Source: Planctomycetota bacterium
GTDB taxonomy: Bacteria > Planctomycetota > DG-23 > JAZDKG01
Direction: 5' to 3'
NCBI GenBank assembly: GCA_043803205.1
Contig: JAZDKG010000073.1
Coordinates: 2,129 to 66,128 of the forward strand
DNA: 64,000 nucleotides
How positions within the stretch are numbered: the first letter of the stretch is position 1; every line of letters starts with the position of its first letter. This document shows positions 1 to 64,000 of the stretch, piece after piece. Below the pieces are notes generated by a model, which saw only the letters and a program-made list of their open reading frames with translations, was not told where the DNA came from and ran no database searches. The position numbers and the translations under genes were made by a program.

Positions 1-338
1 AGTTTCACGTAAGCGTGGCGATTCTTGGTAACGTACATTCCTCTTCTTTTCTCTTCTCTCCAAAAGGTACTCGGATTCCTCGCTGAGTGTACACAGCGCG
101 TACACACAGTCAATGGGAAAACAGAAGAAAAGCTGTACCCGTGCTGGAAAGCCGTGGTGTGTTGAAATAACTTCTTTCCTTGTAATATGTTGCGCGAAGT
201 AGACGGAAGCGAGGTTTGGTTTGTCAGTGACCACCTGATCTTGGGCGACGACGGGGGCTACAGCCGACAAGAAAAAAGAAGGCGCGGAACCTTGGCTCGG
301 CGAGGGAGTTTATTCCATCAGAAGGAAAGGGAACCCCG

Positions 339-839
339 ATGAGGTGCAGGAAGTTTCAAAGGAACCTTTGGGCGTATCTGGACGGGGAGGCGCCCGAGAG
401 GCTCCGGCTGCTCATGGAGGAGCATGTCGCAACATGCGCGTCGTGCCGGCGGGAGGTCGAGCTTGCGCGAAAGGCCGACGGGCTTCTGGGGGCGATGGAG
501 GCGCCGGCTCCTTCGGACGGGTTCGTGCGCGACGTAATGAGGAAGATCGCGCGGGAGCCGAAGGCGCGCGAGCGGGTCAGTTGGGTTGTGCCCGTGAGCC
601 GAAGGGCACTGGCGTTGGCGACGGCGGCCGCGCTCGTGATCGCGGTCGTGACCTTCTATCTCGCCGGGGGCCGGCGCCCGGGTGCGCCGCCCGCCACCAC
701 CGCCGAGATCGAGATGCTCTCGGACATGGATCTCCTCGTGAACCTCGACGTGCTGGAGCACTTCGAAGAGCTGCAGATGCTCGATGTGATCGAGGAGTTC
801 GTCGACCAGATCCCGACGACCGGCGAGGCGAACTCGTGA
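339..839 (+). CDS. Anti-sigma factor, zf-HC2 zinc-finger type, single transmembrane helix
   Basis: N-terminal HxxxCxxC motif (HVATCASCRRE) typical of the putative zinc-finger anti-sigma domain, followed by a hydrophobic helix (ALALATAAALVIAVVTFYLAG). The sequence runs RBS ggaaaggga, 7 nt, then ATG 339. The partner ECF sigma is presumably upstream, outside the window. Confidence 0.6.
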   Translation: MRCRKFQRNLWAYLDGEAPERLRLLMEEHVATCASCRREVELARKADGLLGAMEAPAPSDGFVRDVMRKIAREPKARERVSWVVPVSRRALALATAAALVIAVVTFYLAGGRRPGAPPATTAEIEMLSDMDLLVNLDVLEHFEELQMLDVIEEFVDQIPTTGEANS

Positions 840-880
840 TGGGAATCAGGGAGTCAATCCACAGGGAAAGGAGATCACCG

Positions 881-2182
881 ATGAAGGCGACGAAGGTTCT
901 AACAGCAGCGCTCGTGGGGGCGGCGCTCCTCTTCTTCTCCATGCAGGCGTTCGGCGCGGAGGAGCCGGAGCAGGACGCGCTGGCAAAGCGATTCGCGGAA
1001 CTGGACAAGAACAAGGACGGCAAGGTGTCGCTCGACGAGTTTCGAGCGGCGCACCAGAAAGCCGCGCGGCCCGAGGCGGGGCAGCTAGGCGGAAAGCTTC
1101 GAGAGACCTTGCAGAAGCTCCAGGGGATGACCCCCGAGGAGCGCAAGCAGTTTGTGCAGAACCTCTCTCCCGAGGAGCGACGTCAGCTCCAGGAGATGCG
1201 CCAGGGCAGGGGGGCTCAGGGCAAGCAGGGAGGCGGGGAGGCCCGTCCGCAAGAGGGGCAGATGCTTGAGAGGCTCAAGGCAATGAGCCCGGAGGAGCGG
1301 CGGGCGTGGTGGCAGAATCTTCCCGAGGAGCAGCGGGATCGGCTCCGGGAGCGCCTGCGCGATGCCTTCGGGGGCGGTCAGGGCGTCCCGCAGTCGTCCG
1401 ATCAGGGCAGACGCCTTGGGGAGGGACCGGCCCTTCGACAAGGCTCAGGGCAGGCCCTTCGACCGGGCTCAGGGCGGGGCGCACAGGGGGGAGGGCGCCA
1501 GGACACATTCGCGATGCCACAGAACAGGCGACAGATGATGGAGCGGGGTGGCCCCGGACAGAGCGCTCAGGGGATGGGTCAGCCCTTTGGGGGACCCCAG
1601 GGCAGGCCCTTCGTCTCGCAGTCGCGGGATCAGGGCAGGCAGGACGGCGGCCGGATCATCGAAAGGCTCCAGCAGATGAGCCCCGAGGAGCGCCGGGAGT
1701 TGTGGCAGAGCCTCCCCGAGGAGCGTCGGGCGCAGATCCGGGAACGACTGCGCGAATGGCTTGGCGAGGGACCGGCCCTTCGACAAGGCTCAGGGCAGGC
1801 CCTTCGGCCGGGCTCAGGGCAGGGTCAGCAGATGAGGGGCCGCCCGGACGCGTTCGGGAGTCCGCGCGATAGACGTGGGATGACGGAGGGGGGACGTCCC
1901 GGTTTCGAGGGCGGGCCCGGCTCGGGGCGGGGCACAGAATGGTATGGCGGCGGACGGCCTCGGCCGCAGTGGATGGACCGGCCCTTCGGCGGACCTCAGG
2001 GTAACCCCTCCGTGGGACCTCAGGGGAGGCCTTATGGCGGCCAGGAGTTCGGCGGCCGGAGCAATTGGCAGGATGTCCCACGCCGGAACGCGCGTCTCCC
2101 GCGTCTGCGGGATGATCAGGGTGCCGTGACGGACCGGGACGTGGTCGAGAACTTGGATCTGCTTGAGGATCTGGACTTCTAG
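881..2182 (+). CDS. Secreted EF-hand / DUF3106-like repeat protein with Gly/Gln/Arg-rich low-complexity repeats
   Basis: Strong RBS aaaggaga before ATG 881. Signal peptide MKATKVLTAALVGAALLFFSMQAFGAEEP. Canonical 12-residue EF-hand loop DKNKDGKVSLDE (nt 1004-1039). Repeated (M/L)SPEERR..W(Q/W)NL motifs typical of DUF3106 periplasmic proteins. Two near-identical ~55-bp direct repeats encode GEGPALRQGSGQALRPGSG. The longer ORF from 344 in the track overlaps the anti-sigma gene in another frame and is rejected. Confidence 0.6.
   Translation: MKATKVLTAALVGAALLFFSMQAFGAEEPEQDALAKRFAELDKNKDGKVSLDEFRAAHQKAARPEAGQLGGKLRETLQKLQGMTPEERKQFVQNLSPEERRQLQEMRQGRGAQGKQGGGEARPQEGQMLERLKAMSPEERRAWWQNLPEEQRDRLRERLRDAFGGGQGVPQSSDQGRRLGEGPALRQGSGQALRPGSGRGAQGGGRQDTFAMPQNRRQMMERGGPGQSAQGMGQPFGGPQGRPFVSQSRDQGRQDGGRIIERLQQMSPEERRELWQSLPEERRAQIRERLREWLGEGPALRQGSGQALRPGSGQGQQMRGRPDAFGSPRDRRGMTEGGRPGFEGGPGSGRGTEWYGGGRPRPQWMDRPFGGPQGNPSVGPQGRPYGGQEFGGRSNWQDVPRRNARLPRLRDDQGAVTDRDVVENLDLLEDLDF
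1424..1477 (+). repeat. Intragenic direct repeat, copy 1 (cccttcgacaaggctcagggcaggcccttcgaccgggctcagggc)
   Basis: Near-identical copy at 1769-1822. Related sequence also occurs in the intergenic block 7872-7942. Confidence 0.7.
1769..1822 (+). repeat. Intragenic direct repeat, copy 2
   Basis: About 52 of 54 nt identical to 1424-1477. Confidence 0.7.
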
Positions 2183-2193
2183 AAAGACGGGCG

Positions 2194-2832
2194 ATGAAGC
2201 GACGGGTGTGGGTAAGCATTGCGGTTCTTGCGCTGATCCTCCTTCCAGCGGGTGGGGGCGCTGGCGCCGAAAGCGCCGGCGCCCGCAGCCCCGAAGAGCT
2301 GGCGCAAGCGAGCAGGAGATGGGAGTCGCTCTCGGAGGCCCAGAGACAGGCCATCCGCGAGCGCTACGAAGCGTGGCAAAGGCTTTCGCCCGAGGAGCGG
2401 CAACGGATTCGGAAGAATTTCGAGCGCTGGCAGACGATGGGGGAGAGGGAGAAGGGGGAACTCAAGCGGGAGTGGGAGAGACTTCAGGAACTGTCGGGGG
2501 AGCGCCATCGCGAGATCATGAGGCGGATCGCGATTTTAAGACAGATGCCGCCGGCGAAACGGGCGCTCGTATACCGGTTTCTGGAGAGACTTAGGGAGCT
2601 TGGGCCCGAAAGGGTCAAGGCGATCCGGGCGCTGCCCCGGGAAGAGCGCAGGCGGGTGCTGACGCGGATCCTGGAGGAGGTGAGGCGGGAGATGCGCGCT
2701 GGCGCTCCCGGAGGGGGTCCGATGGATATGCGGCCTCGTTCCCGTCCCGCCGACGAGGGCGTCAGGCGGGGGGGACCGACGGAGGGGCCGGCCAGACCGA
2801 TGAGGCGGGGGGCTCCTGCGGAAATCCCTTGA
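2194..2832 (+). CDS. DUF3106-like periplasmic protein
   Basis: Signal-peptide-like N-terminus (MKRRVWVSIAVLALILLPAGG). Repeated W..LSPEE.QR motifs (RRWESLSEAQRQAIRERYEAWQRLSPEERQRIRKNFERWQ). This family is commonly encoded next to ECF sigma / anti-sigma pairs. Confidence 0.55.
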   Translation: MKRRVWVSIAVLALILLPAGGGAGAESAGARSPEELAQASRRWESLSEAQRQAIRERYEAWQRLSPEERQRIRKNFERWQTMGEREKGELKREWERLQELSGERHREIMRRIAILRQMPPAKRALVYRFLERLRELGPERVKAIRALPREERRRVLTRILEEVRREMRAGAPGGGPMDMRPRSRPADEGVRRGGPTEGPARPMRRGAPAEIP

Positions 2833-2891
2833 GTTCACGATCTTGAGCGTTAGACTGGGCGCCCCCATTGACTATGCGTAGGGTGCGCTAG

Positions 2892-3623
2892 ATGATCGTG
2901 ACCATTGACGGGCCGGCAGGGAGCGGCAAGAGCACGGCTGCGCGGAAGCTTTCCGAGCGCCTGGGGTTCCGATATCTTGAAACAGGGGCGATCTACCGGG
3001 CGCTCACACTGTGCGCTTTGCGGGCCAAAGCAGATCTTGAGAATGGGCCGGTACTTGCGGAGCTTTTCCGTCGAAACTCCGTGGAGCCGGTATGGGCACA
3101 GGAGGGGATCCGGGTGTTCCTTAACGGAGAAGACGTCTCTGCCGAGATTCGCACGAGGAAGATCACGGAGAGGGTCAAGAGCGTGGCCCGACACGCGGAG
3201 GTGCGCCGGCAAGTCAACGAGCTTACGCGGGGGTTGGCGAAAGGGAGATCGGCGATATCCGAGGGGCGCGACCAGGGGACGGTCGTCTTTCCGGATGCCG
3301 ACGTGAAGTTTTATCTCGATGCCAAGCTTGATGTTAGGGCAAGAAGGCGTTACGAGGAGCTAGTGGCCGCCGGCGAGAGGGCGACGCTGGAGGAGGTGCG
3401 GCGGGAGCTTGAGCAAAGGGATGAGAGCGATCTCTTTAGGAAAGTTGCGCCGCTCAGGCAGGCCCCGGATGCGGTGCGGGTGGACTCATCCGAGCTGACC
3501 GTCGAAGAGATGGTGGGAGAACTGGAGCGGGTGGTCATGGAGAGGAAGTCGAACGGTTCGTCCCGCAGCGGCGGTATCACCGCAGGCGGTTCGACAGGCC
3601 TCACCGCAGGGGGGGGAACATAA
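2892..3623 (+). CDS. cmk: Cytidylate kinase
   Basis: N-terminal IDGPAGSGKST P-loop and the overall Cmk pattern (GAIYRA, LDVRARRRYEEL). Confidence 0.9.
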   Translation: MIVTIDGPAGSGKSTAARKLSERLGFRYLETGAIYRALTLCALRAKADLENGPVLAELFRRNSVEPVWAQEGIRVFLNGEDVSAEIRTRKITERVKSVARHAEVRRQVNELTRGLAKGRSAISEGRDQGTVVFPDADVKFYLDAKLDVRARRRYEELVAAGERATLEEVRRELEQRDESDLFRKVAPLRQAPDAVRVDSSELTVEEMVGELERVVMERKSNGSSRSGGITAGGSTGLTAGGGT

Positions 3624-3627
3624 GGAC

Positions 3628-4257
3628 GTGCTGCATCGGACATGGTACCTTTTCGCACAATGGATCTGTCAGGTCGGCTGTTCGCTGGCGTTCGGGCTGC
3701 GGGTAGTGGGGCGGAGAAACATCCCGGCGACGGGGTCCGTGCTTATAGTCAGCAACCATCAGAGCTTTCTCGACCCGGTGCTGGTGGGGGTGGGGCTGTC
3801 GAGGGAGGTCCACCACCTTGCGAGGGAGACGCTCTTCAAGAACAGGCTCTTCCGCGGGCTCATCGTGTCGCTCAACGCGGTGGCGGTGCGGCGGGGGGAG
3901 GCGGACGTCGAAGGGGTCCGCCGGGCGATCAGGGTCTTGAAAAACGGGAAGATGCTGCTAATCTTTCCGGAAGGAACGCGCACGAGAGACGGTGGGCTCC
4001 AGCGCATCCGGCCCGGTTGGACGGCGCTCGCGGCAAGGAGCGGCGCCACGGTGGTCCCGGCCGTGATCGAAGGCGCACACAGCGCATGGCCACGGACGCG
4101 GCAGTTCCCGCGGTGTCGGCGGATCGCGGTCGCGTTCGGCGAGGGGTTTCGTGTCGAGGAAAGGGGGCGGGGGGAAGCGCGCCGCGCGAGCGAGCGTCTG
4201 GAGAGCGAATGGAGACGGCTGCGAGAAAATCTGCGGAAGCTCTTGGAGACGAGGTGA
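3628..4257 (+). CDS. plsC: 1-acyl-sn-glycerol-3-phosphate acyltransferase
   Basis: HxxxxD acyltransferase motif (NHQSFLDP) and FPEGTR motif. The stop overlaps the ispH GTG start (GTGA). Confidence 0.85.
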   Translation: MLHRTWYLFAQWICQVGCSLAFGLRVVGRRNIPATGSVLIVSNHQSFLDPVLVGVGLSREVHHLARETLFKNRLFRGLIVSLNAVAVRRGEADVEGVRRAIRVLKNGKMLLIFPEGTRTRDGGLQRIRPGWTALAARSGATVVPAVIEGAHSAWPRTRQFPRCRRIAVAFGEGFRVEERGRGEARRASERLESEWRRLRENLRKLLETR

Positions 4258-5117
4258 CGATCGAGGTGGCCAGTCCGTACGGGTTCTGTTTCGGCGTGCG
4301 ACGGGCGGTCGAGGTCGCGGAGGAGGCGGCGCGCACGCACGGGAACGTGACGACGCTGGGGCCGATCATCCACAACCCGCAGGAGGTGGGACGACTCGCC
4401 GCGGAGGGGATCCGGCCCGTGGAGAGCGCGGAGGGGGTGGTCGGGAGCGTGGTGGTGATCCGGTCGCACGGGGCGACGCGGGAAGAGATGGAGAAGCTGG
4501 AAGGGCTGGGGGTGCGGATCATCGACGCGACGTGTCCGCTGGTGGAGCGGGTGCAGGAGCACGCGGCGCGGCTTGCGCGGGAGGGGTACCAGGTGCTGCT
4601 TCTGGGGGAGGCCAGGCACCCGGAGGTGAAGGCGATTCTGTCGCACGCGCCGGGGGCGGCGTTGGTGCAGTCGCCGGGGGAGGTGGAGGGGATGGAACTG
4701 GGACAGCGGGTGGGGATCGTGTCGCAGACGACGCAGTCGCCGGAGGCGCTGAGTAGGCTCGTCTACGAGGTGGCGCGGAAGGGCGTGCGGGAGATGGTGG
4801 TGTATAATACGATCTGCTCGGCGACGGCGGACCGGCAGGCGGCGGCGGCGGAGCTCGCCGGGCGGGTGGAGTGCATGTTCGTGCTGGGAGGGAAGAACAG
4901 CGCGAACTCGCGGAGACTGGCGGAGATCTGTCGGCGGAGGAACGGACGGACGTTCCACGTCGAGACGCACCGGGAGCTGGAGAGGGAGATGTACGCGGGG
5001 GCGGGAAGAATCGGCGTGGCGGCGGGGACCAGCACGCCGGACTGGATCGTGAGTGAGTTCGTCCGGGAACTCGGACGCCTGTGCGCATCCCGGACGCAAA
5101 CCAAGGGGGACACTTAG
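4254..5117 (+). CDS. ispH: 4-hydroxy-3-methylbut-2-enyl diphosphate reductase
   Basis: Conserved IspH blocks: ASPYGFCFGVRRAV, IIHNPQ, DATCPLV, VVYNTICSATADRQ. A GTG start at 4254 is coupled to the plsC stop. An alternative ATG lies at 4209. The upstream part of the track ORF (from 3642) is a high-GC artefact overlapping plsC. Confidence 0.88.
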   Translation: MTIEVASPYGFCFGVRRAVEVAEEAARTHGNVTTLGPIIHNPQEVGRLAAEGIRPVESAEGVVGSVVVIRSHGATREEMEKLEGLGVRIIDATCPLVERVQEHAARLAREGYQVLLLGEARHPEVKAILSHAPGAALVQSPGEVEGMELGQRVGIVSQTTQSPEALSRLVYEVARKGVREMVVYNTICSATADRQAAAAELAGRVECMFVLGGKNSANSRRLAEICRRRNGRTFHVETHRELEREMYAGAGRIGVAAGTSTPDWIVSEFVRELGRLCASRTQTKGDT

Positions 5118-5186
5118 GAGAAGTTGTCGCGCCGACCGGGTTTCCCCCTCCCGGGCGAAGCGACGAAACGTAAGGGACCTTTATTC

Positions 5187-6917
5187 ATGGCCAAGGCAAG
5201 CGAGGAGATGAAGCGGCTTTCGATCGGCAAGGAAGACCTGGACAGGGAAGTGACGGAGGCGATGCGGGACCTCGGCGGCCCGATCGAGCTCCTGTACGAG
5301 AACTCGATCAAGAACTTCGAGGTGGGATCGGTCCTCAAGGGGAGAATCGTCCGGACGATCGGGGAGGACGTGCTCGTGGACGTGGGGTACAAGTCGGAGG
5401 GGGTGGTGGCGAAACGCGAGTTCAGGCGGGAAGACGAGATCCTGCCGGGTAAAGAGGTGGAGGTGCTGCTGGAGAGCGTGGAGGACGAGGAAGGGGTGAT
5501 GGTGCTCTCCAAGCGGAAGGCGGACCGGATCCGCGGATGGGAGCGCGTCATCGAGACGCACCGGGAGGGGGACGTGGTGACGGGGACGGTGACGAGGAAG
5601 ATCAAGGGCGGGCTTCTCGTGGACATCGGGGTGCCGGTGTTCCTGCCCGCCAGCCAAGTGAACATCCGCCGGCCCGGAGACATCGCGGAGTACATCGGGC
5701 GGGAGATCCAGGCGAAGATCCTCAAGATCGACGAGGCGAAGCGAAACATCGTGATCTCGCGAAGGAAGCTCATCGAGGAGGAGCGCGAGAAGCTCAAGAG
5801 GAAGCTGATGCAGGAGCTGGCGGTCGGGCAGGTCCGCAAGGGGGTGGTGAAGAACATCGCGGACTTCGGCGCGTTCGTGGACCTCGGAGGGATCGACGGC
5901 TTGCTCCACATCACGGACATGTCTTGGGGGAGGGTGTCGCACCCGAGCGAGGTCGTGAAGATCGACGAAGAGATCGAGGTGATGATCATCGGGATCGACC
6001 GGGAGCGGGAGAAGGTGGCGCTGGGCCTCAAGCAGAGGCTCCCGAGCCCGTGGGCGGGGGTGGAGGAGCGCTATCCCGTCGGGAGTCGGCACGTGGGGAA
6101 GGTGGTGAACATCGTGTCGTACGGGGCGTTCGTGAAGCTTGAGGACGGGGTCGAGGGGCTGGTGCACATAAGCGAGATGAGCTGGACGAGGCGGCTCAAC
6201 CACCCGAGCGAGATGATGGCGATCGGCGACGACGTGGAGGTGGTGGTGCTGGCGATCAATCGGGACAAGCAGGAGATCTCCCTCGGTATGAAGCAGACGG
6301 AGGTGAACCCCTGGATGCTCGTGGAGGAGAGGTACCCGCCCGGGACGGTGATCGAGGGGAAAGTGCGGAACCTGACGAACTATGGCGCGTTCGTGGAGAT
6401 CGAGGAGGGGATCGACGGGTTGTTGCACGTGAGCGACGTCTCCTGGACGAAGAAGGTGAACCATCCCAGCGAGGCGCTGCAGAAAGGGGATACCGTGCGG
6501 GCAGTCGTGCTCGCGGTGGACCAGGAGAAGAAGCGGGTGTCGCTGGGCATGCGGCAGCTCAAGGAGGACCCGTGGCTGCATGACATCCCCTCGCGCTACC
6601 AGCCGGGGGACGTCGTGAAGGGGAAGGTGACGAAGGTCACGAACTTCGGGGTGTTCGTCGAGATCGAGCCGGAGCTCGAGGGACTGCTCCACATCAGCGA
6701 GCTTGCGGACCGAAAGGTGGAGGACCCGCAGGAGGTCGTGAAGATCGGCGATGAGGTGGAGGTGCGGGTGCTGCGTGTGGATATCGAGGAGCGCAAGATC
6801 GGCCTCTCCCTGCGACCGGCTGGGGAAGAGGGCGCGCCGCCGACCGAGACGGCCGAGGCGGACGCGGCTGAGGAAGACGTCGAAGACGCGGAGGAGGAAA
6901 CCGAAGAAGAAGAGTAG
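5187..6917 (+). CDS. rpsA: 30S ribosomal protein S1
   Basis: Six tandem S1 domains (repeated GxV..I..FGAFV....G..GL.H.S blocks). Acidic C-terminal tail. Conserved cmk/ispH-rpsA neighbourhood. Confidence 0.9.
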   Translation: MAKASEEMKRLSIGKEDLDREVTEAMRDLGGPIELLYENSIKNFEVGSVLKGRIVRTIGEDVLVDVGYKSEGVVAKREFRREDEILPGKEVEVLLESVEDEEGVMVLSKRKADRIRGWERVIETHREGDVVTGTVTRKIKGGLLVDIGVPVFLPASQVNIRRPGDIAEYIGREIQAKILKIDEAKRNIVISRRKLIEEEREKLKRKLMQELAVGQVRKGVVKNIADFGAFVDLGGIDGLLHITDMSWGRVSHPSEVVKIDEEIEVMIIGIDREREKVALGLKQRLPSPWAGVEERYPVGSRHVGKVVNIVSYGAFVKLEDGVEGLVHISEMSWTRRLNHPSEMMAIGDDVEVVVLAINRDKQEISLGMKQTEVNPWMLVEERYPPGTVIEGKVRNLTNYGAFVEIEEGIDGLLHVSDVSWTKKVNHPSEALQKGDTVRAVVLAVDQEKKRVSLGMRQLKEDPWLHDIPSRYQPGDVVKGKVTKVTNFGVFVEIEPELEGLLHISELADRKVEDPQEVVKIGDEVEVRVLRVDIEERKIGLSLRPAGEEGAPPTETAEADAAEEDVEDAEEETEEEE

Positions 6918-6994
6918 GAGCCCAGGACGGAGCCGCGCCCGCCGTTTACGGTGAACCGTGCGGCGGCCCCGGCGACGGCGGAGGAGGACGGGTC

Positions 6995-7867
6995 ATTTCC
7001 GACCGGGACACGATTCAGACCTATCTCCGGGAGATCAACCGGATTCCCCTCCTGAGCGCACAGGAGGAGAAGGAGCTGGCGCACCGTGTGCGGGAGGGGG
7101 ACCACGGGGCGCGCGAGCAGATGATCCAGGCGAACCTCCGCCTCGTGGTGAACATCGCCAAGGGCTACGCGCGCCGGGGGATGCCGCTGGGGGACCTCAT
7201 CGAAGAGGGGAACGTCGGGTTGCTGCGTGCGGTGCAGGGGTTCGATCCGGGGCAGGGGTTCCGGTTCTCGACCTACGCGTCCTGGTGGATCAAGCAGGCG
7301 ATCCGGCGGGCGCTCGTGTCCAAGGTGAAGACGATCCGGATCCCGGCGTACATGTCGGAGATGATCGGACGATGGCGCGCGGCGACGACGGAGCTCACCG
7401 ACCGGCTGGGGCGGGCGCCGATGGAGCGGGAAGTGGCGGAGGCGATGGAGGTGACGCCGGCGAAGCTCCGGCTCATCGTGATGGCGGCGAACTCGTTCGC
7501 GTCGGCGGACCAGCCGCTGGCGCACGATCAGTCGCTCACGATCGCCGACGTGCTGGCGGACGAGAGCATCAAGGCGCCCGAGCAGGAAGTCGCGGACAGC
7601 CTCGAGGTGGAGGGCCTGAAGGGGCTGCTGGAGCGCCTGTCGAAGCGCGAGGGGGACGTGCTCGTGATGCGCTACGGCCTCTTCGGGTGCGAGCCGATGA
7701 CGCTCAAGCAGATCGGGGAGAGGGTCAGCCTAACGCGCGAACGGGTGCGCCAGATCGAGAATCAGGCGCTGCGCAGGCTCTATGCGATGATGACGGACGA
7801 GGGGGAGCCGAAGGAGGAGAAGAAGCCGAAGAGGAAGGCGAAGGGGAAGAAGCGACGGGAGGCGTAA
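6995..7867 (+). CDS. Sigma-70 family RNA polymerase sigma factor (RpoD/RpoS-like, short form); start codon unresolved
   Basis: Regions 1.2, 2, 3 and 4 are recognisable: TIQTYLREINRIPLLSAQEE, ANLRLVVNIAKGY, GFRFSTYASWWIKQAI, LKQIGERVSLTRERVRQIENQALRRL. There is no ATG, GTG or TTG in frame between the upstream stop (6869-6871) and the conserved region 1.2 at ~7001. An ATT at 6995 is preceded by GGAGGA with a 6-nt spacer. Confidence 0.75.
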   Translation: MSDRDTIQTYLREINRIPLLSAQEEKELAHRVREGDHGAREQMIQANLRLVVNIAKGYARRGMPLGDLIEEGNVGLLRAVQGFDPGQGFRFSTYASWWIKQAIRRALVSKVKTIRIPAYMSEMIGRWRAATTELTDRLGRAPMEREVAEAMEVTPAKLRLIVMAANSFASADQPLAHDQSLTIADVLADESIKAPEQEVADSLEVEGLKGLLERLSKREGDVLVMRYGLFGCEPMTLKQIGERVSLTRERVRQIENQALRRLYAMMTDEGEPKEEKKPKRKAKGKKRREA

Positions 7868-7871
7868 GACG

Positions 7872-7942
7872 CCCCTTCGTCCCGCAGTCGCGGGATCGGC
7901 GCAGGCCCTTCGACGAGGCTCAGGGCAGGCGCTTCGGGCGGG
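7872..7942. repeat. Intergenic copy of a short hairpin-containing repeat family
   Basis: ccccttcgtcccgcagtcgcgggatcggcgcaggcccttcgacgaggctcagggcagg resembles the coding repeats at 1385-1477 and 1607-1639 and the gtcccgcagtcgcgggac hairpin inside the MITE-like element at 19437-19454. Confidence 0.6.
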
Positions 7943-7969
7943 AAAGATGGGAAGGAAAGGAGGGAGGCG

Positions 7970-8530
7970 ATGAAGAAGGTCGGCGGGCCCGCGGGTGCGG
8001 GCGGAGTCGAAAGGCTCAAGGCGCTCATCCGGGACGTGCCGGATTTCCCGAAGAAGGGGATCCTGTTCAAGGACATTACGCCTCTGGTGGGCGATCCGGA
8101 GGCGCTGCGGCGAACGGTGGAGCTTCTTGCGGAGCCGTACCGAAAAGCGGGCGTGACGGCGGTCGCCGCCGTGGAGAGCCGCGGGTTCATCTTCGGCGCG
8201 CCCGTGGCCCTGGCGCTGGGGGCGCGCTTTGTGCCGTTCCGCAAGCCGGGGAAGCTCCCCTGGCGCACGGAGCGGGCGACGTATTCCCTCGAGTACGGGA
8301 CGGACGCGGTAGAGGTGCACACGGACGCCTTCCGGAAGGGGGAGCGGGTGCTCCTCGTGGACGACCTTCTTGCGACGGGGGGGACGATGGCCGCGTGCGC
8401 GGAGTTGGTCGAGAAGCTCGGCGCGACGGTGGCGGGATGCAGCTTCGTGATCGAGCTCTCGTTTCTCAAGGGGCGGGCGAAGCTCTCGCGCCACAAGGTG
8501 AGCGCGCTCATCGACTATCCGGGGGAGTGA
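7970..8530 (+). CDS. apt: Adenine phosphoribosyltransferase
   Basis: IRDVPDFPKKGILFKDITPL, VESRGFIFGAPVA and VLLVDDLLATGGT PRPP-binding motifs. Strong RBS aggaggga. Confidence 0.9.
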   Translation: MKKVGGPAGAGGVERLKALIRDVPDFPKKGILFKDITPLVGDPEALRRTVELLAEPYRKAGVTAVAAVESRGFIFGAPVALALGARFVPFRKPGKLPWRTERATYSLEYGTDAVEVHTDAFRKGERVLLVDDLLATGGTMAACAELVEKLGATVAGCSFVIELSFLKGRAKLSRHKVSALIDYPGE

Positions 8531-8556
8531 GGGGGGACGACGGCGCGGACAGCCGT

Positions 8557-8578
8557 CGGGGGGAAACGAAGCCCCCCG
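8557..8578 (+). terminator. GC-rich hairpin downstream of apt (possible terminator, no U-tract)
   Basis: cgggggg-aaacgaag-ccccccg, a 7-bp perfect stem 27 nt after the apt stop. A second stem lies just upstream (cgacgg..ccgtcg). Confidence 0.3.
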
Positions 8579-8870
8579 CGGGGATTCGCCACACTGGCGC
8601 GTTTTGAGGGGGGAGGAGGAGCGGGGGCTCCCGCCTACTTACGATGCCGGACCCGCTGCATCTGACGGCGCTTTTTGCTCCCGCGCTTTCTGCGTCCGCG
8701 ATGCTTCTTGAGCGTCCGAACTCCCACGCAGTGATTCCTTTCCGCCAAGGGGTGGGGTGCGCTGCTGGCGGGACACTATAGCGCATAGCGGGCGCAAGTC
8801 AACGGTGAGTTGACCAACGAAGGCGAAGACGCTATCGTACCGGGCTTCCTCGAAGGAAGGGAGACGCTAG

Positions 8871-9884
8871 ATGCACAAGACGGTCGCTCTCGGTTTCATC
8901 GGGATTGGCGGGGCGGGGTCGCATCACGTGACGGCGGCGGCGCAGACCGCCGGCGCGCGGGTCGCGGCGCTGTGCGACCTCGACGCGCAGAAGCTTGCGC
9001 GGATCGCGGGGTCTCATCGCTCGGCGGCGACGTTCACGGACCCGGCGAAGCTCTTGGCGATGGAGGAGCTGGACGGCGTGGTGGTGGCGCTCCCGAACGC
9101 GCTGCATGCGCCGATGGTCACCGATGCCCTGCGGGCGGGGAAAAACGTCCTGTGCGAGAAGCCGCCCGCGCTCAACGGGGACCTCGCCGCCAAGATGGAG
9201 CGGGAGGCGGCGCGGGCGAAGAAGCTGCTCGTCTACGGATTTCAGCGGCGGTTCTACCCGTCGAGCCGGCACGCGAGTCGTATGCTTTCGCGCGGCGAGG
9301 CGGGAGAAGTCTATTTCGTCAAGACGGGATGGCTGCGCAGGGACGTGGAGCTTCCGGCGTGGTTTCTCAAGAAGAAGCTCTCGGGGGGCGGGCCGCTGAT
9401 CGACCTCGGCGTACACATGCTGGACGTGACGCTGTGGCTCATGGGGTATCCGAAGGCGGTCGCCGTGCTGAGTACGGTGGAAAGGAAGTTCGGGACGTAC
9501 GACGTGGAGGATTTCGCGGCGGCCATGATCCGGTTGGGGAACGGGGCGACGCTGTTTCTCGAGGCGTCGCGGAAGGTGCACGGCAACATTCCGAGGGGTG
9601 GAGATCAGGCGTACTGGAACGTGCTGGGGTCCAGGGCGGGGCTGAGCTGGCCGCCTCTTGCCGTGCATCGGGACCGGCGGGGGAAACCCGTGGACCTGGC
9701 GCCGGCTCTTGCGGCGGACGACTGGATCGCAGGCATCGGGGCGCAGATGAAAGAGTTCGTGAGGAGGATCCGGGGGGGAGACACGGACCTTACGCAGGCG
9801 CGACAGGGGACGCAGCTCATGCGGATCGTCGACGCGATCTACGAGTCGGCGCGCAGGAAGACGGCGGTGAAGCCGGCGGGGTAG
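8871..9884 (+). CDS. Gfo/Idh/MocA family NAD(P)-dependent oxidoreductase
   Basis: N-terminal Rossmann fold (LGFIGIGGAGSHHV), LCEKP motif and the C-terminal alpha/beta domain typical of the family. Confidence 0.85.
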   Translation: MHKTVALGFIGIGGAGSHHVTAAAQTAGARVAALCDLDAQKLARIAGSHRSAATFTDPAKLLAMEELDGVVVALPNALHAPMVTDALRAGKNVLCEKPPALNGDLAAKMEREAARAKKLLVYGFQRRFYPSSRHASRMLSRGEAGEVYFVKTGWLRRDVELPAWFLKKKLSGGGPLIDLGVHMLDVTLWLMGYPKAVAVLSTVERKFGTYDVEDFAAAMIRLGNGATLFLEASRKVHGNIPRGGDQAYWNVLGSRAGLSWPPLAVHRDRRGKPVDLAPALAADDWIAGIGAQMKEFVRRIRGGDTDLTQARQGTQLMRIVDAIYESARRKTAVKPAG

Positions 9885-9896
9885 CGGGAAACCGGG

Positions 9897-9925
9897 TTGA
9901 CTGCCTGCCGCCGGGCGCGTATAGT
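9897..9925 (+). promoter_or_regulatory. Near-consensus sigma-70-type promoter TTGACT-N17-TATAGT
   Basis: ttgact 9897-9902 and tatagt 9920-9925 with exactly 17 nt between them. Located 40 nt upstream of the micro-ORF at 9966. Confidence 0.55.
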
Positions 9926-9965
9926 ATTGAGTAGACGAGATTGACGATGAGTAAGGGGAGAGACA

Positions 9966-10025
9966 ATGTGTGACACCTGTGGGTGCCGGGACAAGAAGAA
10001 GAAGGACACGCCGAAAAAGAAGTAG
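9966..10025 (+). CDS. Micro-ORF encoding a 19-aa Cys/Lys-rich peptide (MCDTCGCRDKKKKDTPKKK)
   Basis: A strong RBS taaggggagag lies 5 nt before ATG 9966. It is driven by the consensus promoter above. It is followed by a ~190-nt leader and then the URO-D-family gene at 10220. Confidence 0.3.
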   Translation: MCDTCGCRDKKKKDTPKKK

Positions 10026-10219
10026 ATCCCGACAGGGCGCGGGAAGCCGGCCCCGGGATTTCGGGATGAGGGGACGGCGGGAGAGTTGGATGCGCGCGGG
10101 GGAGGGTTTCCTCTTGTTGAGCGGATAGCGCCGCGGGACTCAGCCGCGAGTGCTGAGCGCGCCGAGTGGCTGTCTTGCGTCGCGCCGGCAACGCGGGATC
10201 GGCGCAAGGAGAAGGTGGA

Positions 10220-11278
10220 ATGCTGACGCCGAAGGAGAGGACGCTGCGGGCGCTGCGGTTTGAGCGCCCTGACCGCCTGCCCAAGGCGGACTTCTACTGG
10301 TCCGAGTTTGAGGCCATCGCCCGAAAGAGGCGCGCGATCCCGCCGGGCGTGTCGCTCGAAGAGCACTACGCGGTGGACATGGGGCTCCTCTTCCCGGACG
10401 AGGGGCCCTACACGACCCGCGCGGGCACCGTCCGGGAGACGGACACGGAGAGGATCCGCATCACTCCCTGGGGACAGAAGGTGCGTGAAGTGAAGGGGGC
10501 GTTCTTCAGCGAGGAGCTCGAATCGCCGATCCGGGAGCAGAAGGACCTCGATCGTCAGCCGTTCGATCCCCCAATGCTCCCGTCGCGATATGAGCATTTC
10601 CTTGACCCTTCCGTGTACCATCCGGACAAGCTCTGCTACTTCGTGAAAACGGGGGGCCCATACCTGCGGAGCGCGTTCGTGCGGGGACAGACGGAATGGC
10701 TCATGGACATCGCCGGGGACGAGGGATTCGCGAAGGAGCTCGCCTGGCGGATGGGGGACTTCCTCATGCAGGTCGGACGGGAGGCATTCAAGAGGTGGGG
10801 CGACACGTCCACGGGGGTGTGGATCTTCGACGACATGGCCTCCAACCGGGGCCCGATGTTCTCGCCCGAGAGCTTTGAGAGGATCTTACTGCCGGCGTAC
10901 CGGCACATGGTGAAGAGCTGGAAGGAGGCGGGGGCGAGCTACGTGCTTCTGCACTCGGACGGGAACATCGAGGTGCTCTTAGACATGCTGATCGAGGCGG
11001 GGATCGATGGGTTCAACCCGGTGGAGCCGCGCAGCGGGATGGACCTGGCGCGGCTGCACGAGAAGTACGGGAAGCGCGCGGCGTTCATCGGGGGGATGTG
11101 CAACTCGGTGGTGCTGCCGAGGGGGCCCGTCGAGAAGGTGCGGGAGCAGGCCGAGCGGATCATCGCGGCGGGGAGGGACGGCGGGGTTATCATCGGGGCG
11201 CACTCGATCGGCCCGGACATTCCCGTCGAGCACTACGAGGCGTACGTTGAGCTCGTGAACTCGTCGCGGTACGAGTGA
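10220..11278 (+). CDS. Uroporphyrinogen decarboxylase (URO-D) family protein, MtaA/CmuA-like (paralog 1)
   Basis: Length and conserved blocks of the URO-D / methylcobamide-methyltransferase family (FDDMASNRGPMFSPESF, HSDGNIEVLLDMLIEAGIDGFNP). RBS aaggagaagg before ATG 10220. Confidence 0.8.
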   Translation: MLTPKERTLRALRFERPDRLPKADFYWSEFEAIARKRRAIPPGVSLEEHYAVDMGLLFPDEGPYTTRAGTVRETDTERIRITPWGQKVREVKGAFFSEELESPIREQKDLDRQPFDPPMLPSRYEHFLDPSVYHPDKLCYFVKTGGPYLRSAFVRGQTEWLMDIAGDEGFAKELAWRMGDFLMQVGREAFKRWGDTSTGVWIFDDMASNRGPMFSPESFERILLPAYRHMVKSWKEAGASYVLLHSDGNIEVLLDMLIEAGIDGFNPVEPRSGMDLARLHEKYGKRAAFIGGMCNSVVLPRGPVEKVREQAERIIAAGRDGGVIIGAHSIGPDIPVEHYEAYVELVNSSRYE

Positions 11279-12161
11279 GGGGGACGTCGTCAGGGAGCGA
11301 AGGCCGGTCCTCCTGCGGCACGAGGAGCGTTTCAAGGACGGCGTCGAGGAGGTCGAGGGCGCAGGCAAGGCCTTTTCCGCGCGGGGAATTCCGGAAGCGA
11401 AGGAGGCCCGCCTGGCAGCCGGGGGGCTCAAGCTCCATTGCCTGGACCCAGGCGCGGGACGGGAGAGCCGCGGTCACGCGGACGGGGATCGAGAGTTCGC
11501 CGGCGCATTGGACGAGGCGGAGCTGCAGCCGGTCGAAGAGGCCCGGGCCGCGGGGGATCTCTAGAAGGTCGACGCGGGCGCCGACGCCCTCCACGGCGAG
11601 GAGGAGGTCGGGGCGGACTCGGGCGCAGGGAAGCGCGGCACAGACGGGGGAGGTGCGCGTCCGAACGAGGAACGAGACGACGAGCGTCCCGGAGAACTCC
11701 CGGGTACGCCAGCGTTCCAGGAGGGCCTCCGCCGCGGGGACGGCCGCGCACGCGGGCACTTGTCCGGGGGCCACGGTGTCGCCGACGGCGAGCGGGATGG
11801 AGCGAGTGCCCGACGCGACGAGGAGGGAGCGACGCCTTCGGAGCTCGACGACGCAGACGCGCCCCGTGGCTCGAGAGAGGGAGCGCCCGACCTCGGCGAC
11901 GGGCGTGCGGCCGACGGTCGAGAGATGCGCTTCCCCTTGGGGCGAGATCCCGCGCACAAACCAACCGGGCTCATCCACGGGCGCGGCGACCATGATGACG
12001 GGGCTAGCGCGTCCGAGCTCGACGGTGACGTTCCCGGCGACATCGGCGCAGGGGTAGAAGCCTTTCGAGGCGAGACGGGCAAGAAGGGATCTCTGGAAAT
12101 GTTCCTCGGCGCCTGAGACCGCAGGCGGGCCAAGGGGTGTCACGTATGGTGTCCGGCGCAT
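11190..12161 (-). CDS. M42 (FrvX/TET) aminopeptidase homolog, catalytically degenerate (possible pseudoenzyme or decaying gene)
   Basis: It aligns along its whole length with M42 peptidases (PAVSGAEE...GNVTVELGRASPVIMVAAPVDEPGWFV vs APGVSGYE...GNVIA..KVMIAAHMDQIGLMV). The metal-ligand motifs are replaced: AHMDE becomes AAPVDE, and the QEEVGLRGA region becomes VRTRTSPVCAA. Strong RBS aaaggaga before ATG at 12161. The 3' end overlaps the convergent URO-D gene by ~88 nt. The composition is Arg-rich. Confidence 0.45.
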   Translation of the reverse strand: MRRTPYVTPLGPPAVSGAEEHFQRSLLARLASKGFYPCADVAGNVTVELGRASPVIMVAAPVDEPGWFVRGISPQGEAHLSTVGRTPVAEVGRSLSRATGRVCVVELRRRRSLLVASGTRSIPLAVGDTVAPGQVPACAAVPAAEALLERWRTREFSGTLVVSFLVRTRTSPVCAALPCARVRPDLLLAVEGVGARVDLLEIPRGPGLFDRLQLRLVQCAGELSIPVRVTAALPSRAWVQAMELEPPGCQAGLLRFRNSPRGKGLACALDLLDAVLETLLVPQEDRPSLPDDVPLTRTATSSRAQRTPRSARRECPGRSSAPR

Positions 12162-12462
12162 ACGTTTCTCCTTTTTGTCTTGTGGTCTTGAGGGCGGTCT
12201 CCTTTTTCGAGCGTCGAGGAGAAGCGCAATCCTCGTGCCAATGCGGACAGCCAAAGGCGTTGGGGCGGTGTCAGTAGATCGGCGCTAGATGTATCCGCGG
12301 GAGAGAGGGGGTGGGGAAAATCACCACATCCGCAGGCTCAAGAGGGGACGAGGAGGATGGGTTCTAGCCTCTTTTTCGCTTGCCCGCCGACGGGGAGAGC
12401 CATAGCCTGTGCGCCTTGGAAATGGAGATCGCGGGAGAACCTTGCGTGAGGAGAGCGCAACG

Positions 12463-13698
12463 ATGGGCCGGCATCTGGACTTCATCATGTGTCCGCTGCG
12501 GGAGACGGGACCGGGGAATTTGCGCAACAGCGAGGGGGCGATCATCGAGCTTCGGGACGGGAGGCTTCTGGGCGCGTATACGCATTTCTACGCGGATGGG
12601 AGCGACTGGGGCGCGGGCGACATCATGGGGAAGACGAGCGAGGACGGGGGAGCAACGTGGAGCGCGCCGTTCGTGATCGAGCCCAACAGCGCCCGCTGCA
12701 ACGTCGGACGTCTCGCGCTCGTGCGGCTGAAGGGCCTCCATGACGGCTACCACCGCGAGGCGCCCTACCTCGCCCACATCTACGTCGAACTCAACAACTT
12801 CTACACCAACCGAATGATCTTCAAGACCTCCATCGACGAGGGGAAGACGTGGTCGTCGCCCGTGCAGATCAACGACACGGGCACGCTGGGACACATCTGT
12901 CAGCGCGGGGACACGGCGCTCGTGCTCTCCACCGGGAGGATCGTCGTGCCGGTCTACGGGATGTTCGGCGGAATGTGCGCGAGCTTCATGTATTACTCGG
13001 ACGACGGCGGCGAGACGTGGCTGCGCAGCCGGGGCGAGGTCGCGGTGCACTTCCAGGAGAGCGGACGGGATTTCGCATACGCGGATTTCGAGGAGCCTGC
13101 GGTCGTGGAGCTTCGGGACGGGAGGTTGCTATGCTTCGGGAGGACGCGCCTCGGGCAACTCTATCAGAGTTGGAGTAGCGACAGCGGGCTGACATGGAGC
13201 GCGGCGGAGCCGTCGGGTCTGGCGTCGAGCTATTCGCCGGCGTCGCTTAAGACGATCCCGACGACGGGCGACATCCTGTGCGTGTGGAATCAGGCGTCGG
13301 CGCAGGAGATCGCGGACGGGCTCGCCAGGATGCGGATGTCCTGCGCCGTCAGCCGGGACGACGGGAAGAGCTGGGAGCTTTTCCGCAACCTCGAATCGCT
13401 TGACGACCGCGTTCGCATCGAGCCGGAGCGGGGCGCGACCGACACGGTGGGCGAGATGCAGGCGATCCAGGCGCGGCTTGCCCTCCAGCACAAGCCGACG
13501 CAGAAAGACTATCCCGATGAGGTGAAGAAACGCTATCCCCGTTGGCAGGGGTACAAGCACGTGGACTATCCGTCGACGACCTTCACGAGCGACGGGCACG
13601 TGCTCGTGTCGTACGGGGTCTATGGGAGCGTGGGGAAGGAGCTCCCGATGGGACAGAAACTCGTCGTTCGGCCCATCGAGTGGCTGTACGAGAAGTAG
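12463..13698 (+). CDS. BNR/Asp-box repeat protein, exo-alpha-sialidase-like (GH33-like beta-propeller)
   Basis: At least five SxDxGxTW Asp-box motifs (SEDGGATWS, SIDEGKTWS, SDDGGETW, SSDSGLTWS, SRDDGKSWE). No obvious RIP motif was seen, so sialidase activity is not asserted. Confidence 0.75.
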   Translation: MGRHLDFIMCPLRETGPGNLRNSEGAIIELRDGRLLGAYTHFYADGSDWGAGDIMGKTSEDGGATWSAPFVIEPNSARCNVGRLALVRLKGLHDGYHREAPYLAHIYVELNNFYTNRMIFKTSIDEGKTWSSPVQINDTGTLGHICQRGDTALVLSTGRIVVPVYGMFGGMCASFMYYSDDGGETWLRSRGEVAVHFQESGRDFAYADFEEPAVVELRDGRLLCFGRTRLGQLYQSWSSDSGLTWSAAEPSGLASSYSPASLKTIPTTGDILCVWNQASAQEIADGLARMRMSCAVSRDDGKSWELFRNLESLDDRVRIEPERGATDTVGEMQAIQARLALQHKPTQKDYPDEVKKRYPRWQGYKHVDYPSTTFTSDGHVLVSYGVYGSVGKELPMGQKLVVRPIEWLYEK

Positions 13699-13707
13699 GG
13701 GGCGGAT

Positions 13708-14901
13708 TTACTCGAGGCGGGGGTTCCAGCGTTCGTCGAAAGCGACGAAGCGGCCGCCTTTGGAGAGGGACAGTCGGACTCCCTCGATGACGGCGGTGCC
13801 GATGAGGGCCTGTTCGGGCAAGGCGCGGGAGGTTGCCCAGCGGGCGAGCAAAGCCTTGCGTCGGGCAAGGGCTTTCGCGGGAGGGAGGTCCGCCGTTTCG
13901 GAGGCGATGCGGCGGACGTCGTTGAGGCCTTGGAGGATGGAGTCGTAGCCGTAACCCACGTATTCGGTTCCATCGTCGAAGGAATCGTAGCCCTGGAAGA
14001 AGTTGGGGTTGACGTGCTGGAAGCCCCTAGCGTCGCTCACGATGGAGAGATTTCGATCCTTGTGATCGGCGCGGTATTCGCCAAGCGTTCCGTGCAGGTG
14101 CATCCCCTGGCTTGTAAGCGCGCTTTGAGCGTCGGAGCACACCCAGGCGGTCTCGACCCAGAGGGCGCTGCCGTTCCGCCACTCGATGAGGGCCTCGATG
14201 GCGTCGTAGGCGTTCTTGCCCGCGGAGGGGAGGAACTTCTTCTGGCCGAAGGCGCAGAGGCGTTTGGGGAGGAGGCCCGTCACGTAGTGGAAGACGTCGA
14301 CGTAGTGGACGCCGATGTACTCGAAGGATGAGGAGCGCTCGCACCAGCGGGCGAAGTTCTTGAGGGGCATCTCTTTCTTCTCTTCGATCCACGCATACCC
14401 GTGGAGGATCTCGCCGAGTTCGCCCTGGCGGACGCGACGCTTGAGGAGTCGGACGGCGCGGTCGTGACGCTTGTGATAGTCGGTGAGGACGTAGACGCCC
14501 TTGCGGGAGGCGGCGCGAGCGATGGCGCGCGCTTCACGGGCCCGCAGGCAGAGGGGCTTTTCGACGATGCAGTCGATGCCATGGCGGATGGCGCAGAGGA
14601 CCACGTCGGTATGAAGGTCGTCGGGGGTGGCGACGATGACGCAGGCGGGGGGCGCGAGGCGGGCGATCGCCTTCTCGTAGGCTTTGGGGTCGGTCTCCCG
14701 CCCGGAGGGGAAGCCGATCAGGGGCTCTTTGGGGAAGGCACGGCGCAAAGATCGGATGGTCTTGCCGGTGCGGGCGGCGACCGCAACCTGCGCGACGGTC
14801 CCCCGGCGACGCTCCTGGAAGAGCGTGGGGAGGATGACCTCTCGCGAGATCATGCCGCCACCGACGACGAGGATATTGAGGCCGGGAAGGGAGCGGGTCA
14901 C
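13708..14901 (-). CDS. Gfo/Idh/MocA family oxidoreductase
   Basis: Rossmann N-terminus ILVVGGGMISREV, and an EKP motif (CIVEKPLC). Confidence 0.8.
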   Translation of the reverse strand: MTRSLPGLNILVVGGGMISREVILPTLFQERRRGTVAQVAVAARTGKTIRSLRRAFPKEPLIGFPSGRETDPKAYEKAIARLAPPACVIVATPDDLHTDVVLCAIRHGIDCIVEKPLCLRAREARAIARAASRKGVYVLTDYHKRHDRAVRLLKRRVRQGELGEILHGYAWIEEKKEMPLKNFARWCERSSSFEYIGVHYVDVFHYVTGLLPKRLCAFGQKKFLPSAGKNAYDAIEALIEWRNGSALWVETAWVCSDAQSALTSQGMHLHGTLGEYRADHKDRNLSIVSDARGFQHVNPNFFQGYDSFDDGTEYVGYGYDSILQGLNDVRRIASETADLPPAKALARRKALLARWATSRALPEQALIGTAVIEGVRLSLSKGGRFVAFDERWNPRLE

Positions 14902-15393
14902 GCGGGCATCCTCCTTTTTTGGCGCGGCGAGGTGACGAGGGCGCTTTCATAGGGTAGAATATCAAGGGAGGGCGAAGAGATACAAGGCAAAGGTTCGGAG
15001 GGTTCGGCAATGAGAAAGCGCGTGGGCAACATCCAAACGCTCAGGAAGCTGGTTTATACGCGCGCGAACTTGCCGCATGTCTTCCAGATGCCCGTGGATC
15101 GTGGCCACTACTGGGGCGGCAAGAGGGGGAGGGGACACGCGGGCTGAGGGATACGAGCGGTGGAGTAAGCGCGGGGAAACCCCCGCTTGAGGAAGGAGAA
15201 GGCGTCAGCAGGAAAAGACTTCAAGCGAGCGCGCCCGCGACTCCAAGCAACTTCTAGCACCCCGCTATTCGCGGCGCAGATGTAGAAGTCCCGCCTGCAC
15301 GGTTTGGCAGGGACATTTGAGTTTGCGCCGACAGGGGCAGAATCAGAAAGAATGGACAGTCCGGGCGCGCTCCTATGTACAGTGGAGGGGGCC

Positions 15394-15450
15394 TGTCACT
15401 TTGACATGCGGGTGGCTGGCGAGAGGGCGGCAGCTTCTGTCAAGTTGACA
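15394..15450. promoter_or_regulatory. Pair of TGTCA-N-TGACA palindromes in the groEL upstream leader (candidate operator)
   Basis: tgtcactttgaca at 15394-15406 and the perfect 6-1-6 palindrome tgtcaagttgaca at 15438-15450, spaced ~44 bp apart. They lie ~190-240 nt upstream of groEL ATG 15637. No CIRCE (TTAGCACTC-N9-GAGTGCTAA) is present. Confidence 0.35.
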
Positions 15451-15534
15451 GCAGCAGGGGAGCGGTGATAGGGGGTTGCTGACATATCTCTTTGTATGGC
15501 AGCATGTTACACTAAAGGCGTTCGACATATTTGA

Positions 15535-17304
<1,770 letters not shown>

Positions 17305-17344
17305 GACGAGATCAAGGAGAGTCCTTGTCAAGGAGGTGACAGAG

Positions 17345-17647
17345 ATGGCAGTCCGACCTTTGGATGATCGGGTGTTGGTGAAGCCTCTGGAGGCGGAGGA
17401 GAAGACGGCGGGCGGGATCGTGCTGCCGGACACGGCTAAGGAGAAGCCGCAGCGCGGCAAAGTGATCGCGACGGGTCCGGGAAAGGTTCTGGAGTCGGGG
17501 AAGCGCGTCGAGATGTCGGTGAGCAAGGGGGACGAGATCCTCTACGGGAAGTACGGGGGGACGGAGATCAAGATCGACGACGAGGACTACGTCATCCTGC
17601 GGGAGTCCGAGGTGCTCGCTAAAGTACAGCCGGAGAAGAAAAAGTAG
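17345..17647 (+). CDS. groES: Co-chaperonin GroES
   Basis: A 100-aa GroES ([44 protein letters not shown]). RBS aggagg 8 nt before ATG 17345. Confidence 0.9.
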
Positions 17648-17659
17648 GAGGTGTGGACG

Positions 17660-19270
17660 ATGGCCAAGCAGCTCATGTATTCCGACGAGGCCCGTCGGAA
17701 GGTCCAGGCGGGGATCCGTCGTCTCGCCGACGCGGTGCGGGTGACGCTCGGGCCGACCGGGATGAACGTGATCATCGAGAAGAGCTTCGGTGGTCCGATG
17801 GTGACGAAGGACGGGGTGACGGTCTCGAAGGAGGTGGAGCTGGACGATCCCTTCGAGAACATGGGGGCGAAGATGGTGAACGAGGTGGCGACGAAGACCT
17901 CGAACGTCGCCGGAGACGGGACCACAACCGCGACCATCCTCGCCGAGGCGATCTACAACGAGGGGCTCAAGAACGTCACCGCGGGCGCCAACCCCATGGA
18001 GGTGAAGCGCGGGATCGAGCTAGCGGTCCAGACGGTGACGGAGGAGCTTGCGAAGCTGTCGCGCGCGGTGAAGCGCAAGGAAGAGATCGCGCAGGTGGCG
18101 ACCATCAGCGCGAACAGCGACACGGTGATCGGGAACTTGCTTGCCGACGCGATGGACAAGGTGGGCAAGGACGGCGTGATCACGGTCGAAGAGGGGAAGG
18201 CCGTGGAGACCACCCTCGATGTGGTGGACGGCCTGCGGTTCGACAAGGGATACATCTCGCCCTACTTCGTGACGGTGCCGGAGAAGATGGAGGCGACGCT
18301 CGAGAAGGCGTACATCCTCATCCATGAGAAGAAGATCTCCAACGTTCGGGAGCTCCTGCCGTTGCTGGAGAAGGTGGCGCAGAGCGGGAGGCCGCTCCTC
18401 ATCATCGCGGAGGAGGTCGAGGGCGAGGCGCTGGCGACACTCGTGGTGAACAAGCTGCGGGGGGTGCTCGTGACGTGCGCGGTGAAGGCGCCCGGCTTCG
18501 GGGACCGCCGCAAAGCGATGCTCCAGGACATCGCCATCATGACGGGCGGCGAGGTCGTCAGCGAGGATCTCGGCGTCAAGCTCGAGAACATCTCCATGGA
18601 CGTGCTCGGGTCGGCCGAGGCGATCACGGTGGACAAGGACAACACGACGATCGTGAAGGGGGGCGGGAAGAAGCAGGCGGTCCAAGACCGCATCGCGCAG
18701 ATCAAGAATCAGATCGAGCAGACGACGAGCGACTACGATCGCGAGAAGCTCCAGGAGCGCTTGGCGAAGCTCTCCGGCGGGGTGGCGATCCTCTCTGTCG
18801 GGGCGAACACCGAGGCGGAGATGAAGCAGAAGAAGGGCAGGGTGGAGGACGCGCTCCATGCGACCCGGGCGGCGGCCGAGGAAGGGATCGTGCCCGGGGG
18901 CGGGATCGCGCTCCTGCGGACCTGCGCGGCGCTGGACGCCGCGCGCAAGAAGGCCCGCGGGGACGAGAAGATCGGCGTGGACATCATCGCGCGGGCGATC
19001 CAGGAGCCGTTGCGGCAGATCGCGCGGAACTCGGGCGCGGACGGCCCCGTGATCCTGGCCCAGGCCCTCAAGAAACCCACGAACGTCGGCTTCGACGCGA
19101 CGACGGGGGAGTTCGTGGACATGTTCAAGGCCGGGATCGTCGATCCGACGAAGGTGGTGCGGACGGCGCTTCAGAACGCGGCCTCCGTGGCGGGGCTGAT
19201 GCTGACGACGGAGACGCTGGTCACGGAACTCAAGGAAGAGGAAGAGGAGGTCGCCGGGAGCATCGCGTAA
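17660..19270 (+). CDS. groEL: Chaperonin GroEL (copy 2, lacks GGM tail)
   Basis: A full-length 536-aa GroEL ([26 protein letters not shown]). The C-terminus is acidic ([12 protein letters not shown]) rather than GGM repeats. RBS aggaggtg. Confidence 0.95.
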
Positions 19271-19398
19271 GCTTGCGCCGGCGCGCCCGCGCTTGAGGGA
19301 GCTTCCCTCCGGCGCTACAATCAGGCGCACGGCGGATTGTCGGTGTTCGCGACGGCGGGCCGAGGAGTTCGACCCGCCGTCGCGCTTCCTCGAGGATA

Positions 19399-19688
19399 AG
19401 AGCCTATCCGAATACCAGGGCCGTGTGCGCCGCGAGGTCCCGCAGTCGCGGGACGAGCAGGACAAGGAGCGAGGAGGCAGCCGTGTCAAAGGATAGACAC
19501 GACGACGACGAGCGACGCAGGCATGCGATGCAACCGCCCGCGGCCCGGAGGGTTGGGGCGGCGAGAGGTCGTCTGCGGCGTTGCAACTCCTCAGCGTATC
19601 TCTCCTCTGATACACCTGCGTCGTCGCGCCTTGCATCCGACCTCTCGGCGCTCCCAACGCGCGCGACCCTGGTATTCAGATAGGCTCT
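19399..19688. mobile_element. MITE-like element copy A (non-coding, bounded by ~25-bp terminal inverted repeats)
   Basis: Left end agagcctatccgaataccaggg. The right end, reverse-complemented, is agagcctatctgaataccaggg. An internal core gcatgcgatgcaaccgcccgcggcccggagggttggggcggcgaga is shared with copy B. It contains the gtcccgcagtcgcgggac hairpin at 19437-19454. It lies between the groEL2 stop and the dnaJ start. Confidence 0.6.
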
Positions 19689-19713
19689 AAGGTCCGGTCG
19701 CGGGATGGCCTGG

Positions 19714-20847
19714 ATGACGACAGAACGCGATTACTATGAGGTCCTCGGCGTCTCCCGGGACGCGGACGCGGACGAGGTCAAGCGGGCCTTCCGCAAGCTC
19801 GCGTTTCAGTACCATCCCGACCGGAACAAGAAGGACCCCGACGCGGAAAGGAAATTCAAGGAGGCGGCGGAGGCGTATGAGGTCCTCTCGAACCAGGAGA
19901 CGCGGGCGCGATACGACCGCTTCGGACACGAGGGGGTGCGGGGGCGGGTGCACGAGTTTACGAGCTTCGACGATATCTTCTCGGCGTTCGGGGACATCTT
20001 CGGGGGAGGGCTCTTCGGGGACCTCTTCGGTCCCGCGTCCGCGGGACGGACGCGGAAAGGGGCGAGCCTGCGATGCACGGTGGCGATCGACCTCGAAGAG
20101 GCGGCCAAGGGGCTCCGGAGGACGATCGAGATTCGGCGGCGGGAGTCCTGCGCGGAATGCGACGCCACCGGGGCGCGCAAGGGCACGCACGCGACGCGGT
20201 GCAGGACTTGCGGCGGGAGGGGACAGGTCTCGCGCTCGCAGGGGTTCTTCGCGATCACGACGTCGTGTCCGACGTGCCGCGGAAGGGGCGAAGTCATAGC
20301 GGACCCGTGTCCCCGGTGCGACGGGACGGGGATGTCGCCGGAGCGCCGGGAGATCGCGGTGGAAATCCCGGTGGGGGTGGAGGACGGAATGCGGCTGCGC
20401 CTCTCCGGGGAGGGGGAACCGGGGGAGGGGGGACGACATCGAGGAGACCTCTACGTGGACATCACGGTCCGGGAGCATCCGCTCTTTGAGAGGCGCGGGG
20501 GGGACGTCCTCGTGCAGGTGCCGTTGACGTTCACGCAGGCGGCACTGGGGACGGAGGTCGAGGTGCCGACGCTCCACGGGGCGAAGAAGGTGACGGTCAA
20601 GGGGGGGGTGCAGCCCGGGGACGTGATGCGTCTCGCGGAGATGGGGATGCCCGTGCTGCGGTCGCGGCGGCGCGGGGACGAGATCGTCGTGTTCACGGTG
20701 GAGGTCCCGACGAAGCTGTCGGCGCGGCAGAAGGAGATCCTGCGGCAATATGCGGCGACGGAGGAGGGAGCGCCTCATCCGAAGAGGAAGTCGTTCCTGG
20801 ACGCCGTGCGGAAGTACTTCACTTCACGCGAAGAGGAGAAGGGCTAA
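19714..20847 (+). CDS. dnaJ: Molecular chaperone DnaJ
   Basis: J domain with HPD ([33 protein letters not shown]). A Gly/Phe-rich linker. Four CxxCxGxG zinc-finger repeats. An alternative ATG lies at 19705. Confidence 0.9.
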
Positions 20848-20853
20848 GGCAGG

Positions 20854-21516
20854 ATGATCGGAAGGAAACCGAAAAACAAAGAGGAAGACGCCGGGGAGGA
20901 AACGCCCCGTGAGCAGGCGTCGCCGGGAGGCGAGGCGCCTTCGGCAGCCGAGGTCCCTGTTGCGGCGGAGGCGGGGGAAGCGGAAGCTCTCCCGGCGACG
21001 GAAGAGATCGGACGGGAGGAGCTGGAGAGACTGCGGGCCGCGGCCGCGGAGCGCGACCAGGTCTACGACCGGTTCCTGCGCGCGCGGGCGGACCTCGAGA
21101 ACTATCGCAAGCGCATGGCGCGGGAGATGGAGGAGGTCCGGGGGTTCGGGATCGCATCCTTTGCCCGGGAGGTCCTGCGGATTCGGGACGACTTGGACCG
21201 GACGCTGTCGGCGGCGCAGGACGGGGGCGGCGATGTCGAGGCGCTGCGGGCCGGCGTGAAGCTGGTGCGCGACCAGATGGACAAGGTGCTGGGGTCCTTC
21301 GGGGTGGAGGCGATGCGCGTTCAACGGGGGCCGTTCGATCCGACCCGGCATGAGGCGGTGGTCGTCGAGGTGACGGACGCGGTCCCGGATCACACGGTGA
21401 TGGAGGAGATCGAGCCCGGCTTCACGCTGCACGGGAGGCTCCTTCGGGCGGCGAAGGTGAAGGTATCGAAGGCTCCGAGGGAAGGGGACGTCGGCGAGGG
21501 CGTCGAGAAGAAGTAG
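20854..21516 (+). CDS. grpE: Nucleotide exchange factor GrpE
   Basis: ADLENYRKR motif and the GrpE C-terminal beta domain. It directly follows dnaJ. No dnaK lies between or adjacent. Confidence 0.88.
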   Translation: MIGRKPKNKEEDAGEETPREQASPGGEAPSAAEVPVAAEAGEAEALPATEEIGREELERLRAAAAERDQVYDRFLRARADLENYRKRMAREMEEVRGFGIASFAREVLRIRDDLDRTLSAAQDGGGDVEALRAGVKLVRDQMDKVLGSFGVEAMRVQRGPFDPTRHEAVVVEVTDAVPDHTVMEEIEPGFTLHGRLLRAAKVKVSKAPREGDVGEGVEKK

Positions 21517-21573
21517 GGGGAGCGCGGACGACCTTTTCGCGGGATGAACGGCGCGATATCATGAGGTGTTGAA

Positions 21574-21864
21574 ATGCCCACGTACGAATATGAATGCGGT
21601 CAATGCGGACACGCGTTCGAGCGTTTCCAGTCGATGACGGAACGTCCTGTGCGCACGTGCCCGAAATGCGGGCGGCGGTCCGTGCGGCGGCTTATCGGGA
21701 CGGGCGGGGCGGTGATCTTCAAGGGATCGGGGTTTTACCAGACCGATTACCGCAGCAAGGAGTACACGCAGAGGCAGAAGGGGGAGAAGGAGGCGGCCTC
21801 CACGCCCGCGTCGAAAACGGAAGGAGCAAAGACGGGCCCCGCGGAGGGCGGGAAGAAGGACTGA
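21574..21864 (+). CDS. FmdB family zinc ribbon regulatory protein
   Basis: N-terminal MPTYEYECGQCGHAFE...CPKCG, a CxxC...CxxC zinc ribbon diagnostic of the FmdB family. The C-terminus is Lys/Glu-rich and disordered. Confidence 0.75.
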   Translation: MPTYEYECGQCGHAFERFQSMTERPVRTCPKCGRRSVRRLIGTGGAVIFKGSGFYQTDYRSKEYTQRQKGEKEAASTPASKTEGAKTGPAEGGKKD

Positions 21865-22066
21865 CGGCAAATGGACGGGGCATTCGCGTCCGATCTGCCG
21901 AAAAGGAGTGTCTGAAAATCCCGATTTTCCCTTTTGCAGTCGGCGGTGTCGTCTTATAGACTTAAGATAACTGGCTGGAGGGGCGATACCGAATTTCGAA
22001 CGACGATCCGCCGCATCCCAGAGGCGGGATGACGGACGGTCGCAAGAAGGGAGAAAGGAGAAGGGG

Positions 22067-23440
22067 ATGAGGGAACTCAAGCAGAACTGGAAGGACATCT
22101 TCGGCGGTTTCAAGCTCGCCTTCGACCTATGGAAGATCGTGCTTGCCTTCGCGGGGATCGCGCTCACGGTGCTCGTACACGTGATCGTGAACAGCGTGCC
22201 GGTCCCGCTGGTGACGGGGATCTTCGGGGTCCTTGTGGCGTTGGCGCTGCTCTACGCGCTCTTCAACATGCTGAATCGGGCGTCGAAGCCCGTGAGCCCG
22301 CGCAAGACGGCGGTGTTTTTCCTGCTGGCGCTGGCGATCCTGGTGGTGACGGCGGTGTTGGCGTACGGCTCGGCCAAGAGCGGCGCGGTGAAGGACGCGG
22401 TGAAGCTGGGGATCGCGGTTATCTTCGTGCTGGCGATCTGGTCGCTCTTTGGGGGGGCTATCACGCGCATCGCGGCGGTCGAGATCGCAACCGACGACCG
22501 CATCGGGCTCTCGGAAGCGTTCCGGTTCGCCTGCCGGAAGTACAAGGAGTACATCCTCGCACCGGTGCTGGCGGTCGCGTTCATCGCGTTCCTTGCGCTC
22601 CTCATCTGGATCGGGATGATCGTGAGTTCGATCCCGGTCCTGGGGACGGTGCTCCTCATCCTCATCATCTTTCCGCTGGTGATCCTCGCGGGCTTTATCA
22701 TCACGCTGGTCCTCATCGGGCTCGTGTTCGGGTTCCAGCTCATGTGGCCGACGATCTCGGCGGAGGGGTCGGACAGTTTCGACGCCCTTTCGCGAGCGTA
22801 CTCGTACGTATTCAGTCGCCCGTGGAAGTACATCTGGTACAACCTGGTGGTGGTCTTGTACGCGCTGGCGTGCATCGTCTTCGTCTCGCTCTTCTTCCGC
22901 ACGTCGGTGAGGGTGATGGAGCGGGCCGGGCCGGGACTGCCGAGTCAGATCGAGCAGGTCTGGCCGCACGTCTACAGCAACGTCTCACACGCGCTGGGGT
23001 ACGCGCAGGAGTTCGGGCGTAACGACATTCTACGATTCGGGCAGAAGATCCTCTACTACGCGTCGGCGCCCGGGGAGTGGGTGGCGACGTGTGCGGAGAG
23101 GGTGCTGGGATCGCTGGGGCTGCCGGACATCGGGCCGAAGGAACCGCTCAGCTGGCATCAGAGCTGGGCCAAGTACGTGATGTCCATCGGGTTGTACCTC
23201 TACACGGCGCTCTTCGCCGCGTTCGTCTTTAGCCTGGTCTTCTCGCTGCGCACCATGGTGTACTTCCTCCTCCGGAAAGACGTGGACGGGACGGAGATGA
23301 CCGAGGTGTTCATCGAGGAGGAGGAAGAGGAGAAGCCTGAAGCGGCGGGCTTCGACGCGGAGGGCGAGAGCGCGTCTTCCGAGACGACGCAGGAGAAGGA
23401 AGACAAGCCCGCGGACGAGGGAACCTCCCAGGAGAGTTGA
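22067..23440 (+). CDS. Polytopic integral membrane protein of unknown function, acidic C-terminal tail
   Basis: About 10 predicted hydrophobic helices. No recognisable family signature. The tail is Glu-rich (EEEEEEKPEAAGFDAEGES). Confidence 0.55.
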   Translation: MRELKQNWKDIFGGFKLAFDLWKIVLAFAGIALTVLVHVIVNSVPVPLVTGIFGVLVALALLYALFNMLNRASKPVSPRKTAVFFLLALAILVVTAVLAYGSAKSGAVKDAVKLGIAVIFVLAIWSLFGGAITRIAAVEIATDDRIGLSEAFRFACRKYKEYILAPVLAVAFIAFLALLIWIGMIVSSIPVLGTVLLILIIFPLVILAGFIITLVLIGLVFGFQLMWPTISAEGSDSFDALSRAYSYVFSRPWKYIWYNLVVVLYALACIVFVSLFFRTSVRVMERAGPGLPSQIEQVWPHVYSNVSHALGYAQEFGRNDILRFGQKILYYASAPGEWVATCAERVLGSLGLPDIGPKEPLSWHQSWAKYVMSIGLYLYTALFAAFVFSLVFSLRTMVYFLLRKDVDGTEMTEVFIEEEEEEKPEAAGFDAEGESASSETTQEKEDKPADEGTSQES

Positions 23441-23456
23441 GGCGGACCACCAACTC

Positions 23457-23489
23457 GGCCGCCCGCCCACCCTCAACCCCCGGGCGGCC
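23457..23489 (+). terminator. GC-rich hairpin after the membrane-protein gene (possible terminator, no U-tract)
   Basis: ggccgcccg-N15-cgggcggcc, a 9-bp perfect stem 17 nt after the stop at 23440. Confidence 0.35.
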
Positions 23490-23532
23490 GAGCCCCCCCT
23501 GTTCATGACAGAAACGTCTTGCTCCGGCCATG

Positions 23533-23561
23533 TTGCGTCCGGCGGGAAGCCGGGGCATAAT
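23533..23561 (+). promoter_or_regulatory. Candidate promoter TTGCGT-N17-CATAAT for the large glycoside hydrolase gene
   Basis: ttgcgt 23533-23538, a 17-nt spacer, then cataat 23556-23561. It sits ~45 nt upstream of ATG 23605. Confidence 0.4.
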
Positions 23562-23604
23562 CCGAACGTCATCCCCTGAGGGTGTCTTTCCGGGAGGGTA
23601 TTGC

Positions 23605-26600
23605 ATGAGACGTGGGATCCTCTTTCTTGCAGCGGCGGTTTTTCTTGGGGCGGCCGGCGACTTGCGTGCGGAGCAGCGTCCGGGCGCCGTTTTCGAGGAG
23701 ACCTTCGAGGCGCCCTTCACGGACGAAGTCCTTATCAGGATTGCGCCCCAGATGGGGGACCACCGCAGGGAGGGGGACCGCGTGAACCTTCTCCCGCCGG
23801 GCTGGTGGCCGCTTAATAGCCAGGTTGGCTCGGGACGACTGTGGAGCGCGTCGGCGGAAACGAGGCCGGGGTCGAAGGGGAAGCAGTCCGCGCGGGTCGA
23901 GAACGTCGGCGGGACGCCTCAGACGGGGCTCATGTATCCGGGTTGGGGAGACGGCAGACTCAGGCTCAAGAAGGGGGAACGGTACCGCTTCACCATGTGG
24001 TACCGGTCCAACGTGCCGATCATCCTCAACGCCTGGAACGACGGGAAGATGACCGACCTGCGCAAGCAGCCGTTCCCCGAAGAGTTTCGTCCGTTCCGGG
24101 ACCTCGGTGCGGACTGGGCCGGGAACATCTTTCATGAGATCATCCCCCCTTCCGCGGAGTGGGCGAAGGGGAGTTTCCTCTTCACTGCGCCGGCGGACTA
24201 CGAGCGGGAGAAGGTCGAGCGCAGCACGATCGACATCCAGCTCGCGGCCCAGCGCGAAGGATGGATGGTCATCGACGACGTGACGATCGCGAGAACCAGC
24301 GAGCGGGAGAAGCCGGGGCGGGCGTCGGAGCGCCAGGCGCCCGAGGAGGGGGAACGCAGGACGGGGAACCTGCTTACAAACGCGAGCTTCGAGGCGGGGC
24401 TGCGGGGGGGATGGAGGGTGGTGGAACAGCGCGACTTCCGCGCGCCCGTGGATTCCGAGATCGCCTATCACGGGGTGCGCTCCGTGAGGCTGGACCTCCC
24501 GTGCTTCGAGGATCGCATCCACGCCCCGGGCGGACGGTTGCGCAACACGGTTCTTTCCTCTCTCGTGCGGCTTGCGCCCGGGAGGACATACACCTTCTCG
24601 GCGTACGCGAAGACGAGCGGTCCTGAAGGGCCGAACGTGAAGATCAGCGTCTTTGGGTGCGAAGTGCCCGACTCCGGGGAGCCGATCGCTTCCGCCAGGC
24701 TGGCGTCTACAGGCGAATGGCAGCGCGGGGAGGTGAGTTTTGAGGCGCCGCCGATGCCGCATGATTCGTATTTCGTGAGCGTTGACGTCTGGTCGGTGAA
24801 GCCGGGCTCGGTGTGGCTGGACGCGCTTCAGCTTGAGGAGGGGGAGTCGGCGGGGGAGTTTCAACCGGGCGAGGCCGTCGCCTTCGGGCTCTCCACGACG
24901 CAGGAGGGGAATCTCTTCCTTACGACGGAGCCGTTCGAGACGACGCTTCTCATCGCCAACGAGGGGAGCGAAATCCGGGACTTCACGTATACCGTGCGCA
25001 TCGTGAACATCCGCGACGAGGAGATCTGGTCGCGACGGGAATCGGTCGACGCGCTTCCAGCGGGGGTGACGGAGCGCATGGTGCGCCCCGACAAGGCGTT
25101 CACGGGGGTTTTCCGCATGGAGGTGCTCGACCGCGACGGGCGGTTGGGCGAGGAGATGATCGGGGGGATCGTGCCGCCGCCGAGGGACGATGTGGCGCTC
25201 GACGAGTCGAGCATGGGCTGTCACATCTCGCTCGAGCCGGCGCTCATGCGGGTGACGAGGCGGTACGGGATGCGGTGGATCCGCCTGCACGACACGCTTC
25301 CCAATACGCGATGGGAGTACGTCGAGATCGAGAAGGGCCGCTGGGTCTGGGACGACGACAAGATGAAGGTCGCCCTCGACATGGGGTTCGGGCTCCTCGG
25401 GACGCTGCACACGTATTCGTACCAGGAGTGGGGGAGCCGGCTCTGGTTCTACGACGCGGCGCGCAAGGACACGTTCTTCATCTCACCCGAAGGCTTCGAG
25501 GGCTACTGCTTCGAGGCGGTGAACCATTACAAGGACCTCATCCACTATTGGGGGTTCTTCAACGAGATCGGCGGGGCCACTGGGAGCGCGGCGGACGGGG
25601 TCGTTGATCTCCTGCAGCGGGCGCAGCGGGCGATGCGCAAGGCCGACCCGGAGGCGAAGCTCACCGGTTGCGATTTCTTCCCCTCGCACGAACAGGGGTT
25701 CCAGGAGATCCTCAAACGCGGATTGCTGCCGCTCCTGGACGTATGCACGCTCCACTATTTCAACGCGGTGGGCCCGGAGACGATCCGCAGGTTCGTTGAG
25801 CTCGGACGCTCGGACGGCGTCGAGCGCCCCGTGTGGGTTTGCGAGGAGAACTCCCTCGGCAAGCCGATCCGGGCGTGGTATCGACGGGAGAAGCCCTATC
25901 TCGTGGACAGCACCGTCCGCCGCAACGCCGACTACGGGGGACAGCAGATCGAGGCGTACCAGGCTGCGGTGGACGATCTCAAGATGTACGTCACGGAGCG
26001 ATCGTGCGGGGTCTCGCGGCGGTTCTACTACATGAACTGGCCCTCGCGGACGGCGGCGCTGACGATATCGTATTCGGATTTCGAGTATGACAACGCCGTC
26101 GGGCCGCTGCACGTGACGCAGGGGGTCTACGCGCATCTTCTGGACGGTACGCGCTTCGCGGAGACGGTGGATCTGGGCAGATCGCTGCGGGGGCACCTCT
26201 TCGAGCGTGGGGGGGAGACGATCGCGTGTCTGTGGACGGCGCCGGGAGCGCGGCACGGGAGGGGCTTCAACGCGCCTGCCGGCAAAGTGCGGGTGCTCGA
26301 TTTCCAGGGAAACGAGCTTGCTTCCGCCGAAGGGACCGCCGGGCTTACGATGACGTTCAGCGAGGAGCCAGTGTTTCTTGTCGCGGAGGGACTTTCGGCG
26401 AAGGCGCTTTCGGAGATCCTTCGCGCGGGGGCGCAGAGCGATCTCTCCGCGGAGATCGCAGCGGCCGGAGGAAGGTGCACGGTGCGGCTGCGGGTGGCAA
26501 ACCACGGGAGCGCCGAGTATCAGGCCTCCGCGCGGGCAAGGGCGCTCTCGGGGGCGTGGGAGCTGGGGGACGCGGTGGCCCTAGCGGCGGGTCCGAGGTC

Positions 26601-27345
26601 CGAGGGGAAGTTCGACATCCCCATCCGGAAGCTGCCGGACGAGCCCGGACTGTACGCGCTGGCGGTCGAAGTGGAGCACGGGGGCGAGACGCGGGAGATC
26701 ACGCTGCGATTTCCACTTCTCGTTGCGCATGCGTTCGACGCTCCGCCGACGATCGACGGACGGCTGGATGAATGGCACGGAATGGCGCCGGCGCGAATCG
26801 ACACGGCGGAGCAGGCGAAGCTCTTCGGCACCGCGGATTGGCGGGGGCTCGAGGATTCGTCGGCGCGGGTGCGCGCCGGGTGGACGCTGGGAAAGCTGTA
26901 CCTCGCGGTCGAGGTGACGGACGACAAGCTCGTCCAGCGCAATCGGACCTACCTTGACGATTGCGTTGAACTTTTCTTCAATACGAACCTTGCGGACCGC
27001 ACGGACCGGAGGTACGGACCGAATGCGTACCAGGTGGTTTTGCCGCCCGTGATGGACGAGCGCTCGGAGAAGACGGTCGAGATCAACCCGACGGGTGGAG
27101 CGACTCTCACGGCGCAGAACGTGGAGTATGCGTCGCAGAAAACGGCGGAGGGGTACGCGGTGGAGGTGGGGATCGACGTGTCGGCGCTGGCGGACCTCGA
27201 GCTTACGGAGGGGACGCTCATCGGGTTCGACGTCGCCGTCGACGACTGCGACGACGGGATGCGCAAGGCACAGCTCATCTGGGCCGGCGACGAGGACGAT
27301 TGCCAGGACACCGGGGACTTCGGGTACCTGCTGCTGGCGCGTTGA
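23605..27345 (+). CDS. Large secreted multidomain glycoside hydrolase with carbohydrate-binding modules (CBM4/9-like N-terminal and CBM9-like C-terminal domains around a TIM-barrel GH core)
   Basis: Signal peptide MRRGILFLAAAVFLGAAGDLRA. Central TIM-barrel GH-like region (HYWGFFNEIGG, LHYFNAVG). C-terminal domain with DGRLDEW...DDCVELFF...GFDVAVDD, characteristic of CBM9-like / DOMON-like sugar-binding domains. Total 1246 aa. Confidence 0.7.
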   Translation: MRRGILFLAAAVFLGAAGDLRAEQRPGAVFEETFEAPFTDEVLIRIAPQMGDHRREGDRVNLLPPGWWPLNSQVGSGRLWSASAETRPGSKGKQSARVENVGGTPQTGLMYPGWGDGRLRLKKGERYRFTMWYRSNVPIILNAWNDGKMTDLRKQPFPEEFRPFRDLGADWAGNIFHEIIPPSAEWAKGSFLFTAPADYEREKVERSTIDIQLAAQREGWMVIDDVTIARTSEREKPGRASERQAPEEGERRTGNLLTNASFEAGLRGGWRVVEQRDFRAPVDSEIAYHGVRSVRLDLPCFEDRIHAPGGRLRNTVLSSLVRLAPGRTYTFSAYAKTSGPEGPNVKISVFGCEVPDSGEPIASARLASTGEWQRGEVSFEAPPMPHDSYFVSVDVWSVKPGSVWLDALQLEEGESAGEFQPGEAVAFGLSTTQEGNLFLTTEPFETTLLIANEGSEIRDFTYTVRIVNIRDEEIWSRRESVDALPAGVTERMVRPDKAFTGVFRMEVLDRDGRLGEEMIGGIVPPPRDDVALDESSMGCHISLEPALMRVTRRYGMRWIRLHDTLPNTRWEYVEIEKGRWVWDDDKMKVALDMGFGLLGTLHTYSYQEWGSRLWFYDAARKDTFFISPEGFEGYCFEAVNHYKDLIHYWGFFNEIGGATGSAADGVVDLLQRAQRAMRKADPEAKLTGCDFFPSHEQGFQEILKRGLLPLLDVCTLHYFNAVGPETIRRFVELGRSDGVERPVWVCEENSLGKPIRAWYRREKPYLVDSTVRRNADYGGQQIEAYQAAVDDLKMYVTERSCGVSRRFYYMNWPSRTAALTISYSDFEYDNAVGPLHVTQGVYAHLLDGTRFAETVDLGRSLRGHLFERGGETIACLWTAPGARHGRGFNAPAGKVRVLDFQGNELASAEGTAGLTMTFSEEPVFLVAEGLSAKALSEILRAGAQSDLSAEIAAAGGRCTVRLRVANHGSAEYQASARARALSGAWELGDAVALAAGPRSEGKFDIPIRKLPDEPGLYALAVEVEHGGETREITLRFPLLVAHAFDAPPTIDGRLDEWHGMAPARIDTAEQAKLFGTADWRGLEDSSARVRAGWTLGKLYLAVEVTDDKLVQRNRTYLDDCVELFFNTNLADRTDRRYGPNAYQVVLPPVMDERSEKTVEINPTGGATLTAQNVEYASQKTAEGYAVEVGIDVSALADLELTEGTLIGFDVAVDDCDDGMRKAQLIWAGDEDDCQDTGDFGYLLLAR

Positions 27346-27357
27346 TGGGGAGCCCCG

Positions 27358-28350
27358 TCAGTCCGCCGGCGGCGTCTCGTCCCCGGCGTTCTCCCCGGTC
27401 GCTTCCTTTCCCCGATAGAAGCTATGGCCCACGTATCGGACCCAGGCGGTGAAGGGGTCGTCAGTCCCGCTCGCGCGGGAGAGGGCGTTGGCGGCGATCC
27501 AGTGTTTGGAGTCCGCGTCGTCGGCGTAATGGAGGAGGAGCGCCTCGCGCGTCTTCGGGGGGATGGGAGAGCCCCATTCGGGGAGCCCTTGGTGGGAGAG
27601 AACCATGTGTTCGATGAGGAGCGCGAGCTCCTGCGGGAACCCTTCGATGCGGGCGATCCGCTCCGAGACCATGCGGATGCCCAGGATGATGTGTCCCAGC
27701 ATGCCGCCGGGGACGGTGTAGTTGAACTCGCGGACGGAGTCCAGCTCCTCGACTTTTCCGATGTCGTGCAGGATCGCGCCGGTGATGAGGAGGTCGCGGT
27801 CGGCGGCGTAGTGTTCGGCGAAGAAGTCGCAGACTTCCGCGACGGAGACGACGTGCTCGAGCAAGCCGCCGATGTAGGCGTGGTGGACATCGCGGGCGGC
27901 GACGGAGCGCTTGAAGGCCTCGCGGAAGCCCGCGTCGTCGAAGAAGGCGGCCAAGAGCTTCGCCAGCCACTCGTTTTCGATGGAGCCGATGAAGGCCTCG
28001 ATGGTCTGCCAGAGCTGCGCTACGTCCCTCGGGGTGTGGGGGAGGAGGTCGGCGAGGTCGAAGGGGTCGTCATCGCGGGCCTTGCGGAGCTGCTTCACGT
28101 TGAGCTGTCGCTCGCCTTGGAAGGTCTCGACGATCCCCTGCGCCTTGACGACGTCGCCCTTGCCGAACTGGTCGTTGAGCTCCTGGGCGTTGTCCCAGAC
28201 CTTGGCGTCGATCCGGCCGGAGGCGTCCTGGAGGTCAAGGGTGAGGTAGGCCTTCCCCGCGCGCGTGAGGCTGAGGGTCTTTTCGCGCACGAGGAAAAAA
28301 TCCACGACGACCTCGCCGACGGTGAGGTCTTGGATGCAACGGGCTCGCAT
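27358..28350 (-). CDS. YhaM-like HD-domain protein (OB-fold plus HD phosphohydrolase; 3'-5' exoribonuclease family)
   Basis: N-terminal OB-fold region (GEVVVDFFLVREKTLSLTRAGKAYLTLDLQDASGRIDAKVWD). HD motif (HVVSVAEV...ILHDIGK). The start was chosen at the MRARCIQDL ATG. The longer track ORF adds an implausible N-terminal extension. Confidence 0.7.
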   Translation of the reverse strand: MRARCIQDLTVGEVVVDFFLVREKTLSLTRAGKAYLTLDLQDASGRIDAKVWDNAQELNDQFGKGDVVKAQGIVETFQGERQLNVKQLRKARDDDPFDLADLLPHTPRDVAQLWQTIEAFIGSIENEWLAKLLAAFFDDAGFREAFKRSVAARDVHHAYIGGLLEHVVSVAEVCDFFAEHYAADRDLLITGAILHDIGKVEELDSVREFNYTVPGGMLGHIILGIRMVSERIARIEGFPQELALLIEHMVLSHQGLPEWGSPIPPKTREALLLHYADDADSKHWIAANALSRASGTDDPFTAWVRYVGHSFYRGKEATGENAGDETPPAD

Positions 28351-28498
28351 GATCACCTCGCTTCCGGGAAAGGGCAGGAGCTTCGCCGATCTTTCGACCG
28401 GGACCATTTTAGCCGGGGACGACTCGGGCGCAATCGCGGCTTCTCGCCGGCGGGCGAATCTGTACAATAGGATCCTCTTTGCGTTGGAGGATCGCGCG

Positions 28499-29557
28499 AT
28501 GCCGAAGGAGAGCATGACGGCGAGGGAGCGATGGGAAGCGGTGCTGGATCGGCGCAAGCCGGACCGTGTGCCAATGGACTACTGGGCTACGCCCGAGGCC
28601 GACGAGAAGCTGATGAGGCACCTCCGGGTGAACACGATCGAGGAGGCGCACGCCAAGCTTCACATCGATAGGCCCCTCACGGTGTCTCCGCGGTACGTCG
28701 GTCCGCCCCGTCCGCCGGGGACGAACCAGTGGGGGTGTCGGGTGCGACGGGTCCGTTACGAGACGGGGGTCTACGAGGAGATCGTCTCTCATCCGCTGGC
28801 GTCCTGCTCGTCGATCGAGGAGATCGACGCGAACTACCGGTGGCCGTCGACGGACTGGTACGACTACTCCCACCTCGCGGAGGAGATCCGGGGGCAGGAG
28901 CACCGTCCGGTCCAGGCCGGGGGGTCGGAGCCGTTTCTTGTCTACTGCGAGTTGCGGGGCCTGGAGCTGGGGATGATGGACCTGGTGACGGTGCCCGAGA
29001 TCGTCCGCCACTGCCTCGGAAAGCTCTTCGACTTCGCCTATGAGAACACTCGCCGGATCTATGAGGCGATCCCCGGGAGGGTGCTCATCTCGTACGTCGC
29101 GGAGGACATGGGGTCGCAGACGGACCTCCTTTTCTCGCCCGAGGCGATTCGTACCTTCTTCCTTCCCGGGATGAAGCGGATGAACGAGCTGGCGCATTCC
29201 GCGGGGGCGCGCGTCTTCTATCACAGCGACGGGGCGGTCCGGAAGATCGTGCCCGACATGATCGCGATCGGGATCGACGTCCTCAATCCCGTCCAGTGGC
29301 GCTGCGAAGGGATGGAGCGCCAGGCCCTCAAACGCGACTTCGGGGACAAGGTCATCTTCCACGGCGGCGTCGATAATCAGCACACGATCCCGTTCGGCAC
29401 GCAGGACGAGGTGCGCCGCGAGGTGCGAGAGAACATCCGAATCCTCGGCGCGGGGGGCGGATACATCCTCGCCCCGTGCCACAATATTCAGGCCGTCGGC
29501 CCCGCCGAGAACGTCGTCGCGATGTACGAAGAGGGGTACGCCTGCGGATGGACCTGA
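28499..29557 (+). CDS. Uroporphyrinogen decarboxylase (URO-D) family protein, MtaA-like (paralog 2)
   Basis: URO-D family blocks (YVAEDMGSQTDLLFSPEAIRTFFLPGMKRM, HSDGAVRKIVPDMIAIGIDVLNPVQ). RBS ggagg 7 nt before ATG 28499. Confidence 0.8.
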   Translation: MPKESMTARERWEAVLDRRKPDRVPMDYWATPEADEKLMRHLRVNTIEEAHAKLHIDRPLTVSPRYVGPPRPPGTNQWGCRVRRVRYETGVYEEIVSHPLASCSSIEEIDANYRWPSTDWYDYSHLAEEIRGQEHRPVQAGGSEPFLVYCELRGLELGMMDLVTVPEIVRHCLGKLFDFAYENTRRIYEAIPGRVLISYVAEDMGSQTDLLFSPEAIRTFFLPGMKRMNELAHSAGARVFYHSDGAVRKIVPDMIAIGIDVLNPVQWRCEGMERQALKRDFGDKVIFHGGVDNQHTIPFGTQDEVRREVRENIRILGAGGGYILAPCHNIQAVGPAENVVAMYEEGYACGWT

Positions 29558-29740
29558 TGGGGAACGACGCGCGCGGGGGGCGTTTCCCTTGACTCCCGAC
29601 GACGGCGCCTTATGCTGGAAAGGGCACATGGAGAGGGCGTCTTCTTCCAGCATGGGATCGGCGGAGCGCAGCGGGGAGGCTGCTGAGCCCCCGGAACGGG
29701 GGACGGGGAGGGAGCCGGTTCTCCCGCCTGGGGGGCTGCG

Positions 29741-31009
29741 GTGATGTTCATCCTTCTGCACTTGCCGATCATGGCGGCGCTGCTCGCCCTGTCGGCGCTC
29801 TTCTCGGGGTCCGAGACCGCGCTTTTCTCGCTGCGCGGCCCGGTCCAGGAGCAGATGCGCGGATCCACTAACCGGCTCGAGCGGCTGGCGGGGTACCTCC
29901 TCGACCATCGCAGGGAACTTCTCATCACGATCCTGTTGGGCAACATGATCGTGAATATCCTCTTCTATTCGATGAGCGTGCTGGTGTCCCTCGAGCTTTA
30001 CCGGCTGGGGCATCGGACGCTCGCGCCGCTGGCGGCGCTTGCGGGGCTCGCGTGCGTGGTGGTTTGCGGGGAGGTGAGCCCGAAGGCGATCGCGGTGCAT
30101 TTTCCGCGGCGCATCGCGCTGCTGGCGGCCTGGCCGATCTATCTCATCTACGTGGGGCTCACGCCCATCCGGGGCGTCCTCGGGAAGATCGTTGACGCGA
30201 TCACGCATCTCGCTTGGCGACGGAGGGTCCTCCTCGAGCACCTGACGGACGAGGAGCTGCGGGGGGTGCTCGACCTGGGACACCGCCAGGGCGTGCTGCG
30301 GGCGGACCAGATGTCGATGATGGCGGAGGTGATGGACCTCGCGGACACCGAGGTGCGGGAGATCATGACGGCTCGGGTGGAGGTGCCGCTCTTCGACATC
30401 GAGGGCGTCCGGGAGGAGCTCGTGGCGCTCATCCGGCGGGAGCGGTGCAAGTTCGTCCTGGCGTACCGGAGCTACCGGGACAATTCCCTTGGGATCCTGC
30501 GGGCGAAGGAGGCGCTGCTCTTTCCGGAGAAGCCGCTGTCGGAGCTCGTGCGGAAGGTCCCGTACGTGCCGGAGACGCGTCCGCTGGACGCGCTCCTGCG
30601 GGAGCTGCGGGAGGGCAAGCAGTCCGTGGCGATCGTGATCGACGAGCACGGGGGGACTGAGGGGGTTATCACGGTGGAGCGCCTCGTCGAGCGGATCGTG
30701 GGGACGATTCGACACGAGTATGAGAGGAGCGAGGAGGACGCGGTGCAGCTTTCGCCCGACTCCTGGAGCCTTGCGGGGCGTCTTCCGGCGCGCGATCTCG
30801 AGGACGTGCTCAGGGCGCCGGTGGAGGAAGGGGACTTCTCGACGCTCGCGGGGCTGGTGCTTTATCTCCTCGGGCGCGTGCCCGAGACGGGGGACCAGGT
30901 GCGCTTGGGGGATTTCCGGCTCACGGTGACGCGGATGAGCGGACGCCGGATCGAGCGCGTGGTTGCCGAAAGGCTCCCCCGGTCGGCGGACGGGGAGGAG
31001 CCGGAATAA
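29741..31009 (+). CDS. CNNM/HlyC-family transporter (DUF21 membrane domain, CBS pair, CorC_HlyC domain)
   Basis: Four N-terminal helices with GSETALFS (DUF21), a CBS pair, and a C-terminal transporter-associated domain (GDFRLTVTRMSGRRIERV). Confidence 0.85.
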   Translation: MMFILLHLPIMAALLALSALFSGSETALFSLRGPVQEQMRGSTNRLERLAGYLLDHRRELLITILLGNMIVNILFYSMSVLVSLELYRLGHRTLAPLAALAGLACVVVCGEVSPKAIAVHFPRRIALLAAWPIYLIYVGLTPIRGVLGKIVDAITHLAWRRRVLLEHLTDEELRGVLDLGHRQGVLRADQMSMMAEVMDLADTEVREIMTARVEVPLFDIEGVREELVALIRRERCKFVLAYRSYRDNSLGILRAKEALLFPEKPLSELVRKVPYVPETRPLDALLRELREGKQSVAIVIDEHGGTEGVITVERLVERIVGTIRHEYERSEEDAVQLSPDSWSLAGRLPARDLEDVLRAPVEEGDFSTLAGLVLYLLGRVPETGDQVRLGDFRLTVTRMSGRRIERVVAERLPRSADGEEPE

Positions 31010-31984
31010 ATGGGAATCGGCATCTTCCTACTGCTCGTGGCGCTGTTGGCTCTCGCCGGTTTCTACGGAGGCGTGGAGACGGGGGCGTATACGCTGAGCC
31101 GGCTGCGCCTCACGATGCTCGTCTCAAGGGAGGACTCGCGCGCCAGGGCCGTGCATCGGATCCTCGAGAAGCCGTCCGACGTGATCGCGATGACCCTCAT
31201 CGGGCAGAACCTGTGCATCTTCCTGGCGACGGCGCTTCTGACGGAGACGCTCAGGGCGCGCCTGCCGTCGCACACGGAGCTCTACGCGACGCTGATCCTG
31301 GCGCCGGTGATCTATGTGTTCTGCGACGCGGCCCCGAAGAACCTGTTCGCGCGCGGCGCGGACGTCCTTTTTTACCGGCTGATCGCCCCGATCCGCGTAT
31401 CGGGGGTGCTGTTCTATCCGGCGGTGGTGATGGTGCGGTTTATCAGCCGGTTCTGGCAGGCGGCGCTCGGGGGAAAGCCCGAGAGCGCGAACGCCTTCTT
31501 CCTCACGCCGGCGTACCTCACCTATCTCCTGTCGGAGAGCAAGAGCATCGGGCACCTTTCCGACTACCAGACGACCCTCGCCTTCAACATCATGAAGCTT
31601 TCGAAGCTCTCGGTCGACCATGCGATGATCCCCCTGGACAGGGTTGCGTCGTTCCCGAGGACGCTCGCCCCGTCGGAGGTCCTGACGGCGGCCAGGGGCT
31701 TCCCCTTCACGCGGTTCCCGGTCTACGAGGGGGAGCCCGCGAACATCGTGGGGGTCGTGAACGTGATCGATCTCGCCCTTGGGGCTGACGCGGGCGGCGG
31801 GCCCGACGCGCACGTCCGCCCCCTGGTCGCGGTGCCGCACACGGCGACCGTGCTGGACGTGCTCCAGCTCATGCGGGAGCGCTCGGCCCTGCTGGCGGCC
31901 GTCACGCGCGACGGACGACCGATGGGGATCGTAACCTTCAAAGATCTCGTGGAGGAGATCGCCGGGGAGCTCGGCGAGTGGTGA
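31010..31984 (+). CDS. DUF21-CBS domain membrane protein (CNNM paralog lacking the CorC_HlyC domain)
   Basis: The start overlaps the upstream stop (TAAATG). DUF21-type helices (GGVETGAYTLSRLRL) plus a CBS pair. At 324 aa it is too short to carry a CorC domain. Confidence 0.75.
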   Translation: MGIGIFLLLVALLALAGFYGGVETGAYTLSRLRLTMLVSREDSRARAVHRILEKPSDVIAMTLIGQNLCIFLATALLTETLRARLPSHTELYATLILAPVIYVFCDAAPKNLFARGADVLFYRLIAPIRVSGVLFYPAVVMVRFISRFWQAALGGKPESANAFFLTPAYLTYLLSESKSIGHLSDYQTTLAFNIMKLSKLSVDHAMIPLDRVASFPRTLAPSEVLTAARGFPFTRFPVYEGEPANIVGVVNVIDLALGADAGGGPDAHVRPLVAVPHTATVLDVLQLMRERSALLAAVTRDGRPMGIVTFKDLVEEIAGELGEW

Positions 31985-32003
31985 GGCGGCGCAGAAGGTT
32001 GTT

Positions 32004-32744
32004 TCACCGTTCCCAGTCGTCCTCGGGCCAGCCCTCGCCGACGTTGTAGGAGACCGTCGCGGGCACGCCCCCTCGGACGCGGATTCCCCCCAGAACGGGA
32101 TCGAAGCGGACGCGCAGCTTCTTCCACGCGTCGATGGTGAGCTGCTCGCGCTCGAGGACGACGTAGCCGCGCCGACGCACCCATCCGCCATAGCGGTTCT
32201 CGAAGTCCCACACCTCCACGCGCCAGAAGACCACCGGCTCGCTCGTGACGAGACTCGTCTGTTCCGTCATGAGCTTCTCGATCAGCAGGCGCGCCCACTG
32301 GTGGTGGCCGGCGAGGGCGAGGATGCGGCGCTTGTTCTCCCAGATATTCATCGCGCCCGCGTATTCCCGGATCGCCTCCTCATCCTTCTGCGTAAGGGGG
32401 GGCGCGGCCTCGCCGGGGAGCTCCACCTCGCCGAGTTCGTTCACGAGCTTGAGATTGGCGCCCTCGATCTTCCCGCCGTCGGTCTCGATCAGGAGGTCGT
32501 AGAAGCCGTCGGCGAGCCCGCGGACGATCCACGCGCCTTCGTCACGGACGGCGGGGTACCTGGGCTTGGGCCAGCCGCCGGGGGAGCGGTCGATGGCGCA
32601 CACGGAACGGACGACCTGCGCCGGCTCGATGCTCACGCGGATCTCTCCGGCGCTCGCGCAGAGGGCAAGCCAGAGGATCACGGCGGCGGCGCCCGCACTC
32701 GTGCGGAGGCTCTTACTCTTCCGGCGCGATATTCCCTTCGCCAT
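32004..32744 (-). CDS. Hypothetical secreted protein
   Basis: An N-terminal signal-like segment (AAAVILWLALCASAGE). No recognisable family. It is the last gene of the long minus-strand run. Confidence 0.45.
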   Translation of the reverse strand: MAKGISRRKSKSLRTSAGAAAVILWLALCASAGEIRVSIEPAQVVRSVCAIDRSPGGWPKPRYPAVRDEGAWIVRGLADGFYDLLIETDGGKIEGANLKLVNELGEVELPGEAAPPLTQKDEEAIREYAGAMNIWENKRRILALAGHHQWARLLIEKLMTEQTSLVTSEPVVFWRVEVWDFENRYGGWVRRRGYVVLEREQLTIDAWKKLRVRFDPVLGGIRVRGGVPATVSYNVGEGWPEDDWER

Positions 32745-33540
32745 TTGTGATCACCGTGTTATCTGGGCGCGGGGCGAGCGAGGAGAGATCGCCGTCCTTC
32801 TCGCTGCGCGCGGTCATGGACGCGTCGAGGCCCGAGGCCTTCGCCAGGCTCAGGCGCGCCTCGTCGAAGCGTCCGAGCTTCGCCAGGGCGCAAGCGCGGT
32901 CGTACCACGCCTTGGCGACGTCCGGGCGTATCGCCAGCGCCTGATCGAGCGTCTCGAGGGCCTCCCCGGCGAGGTCCAGATGGACGAGGATCGCGGCCAG
33001 GTTCACCAGGGCCGCGACGTTTCCGTGTTCGAGGTGGACGGCGCGCCGGGCGTACTCCAGGCCCTCTTCGTGACGGCCCAGCTTCGCTAGTACCGCGGCC
33101 GCGTTGGAGAAAGACGCCGCATGCTCCGGGTCGATCCCGGCAGCCCGCCCGAAGTCCTCGAGGGCCTCCTCCATCTTTCCGAGGCGCACGTTCGCCAGCC
33201 CCCGGTTGAAGTACGCGGAGAATCGCCCCGGGTCGCGAGCGATCGCCTGCTCGTAGGCCTCGACGGCCTTGTCGTACATTGCTATCTCCAGCCATGCGTC
33301 TCCGAGTTCCGAGAAGGCCCCGGCGTTGAGGTTGATCCCCAACTTCTCCAGAAGGAGGCGCGCGTGGATCGTGGTCGGGTCCACGCGGAAGTGGGTGATC
33401 CCGCGATCCCGCCTCAACCGGGATCCCGCGGCCGCGGGACCGCGAGACCGGACGCTGTGGGTGACCGCCGTCTTCCCGCGCCGCTGGGGAAGCCCCAGGA
33501 ACTCGCGCAACAGCCTTTCGATCGCGGTCACTTCACCCAC
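32713..33540 (-). CDS. TPR repeat protein (start uncertain)
   Basis: At least five TPR units (AWLEIAMYDKAVEAYEQAIARDP, AYFNRGLANVRLGKMEEALEDFGRA, ...). The track ORF start at 33654 overlaps the upstream cytochrome gene. In-frame GTG codons at 33540, 33531 and 33384 are candidate starts. Confidence 0.55.
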   Translation of the reverse strand: MGEVTAIERLLREFLGLPQRRGKTAVTHSVRSRGPAAAGSRLRRDRGITHFRVDPTTIHARLLLEKLGINLNAGAFSELGDAWLEIAMYDKAVEAYEQAIARDPGRFSAYFNRGLANVRLGKMEEALEDFGRAAGIDPEHAASFSNAAAVLAKLGRHEEGLEYARRAVHLEHGNVAALVNLAAILVHLDLAGEALETLDQALAIRPDVAKAWYDRACALAKLGRFDEARLSLAKASGLDASMTARSEKDGDLSSLAPRPDNTVITNGEGNIAPEE

Positions 33541-33551
33541 GGCGTTCCCGA

Positions 33552-34898
33552 TCACTTGCTCAGACGAAGGACGGCATTGCGGTGATCGATCTTCGGATAG
33601 TACGTGTCGAACTCGAACTTGGGGCTGTTCTCCGGGTCGTGGCAGGTGCGGCACTTCGATTCGTCGGGACGGGAGTAGGGGGCCAGCACGTTACGGAGGT
33701 GCCGGCTCCCGGGGCCGTGACACGCCTCGCACGCGACGTTCGCCAGATCAGGCGTGAGGGCGCGACTGCGGAAGCCTCCCTCATTCTCGAGACCGACGGT
33801 GTGACAGACGACGCACTCGGGATCCCGGTCGGCGCCTTCTTTCTCGAGGGAGGCCAGCGCCTCCTCATGTTTCACCGTGCGCCACTTGCGGAACTGCGGG
33901 AGGTGACAGCGGGCGCAGCCGCTCAAGCCCAGGTAGCGACGGTCCCCGATCGCCATCCGGGGAAAGCGATCGATCAGCCCCTCCTCCGAGACCTGGAGAC
34001 GGTAGTCGGCGAGAAGCTCCGCGACGGACTTGTCCTCCGGCATGTCCCCGGAGAGGAACGTCGGGGTGTAGCGCGTGCCGAGGACCGCCCCCGAGGGATC
34101 GAAGTCCACGTCGAGGCGCGCGACCCATTTCCCATAGAGACCGGTTCCCACGACGGCGGTCGCGCCGACCTTCTCCTCGGCCTCGGGGGGTTTCTCCTCG
34201 AGGTAGCCTCTCGCGGCGACGTCGATCCCCGGGGCCTCGCGCGCGATGCGCTTCGCCTCTTCGGCGCCGGCGTGGCAGAGGAGCACGACGAGGTCGGCGC
34301 GGGGACGCAGTTCCGCGACGAGTTCGCGCGCCGTCGCCACAGGGTCCAAGAGCTCCAGGTCGGGCGCCATGCTGGAGAGTTCGATGCGGAAGGCTTCCCC
34401 CAGGATGGCGAACACGGCCACGCGCCGGCCGCTCGGTAGCTCGATCACGATCGAGCGCTCGAAGGGAAAGCCGCCGTCCCGGCGCCTTGCGTTCGACAGG
34501 ATCAGGGGGACGGGGGAGCCGACGGCCTGGGCGTTGAGGGTGGACAAACCCAGGGCGAAGTCCCGGAAGCCCACGGCGCAGGCGTTGTATCCCATCTCGC
34601 CGAGGGCCAGGAGCGTGTACTCGTACTTGATCTCCTGCTGACGGCCCCCCTCCAGGACGAGTCCCCCGTTGTCGAGGAGGACGATCTCCCCGCCCGTGTT
34701 CCGGCGCAGTTCTCGCACGAAGGTCGAGCGACGGGGGAGGCCGCCCACCATGTCCTCCGTGCACCCGCAGGGGGCGAGGCGCCCCATCTGTTCGCCCGTG
34801 AAAAGGATCGTGAGGCGGGAGGGCTCATCCGCCGCGAGGGTTGCGACGCTCGAGACGAGGAGCACCAGATAAAGGACCAGAGGGCGGGCGCGCTTCAA
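33552..34898 (-). CDS. Fusion protein: N-terminal degenerate 5'-nucleotidase/metallophosphatase-like domain plus C-terminal tetraheme c-type cytochrome domain
   Basis: A TTG start at 34898 follows the RBS gggaggg and gives the signal peptide (M)KRARPLVLYLVLLVSSVATLAA. The N-terminal ~300 aa resembles the 5'-nucleotidase family (LLDNGGLVLEGG, VLLCHAGAEEAKRIAREAPGIDVA) but lacks the GNHE and GGH metal ligands. The C-terminal ~130 aa carries four CxxCH motifs (CARCH, CVVCH, CEACH, CRTCH). The upstream part of the track ORF is high-GC artefact overlapping the DUF1573 gene. Confidence 0.65.
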   Translation of the reverse strand: MKRARPLVLYLVLLVSSVATLAADEPSRLTILFTGEQMGRLAPCGCTEDMVGGLPRRSTFVRELRRNTGGEIVLLDNGGLVLEGGRQQEIKYEYTLLALGEMGYNACAVGFRDFALGLSTLNAQAVGSPVPLILSNARRRDGGFPFERSIVIELPSGRRVAVFAILGEAFRIELSSMAPDLELLDPVATARELVAELRPRADLVVLLCHAGAEEAKRIAREAPGIDVAARGYLEEKPPEAEEKVGATAVVGTGLYGKWVARLDVDFDPSGAVLGTRYTPTFLSGDMPEDKSVAELLADYRLQVSEEGLIDRFPRMAIGDRRYLGLSGCARCHLPQFRKWRTVKHEEALASLEKEGADRDPECVVCHTVGLENEGGFRSRALTPDLANVACEACHGPGSRHLRNVLAPYSRPDESKCRTCHDPENSPKFEFDTYYPKIDHRNAVLRLSK

Positions 34899-34915
34899 TC
34901 GTCCCTCCCGGGGCG

Positions 34916-36088
34916 CTACTCTTCGGTTGGCTCCTGCTCTTGCTCCGGCGGGCCGACGGGGGCAAGCGCCTCTCCCCGCACCCGCCAGGACACCGGCAGC
35001 GTGATGATCGGCTTTTCCCTTCCCTCCCTGTAGATTCGGATGACCGCGCGATGTCTTCCGGACCGACCTTCCCCCTTGGCGGTAAGGAACACGCGCGTTT
35101 CCTTCTCGGTCTTCTCGATCTGGAACTCCAGGGCCGGATCGGTCGCGTCCGCGCGGCTGACGGTGAAGTCCGGGATGTCGCTGGTGACGACGACCGCGCG
35201 CTTGCCCGAGGTCTTCCCCACCCGGACGCTTCCGAGGTAGACCGACCCCATGGGCTTGTAGGAGAAGTCGCCGACGACGGATCCCACGATGGGGAGGGCG
35301 AAGCGCGCACGGGGGGGATAGTTCGTCGTCACGACCAGTCTCTCGTCGATCTCCCCGACCTGGGCCTCGTCGGTGAGCTTGACGGTGATGCGGTAGCCCG
35401 GGTAGGTCTTCTCCGTCTCCTTTTCTTCTCCCTTCTCTCCTTCCTTTTCCTTGACGCGGACCGTGATCTGGGCGGGCTCGAAGGAGACGGCGAAGGCGGT
35501 GTTCGTGGTGGCGACCTCCTGAAGCACGAGGCCGAAGGCCCGGAGGTCGTAGACTTCGATCCCTGCGGAGGCGCCGGTGTCGAGCTTCACGCCGTCGAAC
35601 ACGACGCGTTCGGGGCGCACGCCGATCGTGCTCACCACGCGTCCATTCACCTGGAGCTGAAGCCCGTTCGGGTAGCGGGGATCGTTGCTGTAAACGATGA
35701 CGTGCTTGTTCTCGGCTTCCCCCTCGATGATGCTTGTCGTGACGCCGACCTCCATCACGGCCCTGTCCCCCTTGGAGAGGTCGGTGACGCTGAGGCGGGG
35801 GGTGAGGCAGCCGCAGTCCGCGACGGGAGTGCCCAGCTTGAGAATGCCGGCGCCGTCGTTGCGCAGGACGAAGTGCACCTGTTTGAGATCCCCCTTCTCC
35901 GCCTCTCCGAAGTTGACGACGAGGCCCCCCTCGACCACGAGGGCCGGGACGTAGAGGTCCTCGGGGAGAGGAAGCTGTTTGGTCGCGGGGGCGGGCTTGG
36001 ACTGGGCTTCGGCGGGGGGCTCCTCCGCGAAGAGGGTCGTCGATGCGACGAACACGGCGATCCATGCGAGTCTGGGTAGCAGGGACAT
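34916..36088 (-). CDS. DUF1573 domain secreted protein
   Basis: Signal peptide MSLLPRLAWIAVFVASTTLFA. DUF1573 hallmark (HFVLRNDGAGILKLGTPVADCGCLTP). RBS ggaaagga before ATG 36088. Confidence 0.7.
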   Translation of the reverse strand: MSLLPRLAWIAVFVASTTLFAEEPPAEAQSKPAPATKQLPLPEDLYVPALVVEGGLVVNFGEAEKGDLKQVHFVLRNDGAGILKLGTPVADCGCLTPRLSVTDLSKGDRAVMEVGVTTSIIEGEAENKHVIVYSNDPRYPNGLQLQVNGRVVSTIGVRPERVVFDGVKLDTGASAGIEVYDLRAFGLVLQEVATTNTAFAVSFEPAQITVRVKEKEGEKGEEKETEKTYPGYRITVKLTDEAQVGEIDERLVVTTNYPPRARFALPIVGSVVGDFSYKPMGSVYLGSVRVGKTSGKRAVVVTSDIPDFTVSRADATDPALEFQIEKTEKETRVFLTAKGEGRSGRHRAVIRIYREGREKPIITLPVSWRVRGEALAPVGPPEQEQEPTEE

Positions 36089-36107
36089 CGCGGTTTTTCC
36101 TTTCCGA

Positions 36108-37517
36108 TCAGCCCTTCCGCTTCGTGATGAGGAAGACGACCACGGCGACGGCCGAGAGGACAACGAGGATGCCGATTCGCTTCACGAGCTTCGCATGGGC
36201 CTCGCGCGCCATCTCCTTCAGGGGCTCGACCTCAGCCTGCGCGGAGGCCCCTTGCGGCGTGGGAGGGGCGGCCTCATCGGGGACGAGCTCCTCCGCGTTG
36301 TACAGGATGGGACACAGCTTGATCTCGAGCTCCCCCCGGTTGTGCGCCGCCAAGAGCGGAAGGTACCGCTGGAGGGCGTTGTCGGCGAGCTCGGTATACG
36401 GGTAGTCCTTCCAGATGAGCTGGTTGGCGCAGAAGGCGTATTCGTACTGTTTCTGGCTGTCGCAGAAGCGGGCGAAGTATTCAACGGCCTTTCCGATCTC
36501 GATGTCCTTGGGGTACTTCTCGATCCACTTGGGAAGCTCCTCGTAGAGTTTTTCGAAGCGTCCCATGGCCACCTCCATCTCGACGGTGTGCCGCAGGGCC
36601 TGCGTGAGGAGGTGCCACCTCGGGTTTTGCGCCACGAGGTCATCGATGATCCCGAGAGCCTTGAGATAGGAGGCGATGGTGAGGTTCACGTCGTGGAGGA
36701 TGAAGTAGAAGCCCCGTTTCTTGTAGAGAAGGGCGAGCTGGTAGCGCAGGCTCAGGCGCTTGTCGGGGTCCTGGAAGCGCTCCTGGTTTTCCTCGGCGAG
36801 GTCGATCGCCTTGGCTATGAAGACGGGACGGGCGATCACATCCTCGCCCCTGCGCCTTCCCTCGGCGTAGCGGGAGTAGGCGTGCAGAAGGGCGATGAGA
36901 CCCAGGTACTCCTCCTCGTCGTCACGCGCGTCGGCGAGGTACACGCGCCAAAGGTCCACGAGGTCATCGGGCTGGATGGTCTCATCCTTCGGGTATTCGC
37001 GGTCCAGCAGCACGTAGTCCATGCGGGTGGCCTCGTAGCGGGCGCGACGCCCGAGCTCGGTCCCCTCGGAGCGCTCGTCGTCGGCGACGGCCTGATACTG
37101 CTCGATCGCCGCCTGAAGCCGATGTTGGACGGTCATCTTGTCGGCGGCGAGATACCCCGCCACGAGGTCCTCCGGGAGCTTCTCCACCTCGGCGAGGAGG
37201 CGCAGCTCCCGCTGGATCTCCCCCGACATGGGATTGTAAGGGTCGCTCTCGAGGAGCCTGCGGGCGTAGCGGCGGGCCTCCTCGAAGCGCTTGAGGAACA
37301 TCATGGCCTTGACGATCTGGAGGCCGATCTCTCCGCGTCTCTCGAACGTGGGGTAGATCGCGAGCAACCCCGTGGCGTGCCGGACGAAGGTATCGTAATC
37401 GCCGACCTCCAGTGCCGACATCGCCTCGCTCACCTTCTGGGAGACGGTCGCCCCGGCGGCGCTTCGTGTCAGGAGCAGGACCGCCGCGAGCGCAAAAATC
37501 CCCAAGCCCTGTTTCAT
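36108..37517 (-). CDS. Secreted TPR-like helical-repeat protein with C-terminal transmembrane anchor
   Basis: Signal peptide MKQGLGIFALAAVLLLTRSAAG. Helical repeat content. C-terminal hydrophobic anchor IGILVVLSAVAVVVFLITKRKG. Confidence 0.5.
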   Translation of the reverse strand: MKQGLGIFALAAVLLLTRSAAGATVSQKVSEAMSALEVGDYDTFVRHATGLLAIYPTFERRGEIGLQIVKAMMFLKRFEEARRYARRLLESDPYNPMSGEIQRELRLLAEVEKLPEDLVAGYLAADKMTVQHRLQAAIEQYQAVADDERSEGTELGRRARYEATRMDYVLLDREYPKDETIQPDDLVDLWRVYLADARDDEEEYLGLIALLHAYSRYAEGRRRGEDVIARPVFIAKAIDLAEENQERFQDPDKRLSLRYQLALLYKKRGFYFILHDVNLTIASYLKALGIIDDLVAQNPRWHLLTQALRHTVEMEVAMGRFEKLYEELPKWIEKYPKDIEIGKAVEYFARFCDSQKQYEYAFCANQLIWKDYPYTELADNALQRYLPLLAAHNRGELEIKLCPILYNAEELVPDEAAPPTPQGASAQAEVEPLKEMAREAHAKLVKRIGILVVLSAVAVVVFLITKRKG

Positions 37518-37656
37518 GCAACGCCTTTCCGGAACAGCTCCGTCGTCCTGCCGGAGTCTCAGGGGGTCGGCCGGCGTCCAATTATAGCGGGGGTCACCCC
37601 GCGCTCAAGCGCGTCCGCGACCGGCGCGGACGCGCGCGGGCTCTTCGGCGACGATG

Positions 37657-38130
37657 TCAGTCGGGCACGTAGGTCACAAACAGGAAGGTGTCCATGTCGT
37701 TCACGCGGACCCGGTCGTCGAACAGCGCGTAAGATTCGCCCGCACGCAGCGTGACGAGCATCTTCTTCGTCGTCTTGTAACCTTCCTTGTCCTTGTCCCA
37801 GCGCAAGAGCGCCACCGTCAGCTTGATGTCGGCTTTCCCGATGCTCGTCAGTGCCAGCTCCAGGCGGTCGACGTCCGTGAGTTGTTGCGTCACTTCTTCG
37901 CCCACGCCCATCCTGTAGCGTTTGTCTCCCACGAGCCTGTAGCTCGCGTAGCGCTGCTTTCGCAGGACGTTGGCGACGTCCGCCAGTTCCGTGGGGATGG
38001 GCGGCTCGGACCTCTCGTTGCTTGCCACGACCACGCGCACGCGGACGGTGGCTTTCTCTTGGGCGCCGGCGGCGCCGCAGAAGAGAAAGCCCGCCAGCGC
38101 GATCAGGACAAGGAACGAGGTCGTTTTCAT
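37657..38130 (-). CDS. Small secreted protein of unknown function
   Basis: Signal peptide MKTTSFLVLIALAGFLFCGAAGAQE. RBS ggaggg before ATG 38130. It lies immediately downstream of the anti-sigma gene. Confidence 0.5.
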   Translation of the reverse strand: MKTTSFLVLIALAGFLFCGAAGAQEKATVRVRVVVASNERSEPPIPTELADVANVLRKQRYASYRLVGDKRYRMGVGEEVTQQLTDVDRLELALTSIGKADIKLTVALLRWDKDKEGYKTTKKMLVTLRAGESYALFDDRVRVNDMDTFLFVTYVPD

Positions 38131-38211
38131 CGGTGAGCCCTCCAAGGCTGCCCCGCGCCTGACCTTATCATAGCCCGCGCCGCCGTGGCCCACAAGGAAC
38201 CGCCGGATAAT

Positions 38212-38712
38212 TTACCCGCCGGACGGCGCCTGAGGCGAGACGAACCACACCAGCGACACCCCCTCGTCGGGGTAGTCGAGGAGGACGGCGGTCGAGCCGT
38301 CGAAGACTTGCACTTCCTCGACGGGGATTAAGCCGTTCGCGTTCGCGGTCATCGCGAGGTTGATCGGGGGCGTCTCGTTGATGCTTCGGGGCCATAGGAC
38401 GATCGCCGCCACGACGGCCGCGGCGGCGGCGAGAACGGCGAGGCGGGCCGTCATCCGCCAGGCGCGTCCAGGGACTTCGACGGCGACCGGGGGTTTTTCG
38501 TGCAGGCGCTTCCAGACGGCCTGCCACTCGCCCTCGCCGGTCTGGCGCTGGTAAGCGGCCCGAACGCCTTCGGTCACGACGCGGAATTCCATCGTCGCCT
38601 TCGAGCATGCGGCGCACCCGTCGATGTGAGCGCGGACCTCCTTGGACTGGGCGGGCGCAAGCTCGCCGTCCAGGTAGGCGCTCAGGATCTCCCCGTCAGG
38701 ACACGCGTTCAT
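38212..38712 (-). CDS. Anti-sigma factor, zf-HC2 zinc-finger type, single TM helix
   Basis: HIDGCAACSK motif. TM helix LAVLAAAAAVVAAIVLW. The start overlaps the ECF sigma stop (ATGA). Confidence 0.65.
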   Translation of the reverse strand: MNACPDGEILSAYLDGELAPAQSKEVRAHIDGCAACSKATMEFRVVTEGVRAAYQRQTGEGEWQAVWKRLHEKPPVAVEVPGRAWRMTARLAVLAAAAAVVAAIVLWPRSINETPPINLAMTANANGLIPVEEVQVFDGSTAVLLDYPDEGVSLVWFVSPQAPSGG

Positions 38713-39296
38713 GACTCCTCCTCGAAGTAGCCTTTGCCGCGGAGCGCTTCGCGCAGGGCCTGCCGCGCGTAGAAGAGGCGGCTCATCACCGTCCCCACAG
38801 GCACCCCCAGAGACTGCGCGGTCTGGGCATAGCTCAGGCCCGCCTGGGTGACGAGCGTGAGCACGACGCGCTGCGGCTCGGGAAGCCCGCGCATGGCCTC
38901 TTCGACGAGGCGCGCCAACTCGCGGCCCTGCGCCTCGTCGTCGGGGGAGCGCTCATTACGGGATCGCGGCGGAACCATCGTTTCGAGCTCCTCCGAGGCC
39001 TCGAACATCTCCTTCCCGCGCCGGGCGCGAAGGGCGTCGAGCCCAGCGTTCGTGACGATCCGGCGGAACCAGGTGCCGAGGCTCGAACGGCCCTCGAAGC
39101 GCCCGATGCTCCGGAAGGCCTTGAGGAACGCCTCTTGGACCACGTCCATCGCGTCCGCGTCCCTTCCGACGATGCCCATGGCGATCGCGTATGCCAACCC
39201 TCGAAAGCGTTCAAAGAACTCGCGGCAGGCCTCTTCGTCCCCTGCGCGAACCCTTCGCACGAGGGCTTTTTCGTCCTTCGGCCTCGCAGACTCCAT
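38709..39296 (-). CDS. ECF (group 4) RNA polymerase sigma factor
   Basis: Sigma-70 region 2 (VVQEAFLKAFRSIGRFEGRSSLGTWFRRIVTNAGLD) and a region 4 HTH (LSYAQTAQSLGVPVGTVMSRLFYARQAL). Confidence 0.85.
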   Translation of the reverse strand: MESARPKDEKALVRRVRAGDEEACREFFERFRGLAYAIAMGIVGRDADAMDVVQEAFLKAFRSIGRFEGRSSLGTWFRRIVTNAGLDALRARRGKEMFEASEELETMVPPRSRNERSPDDEAQGRELARLVEEAMRGLPEPQRVVLTLVTQAGLSYAQTAQSLGVPVGTVMSRLFYARQALREALRGKGYFEEES

Positions 39297-39355
39297 GAAC
39301 GATGCTCGTCTATAAGAGTAGACGTTTCCGGCGGGCGATTATTCGCCCCCCGACG

Positions 39356-40429
39356 TTATTGCGGCCCCAGCCACATGTACAGGAAGGGGGACCAGGACCG
39401 ACGCTCCCGCGCCTCGGCCTCCCACGGAAAGAGGCGCATCTCGGACCGCGCCGCGAGGAGCATCGCCGCAAGCCCGGGCTTGCGCCAGTATCGGACGACG
39501 GAGGCCTGCGGGGCGCCGGCGAGACGCTTCGCCTCCGCGATCGCGTCCCCCAGGTAGCCGATTCCGTCGATGAGGTGGAGTTCCTTCGCCTGCTCGGCGG
39601 TCAGGATCCGTCCGTCGGCGACTTGCTCGAAGTCCGCCTCCGTCATCTTCCCTTTGCGGCCGCGCATGACGACCTCCTTGAAGCGCCGGAACATGGCCTC
39701 CACGATCTCCTGGATGAGCTTTGTTTCCTCCTCGGTGACGTCGCGCATGGGGGAGAGGATGTCCTTCACGGCCCCGCTCTTGAAGGTGACCTGCTTCACG
39801 CCGGCCCAGTCGGCGAGGCCCTTGTAGTTGAAGCTCGCGATGATCACGCCGATACTCCCCGTGACGGTCGTCGGCTGGGCGATGATGGAATCCGCTCCGG
39901 CGCTGACGTAGTAGCCGCCGGAGGCGGCGATGTCCTTCATCAGCACGACCACCTTACGGCCGCCCCGCTGGAACTCCTCCATCTTCCGGACGAGCTCGTC
40001 GCTGGCGGTGACTCCACCGCCCGGGCTGTTGACCTCGAGGATGAGCGTGCGCACCCGATCATCGGCCGCGGCCTTGCGGAACGCTTCGCTCAGGACCTCG
40101 ACCGGCCCATGATAGGTTCCCCCGTATTCGAAGATCGGCCCCGAGAGGTCGATGACGGCGATGCGGTCGGGATCGACGCGTTTCCCTTCGATGTACGCCT
40201 CGTTGAGGACGGGGCCCGGGCCCATCCCTTCCGTGAGGTACGCGAGGTTGCCGACGATCGCGATCACGATGAACGCGATAAAGCCGATGGACACGATCCG
40301 CCAGAAGATCGACCTGCGGCGGGGCGGAGCGGCCTCGATCACGAGCCGCTGTACCGGCGGGGTCTCGACACGTCCCGGCGTCGGTCCTCCCAGCGGCTCT
40401 TGGGCTTGGCTTGTTCCGTCGGTTTCCAT
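39356..40429 (-). CDS. sppA: Signal peptide peptidase SppA (S49 family, 36K type)
   Basis: S49 blocks (VIDLSGPI, NSPGGGVTASDEL, IAASGGYYVSAGADSIIAQPTTVTGSIGVI). One N-terminal TM helix. ATG 40429 follows the RBS aaagga. The longer track ORF is rejected. Confidence 0.85.
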   Translation of the reverse strand: METDGTSQAQEPLGGPTPGRVETPPVQRLVIEAAPPRRRSIFWRIVSIGFIAFIVIAIVGNLAYLTEGMGPGPVLNEAYIEGKRVDPDRIAVIDLSGPIFEYGGTYHGPVEVLSEAFRKAAADDRVRTLILEVNSPGGGVTASDELVRKMEEFQRGGRKVVVLMKDIAASGGYYVSAGADSIIAQPTTVTGSIGVIIASFNYKGLADWAGVKQVTFKSGAVKDILSPMRDVTEEETKLIQEIVEAMFRRFKEVVMRGRKGKMTEADFEQVADGRILTAEQAKELHLIDGIGYLGDAIAEAKRLAGAPQASVVRYWRKPGLAAMLLAARSEMRLFPWEAEARERRSWSPFLYMWLGPQ

Positions 40430-40440
40430 GGCGTTTTCCT

Positions 40441-40743
40441 TTACCGCTCGGGGGGTTCCTCTTCGCAGGAGCAGGGGATGCGGCGACAGACGGGGCAGCC
40501 TGCGGCGTATTTTCTCGCCACGGCCTCCTCGAGCCTCACCCCCGCGAGGTTCGCTAAGCCGCACAGCCACGCGAAGGCGTCGGCGAACTCTTCGGCTTGG
40601 CCCTCCCCGTCCGACTCGCGCAGGGCCTTGCCGAGCTCTCCGACCTCCTCGACGAACCAGGCGTACGTCCACGCCAGGCCCCTGCGCGTATCCTTGCGCA
40701 GGTAGGTGGCGGCGATCCGGTCCTGAAACGCGCTGATCTCCAC
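40441..40743 (-). CDS. MazG-like nucleotide pyrophosphohydrolase domain protein (small, all-alpha)
   Basis: EISAFQDRIAATYLRKD...WTYAWFVEEVGELGKALRE...AEEFADAFAWLCGLANLAGVRLEEAVARKY matches the MazG/YpjD-like fold. GTG 40743 follows the RBS gggaaggag. Confidence 0.55.
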   Translation of the reverse strand: MEISAFQDRIAATYLRKDTRRGLAWTYAWFVEEVGELGKALRESDGEGQAEEFADAFAWLCGLANLAGVRLEEAVARKYAAGCPVCRRIPCSCEEEPPER

Positions 40744-40925
40744 AGGACGCTCCTTCCCGTTTCCGCGTGCGCACGCATTATAGACGAGGGCCTTCCGGCG
40801 CACAAGGAAGGGCGCCGGTGCGCCCGGGGCTTGGGCGCGGGACCGCAGACCTTGACGGCAGCGGCGCCCGTGGGCCAAAATGCCGTGCCGCACGGGCAAC
40901 GTCGTATCTGGGGAAAGGAACGATC

Positions 40926-42053
40926 TTGACTGCGAAGCAGCGCATTTTAGCGGCGCTCCGGTCGGCTGTGCCCGACGCGGTCCCGGTCACGCTCGGGACG
41001 AGCGAGATGGTGCCCGTCAGGAAGTCGGGCCTCGATTACATTCAGTTCTTCTGGCGCGAGAAGCGCAGCCTCGTGCGGGCCCGCTGCGACACGGAGAAAG
41101 GCTTCGGAGGGGACGTGTTTCTGCATTCGGGCCCCGGCCCGTCCGCGGGCGATCCGGAGGTGACCACCGAAACGCTGAAGGACACGCTCGAAGAGGTCAT
41201 CTACCGGGAGACGATCCACACGCGCAGGGGGGGGCTCTCGAGCGTGCTGCGGATCACGCCCACGGAGTCGATCGCGACGCTTGAGGGCGCGGTGAAGGAC
41301 GCGACGGCCGACCGGGAGAAGGTCCTCGATCTCCTAGCCGATCCCGAGGGCAAGGACTACTCGGACTACGTCTCCGACCACGCGTACGTCGGGGACGCGG
41401 GGCACTGCGGGCTGTGGCTCTCGACCCCGATCGACTGGTGGTCGGGGTTGCGCGGGAGCCCCGAGAAGGCGATCTACGATCTTGCGGACCACCCGGAACT
41501 CATGAAGGACCTCTTCGCCGCATACACGAGGTACGCCGCCGCGCTCATCGCCGATTTCCTCGCGCGTTACCGGGCGATCGCAGACTCGATCGGTCTGGGA
41601 GGAAGCACGACGTCCATGTCGGTTATCTCGCCGGCGCTGCTTCGCGAGCACGCGGTCGGTTTCGTGCGGGCGATCAAGGGGGAGGCGGCGCGCTGCGGCG
41701 TCCCGGTCCAGTACCACATGTGCGGACGCTCACGGGAGGCGATCCCGATCCTCGTGGAGGCCGGGGTGGACGGCATGGACGCCCTCGAATGCCCCCCGAC
41801 GGGGAACGTGGACCTCGCCGAGGTGAAGAGGCTTTTCGGATCGCGCATCTCGCTGCGGGGGAACGTGAACTCGATCACGGTGATGCTGCGCGGGTCGCCC
41901 CGCGACGTCGAGCGGGACGTCCTGCGCTGCATGGAGGCCGCCAAGAAGGGGGGAGGGTATGTCCTGGGAGTGGGGGACCAGGCGCCGTACCATACCCCCG
42001 ATGAGAACCTCGCCGCATTCGTGGAAGCCGGTCGGAGATACGGGAAGTACTAG
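40926..42053 (+). CDS. Uroporphyrinogen decarboxylase (URO-D) family protein (paralog 3)
   Basis: URO-D family C-terminal blocks (HMCGRSREAIPILVEAGVDGMDALE, GGGYVLGVGDQAPYHTP). A TTG start at 40926 follows ggaaagga. The track ORF from 40767 adds an Arg/Gly-rich artefactual N-terminus. Confidence 0.7.
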   Translation: MTAKQRILAALRSAVPDAVPVTLGTSEMVPVRKSGLDYIQFFWREKRSLVRARCDTEKGFGGDVFLHSGPGPSAGDPEVTTETLKDTLEEVIYRETIHTRRGGLSSVLRITPTESIATLEGAVKDATADREKVLDLLADPEGKDYSDYVSDHAYVGDAGHCGLWLSTPIDWWSGLRGSPEKAIYDLADHPELMKDLFAAYTRYAAALIADFLARYRAIADSIGLGGSTTSMSVISPALLREHAVGFVRAIKGEAARCGVPVQYHMCGRSREAIPILVEAGVDGMDALECPPTGNVDLAEVKRLFGSRISLRGNVNSITVMLRGSPRDVERDVLRCMEAAKKGGGYVLGVGDQAPYHTPDENLAAFVEAGRRYGKY

Positions 42054-42136
42054 ATGCCTGACCGACGGGCGTGCGTCTTGCAGGCGCCGGCGCGGCTCTT
42101 ACAATGAGCTTGCCTGAACTCGTGTGGGGGTCGGTC

Positions 42137-43390
42137 ATGAAGCTTCACTGTAACTGCGGCGCCGACTTCGCTCTGCCCGCCCACATGATGGGGCGCCGGC
42201 TGCACTGTCGGGCCTGTCGCGCGCCCCTCGCCTCCCCCGTCATCGATAACCTGCTTGACGCCTGGACGCTCCTGGGGGACATGTCCGACGACACGGTGAC
42301 TTACGAGCGGGAGTGCGTCGCCCGGGAGCTTCCCCTCACCGAGGACGCGCGGGCCGCGGCGATTCTGGCGAAGCTGCTCTGTGACGAGGCCGATGAGGTG
42401 GCGGCGACGGCCGAGACGTCGCTCAGGCGATTCCCCCGCGAGCTTGTCGCGCGACGAGTCGCGGAGACGCTGCAGGGGACGGCGGCGACGCATGCGGGCA
42501 GGCTCTTGGTGGTCTTTGCCCGTCTTCGGCCTCAAGAGGCGGACCGGCAGGCGCTCCAGCGGATCTTCGACGCGGATGCATCGGTGCGGGCGGCGGCGGT
42601 GCGCGTGGTGGGGCTCACCGGCAACCGGGACGCCTCTGAAACCGTGAAGCGGGCCCTCGAGTTCGATGCGCCGATCGTGGCGCTCGCCGCGGCGAGGACG
42701 CTCTGGTCCTTTGACAACCGGATCGGCGCTTCCAAGGTGAAGCGGCTGCTCAAGAGCCACGAGGCGGGGGTGCGCGCCGACGCCGCGCGCACCGTGGGCG
42801 AGCTGGGGTTCCCCCCTTTCCTTGGGCTTCTTAAGCGGCCGGCGCGGGACGCCGACAGCGCCGTACGGAAAGCCGTCGCATCAGCCCTTGCGGGTGCGGC
42901 CGAGCCAGTGGCGCTCTCGATTCTCAAGGGACTCGCGCGGGACGAAGAGGAGGCGGTACGCTCGGCGGCGGCGCGCGCTCTCGGCAAGGGCGCCTCCCCC
43001 AAGGGGCTTAAGATGCTGCTGGATCTCGCTCGCAAGGATCCGTCCGTGCACGTGCGCCGGTCGGCGGCGGAGGCGCTTGCGTTGCGCAAGGATGAAGCGG
43101 CGTCGTCCTTTATCGAGGGCGCCCTCCAGGACGCCGATCCGGGCGTGCGGAGCATCGCCGCGCTTCACGCTGCGGCGACTCCGCGGGCCGGGCTCTACGA
43201 TTTGCTCCGGGAGCTCCTGCGCGCGGATGATCCCTTCGTTAGGCGCAACGCCCTGGTGGCGCTGTCGATCCTCGGGGGGGAGACGCTGCGCCACGAGCTC
43301 GTGCGGAACGCCTCCGATACGGACCCTTCCCCCCGCGCCGCCGCGGCCGCGCTGCTTGCGCGCCGGACTGAGAAGCGTCAATCCTCCTAG
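42137..43390 (+). CDS. HEAT/PBS-lyase repeat protein with N-terminal zinc-ribbon-like Cys cluster
   Basis: N-terminal MKLHCNCGADFALPAHMMGRRLHCRACRAPL. Multiple HEAT-like repeats (VRAAAVRVVGLTGN, VRADAARTVGELG, VRKAVASALAG, VRSAAARALGKG, VRRSAAEALA, VRRNALVALS). Confidence 0.65.
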   Translation: MKLHCNCGADFALPAHMMGRRLHCRACRAPLASPVIDNLLDAWTLLGDMSDDTVTYERECVARELPLTEDARAAAILAKLLCDEADEVAATAETSLRRFPRELVARRVAETLQGTAATHAGRLLVVFARLRPQEADRQALQRIFDADASVRAAAVRVVGLTGNRDASETVKRALEFDAPIVALAAARTLWSFDNRIGASKVKRLLKSHEAGVRADAARTVGELGFPPFLGLLKRPARDADSAVRKAVASALAGAAEPVALSILKGLARDEEEAVRSAAARALGKGASPKGLKMLLDLARKDPSVHVRRSAAEALALRKDEAASSFIEGALQDADPGVRSIAALHAAATPRAGLYDLLRELLRADDPFVRRNALVALSILGGETLRHELVRNASDTDPSPRAAAAALLARRTEKRQSS

Positions 43391-43409
43391 CGCGGGCCCC
43401 TGCGCCGCC

Positions 43410-44387
43410 CTACTCCCCTGTCCACAGAAGCCGCACGTGCGCGCGCTTCTCGAGCTCGCTAAGGTACCTGTCCCTTCGCTCGTTGAACTTTTTCTCGAAG
43501 AGTTTCTCGTAGATCCCCTTCTGCGCTTCCTCGAAGGGGATGATCCCCTCCGGCGTGGTCTCCAGCACCTTCACGAGGTGGCAGCCGATGGAGGATTCGA
43601 TGACGTCGGAGAGCTCGCTCGCCGAAAGGGCGAAGATGCGGTCATCGACCTCTTTGCGGAAGGTCCCTGGGGTGACGTTCTCCCAGACGCCGCCGTCCTG
43701 CGCGTGCGGGCAGCTCGAGTGCATTCGCGCCAACTCCCGCATGTCCGCGCCGCCCTCGATCTCGCGGCGAAGCTCCCGGGCGAAGGCCAGCGCCTGCTCC
43801 TTCCCCCCCTGGCGCTCGGGGGTGATGAGGATGTGGATCATCTTCGCTGCGCGCGGGCGCCTGAACTCGGCGCCGTTCACCTCGTAGTAGCGCAGGAGCT
43901 CCTCCGGGGAGACGGCGACGCGGCTGTAGACGTGTTCGTTGAGAAGGGCGCCGATCAGGATCTCCGTGCGGTATTGCTCGCGCTGATCGTCAAGCGTCTT
44001 TCCCTCACGGGCGAGGGTTTCCCGCAGGGCGGTCATGGACCCGGCCCCGGCGATGTCGTCGCGCAGGCGTCTCCGGACGCGCTCGTCGATCTGATCCGAG
44101 ATCTGTTTCGTGACGAGGCGCTCGGCCTCCTGACGAAGCAGGATCTCGTTCTTCCGGTAGGCCAGCCTCTTGAAGAGAAGGAGGGAGATCCTCTTCTCGA
44201 GCTCATCCCCAACGTAGTTTGCCCGGAGCTCCTGGATCGCCGGCCCGAGGCCTTTGACGAGCTCCGAGTACGTAATGACGACCCCGTTCACCTCCGCGAC
44301 CACCATGCTGGCAGGTCTCTCCTGGGCGGACAGGGGCCGCGCCAGGAGCGCTGATACCGCCAGTATGACGGCGACGAGCCGCGTCAT
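43410..44387 (-). CDS. Peptidyl-prolyl cis-trans isomerase, SurA/PpiC (parvulin) family
   Basis: Signal peptide MTRLVAVILAVSALLARPLSAQE. A SurA-like N-terminal chaperone domain. Parvulin rotamase signature (HILITPE...SSCPHAQDGGVWENVTPGTF...GCHLVKV). Confidence 0.8.
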   Translation of the reverse strand: MTRLVAVILAVSALLARPLSAQERPASMVVAEVNGVVITYSELVKGLGPAIQELRANYVGDELEKRISLLLFKRLAYRKNEILLRQEAERLVTKQISDQIDERVRRRLRDDIAGAGSMTALRETLAREGKTLDDQREQYRTEILIGALLNEHVYSRVAVSPEELLRYYEVNGAEFRRPRAAKMIHILITPERQGGKEQALAFARELRREIEGGADMRELARMHSSCPHAQDGGVWENVTPGTFRKEVDDRIFALSASELSDVIESSIGCHLVKVLETTPEGIIPFEEAQKGIYEKLFEKKFNERRDRYLSELEKRAHVRLLWTGE

Positions 44388-47300
44388 CGTGGTCCTGTTC
44401 CTTCTGGTCCGAAGCCGCGCGTCCCGGAAGACTGCATTCTAGAGCATCCGCCGGCGCTGGCAAGCGCGCGGTGCGCGAATTCCAAGAGCGCGTTTCCGTC
44501 GCGGCGGGCGTCCTCGTCGAGGGGGGTGACGACCGTCCTTTCGTCGACGACTCGAGCGACGACCCCGCCCGCCCGCAACGCCCCCGCCAGCATCTCGGGG
44601 TCGCGGCATTGGAAGCGCAGCATCCCGTCCGCCCGCATGCAGGTCCGCACGCCCCAGCGGGCGGCGCGAATGCGCACCCGGTGTTTCATGACGAGGCGTT
44701 CCACCTCCGCGGGCGGCTGTCCGAAGCGGTCGCGGATCTCCTGTTCGAGCGCGTCGAGGTCCTCGAGCGTCGAAGCGGTTGCCAGCCTCCGGTAGATCTC
44801 CATTCGGAGGCGGTCCGCCGGGATGTAGCTCGCCGTGATGTAGGCGTCCGCCCCGAGGTCCACCGTCACCTCCGCGGTCTCGGGGACCCCGCCGCCGGTG
44901 GGGTCGCGCAGACGGGCCACCGCCCCTTCGAGGAGCCTGCAGTAGAGCTCATATCCGACCGCCGCGATGTGCCCCGACTGCTCGGGGCCCAGCAGGTTCC
45001 CCGCGCCGCGGATCTCGAGGTCCCGCATGGCGATCTTGAACCCGGCCCCCAGTTCACTGTGGTCCGCGATCGCGCGCAGGCGCTTGGCGGCGTCGGGGGT
45101 GACGGGACGGTTCTCGGGGAGCAGCATGTAGGCGTACGCGCGGTGCTTGTAGCGTCCCACGCGGCCGCGGAGCTGATGGAGCTCCGCGAGCCCGAACATG
45201 TCTGCCCGGTCGATGAAGAGCGTGTTGGCTGTCGGGATGTCCAAGCCGTTCTCGATGATCGTCGTCGCCACCAGGACGTCCGCCTCCCGGTTGAGGAAGC
45301 GCATCATGTGTTCCTCGAGGTCGTCCTCGTGCATCTGTCCGTGGGCGACGATGAAGCGCGCCTCCGGGACGATTCCCGCCAGCTCCCTTGCCCTCGCGTC
45401 GATCGTCCGCACGCGGTTGTGCACGAAGAACACCTGGCCGCCCCGCGCGAGCTCCCGAAGCACGGCCTGTCGCACGCGACTTCGGTCGAAGCGGCAGACG
45501 ATCGTCTCGATTGAGAGCCTGTCCTGCGGGGCCGTCGAGAGGGTGGAGATGTCCTTGATGCCGGCGAGCGCTAGGTGCAGCGTCCTGGGGATCGGCGTCG
45601 CGGTGAGGGTGAGGCAGTCCACCATCGTCTCGTCGCGCTTCAGGATCTCCTTGTGTCGGACGCCGAACCGCTGCTCCTCGTCCACGATCACCAGGCCCAA
45701 CGACGCGAAGCCGACGTCCTGCTGAAGGAGCCGGTGCGTGCCGATCACGATGTCGACGCGTCCTTCCGCCAGTCCCGCCAGGATCTCGCGCTCTTGGGCC
45801 GTCGAGCGGAAGCGATCCAGCGCCCGCACTTCAACGGGGTAGTCGGCCAGCCTCTCGAGGAAGGTGCGGACGTGCTGTTCGACGAGGAGGGTCGTGGGCG
45901 CGAGCACGGCCACCTGCTTCCCCGCCTGGGCCGCCTTGAACGCCGCCCGCACCGCGAGCTCGGTCTTGCCGTATCCCACGTCGCCGCAGACCAGGCGGTC
46001 CATCGGGTGGGGAGACTGCATGTCCGTCTTGATCGCCGCCAGCGCATTGAGCTGGTCGGGCGTCTCCTCGTAGAGGAAGGCGGCCTCGAACTCGCGCTGC
46101 CAGTCGGCGTCGGGCGGGTAGGTGATACCGGGGAGCACCGCGCGCCGGGCCTGGACTTCGAGAAGCTCCGCGGCGAGGTCCTTGGCGGCGGCCTCCACCT
46201 GGGCTTTGCGCGCGAGCCACGCCTTGCCCTGAAGCTTCGAGAGAGGGGGCCGTCGCTTCCACCCTCCGACGTACTTGTGCACGAGGTCGATCTGCGAGGC
46301 GCTCACGTAAACGCGGGCGTTATCCGCGAATCGCAGGACGAGGAATTCCTCCTTGCCGCGCGGACCCTCCATGACCTTGAGCCCCTCGTAGATCGCGATC
46401 CCCTTCGTCGTGTGCACCACGGGCTCGCCCGCCGAAAGGTCCAGAAACGAGTCGATGGGCCTCGCCTCGACCGGCCGCCGGGGCTCATAGCGCCGACGGT
46501 ACCGGTGAAACATCTCGTGATGGGCGATCACGGCGAACGCCGGCTCGCGGCTGACGAAGCCCCGGGAGATTCGTCCCAAGACGTGACGGAGCGTGGCGGG
46601 CTCACCTCGTCCGGGCTCGGCGAGAAGCTCGACGAGCCTCCTGCGCTCCCCGACGTTGTTGGCGAAGAGGAAGACCGCGGGGAGCTCGCCGGCGCGGCGG
46701 ACGAGCTCCCGGACCGCCTCGCCGGCGTCGCGCGGAAAATCCTCGACGGCCGCGAAGTCGAAGTCGAAGCTGCGTCCCTCCTCGAAGCGCTCGCGGAAGG
46801 TGCTGAGATAGACCCTGGAGTCGATCCCGGCGCCCTGCGCGTGCAGGATGGTCTCCACGCGGTAGAGTCCACGGGCCTCGCGCACCGTGTCGAGATAGCG
46901 CCTGCCGTGCTCCTCGACCGATGCGGGCTCGACGACGGCGACGGCGCTTCCGGGGGGAAGGAGGCTGGTGAACGGAACGGTCCGAGCGCTTTCCGGCGCG
47001 CGGCCTCCGGAGCCGGAGAGGACGCAGCCCTCGGTCTCGTCTCGGCTCTCCTGCGTCTCCGGATCAAAGAGGCGGATCGACGCGACCTCGTCGCCGAGGA
47101 ACTCGATCCGGTAAGGCTCGCGGGAGGTCGCCGGAAAGACGTCCAGGATCCCGCCCCGGCTAGCGTAGCTCCCGGGGGACTCGGCCACGTCCTCCCGGTC
47201 GAAGGAGTTTTCGGTGAGCCAGGCGGCGACGTCCTCCCTGGGAAGACGTCCGCCCCGTCGCACCACGAGATCGCGTTCCGCCAAGGTCGTCGGATCGCAG

Positions 47301-47707
47301 GCGCCCTGGATGAGCGCGGCGACGCTCGCCACGACGATTGCGCCTGCGGCGAGCTCTCCCCGGCGCAGTCCGTCGACCACCATGAGGCGGTCTCGGACGA
47401 GGTCGTCCACGACGGTGCCTTCCTCCCCCGGAAGCGACTCGAGCTGGGGGTAGAGCTCCACGCGCCCGCCGGCTAAGAGCGCGAGGTCCGAGTGGAGGTC
47501 CTCGGCGGTGTCGAGGTCCGAGGCGACGACGAGGAAGATGCCCCGCGTGCGCTCCGCCAATGAGGCGAGAGCGAGCGCCTGCGACGCCCCCCACAGGCCC
47601 GACAGGTACAGATTCCCTCCGGCTCCAAACGCGTCGAGGGCCCCCTTCGCCGCGCGCGTTTGCAGGAAAAGATCGCGCAACTGGCGCACCGGGCGAGCGC
47701 CGTTCAT
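44384..47707 (-). CDS. mfd: Transcription-repair coupling factor
   Basis: A 1107-aa protein with a UvrB-homology N-terminal domain, an RNAP-interacting domain, DEAD/DEAH helicase motifs (GDVGYGKTE, VVDEEQRFG), and the TRCF C-terminal domain. The stop overlaps the surA-like gene start. Confidence 0.95.
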   Translation of the reverse strand: MNGARPVRQLRDLFLQTRAAKGALDAFGAGGNLYLSGLWGASQALALASLAERTRGIFLVVASDLDTAEDLHSDLALLAGGRVELYPQLESLPGEEGTVVDDLVRDRLMVVDGLRRGELAAGAIVVASVAALIQGACDPTTLAERDLVVRRGGRLPREDVAAWLTENSFDREDVAESPGSYASRGGILDVFPATSREPYRIEFLGDEVASIRLFDPETQESRDETEGCVLSGSGGRAPESARTVPFTSLLPPGSAVAVVEPASVEEHGRRYLDTVREARGLYRVETILHAQGAGIDSRVYLSTFRERFEEGRSFDFDFAAVEDFPRDAGEAVRELVRRAGELPAVFLFANNVGERRRLVELLAEPGRGEPATLRHVLGRISRGFVSREPAFAVIAHHEMFHRYRRRYEPRRPVEARPIDSFLDLSAGEPVVHTTKGIAIYEGLKVMEGPRGKEEFLVLRFADNARVYVSASQIDLVHKYVGGWKRRPPLSKLQGKAWLARKAQVEAAAKDLAAELLEVQARRAVLPGITYPPDADWQREFEAAFLYEETPDQLNALAAIKTDMQSPHPMDRLVCGDVGYGKTELAVRAAFKAAQAGKQVAVLAPTTLLVEQHVRTFLERLADYPVEVRALDRFRSTAQEREILAGLAEGRVDIVIGTHRLLQQDVGFASLGLVIVDEEQRFGVRHKEILKRDETMVDCLTLTATPIPRTLHLALAGIKDISTLSTAPQDRLSIETIVCRFDRSRVRQAVLRELARGGQVFFVHNRVRTIDARARELAGIVPEARFIVAHGQMHEDDLEEHMMRFLNREADVLVATTIIENGLDIPTANTLFIDRADMFGLAELHQLRGRVGRYKHRAYAYMLLPENRPVTPDAAKRLRAIADHSELGAGFKIAMRDLEIRGAGNLLGPEQSGHIAAVGYELYCRLLEGAVARLRDPTGGGVPETAEVTVDLGADAYITASYIPADRLRMEIYRRLATASTLEDLDALEQEIRDRFGQPPAEVERLVMKHRVRIRAARWGVRTCMRADGMLRFQCRDPEMLAGALRAGGVVARVVDERTVVTPLDEDARRDGNALLEFAHRALASAGGCSRMQSSGTRGFGPEGTGPR

Positions 47708-47733
47708 GAAACCGCCTCACAAGACTCCGGCCA

Positions 47734-48009
47734 AGAGCCTGTCCGAATAACGGGGTCGCGCGTTGGGAGCGCCGAGAGGTCGCATGCAAGGCGCGACGAC
47801 GAAGGCGTATCAAGGGGACGATACGTCGAGGAGGAGCAACGCAGCAGGCGGCATCTCGCCGCCCCAACCCTCCGGGCCGCGGGTGGTTGCATCGCATGCC
47901 TGCGTCGCTCGTCGTTGACGTGTCGCTGCGGACACGCCTGCCTCCTCGCTCCTTGGCCTGCTCGCAAGCACCTCGCGGCGCGCGCGGCCCCGTTATTCGG
48001 ATAGGCTCT
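47734..48009. mobile_element. MITE-like element copy B (inverted relative to copy A)
   Basis: Ends agagcctgtccgaataacgggg and, reverse-complemented, agagcctatccgaataacgggg. The internal core gcatgcgatgcaaccacccgcggcccggagggttggggcggcgaga (reverse complement of 47862-47906) is ~95% identical to copy A. It lies in the divergent gap between the mfd start and the DUF502 gene promoter. Confidence 0.6.
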
Positions 48010-48117
48010 GACTCCCCGATTGACGCGACTCGATTATACCGCCCTCGGCCCGCGCTCCCAATCCCTTCCAACGAGGAGCTTGCGGGAGGGGGAAGGCGCC
48101 GACTCGCCGCGCCGGCC

Positions 48118-48146
48118 TTGACGGGCTCAGCAGTCTCCAGTAGGAT
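48118..48146 (+). promoter_or_regulatory. Candidate promoter TTGACG-N17-TAGGAT upstream of the DUF502 gene
   Basis: ttgacg 48118-48123, a 17-nt spacer, then taggat 48141-48146. It is 25 nt upstream of ATG 48171 and immediately downstream of MITE copy B. Confidence 0.35.
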
Positions 48147-48170
48147 CGAACCATCGTACGGAGTCATCGG

Positions 48171-48842
48171 ATGAATCGTCCCGGCGAGTCTGGAAAGTCT
48201 TTCTTCACCCGGTTTCGCGGAAGCGTCCGAAACCGGATTGTCGCGGGACTCCTGATCTTCATCCCGATCGTCGTCACGTATCTGCTGCTCAAGCTCCTGT
48301 ACACGGTGTCGGCAGGGCTCTTTACGCCCCTCGTGCGGTTTCTTGCCCCCTCCCAGCCCAAGGTGGTGCTCGCGCTCATCTCGCTGTTTCTCCTGGCTGC
48401 CATCCTGTACCTCGCCGGGTTGATCGCCGCGCACCTCGTTGGCCGACGGGTCATCGCTTGGGGAGAATCGCTAGTCGCCCGCATCCCGCTCGTCAAGACG
48501 ATCTACTCCTCCGTGAAGCAGGCGGTGGATGCGATCTCGTCCTCCAACCGGATCGCTTTCAAGAAGGTCGTGCTCGTGCAGTACCCCCGCCTGGGAATCC
48601 GCGCCCTCGGATTCGTCAGCCGCATTACGCAAGATCGGGAAGGGAAGATCTTCTATTTGATCTTCGTCCCGACCTCTCCCAATCCGACGACTGGCTTCCT
48701 CCAGATCGTGCCCTGCGACGAGGTCGAAGAAACGTCCATCTCGGTCGAGGAGGCCGTCCAGACCATCGTGTCGGGGGGGATCATCGCCGCGGACATCCTG
48801 AACGCCGCCCCGTCCGTTCCCAGAGACGCGGCGAACCTCTGA
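48171..48842 (+). CDS. DUF502 domain membrane protein
   Basis: Two N-terminal TM helices plus a conserved DUF502 core (IPLVKTIYSSVKQ, VLVQYPRLGIRALGFV). Confidence 0.75.
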   Translation: MNRPGESGKSFFTRFRGSVRNRIVAGLLIFIPIVVTYLLLKLLYTVSAGLFTPLVRFLAPSQPKVVLALISLFLLAAILYLAGLIAAHLVGRRVIAWGESLVARIPLVKTIYSSVKQAVDAISSSNRIAFKKVVLVQYPRLGIRALGFVSRITQDREGKIFYLIFVPTSPNPTTGFLQIVPCDEVEETSISVEEAVQTIVSGGIIAADILNAAPSVPRDAANL

Positions 48843-48867
48843 CCCCCTTGACGCGGCTGGAGGACCG

Positions 48868-50145
48868 GTGATCGCCAACCCTCAGCTCCTCGCAGTCGCG
48901 ATCTTCCTCGTTACCTACCTCTTCATCATCCTCTTCTACCACCGGAAGACTCCGATCCTCTGGGCCGCGGTGGCGCTGCTCCTAGCGCTCCGGATCGAGA
49001 CCGTCGCGCAGGCGCTCGACGCCATCGACTGGAACGTGATCCTGCTCTACTTCGGAATGCTCTTCGTGAGCGAGGTCTTTCTCTATTCGAAGATGCCCGA
49101 CTACCTGGCGACCAGGATCGCTTCCAGAACGCAGAGCGTCCGACTCGCCATGGTGCTCCTGTGCGTTTTCACGGGGGCCCTCTCGATCATGCTGGAGAAC
49201 GTGGCCGTCGTGCTCCTCGTCGCCCCCATCGGGCTCTCAATTGCGAGGAAGTGCGGCATCAGCCCCGTCCTCCTCTTCATCGGGATGGCGGTAAGCTCCA
49301 ATCTCCAGGGCGCCGCCACCCTCATCGGGGACCCGCCGAGCATGCTCTTGGCCGGGTTCGCGAAGATGAATTTCAACGACTTCTTCGTTGTGGCCGGCCG
49401 GCCCAGCATCTTCTTCGCGGTCCAGTTGGCCGCGATCGTCTCGGCGATCGTCCTGTACTTCCTCTTCCGGGACTATGAGCGCCGGATGCCCCCCATCGAG
49501 AAGGAGGAACACGTATCCGTCGTCCCCACGATCCTTGTCGGTCTCCTCGTGGCCGCCCTCGTCGCCGGCTCCTGCATCGATCACGGCTTCGCCTACATGG
49601 CGGGGACGCTGTGCTGTGTGTTTGGCGTGCTCTCTTTCCTTTGGTACCTCTGGCACAGCAGCGCAGCCCAGCTCCGGGACTTCGTGTCGAAGCTCGACTG
49701 GCAGACGGGCCTCTTCCTCATCGGCGTGTTCGTCCTCGTCGAAAGCCTCGCGGTGACGGGCGTCATGAAGGAGATCGCCGACTTCATCCTGCGCGTCGCC
49801 GGGAGCCGACCTGTGTTCGTGTATGTCCTGATCGTCGGGATCTCCGTCCTCGTCAGCGCGTTCGTGGACAACGTCCCCTTCCTCGTCGCGATGCTCCCCG
49901 TGACGGCGATCCTCGTGGAGCGGACGGCGATGAGCCCCTACCTCCTCTACTTCGGGCTCCTTCTCGGCGCCAGCATCGGGGGGAACATCACCCCCATCGG
50001 CGCCTCCGCGAACATCGTGGCGGCAGGCATCATCCGCAAGCAGGGCTATCCCCTCAAGTTCATGGAGTTCGTGCGGGTGGGGTTGCCCTTCACCCTCGCC
50101 TCCATCGGGGCGAGCGCGCTCTTTGTCTGGCTTGTCTTTGGCTGA
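48868..50145 (+). CDS. ArsB/NhaD-superfamily (citrate transporter-like) permease
   Basis: About 11-12 TM helices with the internal repeat typical of the ArsB/NhaD/CitMHS superfamily. GTG start. Confidence 0.7.
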   Translation: MIANPQLLAVAIFLVTYLFIILFYHRKTPILWAAVALLLALRIETVAQALDAIDWNVILLYFGMLFVSEVFLYSKMPDYLATRIASRTQSVRLAMVLLCVFTGALSIMLENVAVVLLVAPIGLSIARKCGISPVLLFIGMAVSSNLQGAATLIGDPPSMLLAGFAKMNFNDFFVVAGRPSIFFAVQLAAIVSAIVLYFLFRDYERRMPPIEKEEHVSVVPTILVGLLVAALVAGSCIDHGFAYMAGTLCCVFGVLSFLWYLWHSSAAQLRDFVSKLDWQTGLFLIGVFVLVESLAVTGVMKEIADFILRVAGSRPVFVYVLIVGISVLVSAFVDNVPFLVAMLPVTAILVERTAMSPYLLYFGLLLGASIGGNITPIGASANIVAAGIIRKQGYPLKFMEFVRVGLPFTLASIGASALFVWLVFG

Positions 50146-50176
50146 ACGAAGCTCGCGTCCTCTCCCCCCCGCAGCC

Positions 50177-52444
50177 TCAGAACCACCGGTCGAGAAGCCG
50201 CCGGATCCCCCCTCCCGCGCGCACCATTACGATCGGCTTGTCCGTGGCCGATGCGATCCGCTCGGCGAGGCCCCTGGCCCGACGCTCGCGCCACGTCGCC
50301 CCTTCCGCCGCCGCCACCACGATCAGGTCCTTCTCCTGCGCCGCCTCCGCGACCGTCCGGACCGCGTTTCGGGTGACGATGTGTCGGGGACGCAGGATGC
50401 GCGCCGATCCGTGGATCTGTTTCGCCGCTTCTTCGAGAAAGGCGCCCAGGTTGAAGGGCGTCTTCCCGGGGGATGCCATCTGGAGCACCTCGATCTTTCC
50501 CTCGTCGGCGTCCGTCAGGGCCGAAGCCACGCGCAGCGCAAGCACGTCGCTGCGTCCCCCCGTGAGGGGCACCAGCACCCGCTTGTAGGGCGCTTCGCCG
50601 CAGCCTCGAAGCACCGCCACGTCGCACGGCGCGCGGTCGAGCACCGGATCGACGGTGCTGCCGAAGATGGACTCCCGCGCCGAGCGTTTGCCCGGCGCGC
50701 CGAGGACGATGAGGTTCGCCTTGCGCTGCCGCGCCTCAGCGAGGATGCCGCGCGCGGCGTTTCGACAATACCGGATGGACGTGTTCACGGGGAAGCGGGC
50801 GCTCAGATACAGCATCGCCTCCATGATCGCTTCCCTCCCCTCCATCGCGTATAGGTGGGCGTCGGAGAGGGGCACTTGGTCGGGCATCGTGATCATGTGT
50901 AGGAGCTCCACCGACGCGCGCTCCGCCTGCGCGAGGCGCACCACGGGAGTCACCATCCGCACCGCGTTCTCCGGGTTGGCGACGGGCATGAGGATGCGAT
51001 AGCCTTCCGCCTTCGGGGCGGGCGCCTCCTCGACCGTGAGGATCTCCTCCCGGATCGGCAGCGCGTGCCGTCGGGCGTAGAGGAGGTAGACCGCGCCGCC
51101 CGCGCCGATCCAGGCGGGCGCAATCACCCAGGCGATCCAGCTCACGTTCACGATGTAGACGGCCAGGACAAGCTGCGCCGCGATCGCCACTATCGGGAGC
51201 GCCGGGAGGAGGGGCATGCGGAACCCATAAACAAGCTCGCTGCCCATCTCGCGCCGTAAACGGATCACGCACAGGTTTGCCAGGAGAAACATGAAGAGAA
51301 ACAGGATGCTCGAACACGACGCCACGTCCATGATGGGCAGGAAGGCGGCCGCCGCAAGCACCGCCGCCGCTGTAAAGCAGAGCGCCACGTGAGGGGTCCT
51401 CCTCCGTTTCGATACCTTCCCGAGAAACGTGGGGAGCATCCCGTCGCGCCCGAGGGCGTAGGAGGCGCGCGTGGCCGAGTAGATGGTCGCGTTGAGCGCG
51501 GAGGTCGCTGAGAAGATCACCGTGATCGTCGCCACCAGTCCGCCGAAAGGCATGAGCTTGGTCATCGCCTCGCCGAAGCCCCTGGGGCCCTGTTTTCCCA
51601 GCCATTCCCAGACGGGCATCCCGACGTCCCTGACACCGGCGATGAGGGCGAACGCGACCACGAGGTACATCGCGATCACGATGAACACGGAGTAGAGTAT
51701 CGCCCGAGGCAGGTTGCGTCGGGGGTCGATCGCCTCGTCGCCAGCGGTGGCGATCACCTCGTACCCCTCGAACGCCACGAACTCGAACCCCATGCACACA
51801 ATGACCGCCGTCCAGCCGTGCGGGAGGAACGGTCGGAAGTTGAGGAGCCTCTCAGGCTCCCGCACCGCGACCACGGCTCCCACGACGGCGATGAAGGCGA
51901 GCGCGATGGTCTGACCGAGGGTGAGCAGGCTTTGCGCCCTTCCCGTCTCCGAGACCCCGCGGTAGTTGATGTAGACGAAGAGCGCCGCGATGAGGATGGC
52001 CGTCACGCGCTCCTGGTACAGGGTGGCGATCGGGACCCACGCGAGGAGCCCCAGTTGACCGAGGTAATGAACGACGTAGATGCCGCAGAGGGCGGCATAC
52101 AGGCTCCCGGCCACCGCGGAAGCGAGCCACGCGATCCAGCCGGCCAGAAACCCCGTGGGTCTCCCGAACGCGATGCGCGAGAAGTTGTAGATGCTCCCCG
52201 CCCGCGGGATGGCGGAGCTCATCTCCGCATACGCCAACGCCGTAAGCAACGCGAGCACCCCGTTGAGCGCGAAGGCGACCATCGTCCCGCCCGGGCCGGC
52301 TAGACGTATGGAGTCCCCCATCCCGAGGACGGCCCCGGCTCCGATCATCATCCCCACGCCCATCATGGTGAGATCGAAGAGCCGGAGCTCCCGGGCGAGT
52401 CCAGTAGGGATTTCAACGGCTGGTGGGGCCGTTCGGTCAGCCAT
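50177..52444 (-). CDS. APC-family amino acid permease fused to two C-terminal universal stress protein (UspA) domains
   Basis: An N-terminal 12-TM APC permease (GAGAVLGMG, FEGYEVIATAGDE) followed by two Usp-like alpha/beta domains (RILMPVANPENA...; RVLVPLTGGRSD...). Confidence 0.8.
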   Translation of the reverse strand: MADRTAPPAVEIPTGLARELRLFDLTMMGVGMMIGAGAVLGMGDSIRLAGPGGTMVAFALNGVLALLTALAYAEMSSAIPRAGSIYNFSRIAFGRPTGFLAGWIAWLASAVAGSLYAALCGIYVVHYLGQLGLLAWVPIATLYQERVTAILIAALFVYINYRGVSETGRAQSLLTLGQTIALAFIAVVGAVVAVREPERLLNFRPFLPHGWTAVIVCMGFEFVAFEGYEVIATAGDEAIDPRRNLPRAILYSVFIVIAMYLVVAFALIAGVRDVGMPVWEWLGKQGPRGFGEAMTKLMPFGGLVATITVIFSATSALNATIYSATRASYALGRDGMLPTFLGKVSKRRRTPHVALCFTAAAVLAAAAFLPIMDVASCSSILFLFMFLLANLCVIRLRREMGSELVYGFRMPLLPALPIVAIAAQLVLAVYIVNVSWIAWVIAPAWIGAGGAVYLLYARRHALPIREEILTVEEAPAPKAEGYRILMPVANPENAVRMVTPVVRLAQAERASVELLHMITMPDQVPLSDAHLYAMEGREAIMEAMLYLSARFPVNTSIRYCRNAARGILAEARQRKANLIVLGAPGKRSARESIFGSTVDPVLDRAPCDVAVLRGCGEAPYKRVLVPLTGGRSDVLALRVASALTDADEGKIEVLQMASPGKTPFNLGAFLEEAAKQIHGSARILRPRHIVTRNAVRTVAEAAQEKDLIVVAAAEGATWRERRARGLAERIASATDKPIVMVRAGGGIRRLLDRWF

Positions 52445-52573
52445 CGCTTCCCGGTTCCTTCCTTGTCGGGATCATTCCGCCTCTGCGCAGGCGGTCATGT
52501 CGGTTGCGTCGTCTCATACATGGAACACTCCGGGGGCGCCCGATCGTCGCGCGCCTCTTCGGCGGACCGCCCG

Positions 52574-53206
52574 TCAGCGTCCGTCTTGGATATTGTATTC
52601 GACCATGACCCCGTAGCCGCCCGCGTCCGTGTCCTCGGGGCGGTACCCCGCGTGGATGGACACGAGCCGGGCCCCCGATCCCAGGTGGAAGCTGATTACC
52701 GGATCGATGAAGCTCCCGTTCTCCGTGCGCGCGGCGACGTATTCCTCGATCGACATCCCCGGGTGCCGGCTGAACCTCCTGGGGCGGGTGATCCCGATGA
52801 TGCGTTGGACGCCCGCCAGTGCCCGCGCGACGGCGATCTCGTGGTCGACGAGCTTCCTGCCGACCCCGAAGCCGCGCACGCCCGGGAGCACGCTCACGCT
52901 CACGAGGTGCAGCACCTCGCCACGGGGGTCGTGCGACCGCGTGAAGCGTCCGCGGTCGGTGAGGATGTCGTAGCGGACGGGGCCGGACGCGAGGAAGTTC
53001 TCGGAGATGCGCTGGCTCGACGCGACGGCGACGACCTCGCCCCCGAGCTCCGCAATCCACTGTCCCTCGGTGTACGTCCGGATCCTGCTGCCGAAGAACT
53101 CGGCCGTCGCCGCCAAGCCGTTGGGCCAACAATACCCCTCGACCTCGGCGAGGATGGCGACCTCGTCGCTTCGTGCATTGCGAATGCGGATCATCTCATC
53201 CGCCAT
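52574..53206 (-). CDS. GNAT family N-acetyltransferase
   Basis: Acetyl-CoA binding motif (VSVLPGVRGFGVGRKLV). The start was chosen at the MADEMIRIRNAR ATG. Confidence 0.7.
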   Translation of the reverse strand: MADEMIRIRNARSDEVAILAEVEGYCWPNGLAATAEFFGSRIRTYTEGQWIAELGGEVVAVASSQRISENFLASGPVRYDILTDRGRFTRSHDPRGEVLHLVSVSVLPGVRGFGVGRKLVDHEIAVARALAGVQRIIGITRPRRFSRHPGMSIEEYVAARTENGSFIDPVISFHLGSGARLVSIHAGYRPEDTDAGGYGVMVEYNIQDGR

Positions 53207-53447
53207 ACACCCCTCCCGCACATACGCCCTTTCCCCATGCCCCGCGCGCTCCTTTGTCCTGGGGCCCCTAACCTTCAACTCATACTAAGCTTACATCATC
53301 GAAACCGTTCTGTCAAAGACGGGTTTGCCCCCGCCTGGCGCTTCCGCCGGGAGCGCGATCGCCTCCCATGGGGAGCTTTCCTTCCCGCGCGGATTCCGGT
53401 AGGATTTGTTCTCCGGGAGCCTTGGGAAGGTGGAGGCGCGGACGGAA

Positions 53448-54512
53448 ATGGAGAAGATGAGGCGGCTGGTCCTTGGGGTGCTCGCGGGTCTCGTGGTTGC
53501 GACGGCGCCGGGGGAGGCGGCGGAGAAGGAGACGACGATGGGCGCGCAGAGGAATCTCAGGGCGTATGCGAACGCGGACGGTCAGCCTGTGGATGGGCTG
53601 GACGACGAAACGGACGACACGAGCGCCCTTCGGGCGGCGCTCTCCGAGGGGCCGGGCGTCGTGTTCGTCCCCGCCGGCTTCTACCGCTGGGGCGACGTCA
53701 CGATCCCGCGGGGAGTGACGCTCGCGGGCGCGGGACGGGCGACCGTGGTGTCTCGCGCCCGAGGGACCAAGCGCGTCTTCGTGCAGGACGCTGTCAACGA
53801 CTGGCGGTTGCGCGACCTGGCGCTTGACGGCGGCGCGTCCCCCTCGGACTGGCGCAGCCGCCAGGACCTCGGCGAGAACGGCCTCGAGGTGTCGGGATGC
53901 ACGGGCTTCGAGATCTCGGGGGTCGTGGCGAACAACTTCCAGGGGGCGGGGATCGTGATCCGGCACACCGCGGCGAGCCCCTATTGCCGGTGGGCGACGG
54001 CCGCAAACGTCTTCAACCTCTCCGCTGGGGGGAACCACACGGGACTCCGACTCGACACGCGGGCGGAGTACATGAACGCGTCGATGCTCACGCTCCAGGG
54101 GAACGTGATCGGATGCACGATCCATGCGGGCAACGCCAAGCTGACGAACTCGACCATCACGAACAACCTGACGGGGATCCTCATCGAGGATCACGACAAC
54201 GGCTCCCATGGGACGATCTCGAACACGCTGGTCAACCACAACCAGGAGTACGCGCTCCTTGCGCGCGACGTCCAGTACGGGATGATGATCGACAACTGCG
54301 CTTTCTTCGGCGGGACGATCGCACTGGAAAACGCGAAGGGCGTGCTCATCTCCTCGAGCATCCTCGCGTGCCACATCCGCACGACGGGGGAGTTGGCGAA
54401 CCGAATCTCCGGAAACTACGTCATCGAGCGCGGCGAAACCTTCGACTTCTCCCCGGCCACGATCGTCGAGGACAACTTCACCGAACACGGGCCCTGGGAG
54501 AAAAACCGCTAA
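53448..54512 (+). CDS. Secreted right-handed parallel beta-helix (pectate-lyase-fold) protein
   Basis: Signal peptide MRRLVLGVLAGLVVATAPGEA. Repeated beta-helix coils with an Asn ladder (NNFQGAGIVI, NVIGCTIHAGNAKLTNSTITNN, GILIEDHDNG). Confidence 0.6.
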   Translation: MEKMRRLVLGVLAGLVVATAPGEAAEKETTMGAQRNLRAYANADGQPVDGLDDETDDTSALRAALSEGPGVVFVPAGFYRWGDVTIPRGVTLAGAGRATVVSRARGTKRVFVQDAVNDWRLRDLALDGGASPSDWRSRQDLGENGLEVSGCTGFEISGVVANNFQGAGIVIRHTAASPYCRWATAANVFNLSAGGNHTGLRLDTRAEYMNASMLTLQGNVIGCTIHAGNAKLTNSTITNNLTGILIEDHDNGSHGTISNTLVNHNQEYALLARDVQYGMMIDNCAFFGGTIALENAKGVLISSSILACHIRTTGELANRISGNYVIERGETFDFSPATIVEDNFTEHGPWEKNR

Positions 54513-54535
54513 GCAGCGAAGGGAGGACCGACGTC

Positions 54536-55960
54536 ATGGGGACGAAGGCGAAGAAACGCGCGTTCATCCACGAGGATTTCCTCCTCGAAGGGGACGCGGC
54601 GCGGAAGCTCTACCACGACCGGGCCGAGGGGTTGGGGATCATCGACTTCCACTGTCATCTTCCGGCGAAGGAGATCGCCGAGGACAGGACCTTCGCCAAT
54701 GTCGCGCAGGCGTGGCTCGCCGGGGATCACTACAAGTGGCGGGCGATGCGCGCGCTCGGGGTGGACGAGCGGTACGTCTCGGGAAGCGCCTCGGACTGGA
54801 TGAAGTTCGCCAAGTGGGCGGAGTCGGTGCCGAAGACGCTGGGGAACCCCCTCTATCACTGGACGCATCTCGAGCTTGCGCGCATCTTCGGGATCCGCGA
54901 CAGGCTCCTTTCGAGCGAGACGGCCAAGGGCATCTGGGAGGAATGTAACGCCGGGCTCGGCCGCCCCGAGATGAGCGTGCGGGGGATCCTGAAAGCGATG
55001 CGCGTCGAGGTGGTATGCACGACGGACGATCCGACCGACAGCCTCGAGTGCCACGAGGCGATGGCGCAGGACCCGACCTTCGCGGTCCGCGTGGTCCCGA
55101 CTTGGCGGCCCGACCGGGGGCTGGCCTTGGAGTGCCCCGAGGCGTGGCAGGCGTGGGTGGAGAAACTCGGGGAGGCGAGCGACGTCGACGTGCGCAGTTA
55201 CGAAACGTTCCTCGGCGCCCTGGCAAAGAGGGTGTCGGTGTTCCATGACGCGGGCTGTCGGGCGAGCGACCACGGGCTCCAGACCCCGTGCGCCGAGGAA
55301 TGCACGGCGAAGGAAGCGGCGGCTGTTTTCCGCAAAGCACGCGGCGGCGGACGGCCGACCGAGGCGGAGGCGCGCCGATTCCGGTCCGCCTTGCTCCGCG
55401 AGCTCGGACTCATGTACCATGAGATGGGATGGGTCCAGCAGCTCCATTTCGGGGCGCTGCGCAACGTCAACTCCCGCATGTTCGAGAAGCTCGGCCCCGA
55501 CGCGGGGTATGATTCCATCGGCGACTTCGAGATCGCCCGGAGTCTCGCGACGATGCTGGACCGGCTCGACCGGGGGGGGAAGCTCCCCAAGACGATCCTC
55601 TATAACCTCAACCCCGCGCACAACGCCTTGCTTGCGACGATGATTGGAAACTTCCAGGACGCGGGCGTCCCCGGAAAGATGCAGTACGGAAGCGCGTGGT
55701 GGTTCCTCGACCAGAAGGACGGGATCGAGGCCCAGCTTTCGACGCTGGCGAACATGGGAGTCCTCAGCACGTTCGTCGGGATGGTGACGGACAGCCGGTC
55801 GTTCCTGTCGTATCCGCGACACGAGTACTTCCGCCGGGTCTTGTGCAATTTCCTCGGGAGACAGATGGACGCGGGCCTCCTCCCAGGGGACTTCGACCTT
55901 GTGGGGGGGATCGTGCGCGACATCTGCCGGGACAACGCGGTGAGGTATTTCGGGTTCTGA
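54536..55960 (+). CDS. uxaC: Glucuronate isomerase
   Basis: N-terminal IIDFHCHL and conserved UxaC blocks throughout. RBS gaagggagg. 474 aa. Confidence 0.9.
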   Translation: MGTKAKKRAFIHEDFLLEGDAARKLYHDRAEGLGIIDFHCHLPAKEIAEDRTFANVAQAWLAGDHYKWRAMRALGVDERYVSGSASDWMKFAKWAESVPKTLGNPLYHWTHLELARIFGIRDRLLSSETAKGIWEECNAGLGRPEMSVRGILKAMRVEVVCTTDDPTDSLECHEAMAQDPTFAVRVVPTWRPDRGLALECPEAWQAWVEKLGEASDVDVRSYETFLGALAKRVSVFHDAGCRASDHGLQTPCAEECTAKEAAAVFRKARGGGRPTEAEARRFRSALLRELGLMYHEMGWVQQLHFGALRNVNSRMFEKLGPDAGYDSIGDFEIARSLATMLDRLDRGGKLPKTILYNLNPAHNALLATMIGNFQDAGVPGKMQYGSAWWFLDQKDGIEAQLSTLANMGVLSTFVGMVTDSRSFLSYPRHEYFRRVLCNFLGRQMDAGLLPGDFDLVGGIVRDICRDNAVRYFGF

Positions 55961-55996
55961 AGAAACCATCGCACGGACGGAGGGTATCGGACCGTC

Positions 55997-57235
55997 GTGG
56001 CAGCGGGTGACGGAAACGGAAGCGAAAGGAGGCCGCTCGGCGTTCACCGCAACGTGATCGCCCTCGGCTTCGTCAGCCTCTTCACGGACGTTTCCACGGA
56101 GATCGTGCGACCGATCCTGCCGGTGTTCCTTACGTCGATCGGGGCGTCGAAGGTTGCGATCGGGCTGGTGGAGGGCGTTGCCGAGAGCCTGTCGAGCTTC
56201 TGGAAGGTCGTGAGCGGCTGGCTTGCGGATAGGTTCCGGCGGAGGAAGCTTCTCACGGGCCTGGGGTACGGGATTTCGGCGGCGGTGAAGCCTTTCTTCG
56301 GTCTCATCACCCACTGGGGGCAGGGGCTCGCCATCCAGGTGGTGGACCGTACCGGGAAGGGACTGCGGACCGCGCCCAGGGACGCGATGATCGCGGACGT
56401 GAGCGAGGACGGGACAAGGGGGAGAAGCTTCGGGATCCACAGGGCCATGGATCAGACGGGGGCGGTGTTGGGACCTCTCGTGGCGGCGGTCCTTCTCAGG
56501 GCGTTCGGGGGGAGCTCGGCAACCGGGGCGGGCGGTGCGGCGGCGATGCTCCCGGCGATGCGAAAGACGCTCTTCTGCGCCGGTATCCCGGGGGCGATTG
56601 CGGTGGCGGTCCTCGTCTTCGCCGTGCGGGAGAAGCGCCGGCGGGAGGAAACGAAAAAGGGGACGAACCTCTCGTGGAGGGGGCTTCCGGGCGGCTTTCG
56701 TGGGTTCGTGCTCGTGATGGCGCTCTTCACGCTCGGGAACTCCAGCAACGCCTTTCTGCTGCTGCGGGCGGGCGACTTCGGGATGCCTTTGCTCTACAAC
56801 GCGTTTCTCCTGTCGCTCTTCAACGTGGTGACGGTGCTGTTCTCGGTGCCGGGAGGCATGCTCTCCGACCGGCTGGGACACAAGAGAGTGCTGTCCCTGG
56901 CGTTCGGGGTCTACGCGGCGAGCTACGTCGGCTTCGCCCTGGCGACGCGTGCCTGGATGATCTGGGCGCTCTTCGCCTTCTACGGGCTCTTTGAGGCGCT
57001 TTCGGGTCCGGCGGAGCGGGCGCTCGTCGGCGACCTCGTCCCGAGCGAGCTCCGCGGACGGGCATACGGGGTGTATCACTTCGCGGTCGGAGTAATGGCC
57101 CTGCCGGCCAGCGTCCTTTTCGGATTCCTGTGGGAGCGCCTCGGGGCGCCCGCGGCGTTCGGCGTGGGGGCGGCCCTTGCCGTGCTGGCGGCGGGACTTC
57201 TTCTCGTGACGGTCCGTGCGGAAACCTCGAGATAG
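55997..57235 (+). CDS. MFS transporter
   Basis: 12 TM helices. The MFS loop motif GWLADRFGRRK-like (WLADRFRRRKLL). Confidence 0.8.
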   Translation: MAAGDGNGSERRPLGVHRNVIALGFVSLFTDVSTEIVRPILPVFLTSIGASKVAIGLVEGVAESLSSFWKVVSGWLADRFRRRKLLTGLGYGISAAVKPFFGLITHWGQGLAIQVVDRTGKGLRTAPRDAMIADVSEDGTRGRSFGIHRAMDQTGAVLGPLVAAVLLRAFGGSSATGAGGAAAMLPAMRKTLFCAGIPGAIAVAVLVFAVREKRRREETKKGTNLSWRGLPGGFRGFVLVMALFTLGNSSNAFLLLRAGDFGMPLLYNAFLLSLFNVVTVLFSVPGGMLSDRLGHKRVLSLAFGVYAASYVGFALATRAWMIWALFAFYGLFEALSGPAERALVGDLVPSELRGRAYGVYHFAVGVMALPASVLFGFLWERLGAPAAFGVGAALAVLAAGLLLVTVRAETSR

Positions 57236-57245
57236 GGCGCTCGAC

Positions 57246-58172
57246 TCAGGGCGGGACCTCGGGGAGGGCGGAGACCCCGTCTGCTGAGGCGGGCCGCTCG
57301 AGCGCGCCCGCCGCCGCCCACATCCATGTGAACTTGAGCGCGAAGACCACCGGCGCGCTGTGCCAGTAGCGTAGAAGCCCGCGGTTCGTCCAGAAAATGC
57401 GCGACGTGACGACGCCCGCGACCGGAACGGCGAGAAGACGCATGAGAAACGGACTGCTGAGAAACGCAGGCGTGCGCAGGAGCTTCGCGTAGCGGAGCCG
57501 CACGCGGATCATCCCCTCAGCGTGGCAGGCGGAATACCGGAAAACTCTCGCCAGCGAAGTGCGCGGCGGATCATGGATGACCACGGCTCTCGGCTCGAAG
57601 TAGATTCGCAGACCCGCCTCCAGGGCCGATAGCGAATGGCACGTGTCCTCGCCGATTTCGTTCTGGGCAGAGAACGGCCCCAGACGACGGATTACGTCCG
57701 CGCGCCAGGCCCAATTCGCCCCTGCGGGGAACGTGATGAAGCCCGCGGGCTTGCCGGCCATGACCTGGTGGAACTCCGCGATGTTGTGGCAGAGCTTGAG
57801 GAAGTTGTCGGTGCGGGTCCAGACGGCTCCGGCGACGATTCCGTGCTTCTCAAGGGCATCCACAAGGGCGGCGATCCAGCCCGGCTCACAGATGCAGTCA
57901 TCGTCGGTGAAGAGAAGGAACTCGCCTCGGGCGGCGGCGATCCCCGCATTGCGCGCCTCCGCGCAGCCGCCCCGCACGCGCCGGATGACGCGCAGCTGCG
58001 GTAAGGTCCGCGCAAACTCCGCGCACCGCGCCGGCGTATCGTCCGTGGAGCCGTCGTCCACGACGATCACCTCGACGGGATAGCGGTCGAAACGTTGTGC
58101 CGCCACGCTCCGCAACACGCGACAGATCATCTCCGCGCGGTTGTAGGTGCGGATGATGACGGAGACGAACAT
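57246..58172 (-). CDS. Glycosyltransferase family 2
   Basis: VSVIIRTYNRAE, VVDDGSTDDT, and a DDD region (FTDDDC), all GT-A fold signatures. Confidence 0.8.
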   Translation of the reverse strand: MFVSVIIRTYNRAEMICRVLRSVAAQRFDRYPVEVIVVDDGSTDDTPARCAEFARTLPQLRVIRRVRGGCAEARNAGIAAARGEFLLFTDDDCICEPGWIAALVDALEKHGIVAGAVWTRTDNFLKLCHNIAEFHQVMAGKPAGFITFPAGANWAWRADVIRRLGPFSAQNEIGEDTCHSLSALEAGLRIYFEPRAVVIHDPPRTSLARVFRYSACHAEGMIRVRLRYAKLLRTPAFLSSPFLMRLLAVPVAGVVTSRIFWTNRGLLRYWHSAPVVFALKFTWMWAAAGALERPASADGVSALPEVPP

Positions 58173-58554
58173 GGGCGGCTCCTCGGTAAGCTCGTGCTCG
58201 GACCGTCGTCACGGTCCGCGAGAACATACATTGTACCACGAAGCGAAAGCGCGGGAGAGGGGGGATTCTGTGCGCCGGGGGATCTTCGCAGAAGCGCGAA
58301 AAGCGCGCTCCCCAGGGCCCCCTGCGCCGAAGTTGCGCGAAGGATCCACGCAAGCAAGCACAAGAACGACGCTTTCCTCGAGCCGCAACCGTCAGCATCG
58401 GCAACCCGCTCCAGCACACGGGCGCGCCGACGTTTTCACCCTGTCAATGGATGGGACTTGCTTCCAGATACCTGCGCCGCAGCCTGCCAGCAAGTCTACA
58501 CAAGCAGTTAGTGCGGGACGTCGCAGCTCTTCCGAATACCCCTCAGCGAATGGC

Positions 58555-61500
58555 TCATGCCTCAATGCGGAATTCATCGTACGGAAGGCCGGCGAGCTTC
58601 TGGAAATAGAGGTAATTTCGCCGGACGGCGCGACGCGCTTCCTCGAAAAGCGTGCGCGCGATCTCGGGCTGCTCGATCTCCAGGGACTTGAACCGCCTCT
58701 CCTGTCGGATGAGTTCACCCACCTCCGCGGTCGGAGCGCCGCTGTCGAGCTCAAGTGGATTCAACCCCTGGTCCATCCGTCGAGGGTCAAAGCGGAAGAG
58801 CGGCCACAGACCGCAGTCGACCGCTAGCTTCATGTGCTCGGGACCGAGGTTGAGAGGGTACCCGTGCTCGATGCAGGGGGCGTAGGCGATCACGAGCGAC
58901 GGCCCGGGATAGGCGGCGGCCTCCTGCACCGCCTTGAGCGTCTGGGCGGGATTCGCCCCGTAGGCGATCTGCGCAACGTAGGCGGTCTTGTAGGTCATGG
59001 CGATGAGGCCCAGTTCCTTCTTTGGGGTGCGTTTCCCGGTGGCTGCGAACTTGGCGATTGCGCCCATGGGGGTCGCCTTGGAGCACTGTCCTCCGGTGTT
59101 GGAGTAGACGCCCGTATCGAGCACGAGGATGTTGACGTTGTCGAGGCCCGCTAGGACGTGGTCGAGTCCTCCGAAGCCGATGTCGTACGCCCATCCGTCG
59201 CCGCCGAGGATCCAGACGATCTTCTCGAGGAGATGGCTCGAGAGGCTGGCGAGACTCTCGATGTGCCCGCGCAGCGCGTCGGGAAGCTTCTTCCCGCCCA
59301 CGCCGGCCAGAGCGCGATCAAGCGCGATCACCGCGTCTCGGAGGGCCTTTCCGTTCTTGCCGGCGGCGGCCTGCGCCGCTCGCGCGGCCGTCAGGATCTC
59401 GCCCGACGCCTTCTCCTTTTCGAGCGCGTCGATCGCTTGTGAGAGCGCCGCCCAGGCGCTCTCGCGCAGCTTGTCCGCCGCCAACCGTATCCCCAGGCCG
59501 AACTCCGCGTTGTCCTCGAAAAGCGACGACTGCCACGAAACGCCCTCCCCTTCCCCGTTCTTGCAGTAGGGGACGACGGGCATGGTACCGCCGTAGATGG
59601 AGGAGCACCCCGTGGCGTTGGCGATGTAGAGCCGGCCTCCGAAAAGCTGCGTGACGAGACGAACGTAGGGCGTCTCCCCGCAGCCCGCGCAGGCGCCTGG
59701 AAACTCGAAGAAGACCGGACGGAACTGCACGTCCTTGAAGCGGGAAGGATTGAGGAGCGACTCATCCGTCTCGGGAAGGGCCAGGAACGCGCTCCACGAG
59801 CGGCGTAGCTTCTCCTGGATCACCTCCTTGGGGCGCATGGTGATGGCCTTCTTCCCCGTCGGCTTCTTGGTCGCGGGGTCCTTCTCCTTGCCGGGACACA
59901 CCTCCGCGCATGCGCCGCAGCCCGTGCAGTCGTCGGGCGCGACCTGGATTCGGAAGTGCATCGGCTCGCTCCCCTTGTACCCCCGGGCGGGAAGCGTCGC
60001 GAACTCGTCGGCGGGAAGCTCGAGCTTCTCAAGGTCGCTCTCGGCGATGAGCTTCGGGCGGATCGTCGAATGCGGACACATGAAACTGCACATGTTGCAC
60101 TGGATGCAGAGGGAAGGATTCCACTCGGGGAGTCGGATGGCGATGTTCCGGTGTTCCAGCCGCGCCGTGTTGAGCGGGATGGCGCCGTTCACGGGGACCG
60201 CGCTCACCGGGACCGTGTCCCCGCGGTTCTGCATGACGGGCAGCACCACGTTCTCGATGAAACGCGCGTCGGGCGAGCTGCGGTCATATTCGACGCGGAA
60301 GGGCTTGACGTCCGACGGCACGGGCGCCGACGGGACCTTGACCGGGAAGATCCGCTCGAGCGCCAGCTCCATGGCGCGGATGTTCTGGGCCACGATCTCG
60401 CCGCCTTTGCTCCCGTAGGTCTTCTCGATGGCGTCGCGGATCGCCGGAACGAACTTCTCGCGCGGCAGCACCTTGGCGATCTCGAAGAAGGCGGTCTGCA
60501 TGGCGATGTTGATCCTGCCGCGCAGGCCCACCTCCTCGCTGATGGCGGTGCCGTTGATTCCGAAGACCTTGAGCTTCTTCTCGATAATCGTCCGCTGCGT
60601 CTCCTCGACGAGGCCGGAGAAGACCTCGCCCGGCTTGGCCGTCGTGTTGAGGAGAAGCGTCGCCCCCTCCTCGATCCCCTCGAGCACGTCGTAGCGGCTG
60701 AGGAACGAGGGGTTGTGCACCGCGACGAAGTTCGGACGCTGTATGAGGTAGGTCTGCCTGATCGGCTCCTTCGAGAAACGCAGGTGGCTGATCGTGATGG
60801 CGCCCGCCTTCTTGGAGTCGTAGACGAAGTAGCCCTGGGCGTAGAGGTCGGTGTTCTCCCCGATGATCTTGATCGAGTTCTTGTTCGCGCCGACCGTCCC
60901 GTCCGCGCCGAGGCCGAAGAACTTGCCCTTGAAAGCGTCCGCGTTCTCCGCGTCGATCTCCGTGCAGTCCAGGGACCGATGCGTGATGTCGTCGTTGATC
61001 CCGAGCGTGAACCCGGTCCACACCCGCGCCCCGGATTTGGACATGCCCGCTAGGTGCCGGAAGGCCGCCGCCACCATCCCGGGGGTGAACTCCTTGGACC
61101 CCAGGCCGTAGCGCCCCCCGATGACGAGGGGGAGGGAGGGGATGCGGGGGTAGCCCTCCATTCCGCTGACCGCGTGGGCTAACGCGGCCTGCACGTCGAG
61201 GCAGAGGGGCTCGGCGGGGGCGCCGGGCTCCTTGGTGCGGTCGAGGACGGCGATCCGGCGCACCGTCGGCGGGAGCGCCTTTACGAGCGCGCCGCCGTCC
61301 ATCGGACGGTAGAGCCGCACCTTGAGCAACCCCACGCGCGCGCCGTTCTTCGCGTTGAGGATCTCGACGGTCTTCTCCGCCGTGTCAGCGCTCGAGCCCA
61401 TGAGAACGATGACGTCCTGGGCGTCGGCGGCTCCGAAATACTCATAGCTCGAGTACGACCGGCCCGTGAGTTCCCGGAAGCGCCGGCAGGCTTCCTCGAA

Positions 61501-62247
61501 GGCCGCCGGGGCGGCGTCGTAGTAGGGGTTTACCGTCTCCCGCCCCTGGAAGTAGATGTCCGGGTTCTGCGCGGTGCCGCGAAGGTCCGCCCGATGAGGG
61601 TCCAGCGCCCGCAGACGACAGGCCCGGATGTCCTCTGGATCAAGGTAGTCCCGGAAGAACTCGCGCGGGAGCTCGCGGATCTTGCGGATCTCGTGCGACG
61701 TGCGGAAGCCGTCGAAGAAGTGGATGAAGGGGATGCGCGACTTGAGGGACGCGCGCAGCGTGATCGCCGCAATGTCCATCACCTCCTGCGGGTTGGCGCT
61801 GACGGAAAGGCCGAAGCCCGTCCCGCGCACGGCCATCACGTCGCTGTGGTCGCCGAAGATGGACAGACCCTGCGCGCTCAGCGCGCGGGCGGACACTTGG
61901 AAGACGGTTGGGGTGAGTTCCCCGGCGATCTTGTACATGTTCGGGATCATGAGGAGGAGGCCCTGGGAGGCCGTGAAGGTCGCGGCCTGCGCCCCGGCGG
62001 TGAGCGCACCGTGAATGGTGCCCGCGGCCCCCGCCTCCGACTGGAGCTCCACCACCCGCGGGACGTTCCCGAAGAGGTTGGTCTCCTTCACCGCCGCGCG
62101 GGCGTCGGCGGACTCCCCCATGGGCGACGACGGCGTGATCGGATAGAGGGCCACCACCTCGCTGTTCAAATACGCCACATAGGAGGCGGCGTCGTTGCCG
62201 TCCACGGTGATGACGGGGGCGTCCTGATACGGAAAACGGGATTTCAT
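58555..62247 (-). CDS. Pyruvate:ferredoxin (flavodoxin) oxidoreductase, single-polypeptide type
   Basis: A 1230-aa protein with PFOR domains I-VII: two [4Fe-4S] ferredoxin motifs (CIQCNMCSFMCP, CTGCGACAEVCP) and a TPP-binding domain (GGDGWAYDIGFGG). ATG 62247 comes after the RBS ggag. The track ORF is extended artefactually upstream. Confidence 0.95.
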   Translation of the reverse strand: MKSRFPYQDAPVITVDGNDAASYVAYLNSEVVALYPITPSSPMGESADARAAVKETNLFGNVPRVVELQSEAGAAGTIHGALTAGAQAATFTASQGLLLMIPNMYKIAGELTPTVFQVSARALSAQGLSIFGDHSDVMAVRGTGFGLSVSANPQEVMDIAAITLRASLKSRIPFIHFFDGFRTSHEIRKIRELPREFFRDYLDPEDIRACRLRALDPHRADLRGTAQNPDIYFQGRETVNPYYDAAPAAFEEACRRFRELTGRSYSSYEYFGAADAQDVIVLMGSSADTAEKTVEILNAKNGARVGLLKVRLYRPMDGGALVKALPPTVRRIAVLDRTKEPGAPAEPLCLDVQAALAHAVSGMEGYPRIPSLPLVIGGRYGLGSKEFTPGMVAAAFRHLAGMSKSGARVWTGFTLGINDDITHRSLDCTEIDAENADAFKGKFFGLGADGTVGANKNSIKIIGENTDLYAQGYFVYDSKKAGAITISHLRFSKEPIRQTYLIQRPNFVAVHNPSFLSRYDVLEGIEEGATLLLNTTAKPGEVFSGLVEETQRTIIEKKLKVFGINGTAISEEVGLRGRINIAMQTAFFEIAKVLPREKFVPAIRDAIEKTYGSKGGEIVAQNIRAMELALERIFPVKVPSAPVPSDVKPFRVEYDRSSPDARFIENVVLPVMQNRGDTVPVSAVPVNGAIPLNTARLEHRNIAIRLPEWNPSLCIQCNMCSFMCPHSTIRPKLIAESDLEKLELPADEFATLPARGYKGSEPMHFRIQVAPDDCTGCGACAEVCPGKEKDPATKKPTGKKAITMRPKEVIQEKLRRSWSAFLALPETDESLLNPSRFKDVQFRPVFFEFPGACAGCGETPYVRLVTQLFGGRLYIANATGCSSIYGGTMPVVPYCKNGEGEGVSWQSSLFEDNAEFGLGIRLAADKLRESAWAALSQAIDALEKEKASGEILTAARAAQAAAGKNGKALRDAVIALDRALAGVGGKKLPDALRGHIESLASLSSHLLEKIVWILGGDGWAYDIGFGGLDHVLAGLDNVNILVLDTGVYSNTGGQCSKATPMGAIAKFAATGKRTPKKELGLIAMTYKTAYVAQIAYGANPAQTLKAVQEAAAYPGPSLVIAYAPCIEHGYPLNLGPEHMKLAVDCGLWPLFRFDPRRMDQGLNPLELDSGAPTAEVGELIRQERRFKSLEIEQPEIARTLFEEARRAVRRNYLYFQKLAGLPYDEFRIEA

Positions 62248-62281
62248 TGCTTCGCTCCGTGCGAAAAAAATGGGAAGTCCG

Positions 62282-62779
62282 CTAAAGCTGGGGACGCGCC
62301 TCTGGAGGCTCCTCGTAGAGAACGAGCAGCTTTCTGAGGAGCCGATCGAGATAAGCGCGGTGCTTCGACTCCTGGTCGCACAGGTAGGAGAAGACGATCC
62401 GGCCGGCCTCGCTTTTCGTCTTCTTGCGGGCGTCCTCATAGAGGGCGAGGCTCTGGATTTCGAGATCGAGCGCGCGCTGGACGACGGTGGTCTCGTCGGT
62501 GTGGGGCTGGATGGCCTGTCGGACACTCTCGAGGGCGGCGCCGAAGCGCTTCCAGACGCCGGCAAGCTCCGAGGCGTCCGGGAGGGCCACGCGCACGCCT
62601 TTCGGGGCGTTCCGGCTGTACTCGGCAAGGATCTCCATATGGCCCTGTTCCTCGCGGGATAGCTGCTCGAGGGCTTCCTTGGCGTATCGCGCGACCGGCC
62701 CACGGGAGATCTGGCGGTAGTAGTCGCGCGATAGGCGCTCAAGGTCGATCGCGCGCTGGATCAGGTCCGTCTCGGGCAT
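62282..62779 (-). CDS. Rubrerythrin/ferritin-like diiron domain protein
   Basis: Two ExxH motifs in helical context (EEQGHMEIL, QESKHRAYL). About 165 aa. Adjacent to PFOR. Confidence 0.6.
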   Translation of the reverse strand: MPETDLIQRAIDLERLSRDYYRQISRGPVARYAKEALEQLSREEQGHMEILAEYSRNAPKGVRVALPDASELAGVWKRFGAALESVRQAIQPHTDETTVVQRALDLEIQSLALYEDARKKTKSEAGRIVFSYLCDQESKHRAYLDRLLRKLLVLYEEPPEARPQL

Positions 62780-63071
62780 GGGCCACCTCCGGTGAGGAAA
62801 AACGGGCACGACTCGCAACCATTATAAGCGCCCGGCGTCGAGGAGGGGAGAAGAACTTTACCCCGCCGCGTCGGCGCCCAGCGCCCCAAGGGGCTCTAAC
62901 AGAACCAGGTGCGAGTCGCGTTGCGAGCGCGACGGCGTCGGATGCAAGGCGCGACGAGGAGGCATATCAAGAGAAGGATATGGCGACGAGGAGTAACACA
63001 GCAGCCGACGCTGTCCCGCCGCAACCCGAAGGGACGCGCGCAGTTCCACCTCATCTTGTGCTTCCTCCTTC

Positions 63072-64000
63072 TCAAAGCGTCGCGGCCGTGCCTGGTTCTG
63101 CTAGAGCCCCTAAGAGAGAGGCCACCTCGAAGAGCGCGCGCGGAAGATGGAAGCACCCCTTCCAGCGGTTCCCCTTGCAGCGGTTGTTGACCTCCCCGCG
63201 ACGATTGAGATACCCGAACCACTCGCCGAACTCGCCGTCGGGATACCGCTTCCAGGCGTAATCGTGGACCCTGCCGAACCATCGCAGCAGGACCTCCTCT
63301 CCGGTGAGACGATAGCCCAAGAGGAGCGCAATGAGGGTCTCAAGATGAGCCCACCACAGCTTCATGTCCCACTGGAGTTCGATGTGCGGACGTCCGTCGA
63401 CGTCCATGAAGTAGAAGATCCCTTCGTGCTCCGCGTCCCAGCCGAATTCCAGGAGGGAGAGCGTCACCTCGCAGGCGCGCTGGATTGTGCGTCGATCCCC
63501 TGTCCGCTCGGCGGCGCGCATGATGAACCACATCGCTTCGATCCCGTGTCCGGGCGTCACCTGCCTGCCGAGGAGCGTATCGGGATGCTCCCCCCCGGGA
63601 CCCGCGTTCTCAAAAACGATGTTCCGCGAGCCGTCCAGGAAGTCCGACATGATCTCCCGCATGGAGGACTCGATGAGCGCGTCGAAGCGGGACTCCGGAC
63701 GGATCCGCGAAAGCACGAGCCCCAGACACACGTCCATCATGGGAAGCGCGAGGTTCCTCATCTTCGGCGCCGCCGGAAGACGCTTGTTGTATCGTCCCTT
63801 CGGGTCGGCCTTGCGCGCCTGGATCCGCTCGAACGTCCGCCGGGAGATCTCCATCGCCTCCTCGTCCCCCGCCGCTAAGCCGTACTCGGCAAACCCCATC
63901 GCGGCGAAGTAGTCCGAGAAGATGTTATAGGCCGCGACGATGGGGCGGCCTTCGCGGTTAAGCGCGAAATACCAGTCCCCGTTCTCGTCCCGTCCGTGTT
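63072..64000 (-). CDS. N-acylglucosamine 2-epimerase (AGE) superfamily protein, 5' portion beyond window end
   Basis: (alpha/alpha)6-barrel AGE-family blocks (WWAHLETLIALLLGY, FGEWFGYLNRRGEV). The reading frame continues in frame through position 64000, so the N-terminus lies outside the window. Confidence 0.75.
   Translation of the reverse strand, partial: HGRDENGDWYFALNREGRPIVAAYNIFSDYFAAMGFAEYGLAAGDEEAMEISRRTFERIQARKADPKGRYNKRLPAAPKMRNLALPMMDVCLGLVLSRIRPESRFDALIESSMREIMSDFLDGSRNIVFENAGPGGEHPDTLLGRQVTPGHGIEAMWFIMRAAERTGDRRTIQRACEVTLSLLEFGWDAEHEGIFYFMDVDGRPHIELQWDMKLWWAHLETLIALLLGYRLTGEEVLLRWFGRVHDYAWKRYPDGEFGEWFGYLNRRGEVNNRCKGNRWKGCFHLPRALFEVASLLGALAEPGTAATL

Follow-up and report, generated by a model that had tools for sequence, protein, structure and literature searches.

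A co-directional Planctomycetota envelope gene cluster read as a plausible mosaic of transcription units around a candidate DUF1573-tetraheme cytochrome redox pair

The genes described here lie on the minus strand of a 64-kb stretch of Planctomycetota DNA, which we call the window. A GC3 frame plot shows minus-strand coding unbroken from about position 40900 down to 32004, so the co-directional run that the original prediction placed at 32004-40743 is real. The strand switches at both ends, with a plus-strand URO-D-like gene starting near 40767 at the upper boundary and a convergent CNNM gene ending at 31984 at the lower one. Co-directionality alone is unremarkable, and a rough gene map shows other same-strand runs of seven to eight genes in the window. 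Eleven genes had been claimed for the run; we count ten open reading frames, numbered g10 to g1 in the order of reading, and the gaps are too small for another. From g10 to g1 these gaps measure 11, 59, -4, 81, 139, 19, 17, -4, and -32 nt. The short spacing and stop/start overlaps are therefore as described, including the ATGA at the sigma/anti-sigma junction (GAGTCATGAACG), and the g3/g2 junction is a GTGA overlap. The genes and their promoter-like elements are as follows.

40777..40782, minus strand: TATAAT -10 box 34 nt before g10, candidate promoter of sigma-70 type for the mazG-like/sppA unit
40441..40743, minus strand: g10, MazG/PRA-PH-like small pyrophosphohydrolase (PF03819, PF01503), 100 aa, GTG start, cytoplasmic
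39356..40429, minus strand: g9, signal peptide peptidase SppA, 36K type (TIGR00706, PF01343), 357 aa
39319..39344, minus strand: GAATAATCGCCCGCCGGAAACGTCTA (GAAT-N16-CGTCTA) between sppA and the sigma gene, resembling an ECF-type promoter and a candidate for autoregulation
38709..39296, minus strand: g8, ECF (group 4) sigma factor (TIGR02937, Sigma70_r2, r4_2), 195 aa
38212..38712, minus strand: g7, zf-HC2 (HxxxCxxC) single-pass anti-sigma factor, 166 aa, ATGA overlap with g8
37657..38130, minus strand: g6, predicted secreted protein, 157 aa
37581..37608, minus strand: TTGAGC-16-TATAAT 64 nt before g5, candidate promoter of sigma-70 type for the g5-g1 operon
36108..37517, minus strand: g5, clade-specific helical TPR-like periplasmic protein with predicted signal peptide and C-terminal membrane anchor, 469 aa
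34916..36088, minus strand: g4, secreted DUF1573/OS_HP2-family protein (PF07610, NF041425), 390 aa
33552..34898, minus strand: g3, secreted fusion of a ligand-less 5'-nucleotidase/UshA-like domain with a c554-type tetraheme domain, 448 aa, TTG start
32713..33555, minus strand: g2, cytoplasmic TPR protein (TPR_1, E = 6e-26), about 280 aa, GTG start overlapping the g3 stop
32004..32744, minus strand: g1, predicted signal-anchored or secreted protein, 246 aa, with a 32-nt out-of-frame overlap with the end of g2

The domain calls made earlier for these genes hold, the MazG-like one being borderline. The topologies proposed with them are matched by prediction, with N-terminal signal-like segments in g6, g5, g4, g3, and g1, a C-terminal anchor in g5, and no signal-like segment in g2. 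By far most of the products are associated with the envelope or lie outside the cytoplasm, in agreement with the original prediction.

The first two genes would form a unit behind a sigma-70-type promoter that looks like ordinary envelope and nucleotide housekeeping. The g10 scores are borderline (24.8 against 22 bits for PF03819 and 24.6 against 21.3 for PF01503), and no NCBIfam model matches. Its orthologue in the related locus L083 is 69% identical and sits at the same position. A ribosome-binding site (GGGAAGGAG) precedes the g10 GTG, and the TATAAT upstream of it is also found ahead of the L083 orthologue, within otherwise diverged DNA. In turn, g9 is an SppA-domain protein by both models used (TIGR00706, 196.9 bits against a cut-off of 155.45; PF01343, E = 1.3e-40), with one predicted N-terminal membrane helix at residues 41-59. 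It carries AASGGYY and KDILSP, which we take to be the Ser/Lys dyad motifs of SppA.

The next two genes encode an ECF sigma factor and its apparent anti-sigma factor, a second putative unit with its own ECF-type promoter. With 116.7 against 42.9 bits for TIGR02937, both PF04542 and PF08281 present, and no room at 195 aa for regions 1.1 or 3, g8 belongs to ECF group 4. It reaches the cut-off of no named ECF subgroup or equivalog model, the best being PRK11922 (144 against 204 bits), and the SigW equivalog model TIGR02948 is likewise not reached (96 against 243 bits). The g7 product has the features of a ZAS anti-sigma factor (PF13490, 41 against 22.2 bits; an H-IDG-C-AA-C motif; a predicted membrane segment at residues 88-106), from which zinc and sigma binding are predicted. 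The GAAT-N16-CGTCTA element ahead of g8, presumably akin to SigW-type promoters, is kept with equal spacing and end motifs in L083 and L084 (GAATACGCCGTTCCGTCGTGCGTCTA). Judging from these sequence features, the pair is probably translationally coupled and autoregulated. The original prediction proposed looking for the target motif of this sigma factor upstream of g5 (37517) and g6 (38130). We found it at neither; the sole GAAT-N16-CGTCTA match in the 64-kb window is the one before the sigma gene, and a single GAAC-N17-CGTC match falls inside the 3' end of g7. The motif derives from two lineages, and a degenerate copy ahead of either gene may have escaped.

Downstream of the pair, g6 has no relative in Pfam, NCBIfam, or the PDB, and its orthologues are confined to L001 and L083 (38-45% identity). 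The 81-nt spacer upstream of it contains a weak sigma-70-like promoter, TTGTGG-17-TATGAT, and the corresponding site in L001 and L083 reads TTTGCA-18-TAGAAT. This small secreted protein would make up a third unit. The promoter ahead of g5 is stronger, matching the consensus at 10 of 12 positions, and its TATAAT is kept upstream of the L001 and L083 orthologues and of a g5-like gene in L086 that is only 26% identical. Of the g5 family itself there are just 3 clusters among 5.8 billion proteins, and 1.84 billion representatives, searched exhaustively by profile, gave the family and one distant relative only.

The fourth putative unit, g5-g4-g3-g2-g1, would be a tightly packed five-gene operon behind the conserved TTGAGC-16-TATAAT. 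Gaps within it are 19, 17, -4, and -32 nt, against 81 and 139 nt around g6. TATAAT is rare in the 64-kb window, with only 5 occurrences (0.8 expected); the two upstream of g10 and g5 are both conserved in relatives. All these promoters are called by consensus match, and their footprints come from two to three lineages only. We found no terminators between the units, and transcription may run on from sppA to the sigma gene and from g6 to g5.

With modest confidence, we read the run from its sequence as a mosaic of neighboring transcription units, with a g4-g3 extracytoplasmic redox pair as the core of the g5-g1 operon. The original prediction saw a single self-regulated module instead. In that scheme the whole run would serve envelope stress, redox, or adhesion under the resident ECF pair, SppA would clear cleaved peptides, and the secreted proteins would be the effectors. 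Co-direction and close spacing fit such a module, but g10, g6, and g5 each have a conserved putative sigma-70-type promoter of their own, and neither g6 nor g5 has an ECF-type motif upstream. Bacillus subtilis sppA belongs to the SigW regulon, which together with the SigW-like putative promoter would favor the single module; yet the nearest relatives of g8 never lie beside SppA, DUF1573, or cytochrome genes, with no other cluster gene in any of the 80 loci surveyed. Moreover, the g5-like gene of L086 heads its own unit after a divergent gene and has no sigma/anti-sigma module upstream. Given the separate promoters, the lone ECF motif at the sigma gene, and the lack of sigma linkage in two surveys of 80 loci each, a single ECF-driven module is unlikely.

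Gene order bears on the same question. The full order recurs only within a narrow clade of uncultured Planctomycetota at about 50% amino-acid identity, where L083 keeps mazG-sppA-sigma-antisigma-g6-g5-g4 and L001 keeps sigma through g1. According to the original prediction, the cluster would be coincidental if no related genome kept its order and transcripts proved independent. Close relatives do keep it, which speaks for the single module, but the unrelated downstream genes (two CNNM, URO-D, and HD) are syntenic in them too. The conserved order thus reflects general synteny and says little about function. On the other side of the block, the flank upstream of mazG differs, with a BNR gene in L083 and a URO-D-like gene in the window, so the block boundary is shared. 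With this difference, the mazG-to-g4 order that L083 retains may be a sign of some selection on the block.

The g2 gene comes after g3 in L001, L167, and L170 but not in L169, a clade member (52% identity) where a convergent gene comes after g4-g3. As for g1, it stands alone in the window, L085, P0040, and P0042, and in L001 and L167 it is fused with g2 into one 522-aa TPR-TM-domain protein. There is no relative of g1 in Pfam or the PDB, and its AF2 model is poor (pLDDT 47.9).

At the center of the operon lie g4 and g3. The g4 protein has two cysteines only, forming C92-G-C94 in a DUF1573 domain (PF07610, 44.9 against 26.1 bits); it falls below the cut-off of the OS_HP2 subfamily model NF041425 (41 against 100 bits, E = 1.8e-10). 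For g3, which is identical to a 448-aa NCBI MAG protein, the N-terminal 270 residues align to positions 5-271 of the 519 in NF041198 (E = 5e-73), though at 246.4 bits against a cut-off of 275 it is not a full-length member. A PCGC motif occupies residues 43-46 (P-C44-G-C46) of this UshA-like domain. The C-terminal part belongs to the c554 family (PF13435, 54.2 against 20.8 bits), with CxxCH at residues 328, 362, 390, and 416 where heme attachment is predicted. Across 22 homologues there is no variation in C44, in C46, or in any of the four CxxCH motifs. A matching c554 module occurs in another Planctomycetota protein, P0033, fused to a Redoxin/AhpC-TSA domain.

We surveyed 80 g3-homologue loci of 24-34% identity with flanks of up to 10 kb. 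In 35 of the 80, the gene just upstream, in the same orientation, is of the DUF1573 family; in one more, such a gene lies downstream, and no g4-family match occurs elsewhere in these flanks. CxC is kept in 92% of the 39 DUF1573-family members that adjoin g3 homologues. The g4-g3 pair spans at least three phyla, occurring in Planctomycetia, Phycisphaerae, Brocadiia, Armatimonadota, and Nitrospirota. No further gene of the run recurs in these loci, where sigma factor, SppA, g5, g6, g2, and g1 genes never adjoin the distant cytochrome homologues, which further counts against a single module. The expectation that the DUF1573 and phosphatase-cytochrome genes form a conserved unit is thereby borne out, with a likely redox role. 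The partnership is not obligatory, since many g3 homologues have no adjacent DUF1573 gene; one is missing for about one-third of Cys-type and nearly all Sec-type homologues, a contrast that is confounded with phylogeny. In the literature that we searched, we found no report of g4-family proteins paired with PCGC tetraheme cytochromes.

Among 80 g3 homologues, 54 have PCGC and 21 have TGA (Sec) at the position of C46; in all 21 the in-frame stop there is TGA, with a conserved SECIS-like hairpin after it. DUF1573 and UshA-like families are listed as selenoprotein families of the UxC and CxU types (PMC2398784, PMC9312934, PMC13188914). The window's g4 and g3 are Cys forms of these known selenoprotein families.

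In the UshA-like domain the 5'-nucleotidase fold is retained (profile match to 2z1a, E = 4e-25; AF2 pLDDT 87.7; best Foldseek matches 5'-nucleotidases, E ~1e-22), and on that ground g3 might still be a phosphoesterase or nucleotidase, with hemes for anchoring or sensing only, in a cluster that scavenges phosphate or nucleotides. The alignment to 2z1a speaks against this: HTNDTH has become tGeqlG, GD nG, GNHE gard (FRD in the window), and GGHSH tgvla. Across the family, motifs I, II, III, and V have other residues in place of their Asp/His/Asn ligands, and the motif IV His alone is kept. With no PF00149 match, no calcineurin-like metallophosphatase/5'-nucleotidase ligand set, and a c554 tetraheme domain in place of the substrate-binding C-terminal domain, retained hydrolase activity is highly improbable.

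The same domain also matches SoxB (TIGR04486, E = 5.6e-15; PDB 2wdc/4uwq, E ~3e-10). Together with the fused c-type hemes and the Ig-like CxC protein encoded next door, this raises a Sox-like carrier system for chalcogens, in which a SoxY-like g4 would carry covalently bound sulfur or selenium and g3, as SoxB plus SoxAX, would process it. Sec forms are typical of sulfur and selenium redox enzymes (PMC13188914), as such a system would have it. However, g3 reaches 54.6 of the 550 bits of TIGR04486, scores far better with 5'-nucleotidases than with SoxB, and has lost the dimetal site on which hydrolysis by SoxB depends. The g4 cysteines lie in the middle of a beta-sandwich domain rather than on a C-terminal GGCGG arm, and there are no other sox genes nearby. 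We regard this chemistry as improbable.

Soft metals, too, may be bound by a CGC motif, and vicinal CxC motifs are known to bind thiophilic metals. CGC and CxC could then be sites for Cu(I), Hg(II), As(III), or Fe-S-type centers in a periplasmic metal reductase or chaperone, with no thiol-disulfide relay. Multiheme cytochromes commonly reduce metals, and many selenoprotein families in the surveys handle them (MerT-like, ZntA, CobW; PMC9312934), but metal-resistance and transport genes are absent from the operon and from the conserved neighborhoods. As a general principle, Sec most often takes the place of Cys at redox-active positions of catalytic sites. We regard metal handling as about equally improbable.

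In our preferred reading, the secreted g4-g3 pair probably shuttles electrons between heme and thiol groups in the extracytoplasmic space, a proposal built on sequence. The core of the g5-g1 operon would be an ancient two-gene module in which g4 is a secreted Ig-like DUF1573 protein with CxC as its only cysteines, and g3 is a 5'-nucleotidase fold that lost its metal ligands and gained a PCGC loop beside the former active site, CGU (selenocysteine) in about one-quarter of homologues. We infer electron exchange by the heme chain of g3 on two sides, with periplasmic carriers on one and the CGC dithiol/disulfide of the same protein on the other. This CGC site would in turn exchange with the g4 CxC, or else with a g4-presented substrate of disulfide or polysulfide type; the direction of electron flow, the substrate, and the g3-g4 contact are all parts of this proposal. 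The clade-specific g5, g2, and g1 would be accessory proteins, probably a membrane-anchored scaffold.

Comparison with known systems places the parts of the run as follows. The sigma/anti-sigma genes resemble SigW-RsiW-type ECF/ZAS pairs in their group-4 sigma factor, HxxxCxxC single-pass anti-sigma factor, ATGA overlap, candidate autoregulatory GAAT-N16-CGTCTA, and an SppA gene immediately upstream of the sigma gene. Unlike in SigW-RsiW, sppA here shares its own putative sigma-70-type promoter with mazG, and the nearest sigma relatives are not beside sppA. With SoxYZ/SoxB/SoxAX, g4-g3 share the combination of an Ig-like reactive-Cys protein, a 5'-nucleotidase-fold domain, and c-type hemes, all periplasmic; they differ from Sox in lacking the SoxB dimetal ligands, a Cys on a C-terminal swinging arm, and a sox operon context. 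The C-terminal 130 residues of g3 are like Nitrosomonas europaea cytochrome c554 (PDB 1bvb/1ft5; PF13435; E = 2e-22) with its four CxxCH, whereas the g3 module is fused to a non-heme domain and has no hydroxylamine-oxidation context. With the UshA-like PCGU family (NF041198; 'COG0737 UshA-like, CxU', Zhang & Gladyshev 2008, PMC2398784), g3 shares the PCG[C/U] position, secretion, and the coexistence of Sec and Cys forms, but the second half of that family, the 5'-nucleotidase C-terminal domain, is replaced in g3 by the c554-type tetraheme domain. Lastly, g4 has the C-x-C (UGC/UxC in Sec forms) and signal peptide of DUF1573/OS_HP2 proteins (PF07610, NF041425). It departs from that reference as a 390-aa multi-domain protein with about 240 extra residues, and its subfamily is specifically encoded beside PCGC tetraheme cytochromes.

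Minus-strand coding is unbroken from about 40900 down to 32004 in the third-position GC plot of the window (G+C ~66%), and inspection of start codons and ribosome-binding sites gave ten gene calls in this run, not the eleven of the original prediction. In order of transcription, these are:

40441-40743, minus strand: g10, MazG-like
39356-40429, minus strand: g9, SppA
38709-39296, minus strand: g8, ECF sigma factor
38212-38712, minus strand: g7, zf-HC2 anti-sigma factor
37657-38130, minus strand: g6, 157-aa secreted protein without a known family
36108-37517, minus strand: g5, 469 aa, signal peptide and C-terminal anchor, weak TPR
34916-36088, minus strand: g4, DUF1573
33552-34898, minus strand: g3, UshA-like domain and tetraheme c554
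32713-33555, minus strand: g2, TPR
32004-32744, minus strand: g1, 246 aa, signal-anchored

The domains named in that prediction were all recovered by Pfam and NCBIfam, and the co-directional run and the ATGA overlap between the sigma and anti-sigma genes were evident from the GC plot and the junction sequence. Successive intergenic gaps from g10 to g1 are 11, 59, -4, 81, 139, 19, 17, -4, and -32 nt, with stop/start overlaps of ATGA at g8/g7 and GTGA at g3/g2, and strand switches bound the run at both ends. Since our rough gene map of the window contains further same-strand runs of 7-8 genes, co-directionality alone is unremarkable. Beyond g1 lies a convergent tandem pair of CNNM/CBS (CorC-type) genes (29741-31009 and 31010-31984, plus strand), the nearer of which ends 19 nt from the g1 stop codon. 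The window also holds three URO-D-like (PF01208) paralogues (10643-11251; 28499-29557, plus strand; 40767-42053, plus strand), two of which flank the cluster; they are probably an expansion of a methyltransferase/decarboxylase-like family.

The original prediction treated the run as one self-regulated envelope module under its resident ECF pair. Our promoter analysis does not support this reading. TATAAT occurs five times in the 64-kb window, as compared with 0.8 expected:

4803-4808, plus strand: TATAAT
37581-37586, minus strand: TATAAT, 64 nt upstream of g5
40777-40782, minus strand: TATAAT, 34 nt upstream of g10
48033-48038, minus strand: TATAAT
62821-62826, minus strand: TATAAT

All five copies fall in non-coding DNA upstream of a same-strand gene, and the hexamer seems essentially reserved for promoters in this GC-rich genome. 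The motif before g5, TTGAGC-16-TATAAT, matches 10 of 12 consensus positions. Both the g10 and g5 hexamers are kept at orthologous positions in the related loci L083 and L001, in spacers that have otherwise diverged, and TATAAT is again found upstream of a g5-like gene (26% identity) in L086, where the preceding gene is a divergent coiled-coil gene and not the sigma module. The anti-sigma/g6 spacer carries TTGTGG-17-TATGAT, with TTTGCA-18-TAGAAT at the same place in relatives. When we searched for an ECF target motif upstream of g5 (37517) and g6 (38130), none was found in either spacer, even with looser patterns; the window has a single such site, GAAT-N16-CGTCTA, which lies in the sppA-sigma spacer and recurs in that of L083/L084. 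We take this motif to resemble SigW-type ECF promoters, and the sigma factor appears, from the placement of the motif, to act on its own gene. A GAAC-N17-CGTC match at 38320-38344 (minus strand), within the 3′-terminal part of the anti-sigma gene and ~190 nt upstream of g6, is one of 19 in the window and may reflect chance or a weak internal promoter of the ECF type. An Rfam scan of 31000-42000 gave no match at E <= 0.1, so the 139-nt g6-g5 spacer is not explained by a riboswitch or small RNA. Terminator-like sites were no more frequent than in shuffled sequence, and none fell between units. Collectively, the motifs suggest at least four initiation points in the run.

Linkage analysis likewise argued against a single module: none of the other cluster genes lies within 6 kb of the 80 nearest sigma relatives (metagenomes; <=41% identity). 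Close relatives are very few. A Planctomycetota MAG protein in NCBI is identical in sequence to g3; exact-sequence look-ups of g3 and g5 matched no record. The related loci comprise lineage B (L001, L002, L083, L084, and L167; 79-82% mutual DNA identity and ~50% protein identity to the window), lineage C (L085 and L170), and lineage D (L169). L083 and L001 taken together reproduce the order mazG-sppA-sigma-antisigma-g6-g5-g4-g3-g2/g1. Downstream, L001 and L085 also keep the unrelated CNNM/CBS pair and then an OB-fold/HD gene in window order, with the URO-D-like gene between them in L001 only, as in the window; because these genes are syntenic too, the conserved order is largely general synteny. 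Upstream of mazG, the flank has a BNR gene in L083 versus a URO-D-like gene in the window, a difference that mildly favors a common block boundary at mazG. In L169, g4-g3 is followed by a convergent gene, without g2 or g1. The cluster as a whole is no new system: nothing about SppA, the ECF pair, or the TPR proteins is unusual, and that they adjoin one another is synteny at the level of the clade. The reading that best fits the region is an SppA unit followed by an autoregulated ECF pair, a stand-alone secreted protein, and an operon of five genes built around a conserved pair of DUF1573 (g4) and PCGC-tetraheme (g3) proteins.

With a profile built from 22 g3 homologues (alignment A1), we obtained 80 loci in species-representative genomes from many phyla, at 24-34% identity to g3. 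The N-terminal domain of g3 aligns to 5′-nucleotidases (2z1a, E = 4e-25; the SoxB match is weaker), and Foldseek matches of its AF2 model (pLDDT 87.7) are also 5′-nucleotidases, with E of about 1e-22. Pfam finds no metallophosphatase domain in g3, and by alignment the whole family has other residues in place of the metal ligands of motifs I, II, III, and V, keeping only the motif IV histidine. Residual phosphoesterase activity, which the fold might otherwise invite, is therefore unlikely. Eight residues past the former motif I, g3 carries P-C44-G-C46; A1 shows no variation in either cysteine or in any of the four CxxCH motifs that the c554 domain contributes at the C-terminus.

In 21 of the 80 genome homologues, an in-frame stop stands at the C46 position, and in all 21 it is TGA (L007, L008, L010, L012-L015, L019, L022, L023, L025-L027, L037, L050, L056, L061, L071, L076, L080, and L081; in full-flank loci the gene lies near locus position 10100). 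A conserved hairpin, CUGGCCC-GGA-GGGCCAG, lies ~20 nt 3′ of each TGA and fits a putative bacterial SECIS element. With the TGA at C46, this identifies these homologues as selenocysteine-containing members of the "UshA-like CxU" selenoproteins, a family described without function (PMC2398784, PMC9312934, PMC13188914) that selenoproteome lists have carried unexplained since 2008. The tetraheme-fused selenoprotein is seen in Fibrobacterota, Eisenbacteria, Krumholzibacteria, Acidobacteriota, and other groups. For its part, g4 has only two cysteines, C92-G-C94, located in the DUF1573 domain, and the CxC is kept in 92% of g4-family partner genes. OS_HP2 selenoprotein forms have UxC in place of the DUF1573 CxC (PMC2398784). 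Our literature searches for a published function or pairing of the g4 and g3 families gave selenoproteome lists only. A Planctomycetota MAG protein, P0033, fuses a c554-type multiheme module to Redoxin/AhpC-TSA thioredoxin-fold domains; it is a second, independent heme-thiol fusion, and such fusions recur in Planctomycetota.

We searched the flanks of the 80 g3-homologue loci for partners by tblastn and iterated profile searches. In 35 of the 80 loci, the same-strand gene directly upstream is a g4-family DUF1573 gene, and in one locus such a gene lies downstream, with ~71 having enough flank to judge; no g4-family match was found elsewhere in these flanks. Profile searches found no homologues of g5, g6, g7, g9, g10, or g1 beside g3 in the 80 loci, and for g2 nothing beyond generic TPR. 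Among these distant homologues, conservation of the neighborhood across phyla thus covers the g4-g3 adjacency and extends to none of the other cluster genes. DUF1573 adjacency was seen in 34/51 evaluable Cys-type versus 1/18 Sec-type loci (Fisher p = 5e-6, a contrast confounded with phylogeny). In 11 Planctomycetia loci (L009, L018, L021, L028, L036, L045, L048, L063, L065, L067, and L075; L021 is the cultured Kolteria novifilia Pan216), the pair is preceded by a glycosyltransferase and an O-antigen-ligase-like/TPR membrane protein, neighbors that hint at an association with envelope glycan assembly. Both genes are always present in these loci; the glycosyltransferase is a family-4, WecA/MraY-like enzyme, and the ligase-like protein has a length of ~810 aa and ends in a TPR region. 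Phycisphaerae have a proline-rich membrane protein gene after the pair, which is present in the anammox genera Kuenenia and Scalindua as well, and in Fibrobacterota and Eisenbacteria the cytochrome stands alone in housekeeping context. L047, labeled Chitinophagaceae, has the YebC, RbfA, and IF-2 (convergent) neighborhood of Pirellulales loci such as L031, L034, and L040, and the label of this bin may be wrong. Overall, a DUF1573 subfamily specifically has as its gene neighbor a UshA-like family member that is fused to the tetraheme domain and has lost its metal ligands.

The remaining operon genes are far more restricted. By database search, the g5 family is genuinely confined to its clade: it forms three clusters among 5.8 billion proteins, and one distant relative was all that an exhaustive profile search against 1.84 billion representatives contributed. 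The g5 protein is predicted to be a helical periplasmic protein with a C-terminal helix tether. PDB sequence searches gave only chance-level matches for g4, g6, g1, and g5, with neither structural nor sequence relatives found for the latter three, and a 4-sequence alignment gave an AF2 model of g1 too poor to use (pLDDT 47.9). Cytoplasmic g2 and signal-anchored g1 (domain of about 210 aa) are separate in the window, L085, P0040, and P0042. In lineage B, they form one 522-aa TPR-TM-domain protein:

L001, 5715-7283: fused g2-g1 gene
L167, 2048-3370: fused g2-g1 gene
L002, 4801-6459: fused g2-g1 gene

This argues that g2 and g1 work together across the membrane. The 522-aa protein of L001 raised the possibility that the split is an assembly frameshift, a reading we rejected in view of the stand-alone g1 in L085, P0040, and P0042; judged from these sequences, the fusion is the exception. 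L002, nearly identical to L001, differs by a further frame change close to the 3′ terminus of the fused gene, either an assembly error or strain variation. We guess that g5, g2, and g1 scaffold or anchor the pair and that g6 is possibly a periplasmic partner of the anti-sigma factor.

Two secreted proteins are encoded side by side across phyla: g3 combines four heme sites with a Cys/Sec-x-Cys loop borne by a catalytically dead scaffold, and g4 has a CxC on an Ig-like domain. Sec/Cys interchange generally marks catalytic redox residues, and CxC motifs are redox-active mimics of CxxC. Taken together, the DUF1573 adjacency, the Sec at the cytochrome PCGC site in a quarter of homologues, and the occurrence of the DUF1573 partner mainly beside Cys forms point to periplasmic heme-linked thiol/selenol chemistry. 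Electrons would be exchanged between the heme chain and the g3 CGC dithiol/disulfide, which in turn could exchange them with the g4 CxC or deliver them to a disulfide/polysulfide-like substrate held by g4. A soft-metal site at the Cys motifs is an open alternative, as is Sox-like carrier chemistry. The function is testable in cultured carriers, with Kolteria novifilia Pan216 and Bremerella as candidates. We offer only tentatively, as conceivable but less likely than not, the broader proposal that tetraheme "dead-nucleotidase" cytochromes of the PCG[C/U] type and CxC DUF1573 proteins make up an unrecognized, widespread periplasmic redox system of Planctomycetota, Armatimonadota, Nitrospirota, and other phyla, in which a heme chain directly drives a thiol/selenol center. 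Such a system would be a respiratory-chain-linked disulfide/polysulfide oxidoreductase or a Sox-like carrier system, independent of the DsbD/thioredoxin route, and would give DUF1573, a large family without known function, its first function. The g4-g3 pair is the part worth following up, as a new variant within known sequence families.

Follow-up and report, generated by a model that had tools for sequence, protein, structure and literature searches.

A Cys-form UshA-like protein joined to a tetraheme c554-type module: a candidate heme-coupled thiol oxidoreductase of Planctomycetota

Gene organization at the locus

On the minus strand of the 64,000-nucleotide stretch of Planctomycetota DNA analyzed here (the window), one gene encodes a UshA-like domain with a PCGC motif joined to a tetraheme c554-type domain, and a DUF1573/OS_HP2-type gene lies immediately upstream. 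The gene, its start and export signals and its neighbors are the following:

33552–34898, minus strand: UshA-like (PCGC)–tetraheme c554 fusion gene, 448 codons plus stop (stop codon 33552–33554)
34903–34909, minus strand: Shine-Dalgarno-like gggaggg, 4 bases upstream of the TTG start, read from the sequence
34833–34898, minus strand: signal peptide, approximately residues 1–22, no lipobox, by inspection (cleavage site approximate)
34916–36163, minus strand: upstream partner gene for a DUF1573/OS_HP2-type Ig-like protein, likely start ATG at 36088, CGC motif at 35807–35815
36108–37517, minus strand: TPR-like gene (469 aa) upstream of the pair, syntenic in close relatives only
32713–33654, minus strand: TPR-repeat gene directly downstream, start probably at or after 33555 (GTG candidates at 33555, 33540 and 33531), syntenic in close relatives only
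38212–39296, minus strand: ECF sigma factor (38709–39296) and zf-HC2 anti-sigma factor (38212–38712) leading the string of same-strand genes; conserved in loci L001 and L002

Translation of the minus strand between 33552 and 34898 yields 448 residues from a TTG start at 34898–34896. An identical 448-residue protein from a Planctomycetota MAG (NCBI MFH0963416.1) is annotated with the same start, and the 17-nt gap between the TAG stop of the upstream gene and the TTG region contains no alternative start codon. An 837-aa same-frame ORF (33552–36065) was rejected: its additional upstream part is spurious and runs, in a different frame, over the genuine DUF1573 gene. The N-terminus runs from KRAR through a hydrophobic stretch to ATLA/AD, an order that by inspection resembles a signal peptide, and the homologues carry a signal peptide or a lipobox at the same place. 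The first-pass annotation had proposed a secreted protein initiated at TTG behind gggaggg, a description that agrees with the translation, the ribosome-binding site and the NCBI start, and, by inspection, with the signal peptide.

Clustering of neighboring genes by BLAST revealed no pathway context beyond the DUF1573 partner. The remaining synteny is restricted to individual lineages and comprises Wzy_C-like genes (13 loci), GT4 genes (9 loci) and LptD genes (9 Sec-form loci), together with HU and Maf; the gene content of the wider window is housekeeping. In a scan for operon boundaries, a single sigma-70-like promoter match turned up, ahead of the TPR-like gene, where chance alone predicts 0.6; terminators were about as numerous as chance predicts.

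Family assignment

The protein matched the profile NF041198, “UshA-like (seleno)protein, PCGU” (UshA_like_PCGU), with 246.4 bits (E 5.2e-73), a score below the curated equivalog cut-off of 275. Each half matched separately, the N-terminal half at positions 5–271 (133.9 bits) and the C-terminal half at positions 401–518 (112.6 bits). Relatives exceed the cut-off, including the Sec protein reconstructed from locus L006 (344.7 bits), P0047 (329.4 bits) and P0035 (376 bits). Judged by these profile scores, the window protein is a divergent Cys-form member of a known, uncharacterized family. At 50% identity and E ≤ 1e-30, this family amounts to 4,820 clusters spread over many phyla, and it is common in Planctomycetota, Armatimonadota and Acidobacteriota.

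The first-pass annotation had not recognized the domain combination as that of a characterized protein. It was right in that the family is still experimentally uncharacterized, but the combination itself is covered by NF041198, which spans both halves. Catalogues have carried the family as a predicted selenoprotein from 2008 on, with no function proposed: it appears as “COG0737, UshA-like” with a CxU motif in Zhang and Gladyshev, 2008 (PMC2398784), and again in later selenoproteome reviews (PMC9312934; PMC13188914), the surveys extending from 2008 to 2026. The passages on the family in this literature make no mention of the heme domain, and a literature search for a function of the UshA-like selenoprotein, DUF1573 or OS_HP2 returned catalogue entries only.

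Two characterized enzyme types were also considered. A SoxB-type enzyme was rejected, since the score against TIGR04486 was 54.6 bits (cut-off 550) and the metal ligands are absent, and an NrfA/NrfB-type enzyme was rejected on the lack of any NrfA match and an NrfB (PRK11659) score of 11.5 bits (E 0.18; cut-off 184). The protein is accordingly neither a SoxB-type nor an NrfA-type enzyme with intact catalytic residues, two identities that the earlier reading had named as examples of what would overturn it.

The N-terminal domain has lost its metal site

The N-terminal half comprises two features:

33969–34823, minus strand: degenerate 5'-nucleotidase/metallophosphoesterase-fold domain, residues ~26–310, assigned from sequence, fold and the NF041198 profile
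33981–34031, minus strand: linker helix, residues 290–306, inside the N-terminal domain

Residues ~25–305 matched snake-venom 5'-nucleotidase and CD73 with E 3e-9 (phmmer). The AlphaFold model of the protein has a pLDDT of 87.7 and a pTM of 0.84, the latter value indicating a defined arrangement of the two domains in the prediction, and a Foldseek search with this model retrieved PDB 5'-nucleotidases at E 8.5e-23 (TMq ~0.55, ~345 aligned columns). Sequence and fold, an α/β sandwich, together bear out the 5'-nucleotidase-like domain proposed in the first pass. They do so in a protein that no Pfam catalytic-domain model recognizes in its N-terminal half, with neither PF00149 nor PF02872 (5_nucleotid_C) matching at E ≤ 1.

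The loss of the His/Asp/Asn metal ligands was likewise confirmed. The DxH motif is replaced by E36-Q-M38, the GD motif by G78-G79 and the GNHE motif by G110-F-R-D113, and a further ligand position is occupied by Y232. The window protein has substitutions at five or more of the canonical metal or catalytic positions, and the former ligand positions are variable across the family in an alignment of 178 relatives. H209 (motif IV) is the sole canonical metal or catalytic ligand retained, and an acidic residue is kept at position 113. These two remnants, together with the homology in fold and sequence to 5'-nucleotidases and SoxB, are what a residual phosphoesterase, 5'-nucleotidase or SoxB-like hydrolase activity would have to build on. 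We regard such an activity as highly improbable, given the extent of the substitutions, their variability within the family and the absence of the substrate-binding 5_nucleotid_C domain.

An invariant Cys-Gly-Cys motif is replaced by Cys-Gly-Sec in relatives

The proposed redox-active site lies in the loop after the first β-strand:

34761–34772, minus strand: P43-C44-G45-C46, with the C46 codon TGC at the position of UGA/Sec in relatives

Across two alignments, of 22 and of 178 relatives, C44, C46 and all four CxxCH motifs stay invariant or nearly so, against variable former ligand positions; C44 is kept in 170 and C46 in 172 of 173 relatives. PCGC, which the first-pass annotation had overlooked, is the only family-specific invariant of the N-terminal domain. 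The conserved G52, G53 and R56 of the same segment appear, from the alignment, to be inherited from 5'-nucleotidases. The loop that carries the motif is the least confidently modeled part of the domain (pLDDT 71).

Of 81 homologous loci in other genomes and metagenomes, 22 have an in-frame TGA in place of the C46 codon. These 22 loci encode a signal peptide upstream and four CxxCH motifs downstream of the TGA, and a conserved hairpin follows 23–40 nt after the UGA, with compensatory changes in three of its five pairs. The window protein is the Cys form, with a TGC codon and no in-frame UGA; selenocysteine (UGA plus SECIS) is optional in the family, whose name sets “seleno” in brackets. Insertion of selenocysteine carries a high cost, and the residue is hardly known outside redox-active sites; in selenoproteome surveys, most selenoprotein families are listed as redox proteins. 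Given an in-frame TGA for the second Cys, with a hairpin behind it, in 22 of 81 loci, the domain most likely holds a redox-active Cys/Sec site wired to four hemes and is not a passive binder; an invariant CGC with Sec replacement in relatives most likely constitutes the signature of such a site.

From the missing ligands, the first-pass annotation had concluded that the domain is a non-catalytic ligand- or partner-binding module on a plain electron-carrier cytochrome. Loss of the dimetal ligands and the lack of a Pfam catalytic-domain match fit this view, but the only residues that the family holds invariant in this domain in its own right are a Cys pair, one member of which has become selenocysteine, a redox-site residue, in 22 independent loci. 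These observations leave the conclusion unsupported, and we consider a purely binding role quite unlikely.

The upstream DUF1573 partner and natural fusions

The upstream gene product matched PF07610 (DUF1573) with 44.5 bits (threshold 26.1). Its score against NF041425, “OS_HP2 family (seleno)protein”, was only 40.7 bits for a cut-off of 100, and the partner is a ~400-aa multi-domain Ig-like (HYDIN/ASH-type) protein, not a single domain. A PDB search with the partner gave only spurious matches to repeat proteins. In 37 of 87 loci a DUF1573-type gene is the next gene upstream and has the same orientation; among the 39 loci with any match, 37 show this arrangement. The first Cys of the partner CxC motif is present in all 35 partner sequences and the second in 33 of them. 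DUF1573/OS_HP2 is itself catalogued in selenoproteome surveys as a selenoprotein family, with a UGC motif.

The association extends to single polypeptides. DUF1573, UshA-like and c554 domains are naturally fused in P0047, P0058, P0114 and HIE53188.1, and the fused P0047 passes the NF041425 cut-off (101.1 versus 100 bits). A DsbA-like thioredoxin domain is fused to the relatives P0035 and P0079, and in P0033 the same c554 module is joined to a redoxin domain.

The CxC motifs also raise the possibility of soft-metal or metalloid handling, in which species of Cu, Hg, As, Se or Te would be captured by the CxC motifs of the cytochrome and its DUF1573 partner, for reduction or oxidation by the hemes. 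CxC and CxU are good soft-metal ligands, and the surveys that list both families also list several Sec-containing metal-handling proteins (MerT-like, ZntA-like and YHS-domain). We nevertheless find this role unlikely: the loci examined contain no linked metal-resistance or transport genes, and fusion to thioredoxin-fold domains (DsbA-like, redoxin) speaks for chemistry on thiols.

The C-terminal domain is a c554-type tetraheme module

The C-terminal domain contains four heme-binding motifs:

33555–33941, minus strand: c554-type tetraheme domain, residues 320–448 (matches to PF13435, NF041198 and c554 in the PDB)
33903–33917, minus strand: heme motif 1, CARCH, residues 328–332
33801–33815, minus strand: heme motif 2, CVVCH, residues 362–366
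33717–33731, minus strand: heme motif 3, CEACH, residues 390–394
33639–33653, minus strand: heme motif 4, CRTCH, residues 416–420

All four motifs are invariant in 178 of 178 relatives. The domain matched PF13435 with 54.2 bits against a gathering score of 20.8 (E 2.8e-14) and PDB entry 1bvb with E 1e-8, whereas the c3-type model PF14537 gave E 0.15. Of the earlier description of four CxxCH motifs in a c3/c554-like domain, the motifs and the likeness to c554 hold and the c3 assignment does not. The protein is not an orthologue of the Nitrosomonas europaea c554/CycA (NF043010, 44 bits; cut-off 400).

Outside the CxxCH motifs, H344, H400 and H439 are the only invariant histidines of the heme domain, three for four hemes, and the alignment of relatives shows no conserved Met or Lys there. 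By analogy with the structure of cytochrome c554, with its one penta-coordinate and three bis-His hemes, heme 2 (CVVCH) is possibly penta-coordinate. The N-terminal c554-type modules of c554, the sulfite reductase MccA and octaheme tetrathionate reductase (OTR) hold a penta-coordinate heme, which is the catalytic site in OTR and MccA (PMC9250108).

The ligand shortfall and these catalytic precedents open a second line of interpretation, namely a heme–chalcogen center in which the CGC/CGU loop, placed above a c554-module heme with an open coordination site, would act jointly with that heme to cleave or form S–S, S–Se or S–O bonds in small sulfur or selenium compounds such as tetrathionate, thiosulfate, polysulfide, sulfite or selenite. 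The center would resemble the equivalent heme of OTR and MccA, or the Cys-ligated hemes of SoxAX and TsdA. The distant relationship of the N-terminal domain to SoxB (E 5.6e-15), the existence of Sec forms in the octaheme tetrathionate reductase family and the many lineages that carry the protein without a DUF1573 partner are consistent with such chemistry. Against it, genes of sulfur or selenium metabolism are absent from the neighborhoods inspected, fusion to DUF1573 and DsbA-like domains suggests protein thiols and not small molecules as substrates, and the phyla in which the family is common (Planctomycetota, Armatimonadota and Acidobacteriota) are known mainly as heterotrophs. We consider a heme–chalcogen center possible but doubtful.

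Proposed mechanism and significance

We favor, with moderate confidence, a role in the periplasm as a heme-coupled thiol/selenol oxidoreductase for this Cys-form relative of the UshA-like (seleno)protein family. Its 5'-nucleotidase scaffold, devoid of the two-metal center, carries Cys-Gly-Cys (Cys-Gly-Sec in relatives) in the loop after the first metal-ligand strand, and the pair would cycle between dithiol and disulfide, or selenylsulfide in the Sec forms. The c554-type four-heme module takes the place of the nucleotide-binding C-terminal domain that, in true 5'-nucleotidases, faces the active-site cleft across a long linker helix. This module would shuttle single electrons between the Cys/Sec site and some redox partner in the periplasm. 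In Planctomycetota, including the organism of the window, the likely partner or substrate would be the CxC motif of the DUF1573/OS_HP2 protein encoded upstream, with which the CGC pair may exchange electrons. As to direction, we lean toward oxidation of the thiols, the hemes carrying the electrons away, since disulfides of the CxC type are relatively oxidizing and the hosts of Cys forms are for the most part members of mainly aerobic lineages.

A bolder and considerably less probable extension is that the tetraheme cytochrome, with its UshA-like (CGC/CGU) domain, joins the DUF1573 (CxC) protein in a previously unrecognized, quinone-independent periplasmic thiol-redox system. This system would be a bacterial counterpart of the Mia40–Erv1–cytochrome c relay and would transfer electrons from protein or carrier thiols directly to c-type hemes, with the Cys/Sec loop lying over, or ligating, an open-coordination c554 heme. 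Were this so, the Sec forms would contain a selenolate–heme site, for which we know of no precedent.

The family joins three rarely combined parts: a metallophosphatase fold that has lost its metals, a redox pair of Cys or Sec residues and a tetraheme electron wire. New here are the recognition of the Cys/Sec pair as the sole family-specific invariant of the N-terminal domain and the link, by adjacency and fusion, to a second catalogued selenoprotein family, DUF1573/OS_HP2 (CxC/UGC), with DsbA-like fusions in some proteins. Thiol-to-heme coupling, if true, would constitute a new route from periplasmic thiol/selenol chemistry to respiratory electron carriers, and a tractable entry point would be the Cys form of cultivable Planctomycetota, among them Kolteria novifilia Pan216 (locus L025).

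Comparison with known systems

The window protein has the same two-domain build as the NF041198 family, with P-C-G-[U/C], four CxxCH motifs and a signal peptide. It differs in having Cys instead of Sec and in belonging to a Planctomycetota-type clade with a DUF1573 partner gene, whereas the Sec-form loci examined carry no DUF1573 gene in the adjacent position. With the 5'-nucleotidases and UDP-sugar hydrolases (E. coli UshA, human CD73 and snake-venom 5'-nucleotidase; PF00149 plus PF02872) it shares the fold of the N-terminal domain, the long linker helix (Foldseek E 1e-22) and a GGxxR motif after the first loop, and C46 aligns with the first Cys of a Cys-containing loop in the snake-venom enzyme. 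Unlike these enzymes, it lacks the dimetal ligands and the 5_nucleotid_C domain, in whose place it carries the heme domain.

Cytochrome c554 of Nitrosomonas europaea (PDB 1BVB/1FT5; PF13435) presents the four CxxCH motifs in the same order. The match spans residues 320–399 of the window protein (E 1e-8 to 1e-9), H344 aligns with a c554 histidine, and both proteins have three distal histidines for four hemes. The module of the window protein is more compact (~130 versus 211 residues), is covalently joined to a Cys/Sec domain and has no hydroxylamine-oxidoreductase context. OTR and MccA share the c554-type N-terminal module and possess Cys residues near the catalytic heme. In sequence the match is weak (TIGR04315, E 0.044 for the whole protein), the window protein has four hemes only, and its Cys/Sec pair comes from a separate domain of the 5'-nucleotidase fold.

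A functional analogy is the mitochondrial relay of Mia40 (CPC motif), Erv1 and cytochrome c, in which a CxC carrier delivers electrons that end in a c-type heme; by the same logic, electrons would pass from DUF1573 (CxC) to CGC and on to the hemes. The likeness is one of function only: the proteins are not homologous, no flavin is involved, and here the thiol site and the hemes reside on one polypeptide.

Gene structure and family assignment

Translation of 33552-34898 on the minus strand yields 448 residues and a stop codon from the following start region:

34898-34896, minus strand, TTG start codon
34903-34909, minus strand, gggaggg upstream of the TTG

The TTG start proposed in the first-pass annotation holds: no alternative start codon is present in the 17-nt gap between the TAG stop of the upstream gene and this gene, and an identical NCBI entry (MFH0963416.1, titled [quoted passage not shown]; contig of 67,167 bp) is annotated with the same 448-aa reading. 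An 837-aa ORF in the same frame was rejected as spurious; it overruns a real DUF1573 gene lying in another frame. By inspection, the N-terminal stretch resembles a signal peptide and has no lipobox. Several homologues (L011, L030, L041, L060 and L085) carry lipobox-like N-termini (LASC, NHGC, LAAGC), and the family therefore includes lipoprotein forms, of which the window protein is not one.

The top NCBIfam match was NF041198, "UshA-like (seleno)protein" (short name UshA_like_PCGU; E 5.2e-73; 246.4 bits, where the curated cut-off is 275), whose profile spans 519 positions and both domains. Searched separately, the N-terminal half scored 133.9 bits over positions 5-271 and the C-terminal half 112.6 bits over positions 401-518, while Pfam matched the heme half only; the c554 part of relatives matches positions ~348-519. 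Because the profile covers both domains, the fusion is, judged from sequence, intrinsic to the curated family. The domain combination initially thought unrecognised is thus a catalogued one, and by its score the window protein is a sub-threshold Cys-form relative within a known but uncharacterised family.

This family was reported as "COG0737, UshA-like" (motif CxU), the GOS metagenomes supplying 76 Sec forms and 92 Cys homologues (PMC2398784), and is listed again in later reviews (PMC9312934; PMC13188914). The passages of these three sources that name it treat it as a predicted selenoprotein only and make no mention of a heme domain; our literature search found no functional study. The phylogenetic distribution, which the first-pass annotation had proposed to examine, is broad. 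A profile search of 1.84 billion cluster representatives gave 33,556 matches at E ≤ 1e-3 (4,820 at E ≤ 1e-30), and nearly all of the best 150 of the 33,556 cover the whole two-domain profile. Scanning one genome per GTDB species recovered at least 394 relatives, from which 80 loci were kept. Planctomycetota hosts include Pirellulales, Planctomycetaceae, Phycisphaerae, MAGs labelled Scalindua and Kuenenia, and the cultured Kolteria novifilia Pan216; other hosts are Armatimonadota, Acidobacteriota, Nitrospinota, Nitrospirota, Myxococcota, Eisenbacteria, Fibrobacterota, Poribacteria and more. The window copy is in itself an ordinary family member.

A 5'-nucleotidase fold with a conserved Cys/Sec pair

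Neither Metallophos nor 5_nucleotid_C gave a Pfam match in the window protein. A search of PDB sequences paired residues ~25-304 with snake-venom 5'-nucleotidase, CD73 and UshA (E 3e-9 to 2e-6). An AlphaFold2 model built from a 22-sequence family alignment (mean pLDDT 87.7, pTM 0.84) has only 5'-nucleotidases as its best PDB fold matches (E 8.5e-23, TMq ~0.55, ~345 columns), confirming the fold first proposed. The metal site is indeed lost: the former DxH reads E36-Q-M38, GD reads G78-G79, GNHE reads G110-F-R-D113 and the GGH motif reads R-G-Y. Residual hydrolase activity is a less likely reading of this domain; the fold is kept and H209 survives as the sole ligand position, and the former ligand positions are all variable among 178 relatives.

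Few N-domain residues are conserved in family alignments. G52, G53 and R56 form a GGxxR motif also present in true 5'-nucleotidases, and Q87, K91 and Y299 show weaker conservation, which leaves P43-C44-G45-C46 as the only family-specific invariants (C44 in 170/173 relatives, C46 in 172/173). PCGC lies six to eight residues past the position of the lost His ligand, in the loop after the first metal-ligand strand, where model confidence is the lowest of the N-domain (pLDDT 71).

The homologue P0025 seemed to lack part of its N-terminus; at its locus, L006, the in-frame sequence is SPCG-TGA-QKYPRGG, preceded by a signal peptide. Once the UGA is treated as a sense codon, the product reaches 344.7 bits on NF041198 and clears the cut-off. 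A TGA at exactly the C46 codon was found in 22 of 81 loci (the 80 kept plus L006), each of the 22 with an in-frame signal peptide and first β-strand upstream and four CxxCH motifs downstream:

In-frame TGA loci: L006, L011, L012, L014, L016-L019, L023, L026, L027, L029-L031, L041, L054, L060, L065, L075, L080, L084, L085

Their hosts include Eisenbacteria, Fibrobacteraceae, Krumholzibacteriia, Blastocatellia, Myxococcales and Deferrisomatales; all Planctomycetota loci have Cys at this position. A GC-rich hairpin 23-40 nt past the UGA, overlapping the GGLARR codons, is conserved in Sec-form loci, with compensatory changes in 3/5 pairs of its consensus. It is likely a bacterial SECIS element, which we regard as supporting evidence rather than proof.

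The first-pass annotation took the missing ligands to imply a non-catalytic binding domain. Sec is hardly known outside redox-active sites, and its replacement of C46 in relatives is the strongest argument that the N-domain would be catalytic; a passive binding role is less likely, as is metal handling. Most selenoprotein families are described as redox proteins in survey work (PMC2398784).

The heme module

The four predicted CxxCH motifs are all present and invariant in the family alignment (178 relatives):

Residues 328, 362, 390 and 416 of the window protein: CARCH, CVVCH, CEACH and CRTCH

The c554 part of the proposed c3/c554-like assignment stands (PF13435, Cytochrome_C554, 54.2 bits, E 2.8e-14), whereas cytochrome c3 identity is not supported (Pfam E 0.15). 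Among PDB sequences, N. europaea cytochrome c554 matches residues 320-399 (E 1e-8), H344 falling opposite a c554 histidine. Further invariant histidines among relatives are H344 (178/178), H400 (175/178) and H439 (169/169); no conserved Met or Lys was found in the heme domain of this alignment. The c554-type module of cytochrome c554, MccA and octaheme tetrathionate reductase (OTR) contains a penta-coordinate heme, and such hemes are the catalysis sites in that protein group (PMC9250108). Three distal histidines for four hemes, together with this precedent, suggest that one of the four may have an open or non-His site. From the c554 structure we presume this to be heme 2, here C362-H366. The main rival to our interpretation draws on this site: the Cys/Sec loop would sit at the open heme and form with it a catalytic site acting on small S/Se compounds, in the manner of OTR, MccA, SoxAX or TsdA.

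A probable DUF1573 partner, encoded upstream or fused

The gene directly upstream (34916-36163, minus strand; likely start at 36088) matches PF07610 (DUF1573; E 1.6e-11). DUF1573 corresponds to NCBIfam NF041425, "OS_HP2 family (seleno)protein", whose cut-off the window gene does not reach; selenoproteome catalogues enter this family with a UGC motif (PMC9312934). The partners share a CxC motif, conserved at the first Cys in 35/35 sequences and at the second in 33/35:

35807-35815, minus strand, partner CxC motif (DCGCL)

A profile built from this partner picked up a DUF1573 homologue in 39 of 87 loci; in 37 of those 39 it directly precedes the cytochrome gene in the same orientation. Independent BLAST clustering of neighbours gave 32 loci, all upstream on the same strand, and the pairing persists down to 26-29% cytochrome identity. 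None of the 22 Sec-form loci has an adjacent partner (L054 has a DUF1573 gene 1.1 kb away), and many Cys-form loci also lack one. DUF1573, UshA-like and c554 domains are joined in one polypeptide in P0047 (772 aa), P0058, P0114 and HIE53188.1 (NCBI, Armatimonadota); P0047 exceeds both curated cut-offs (NF041198 and NF041425). Two metagenomic proteins of ~1200 aa, P0035 and P0079, combine a first UshA-like domain (PCEC/PCDC), a second UshA-like(CGC) domain with the terminal c554 module, and between the two a DsbA-like thioredoxin domain (CIHC in P0079). In P0033 (NCBI, Planctomycetota MAG, partial), a redoxin/AhpC-TSA domain is joined to repeated c554-type modules, so that this heme module is coupled to a thiol-redox domain in a second case. 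The partner CxC is a probable partner or substrate of the window cytochrome.

Wider neighbourhood

The pair belongs to a same-strand gene string headed by:

38709-39296, minus strand, ECF sigma factor
38212-38712, minus strand, zf-HC2 anti-sigma factor

These are followed by a 178-aa gene, a TPR-like gene, DUF1573, the cytochrome and TPR, in the same order in L001 and L002, the close relatives to which the sigma, anti-sigma and TPR genes are restricted. The cluster may be under envelope- or redox-stress control. The sole sigma-70-like promoter match (TTGAGC-16-TATAAT, 10 of 12; 37581-37608, minus strand) lies just upstream of the TPR-like gene preceding the pair, and is weak (1 observed against 0.6 expected by chance). 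Other synteny is lineage-restricted: in Planctomycetota the upstream side carries Wzy_C-like and GT4 genes, in Fibrobacteres and Eisenbacteria it carries LptD.

Elsewhere in the window, two paralogues at 28265-29557 and 40767-42053 (both plus strand) align to the uroporphyrinogen decarboxylase (URO-D) model over its C-terminal half only; L001 and L002 likewise have a URO-D-family gene close to the cluster. Tandem CNNM/CBS(/CorC) paralogues occupy 29741-31984 (plus strand); such genes flank the cluster in L001, L002 and L089 too. A 1271-aa protein (23530-27345, plus strand) carries CBM4_9 and CBM9 carbohydrate-binding modules without a recognised catalytic domain. GC skew is strongly positive in the first ~30 kb (+0.08 to +0.28) and stays close to zero in the remainder (1-30000 vs 30001-64000), a change roughly coinciding with the switch from mostly plus- to mostly minus-strand genes.

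Proposed mechanism and relation to known systems

The reading with the best support is that of a heme-coupled thiol/selenol oxidoreductase in the periplasm. Two-electron dithiol/disulfide (or selenylsulfide) chemistry would take place at the CGC/CGU pair, which the four hemes would link to periplasmic carriers of single electrons. True 5'-nucleotidases have a long linker helix, across which their C-terminal domain looks onto the active-site cleft. This helix is kept in the AlphaFold2 model (residues 290-306); the heme module would stand in for that domain and plausibly faces the CGC loop. In the window, CGC would exchange with the DUF1573 CxC as partner or substrate. We tentatively favour thiol oxidation, in which the hemes would carry the electrons away, because CxC disulfides are relatively oxidising and Cys-form hosts presumably belong to mostly aerobic lineages.

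Relative to the searchable literature, two points are apparently new: the linking of two catalogued selenoprotein families by adjacency and fusion, and the recognition of the Cys/Sec pair as the only family-specific invariant of the N-domain. Compared with known systems, the heme half is a c554-family module and not a c554 orthologue (44 bits against a cut-off of 400), and the window protein is related to 5'-nucleotidases by fold but fails their defining catalytic features.

Follow-up and report, generated by a model that had tools for sequence, protein, structure and literature searches.

Copy B, which lies between mfd and the gene for a DUF502 membrane protein, is quite probably a non-autonomous cut-and-paste DNA transposon (MITE) inserted in the mfd leader and belonging to a family that shares a constant module in a hairpin, H1. 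The constant part of this family is the H1 hairpin and not the transposon ends. We analysed copy B within a 64-kb stretch of DNA, here called the window, from a Planctomycetota MAG; the closest relative that the protein collection offered was only 45% identical. Copy B, its parts and its neighbours have the following positions and strands in the window:

44384–47707, minus: mfd (transcription-repair coupling factor; Pfam TRCF, UvrB_inter, CarD_TRCF_RID, DEAD, Helicase_C)
47735–48008, plus (orientation of the primary module): MITE copy B, long form, 274 nt, ends GAGCC...GGCTC
47735–47762, plus: left TIR of copy B (GAGCCTGTCCGAATAACGGGGTCGCGCG)
47762–47871, plus: hairpin unit H1, bearer of the primary module (covariance model R1, 86.4 bits, E 1e-24)
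47784–47847, plus: primary conserved module, consisting of ATGCAAGGCGCGACGA, a variable hairpin and then GAGGAGGAGCAACGCAGCAG
about 47873–47982, minus: hairpin unit H2, with the secondary module as its core
47900–47955, minus: secondary, diverged and inverted module (CAAGGAGCGAGGAGGC-hairpin-CAACGACGAGCGACGCAG; R1, 33.8 bits, E 2e-8)
47981–48008, minus: right TIR of copy B
48061 to 48033, minus: promoter-like site TTGGGA-17-TATAAT, directed toward mfd through copy B (10/12 matches)
48118–48146, plus: promoter-like site TTGACG-17-TAGGAT, 5' of the DUF502 gene (9/12 matches)
48171–48842, plus: DUF502 membrane protein gene (Pfam PF04367; product 100% identical to a Planctomycetota MAG protein)

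Copy B and its relatives as mobile elements

The TIRs of copy B pair positions 47734–47762 with 47981–48009 and are 93% complementary over 29 nt. The window contains the TIR word CCGTTATTCGGA at just two places (versus 0.24 expected occurrences), and both are the ends of copy B. The flanking triplets, CAA (47732–47734) on the left and TGA (48009–48011) on the right, represent a degenerate target duplication. Folding of the whole element gave z values of -8.8 and -7.9 on its two strands. Scanning the 64-kb window with covariance model R1 revealed three MITE copies, the other two being:

19400–19687, primary module on minus: MITE copy A, 288 nt, with a perfect TAA/TAA duplication at 19397–19399 and 19688–19690
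62890–63110, plus: MITE copy C, 221 nt, of a different TIR subfamily (GGGGCTCTAACAGAACCAGG), with the primary module only (R1, 71.4 bits)

An earlier note had described 47734–48009 as a MITE-like element inverted relative to copy A, and the TIRs, the opposite orientation and the alignment of the two copies bear this out. Copies A and B are 88.5% identical at aligned positions, with blocks of 168, 40 and 34 nt that match at 89%, 90% and 94%, respectively. The same note had them share a core of ~50 nt. This string is indeed present in both, but the alignment spans nearly their whole length, and the proposed core corresponds to the part in which these two close copies have diverged least; the segment of copy B that is conserved family-wide is 47784–47847 instead. 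The note was also right that the two copies differ by indels (20 gap positions) and that copy A carries an extra hairpin (GTCCCGCAGTCGCGGGAC, 19437–19454). This hairpin is one member of a separate small repeat family, which recurs at 1613, 7879 and 2096, and is therefore a nested insertion in copy A.

That second repeat family combines a small hairpin, (C)GTCCCGCAGTCGCGGGA, often with CCCTTC 5' of it, with 24-nt periodic units (GGCCCTTCGACAAGGCTCAGGGCAGG). The hairpin resembles CGTC-tagged REPs (PMC3733652). Its positions in the window are:

1613–1630, 7879–7896 and 19437–19454, plus, and 2096–2113, minus: copies of the second repeat family, one of them nested in copy A
1397–1502, 1742–1830, 1969–2029 and 7893–7953: further stretches of the second repeat family

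Copy C is more distant from copies A and B than these are from each other and is flanked by CAA and TAA. Both of its neighbours are on the minus strand: a GlcNAc-2-epimerase-like ORF, with the stop facing copy C, and a rubrerythrin-like gene, with the start facing it. The epimerase-like ORF (63072–63899, minus) runs ~40 nt into the right end of copy C and has its stop codon there, and copy C appears to supply its last codons and its stop. A further, weak match of the H1 model at 34405–34516 (minus; 11.5 bits, E 0.17), which contains ACGCAAGGCGC, is probably due to chance or a very decayed copy.

Relatives of these elements in other loci measure 130–320 nt and form two classes of about 150–170 nt and about 260–290 nt; short and long forms coexist under the same TIRs (loci L059 and L099). 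None contains a long ORF. Their non-coding nature is also seen in the indels between copies A and B, which are not multiples of three, and in the module length, which varies from 54 to 64 nt between copies. In 86 relatives at least 16 of the 20 terminal bases match. At least 14 relatives with GG- or GAG-type ends are flanked by a perfect 3-bp TNA duplication, the middle base of which varies yet matches on both sides (TGA/TGA in L109, TCA/TCA in L013, TTA or TAA in others), and other subfamilies are flanked by TA or CTAG. In the metagenome scan, several loci held two copies and many matches lay at contig ends.

Insertion polymorphism was found in the TACTGAG subfamily, whose host is Candidatus Omnitrophota. 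Three clean pairs of filled and empty sites, drawn from related Omnitrophota genomes, were identified in homologous cell-division (dcw) operons:

ftsI-murE junction: filled in L125, empty in L126
ftsW-murG junction: filled in L127, empty in L125
murG-peptidase junction: filled in L129, empty in L133

A fourth dcw copy follows murF in L054. At the two junctions that were read base by base, the TA of the empty site was seen on the readable sides of the filled site; at ftsI-murE the left TA copy now reads CA, and at ftsW-murG the contig ends before the right side. In some insertions the TIR supplies the stop codon of the upstream gene, as for murF in L054, ftsI in L125 and the epimerase-like ORF at copy C. 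Two further observations were made at murF. Between murF and mraY in L127 (3240–3255), TACTGAGGCAT equals the first 11 bases of the Omnitrophota TIR and stands there without an element; the corresponding junction of L125 is clean, and the remnant looks like the scar of a lost element. In L054 (4833–5120), the element comes after murF, and in the place expected for mraY a gene starting MISAIVVAAGKSKRF comes next; either the DNA was rearranged at the element or the metagenome assembly is chimeric at the repeat.

The small size, the TIRs, the target duplications, the multiple copies and the insertion polymorphism together make these elements MITEs, and the sole missing feature is an autonomous parent. 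No such parent with matching TIRs was detected in 124 loci and the window, in plasmids or in viral contigs. Likewise, TIR words did not occur outside module-bearing elements in these loci. BLAST searches of plasmids with copy B and with a 2975-nt concatenate of 14 subfamily representatives returned no match, nor did scans of viral contigs for the module and for the TIR. We also clustered 1132 flanking ORFs all-against-all in search of a gene that travels with the elements; this recovered generic families only (ABC transporters, sigma-54 activators, kinases and GGDEF/EAL proteins).

The enzyme that moves copy B in trans is presumably a DDE transposase with a TA-centred target, here TNA, that it duplicates. 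IS1031/IS427-type elements of the IS5 family, like PIF/Harbinger transposons with their Tourist MITEs, generate a 3-bp T-N-A (TWA) duplication and have TIRs starting with GAG or GG. In the present family the elements with a 3-bp TNA duplication also have ends that start with GAG or GG, a combination that we take to fit the IS5 family of the IS1031/IS427 type and treat as a lead. For the relatives with TA or CTAG we assume that an IS630-type transposase is a possibility. Both suggested assignments are derived from ends and duplications.

The left end of copy B is 27 nt from the ATG of mfd and its right end 163 nt from the start of the DUF502 gene, and judged by distance and polarity in the sequence it is mfd to which copy B relates. 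The divergent region of mfd and the DUF502 gene contains two promoter-like sites (versus 0.1 expected), both of them consensus matches only, in a phylum with poorly known promoters. One is TTGACG-N17-TAGGAT, which the earlier note had placed 109 nt past the end of copy B as a candidate promoter of the DUF502 gene; as a consensus match, it was recovered there. The other, absent from that note, is the minus-strand site 24 nt from the right end of copy B. It is the stronger of the two (10/12 versus 9/12 matches), and as seen from copy B the DUF502 candidate lies on its far side. No promoter-like site was found inside copies A, B or C. Copy A is flanked by groEL and dnaJ, with the dnaJ ATG at 19705, and has a promoter-like site of its own in front:

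19293–19321, plus: promoter-like site TTGAGG-17-TACAAT, 5' of copy A and dnaJ

Copies A and B are thus situated downstream of promoter-like sites that point at dnaJ and mfd and are therefore leader insertions, if the sites are real. Relative to dnaJ and mfd both present H2 in sense and H1 in antisense orientation, as do the operon insertions. Copy B would have inserted in the mfd leader, between the promoter-like site and the start codon. It most likely shares a transcript with mfd, and this RNA would probably form a fold-back structure.

We also observed in the window two adjacent chaperonin genes (15544–17304 and 17651–19270), 2023 nt apart and with 71–78% DNA identity over several blocks. 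The second is Cpn60 according to Pfam, and the first is likely to be Cpn60 as well, given its similarity to the second.

The conserved module and its hairpin

A purine-rich module of ~62 nt (AUGCAAGGCGCGACGA-hairpin-GAGGAGCAACGCNGCAG) caps the ~110-nt hairpin H1, which in copy B is predicted to fold as a single irregular hairpin. All three window copies contain the exact 16-mer ATGCAAGGCGCGACGA, which was also found in 3 genome loci and at least 120 metagenome loci. The genome scan used this 16-mer plus a short downstream word as its query; the metagenome sample was chosen by a pattern that fixes 24 module positions, and those columns are conserved partly by construction. Elements were found in Planctomycetota, Omnitrophota, a Verrucomicrobiia MAG and an Eisenbacteria MAG, that is, in at least four phylum-level groups with host G+C contents from 37% to 75%. 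The Verrucomicrobiia and Eisenbacteria elements, which came from the genome scan, have unrelated TIRs. Another genome-scan match, in a SAR202 MAG (L001), is located within a coding region and was discarded as chance.

Wherever enough flank was available, the element was small and bounded by TIRs, with the module ~52 nt from one of its ends. Defining subfamilies by a flank identity below 70% gave at least 26, and across 26 subfamilies the flanks are 33–39% identical while the module is nearly invariant. Module positions 70–80, which the search pattern did not set, are 75% identical, and within them GAGGAGC reaches ~0.8–0.9 per column. Furthermore, the module is intact in the three copies that were reached via MurE protein homology alone (L125, L127 and L129).

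The stem that closes the module and the inner stem-loop behave differently: their sequence changes fully between subfamilies, yet pairing is kept. Paired cells amounted to 91.8%, compared to 73% in shuffles and 17–45% in slid controls, and the covariation score was 0.454 versus 0.144, a value that none of the 500 shuffles reached. For the conserved strands GACGACGA and GAGGAGGAG the prediction is a helix in which tandem G.A pairs recur with single C-G pairs in between, capped by the covarying stem-loop; at one of these C-G pairs there is covariation with G-C.

Low-scoring H1-like hairpins were found in L044 (5757–5862, minus; 32 bits) and L056 (5122–5228, plus; 26 bits). They carry substitutions in the otherwise invariant strands, for example TTGCAAGGCGTAACGACG, and may be decaying copies.

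Several candidate identities of the module were rejected. A coding function did not fit, with the ATG-led frame broken by length variation, and neither did a sigma-70 or sigma-54 promoter, the hexamers of which fall in variable positions or match poorly. The spacing does not suit a kink-turn. Resemblances to SRP RNA, to 16S rRNA and to a rolling-circle nick site are short and not conserved across members. Searches of Rfam gave no family for the window at gathering thresholds and nothing relevant for copy B at E up to 10 or for eight relatives at E up to 1; the only weak matches were plant and animal microRNA precursor hairpins and CRISPR repeats (E > 0.01). A literature search for the core sequence strings returned unrelated primer matches only.

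Orientation, gene boundaries and possible roles of the module

Covariance model R1 detected one high-scoring unit per element; long forms also gave a second unit, located on the other strand and scoring about half as high. The consensus of this second unit, ACAAGGARCGAGGA-hairpin-AAGGACGAGYGACGCAG, is common to the Omnitrophota and window subfamilies and has the same predicted fold. Since long forms carry H2 in inverted orientation, either DNA strand presents one purine-rich module hairpin. The two strands are not equivalent, however. H1 is more stable in sense than in antisense by a mean of 5.3 kcal/mol, with this direction in 93 of 104 copies, and G.T mismatches outnumber A.C mismatches in the TIRs (107 versus 42) as well as in the closing stem (54 versus 22). 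In H2 the architecture is alike and the strand bias weaker.

This asymmetry is accompanied by an orientation bias relative to genes. Between co-directional genes, long forms had the primary module in antisense 19 times and in sense twice (two-sided binomial p about 2e-4, calculated by hand, ignoring relatedness and from a long-form census that the Omnitrophota subfamily dominates). The majority polarity is also that of all four dcw insertions and of each of the three window copies. The primary module is strongly disfavoured in sense orientation inside operons. The bias says that the element interacts in some way with transcription or translation. The module-sense strand, which folds better, is nevertheless usually antisense to the genes, and a simple role at the mRNA level does not explain this.

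What the module does can be proposed tentatively. It is kept while the TIRs and the length of the duplication change, and no gene travels along, from which we infer that it is not the binding site of the transposase. Instead, the module may be a cis-acting signal that is read in single-stranded form by something the hosts share, a hypothetical host factor. In sense RNA the module might be bound, processed or otherwise disruptive, and perhaps only insertions placing the milder H2 in the mRNA persist. We regard this role, a single-strand cis signal whose sense form is not tolerated in operons, as conceivable rather than likely. Similarly tentative is the broader proposal that H1 with its tandem-G.A module represents a novel class of functional structured nucleic-acid motif that decides whether insertions are tolerated in operons and leaders. 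Such a motif might act as an RNA bound by proteins or ribosomes, as a self-processing RNA or as an ssDNA signal, and different transposon ends would have carried it through Planctomycetota, Omnitrophota, Verrucomicrobiota and Eisenbacteria.

A different reading turns the relation around: H1 would itself function as RNA, for instance as a small RNA, a protein sponge or a self-cleaving ribozyme, made from the module-sense strand and merely spread by the transposon. We consider this improbable. It would account for the extreme conservation of the internal-loop sequence next to covarying helices and for the better fold of the module-sense strand, and a cleaved or tightly bound sense RNA is expected to be avoided in operons, as observed. 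Catalytic and protein-binding RNAs, moreover, commonly have a tandem G.A architecture. However, Rfam, which includes all known small ribozymes, gave no match, and no promoter-like or terminator-like signal was found in the copies. In addition, concerted evolution of palindrome arms can mimic covariation; it would explain the covariation of the stems, but not the invariant asymmetric loops.

The strand asymmetry also recalls transposition through ssDNA hairpins of the REPIN or IS200/IS605 kind, in which an HUH tyrosine transposase (RAYT/TIRYT) would recognise the module and the orientation bias would follow the direction of replication. Genes of the RAYT-like type flanked by long TIRs, together with matching repeat families, have been described (PMC3733652). 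The strand-specific fold, the excess of G.T over A.C that extends even to the TIRs, the two inverted units reminiscent of REP doublets and the strong orientation bias are all in line with such a process. Yet true duplications are present, TNA with a variable middle base and TA at the filled sites. Duplications of the TNA or TA type are the signature of staggered double-strand cuts and not of HUH transposition. Neither a tyrosine transposase nor any other shared gene is enriched beside the elements, and, provided that the flanking genes run with replication, the strand that folds better would be on the leading-strand template, the reverse of the IS200/IS605 rule. This makes ssDNA transposition very unlikely, and a staggered-cut DDE transposase acting in trans remains our preferred explanation of how the elements move.

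A preference for promoter regions had been proposed in the earlier note on the basis of copies A and B, and it was not supported. Our census covered about 55 elements with 102 ends, set against crude longest-ORF gene calls. Gene starts were faced by 43 of the 102 ends (42%) and gene stops by 59 (58%); right ends faced a stop codon, often only a few bases away, in 42 of 54 cases, and left ends a start in 31 of 48. Copies A and B, for their part, lie downstream of promoter-like sites, and the target is a short, TA-centred word. It is true that all three window copies are at most ~110 nt from a gene start and that copy B occupies a divergent region with two promoter-like sites, as expected if the elements prefer promoter regions or act as promoter-proximal regulatory modules, with copy B affecting the DUF502 promoter. 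But besides the minority of ends at gene starts, short forms are found mainly between convergent genes, directly at stop codons, and the four dcw insertions hit junctions at which the genes of relatives are 0–7 nt apart or overlap, with no room for a promoter. Copies A, B and C contain no promoter-like site themselves, and another such site separates copy B from the DUF502 candidate 109 nt away. We therefore give a promoter-directed preference or function little credence. The location at gene boundaries probably reflects the fact that TA-rich words occur mostly there in a genome of 66% G+C, combined with selection against insertions that break genes.

Finally, that the conserved module is an artefact of the search pattern or of recent horizontal spread, with no function, is the least credible reading: 24 positions were fixed by the pattern and the sample is phylogenetically unbalanced, but unfixed positions are 75–90% conserved against 33–39% in the flanks, the host G+C spans 37–75%, TIRs and duplication lengths differ between the subfamilies, copies found without the pattern keep the module, and the hairpin between the fixed strands changes wholly yet stays paired.

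Comparison with known systems

Bacterial MITEs such as Correia/NEMIS of Neisseria, ERIC, RUP and Chunjie of Geobacter resemble the present elements in being small, non-coding, TIR-bounded, multicopy and intergenic, and also in folding as RNA and residing in leaders and operon junctions. Those known MITEs form long hairpins and are transcribed together with adjacent genes. Correia elements share the TA duplication as well. Chunjie is reported to reside within an operon that it leaves unbroken (PMC10969869; PMC3733652). In contrast to this common architecture, we found no sequence similarity to Correia/NEMIS, ERIC, RUP or Chunjie in literature strings or plasmids. The likeness to IS5 elements (IS1031/IS427) has its limits too, in that no transposase gene with the present ends was found and some subfamilies duplicate TA or CTAG.

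REP/REPIN-RAYT and TIR-TIRYT systems are alike in consisting of hairpin repeats, with inverted doublets that can fold into a larger hairpin, and they likewise occur between co-directional or convergent genes and in PVC bacteria (PMC3733652). REPs, however, are tagged with GTAG or CGTC, measure 20–40 nt and do not duplicate their target, whereas the elements described here measure 150–290 nt, have TIRs of 25–30 nt and true duplications, and no associated tyrosine transposase was found. RNA families of Rfam 15 show comparable conserved internal loops flanked by covarying helices, but none reaches threshold. Taken together, this superfamily extends across at least four phylum-level groups and had no match in Rfam, in plasmids, in viral contigs or in the literature searched.

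These elements explain recurrent broken contigs and spurious ORFs in metagenome assemblies of the phyla concerned. Should the module prove to bind a host factor or to process RNA, it would constitute a new motif class and a natural marker for poorly studied phyla. The orientation bias and the insertions in the essential dcw operon link selection to the tolerance of insertions in transcribed DNA.

MITEs are usually defined by their ends, while their interiors drift. In the family to which copy B belongs the interior is constant: the ends and the length of the duplication change, and the structured internal module of ~62 nt is kept nearly base for base across several phyla, which implies selection on the element beyond recognition by a transposase.
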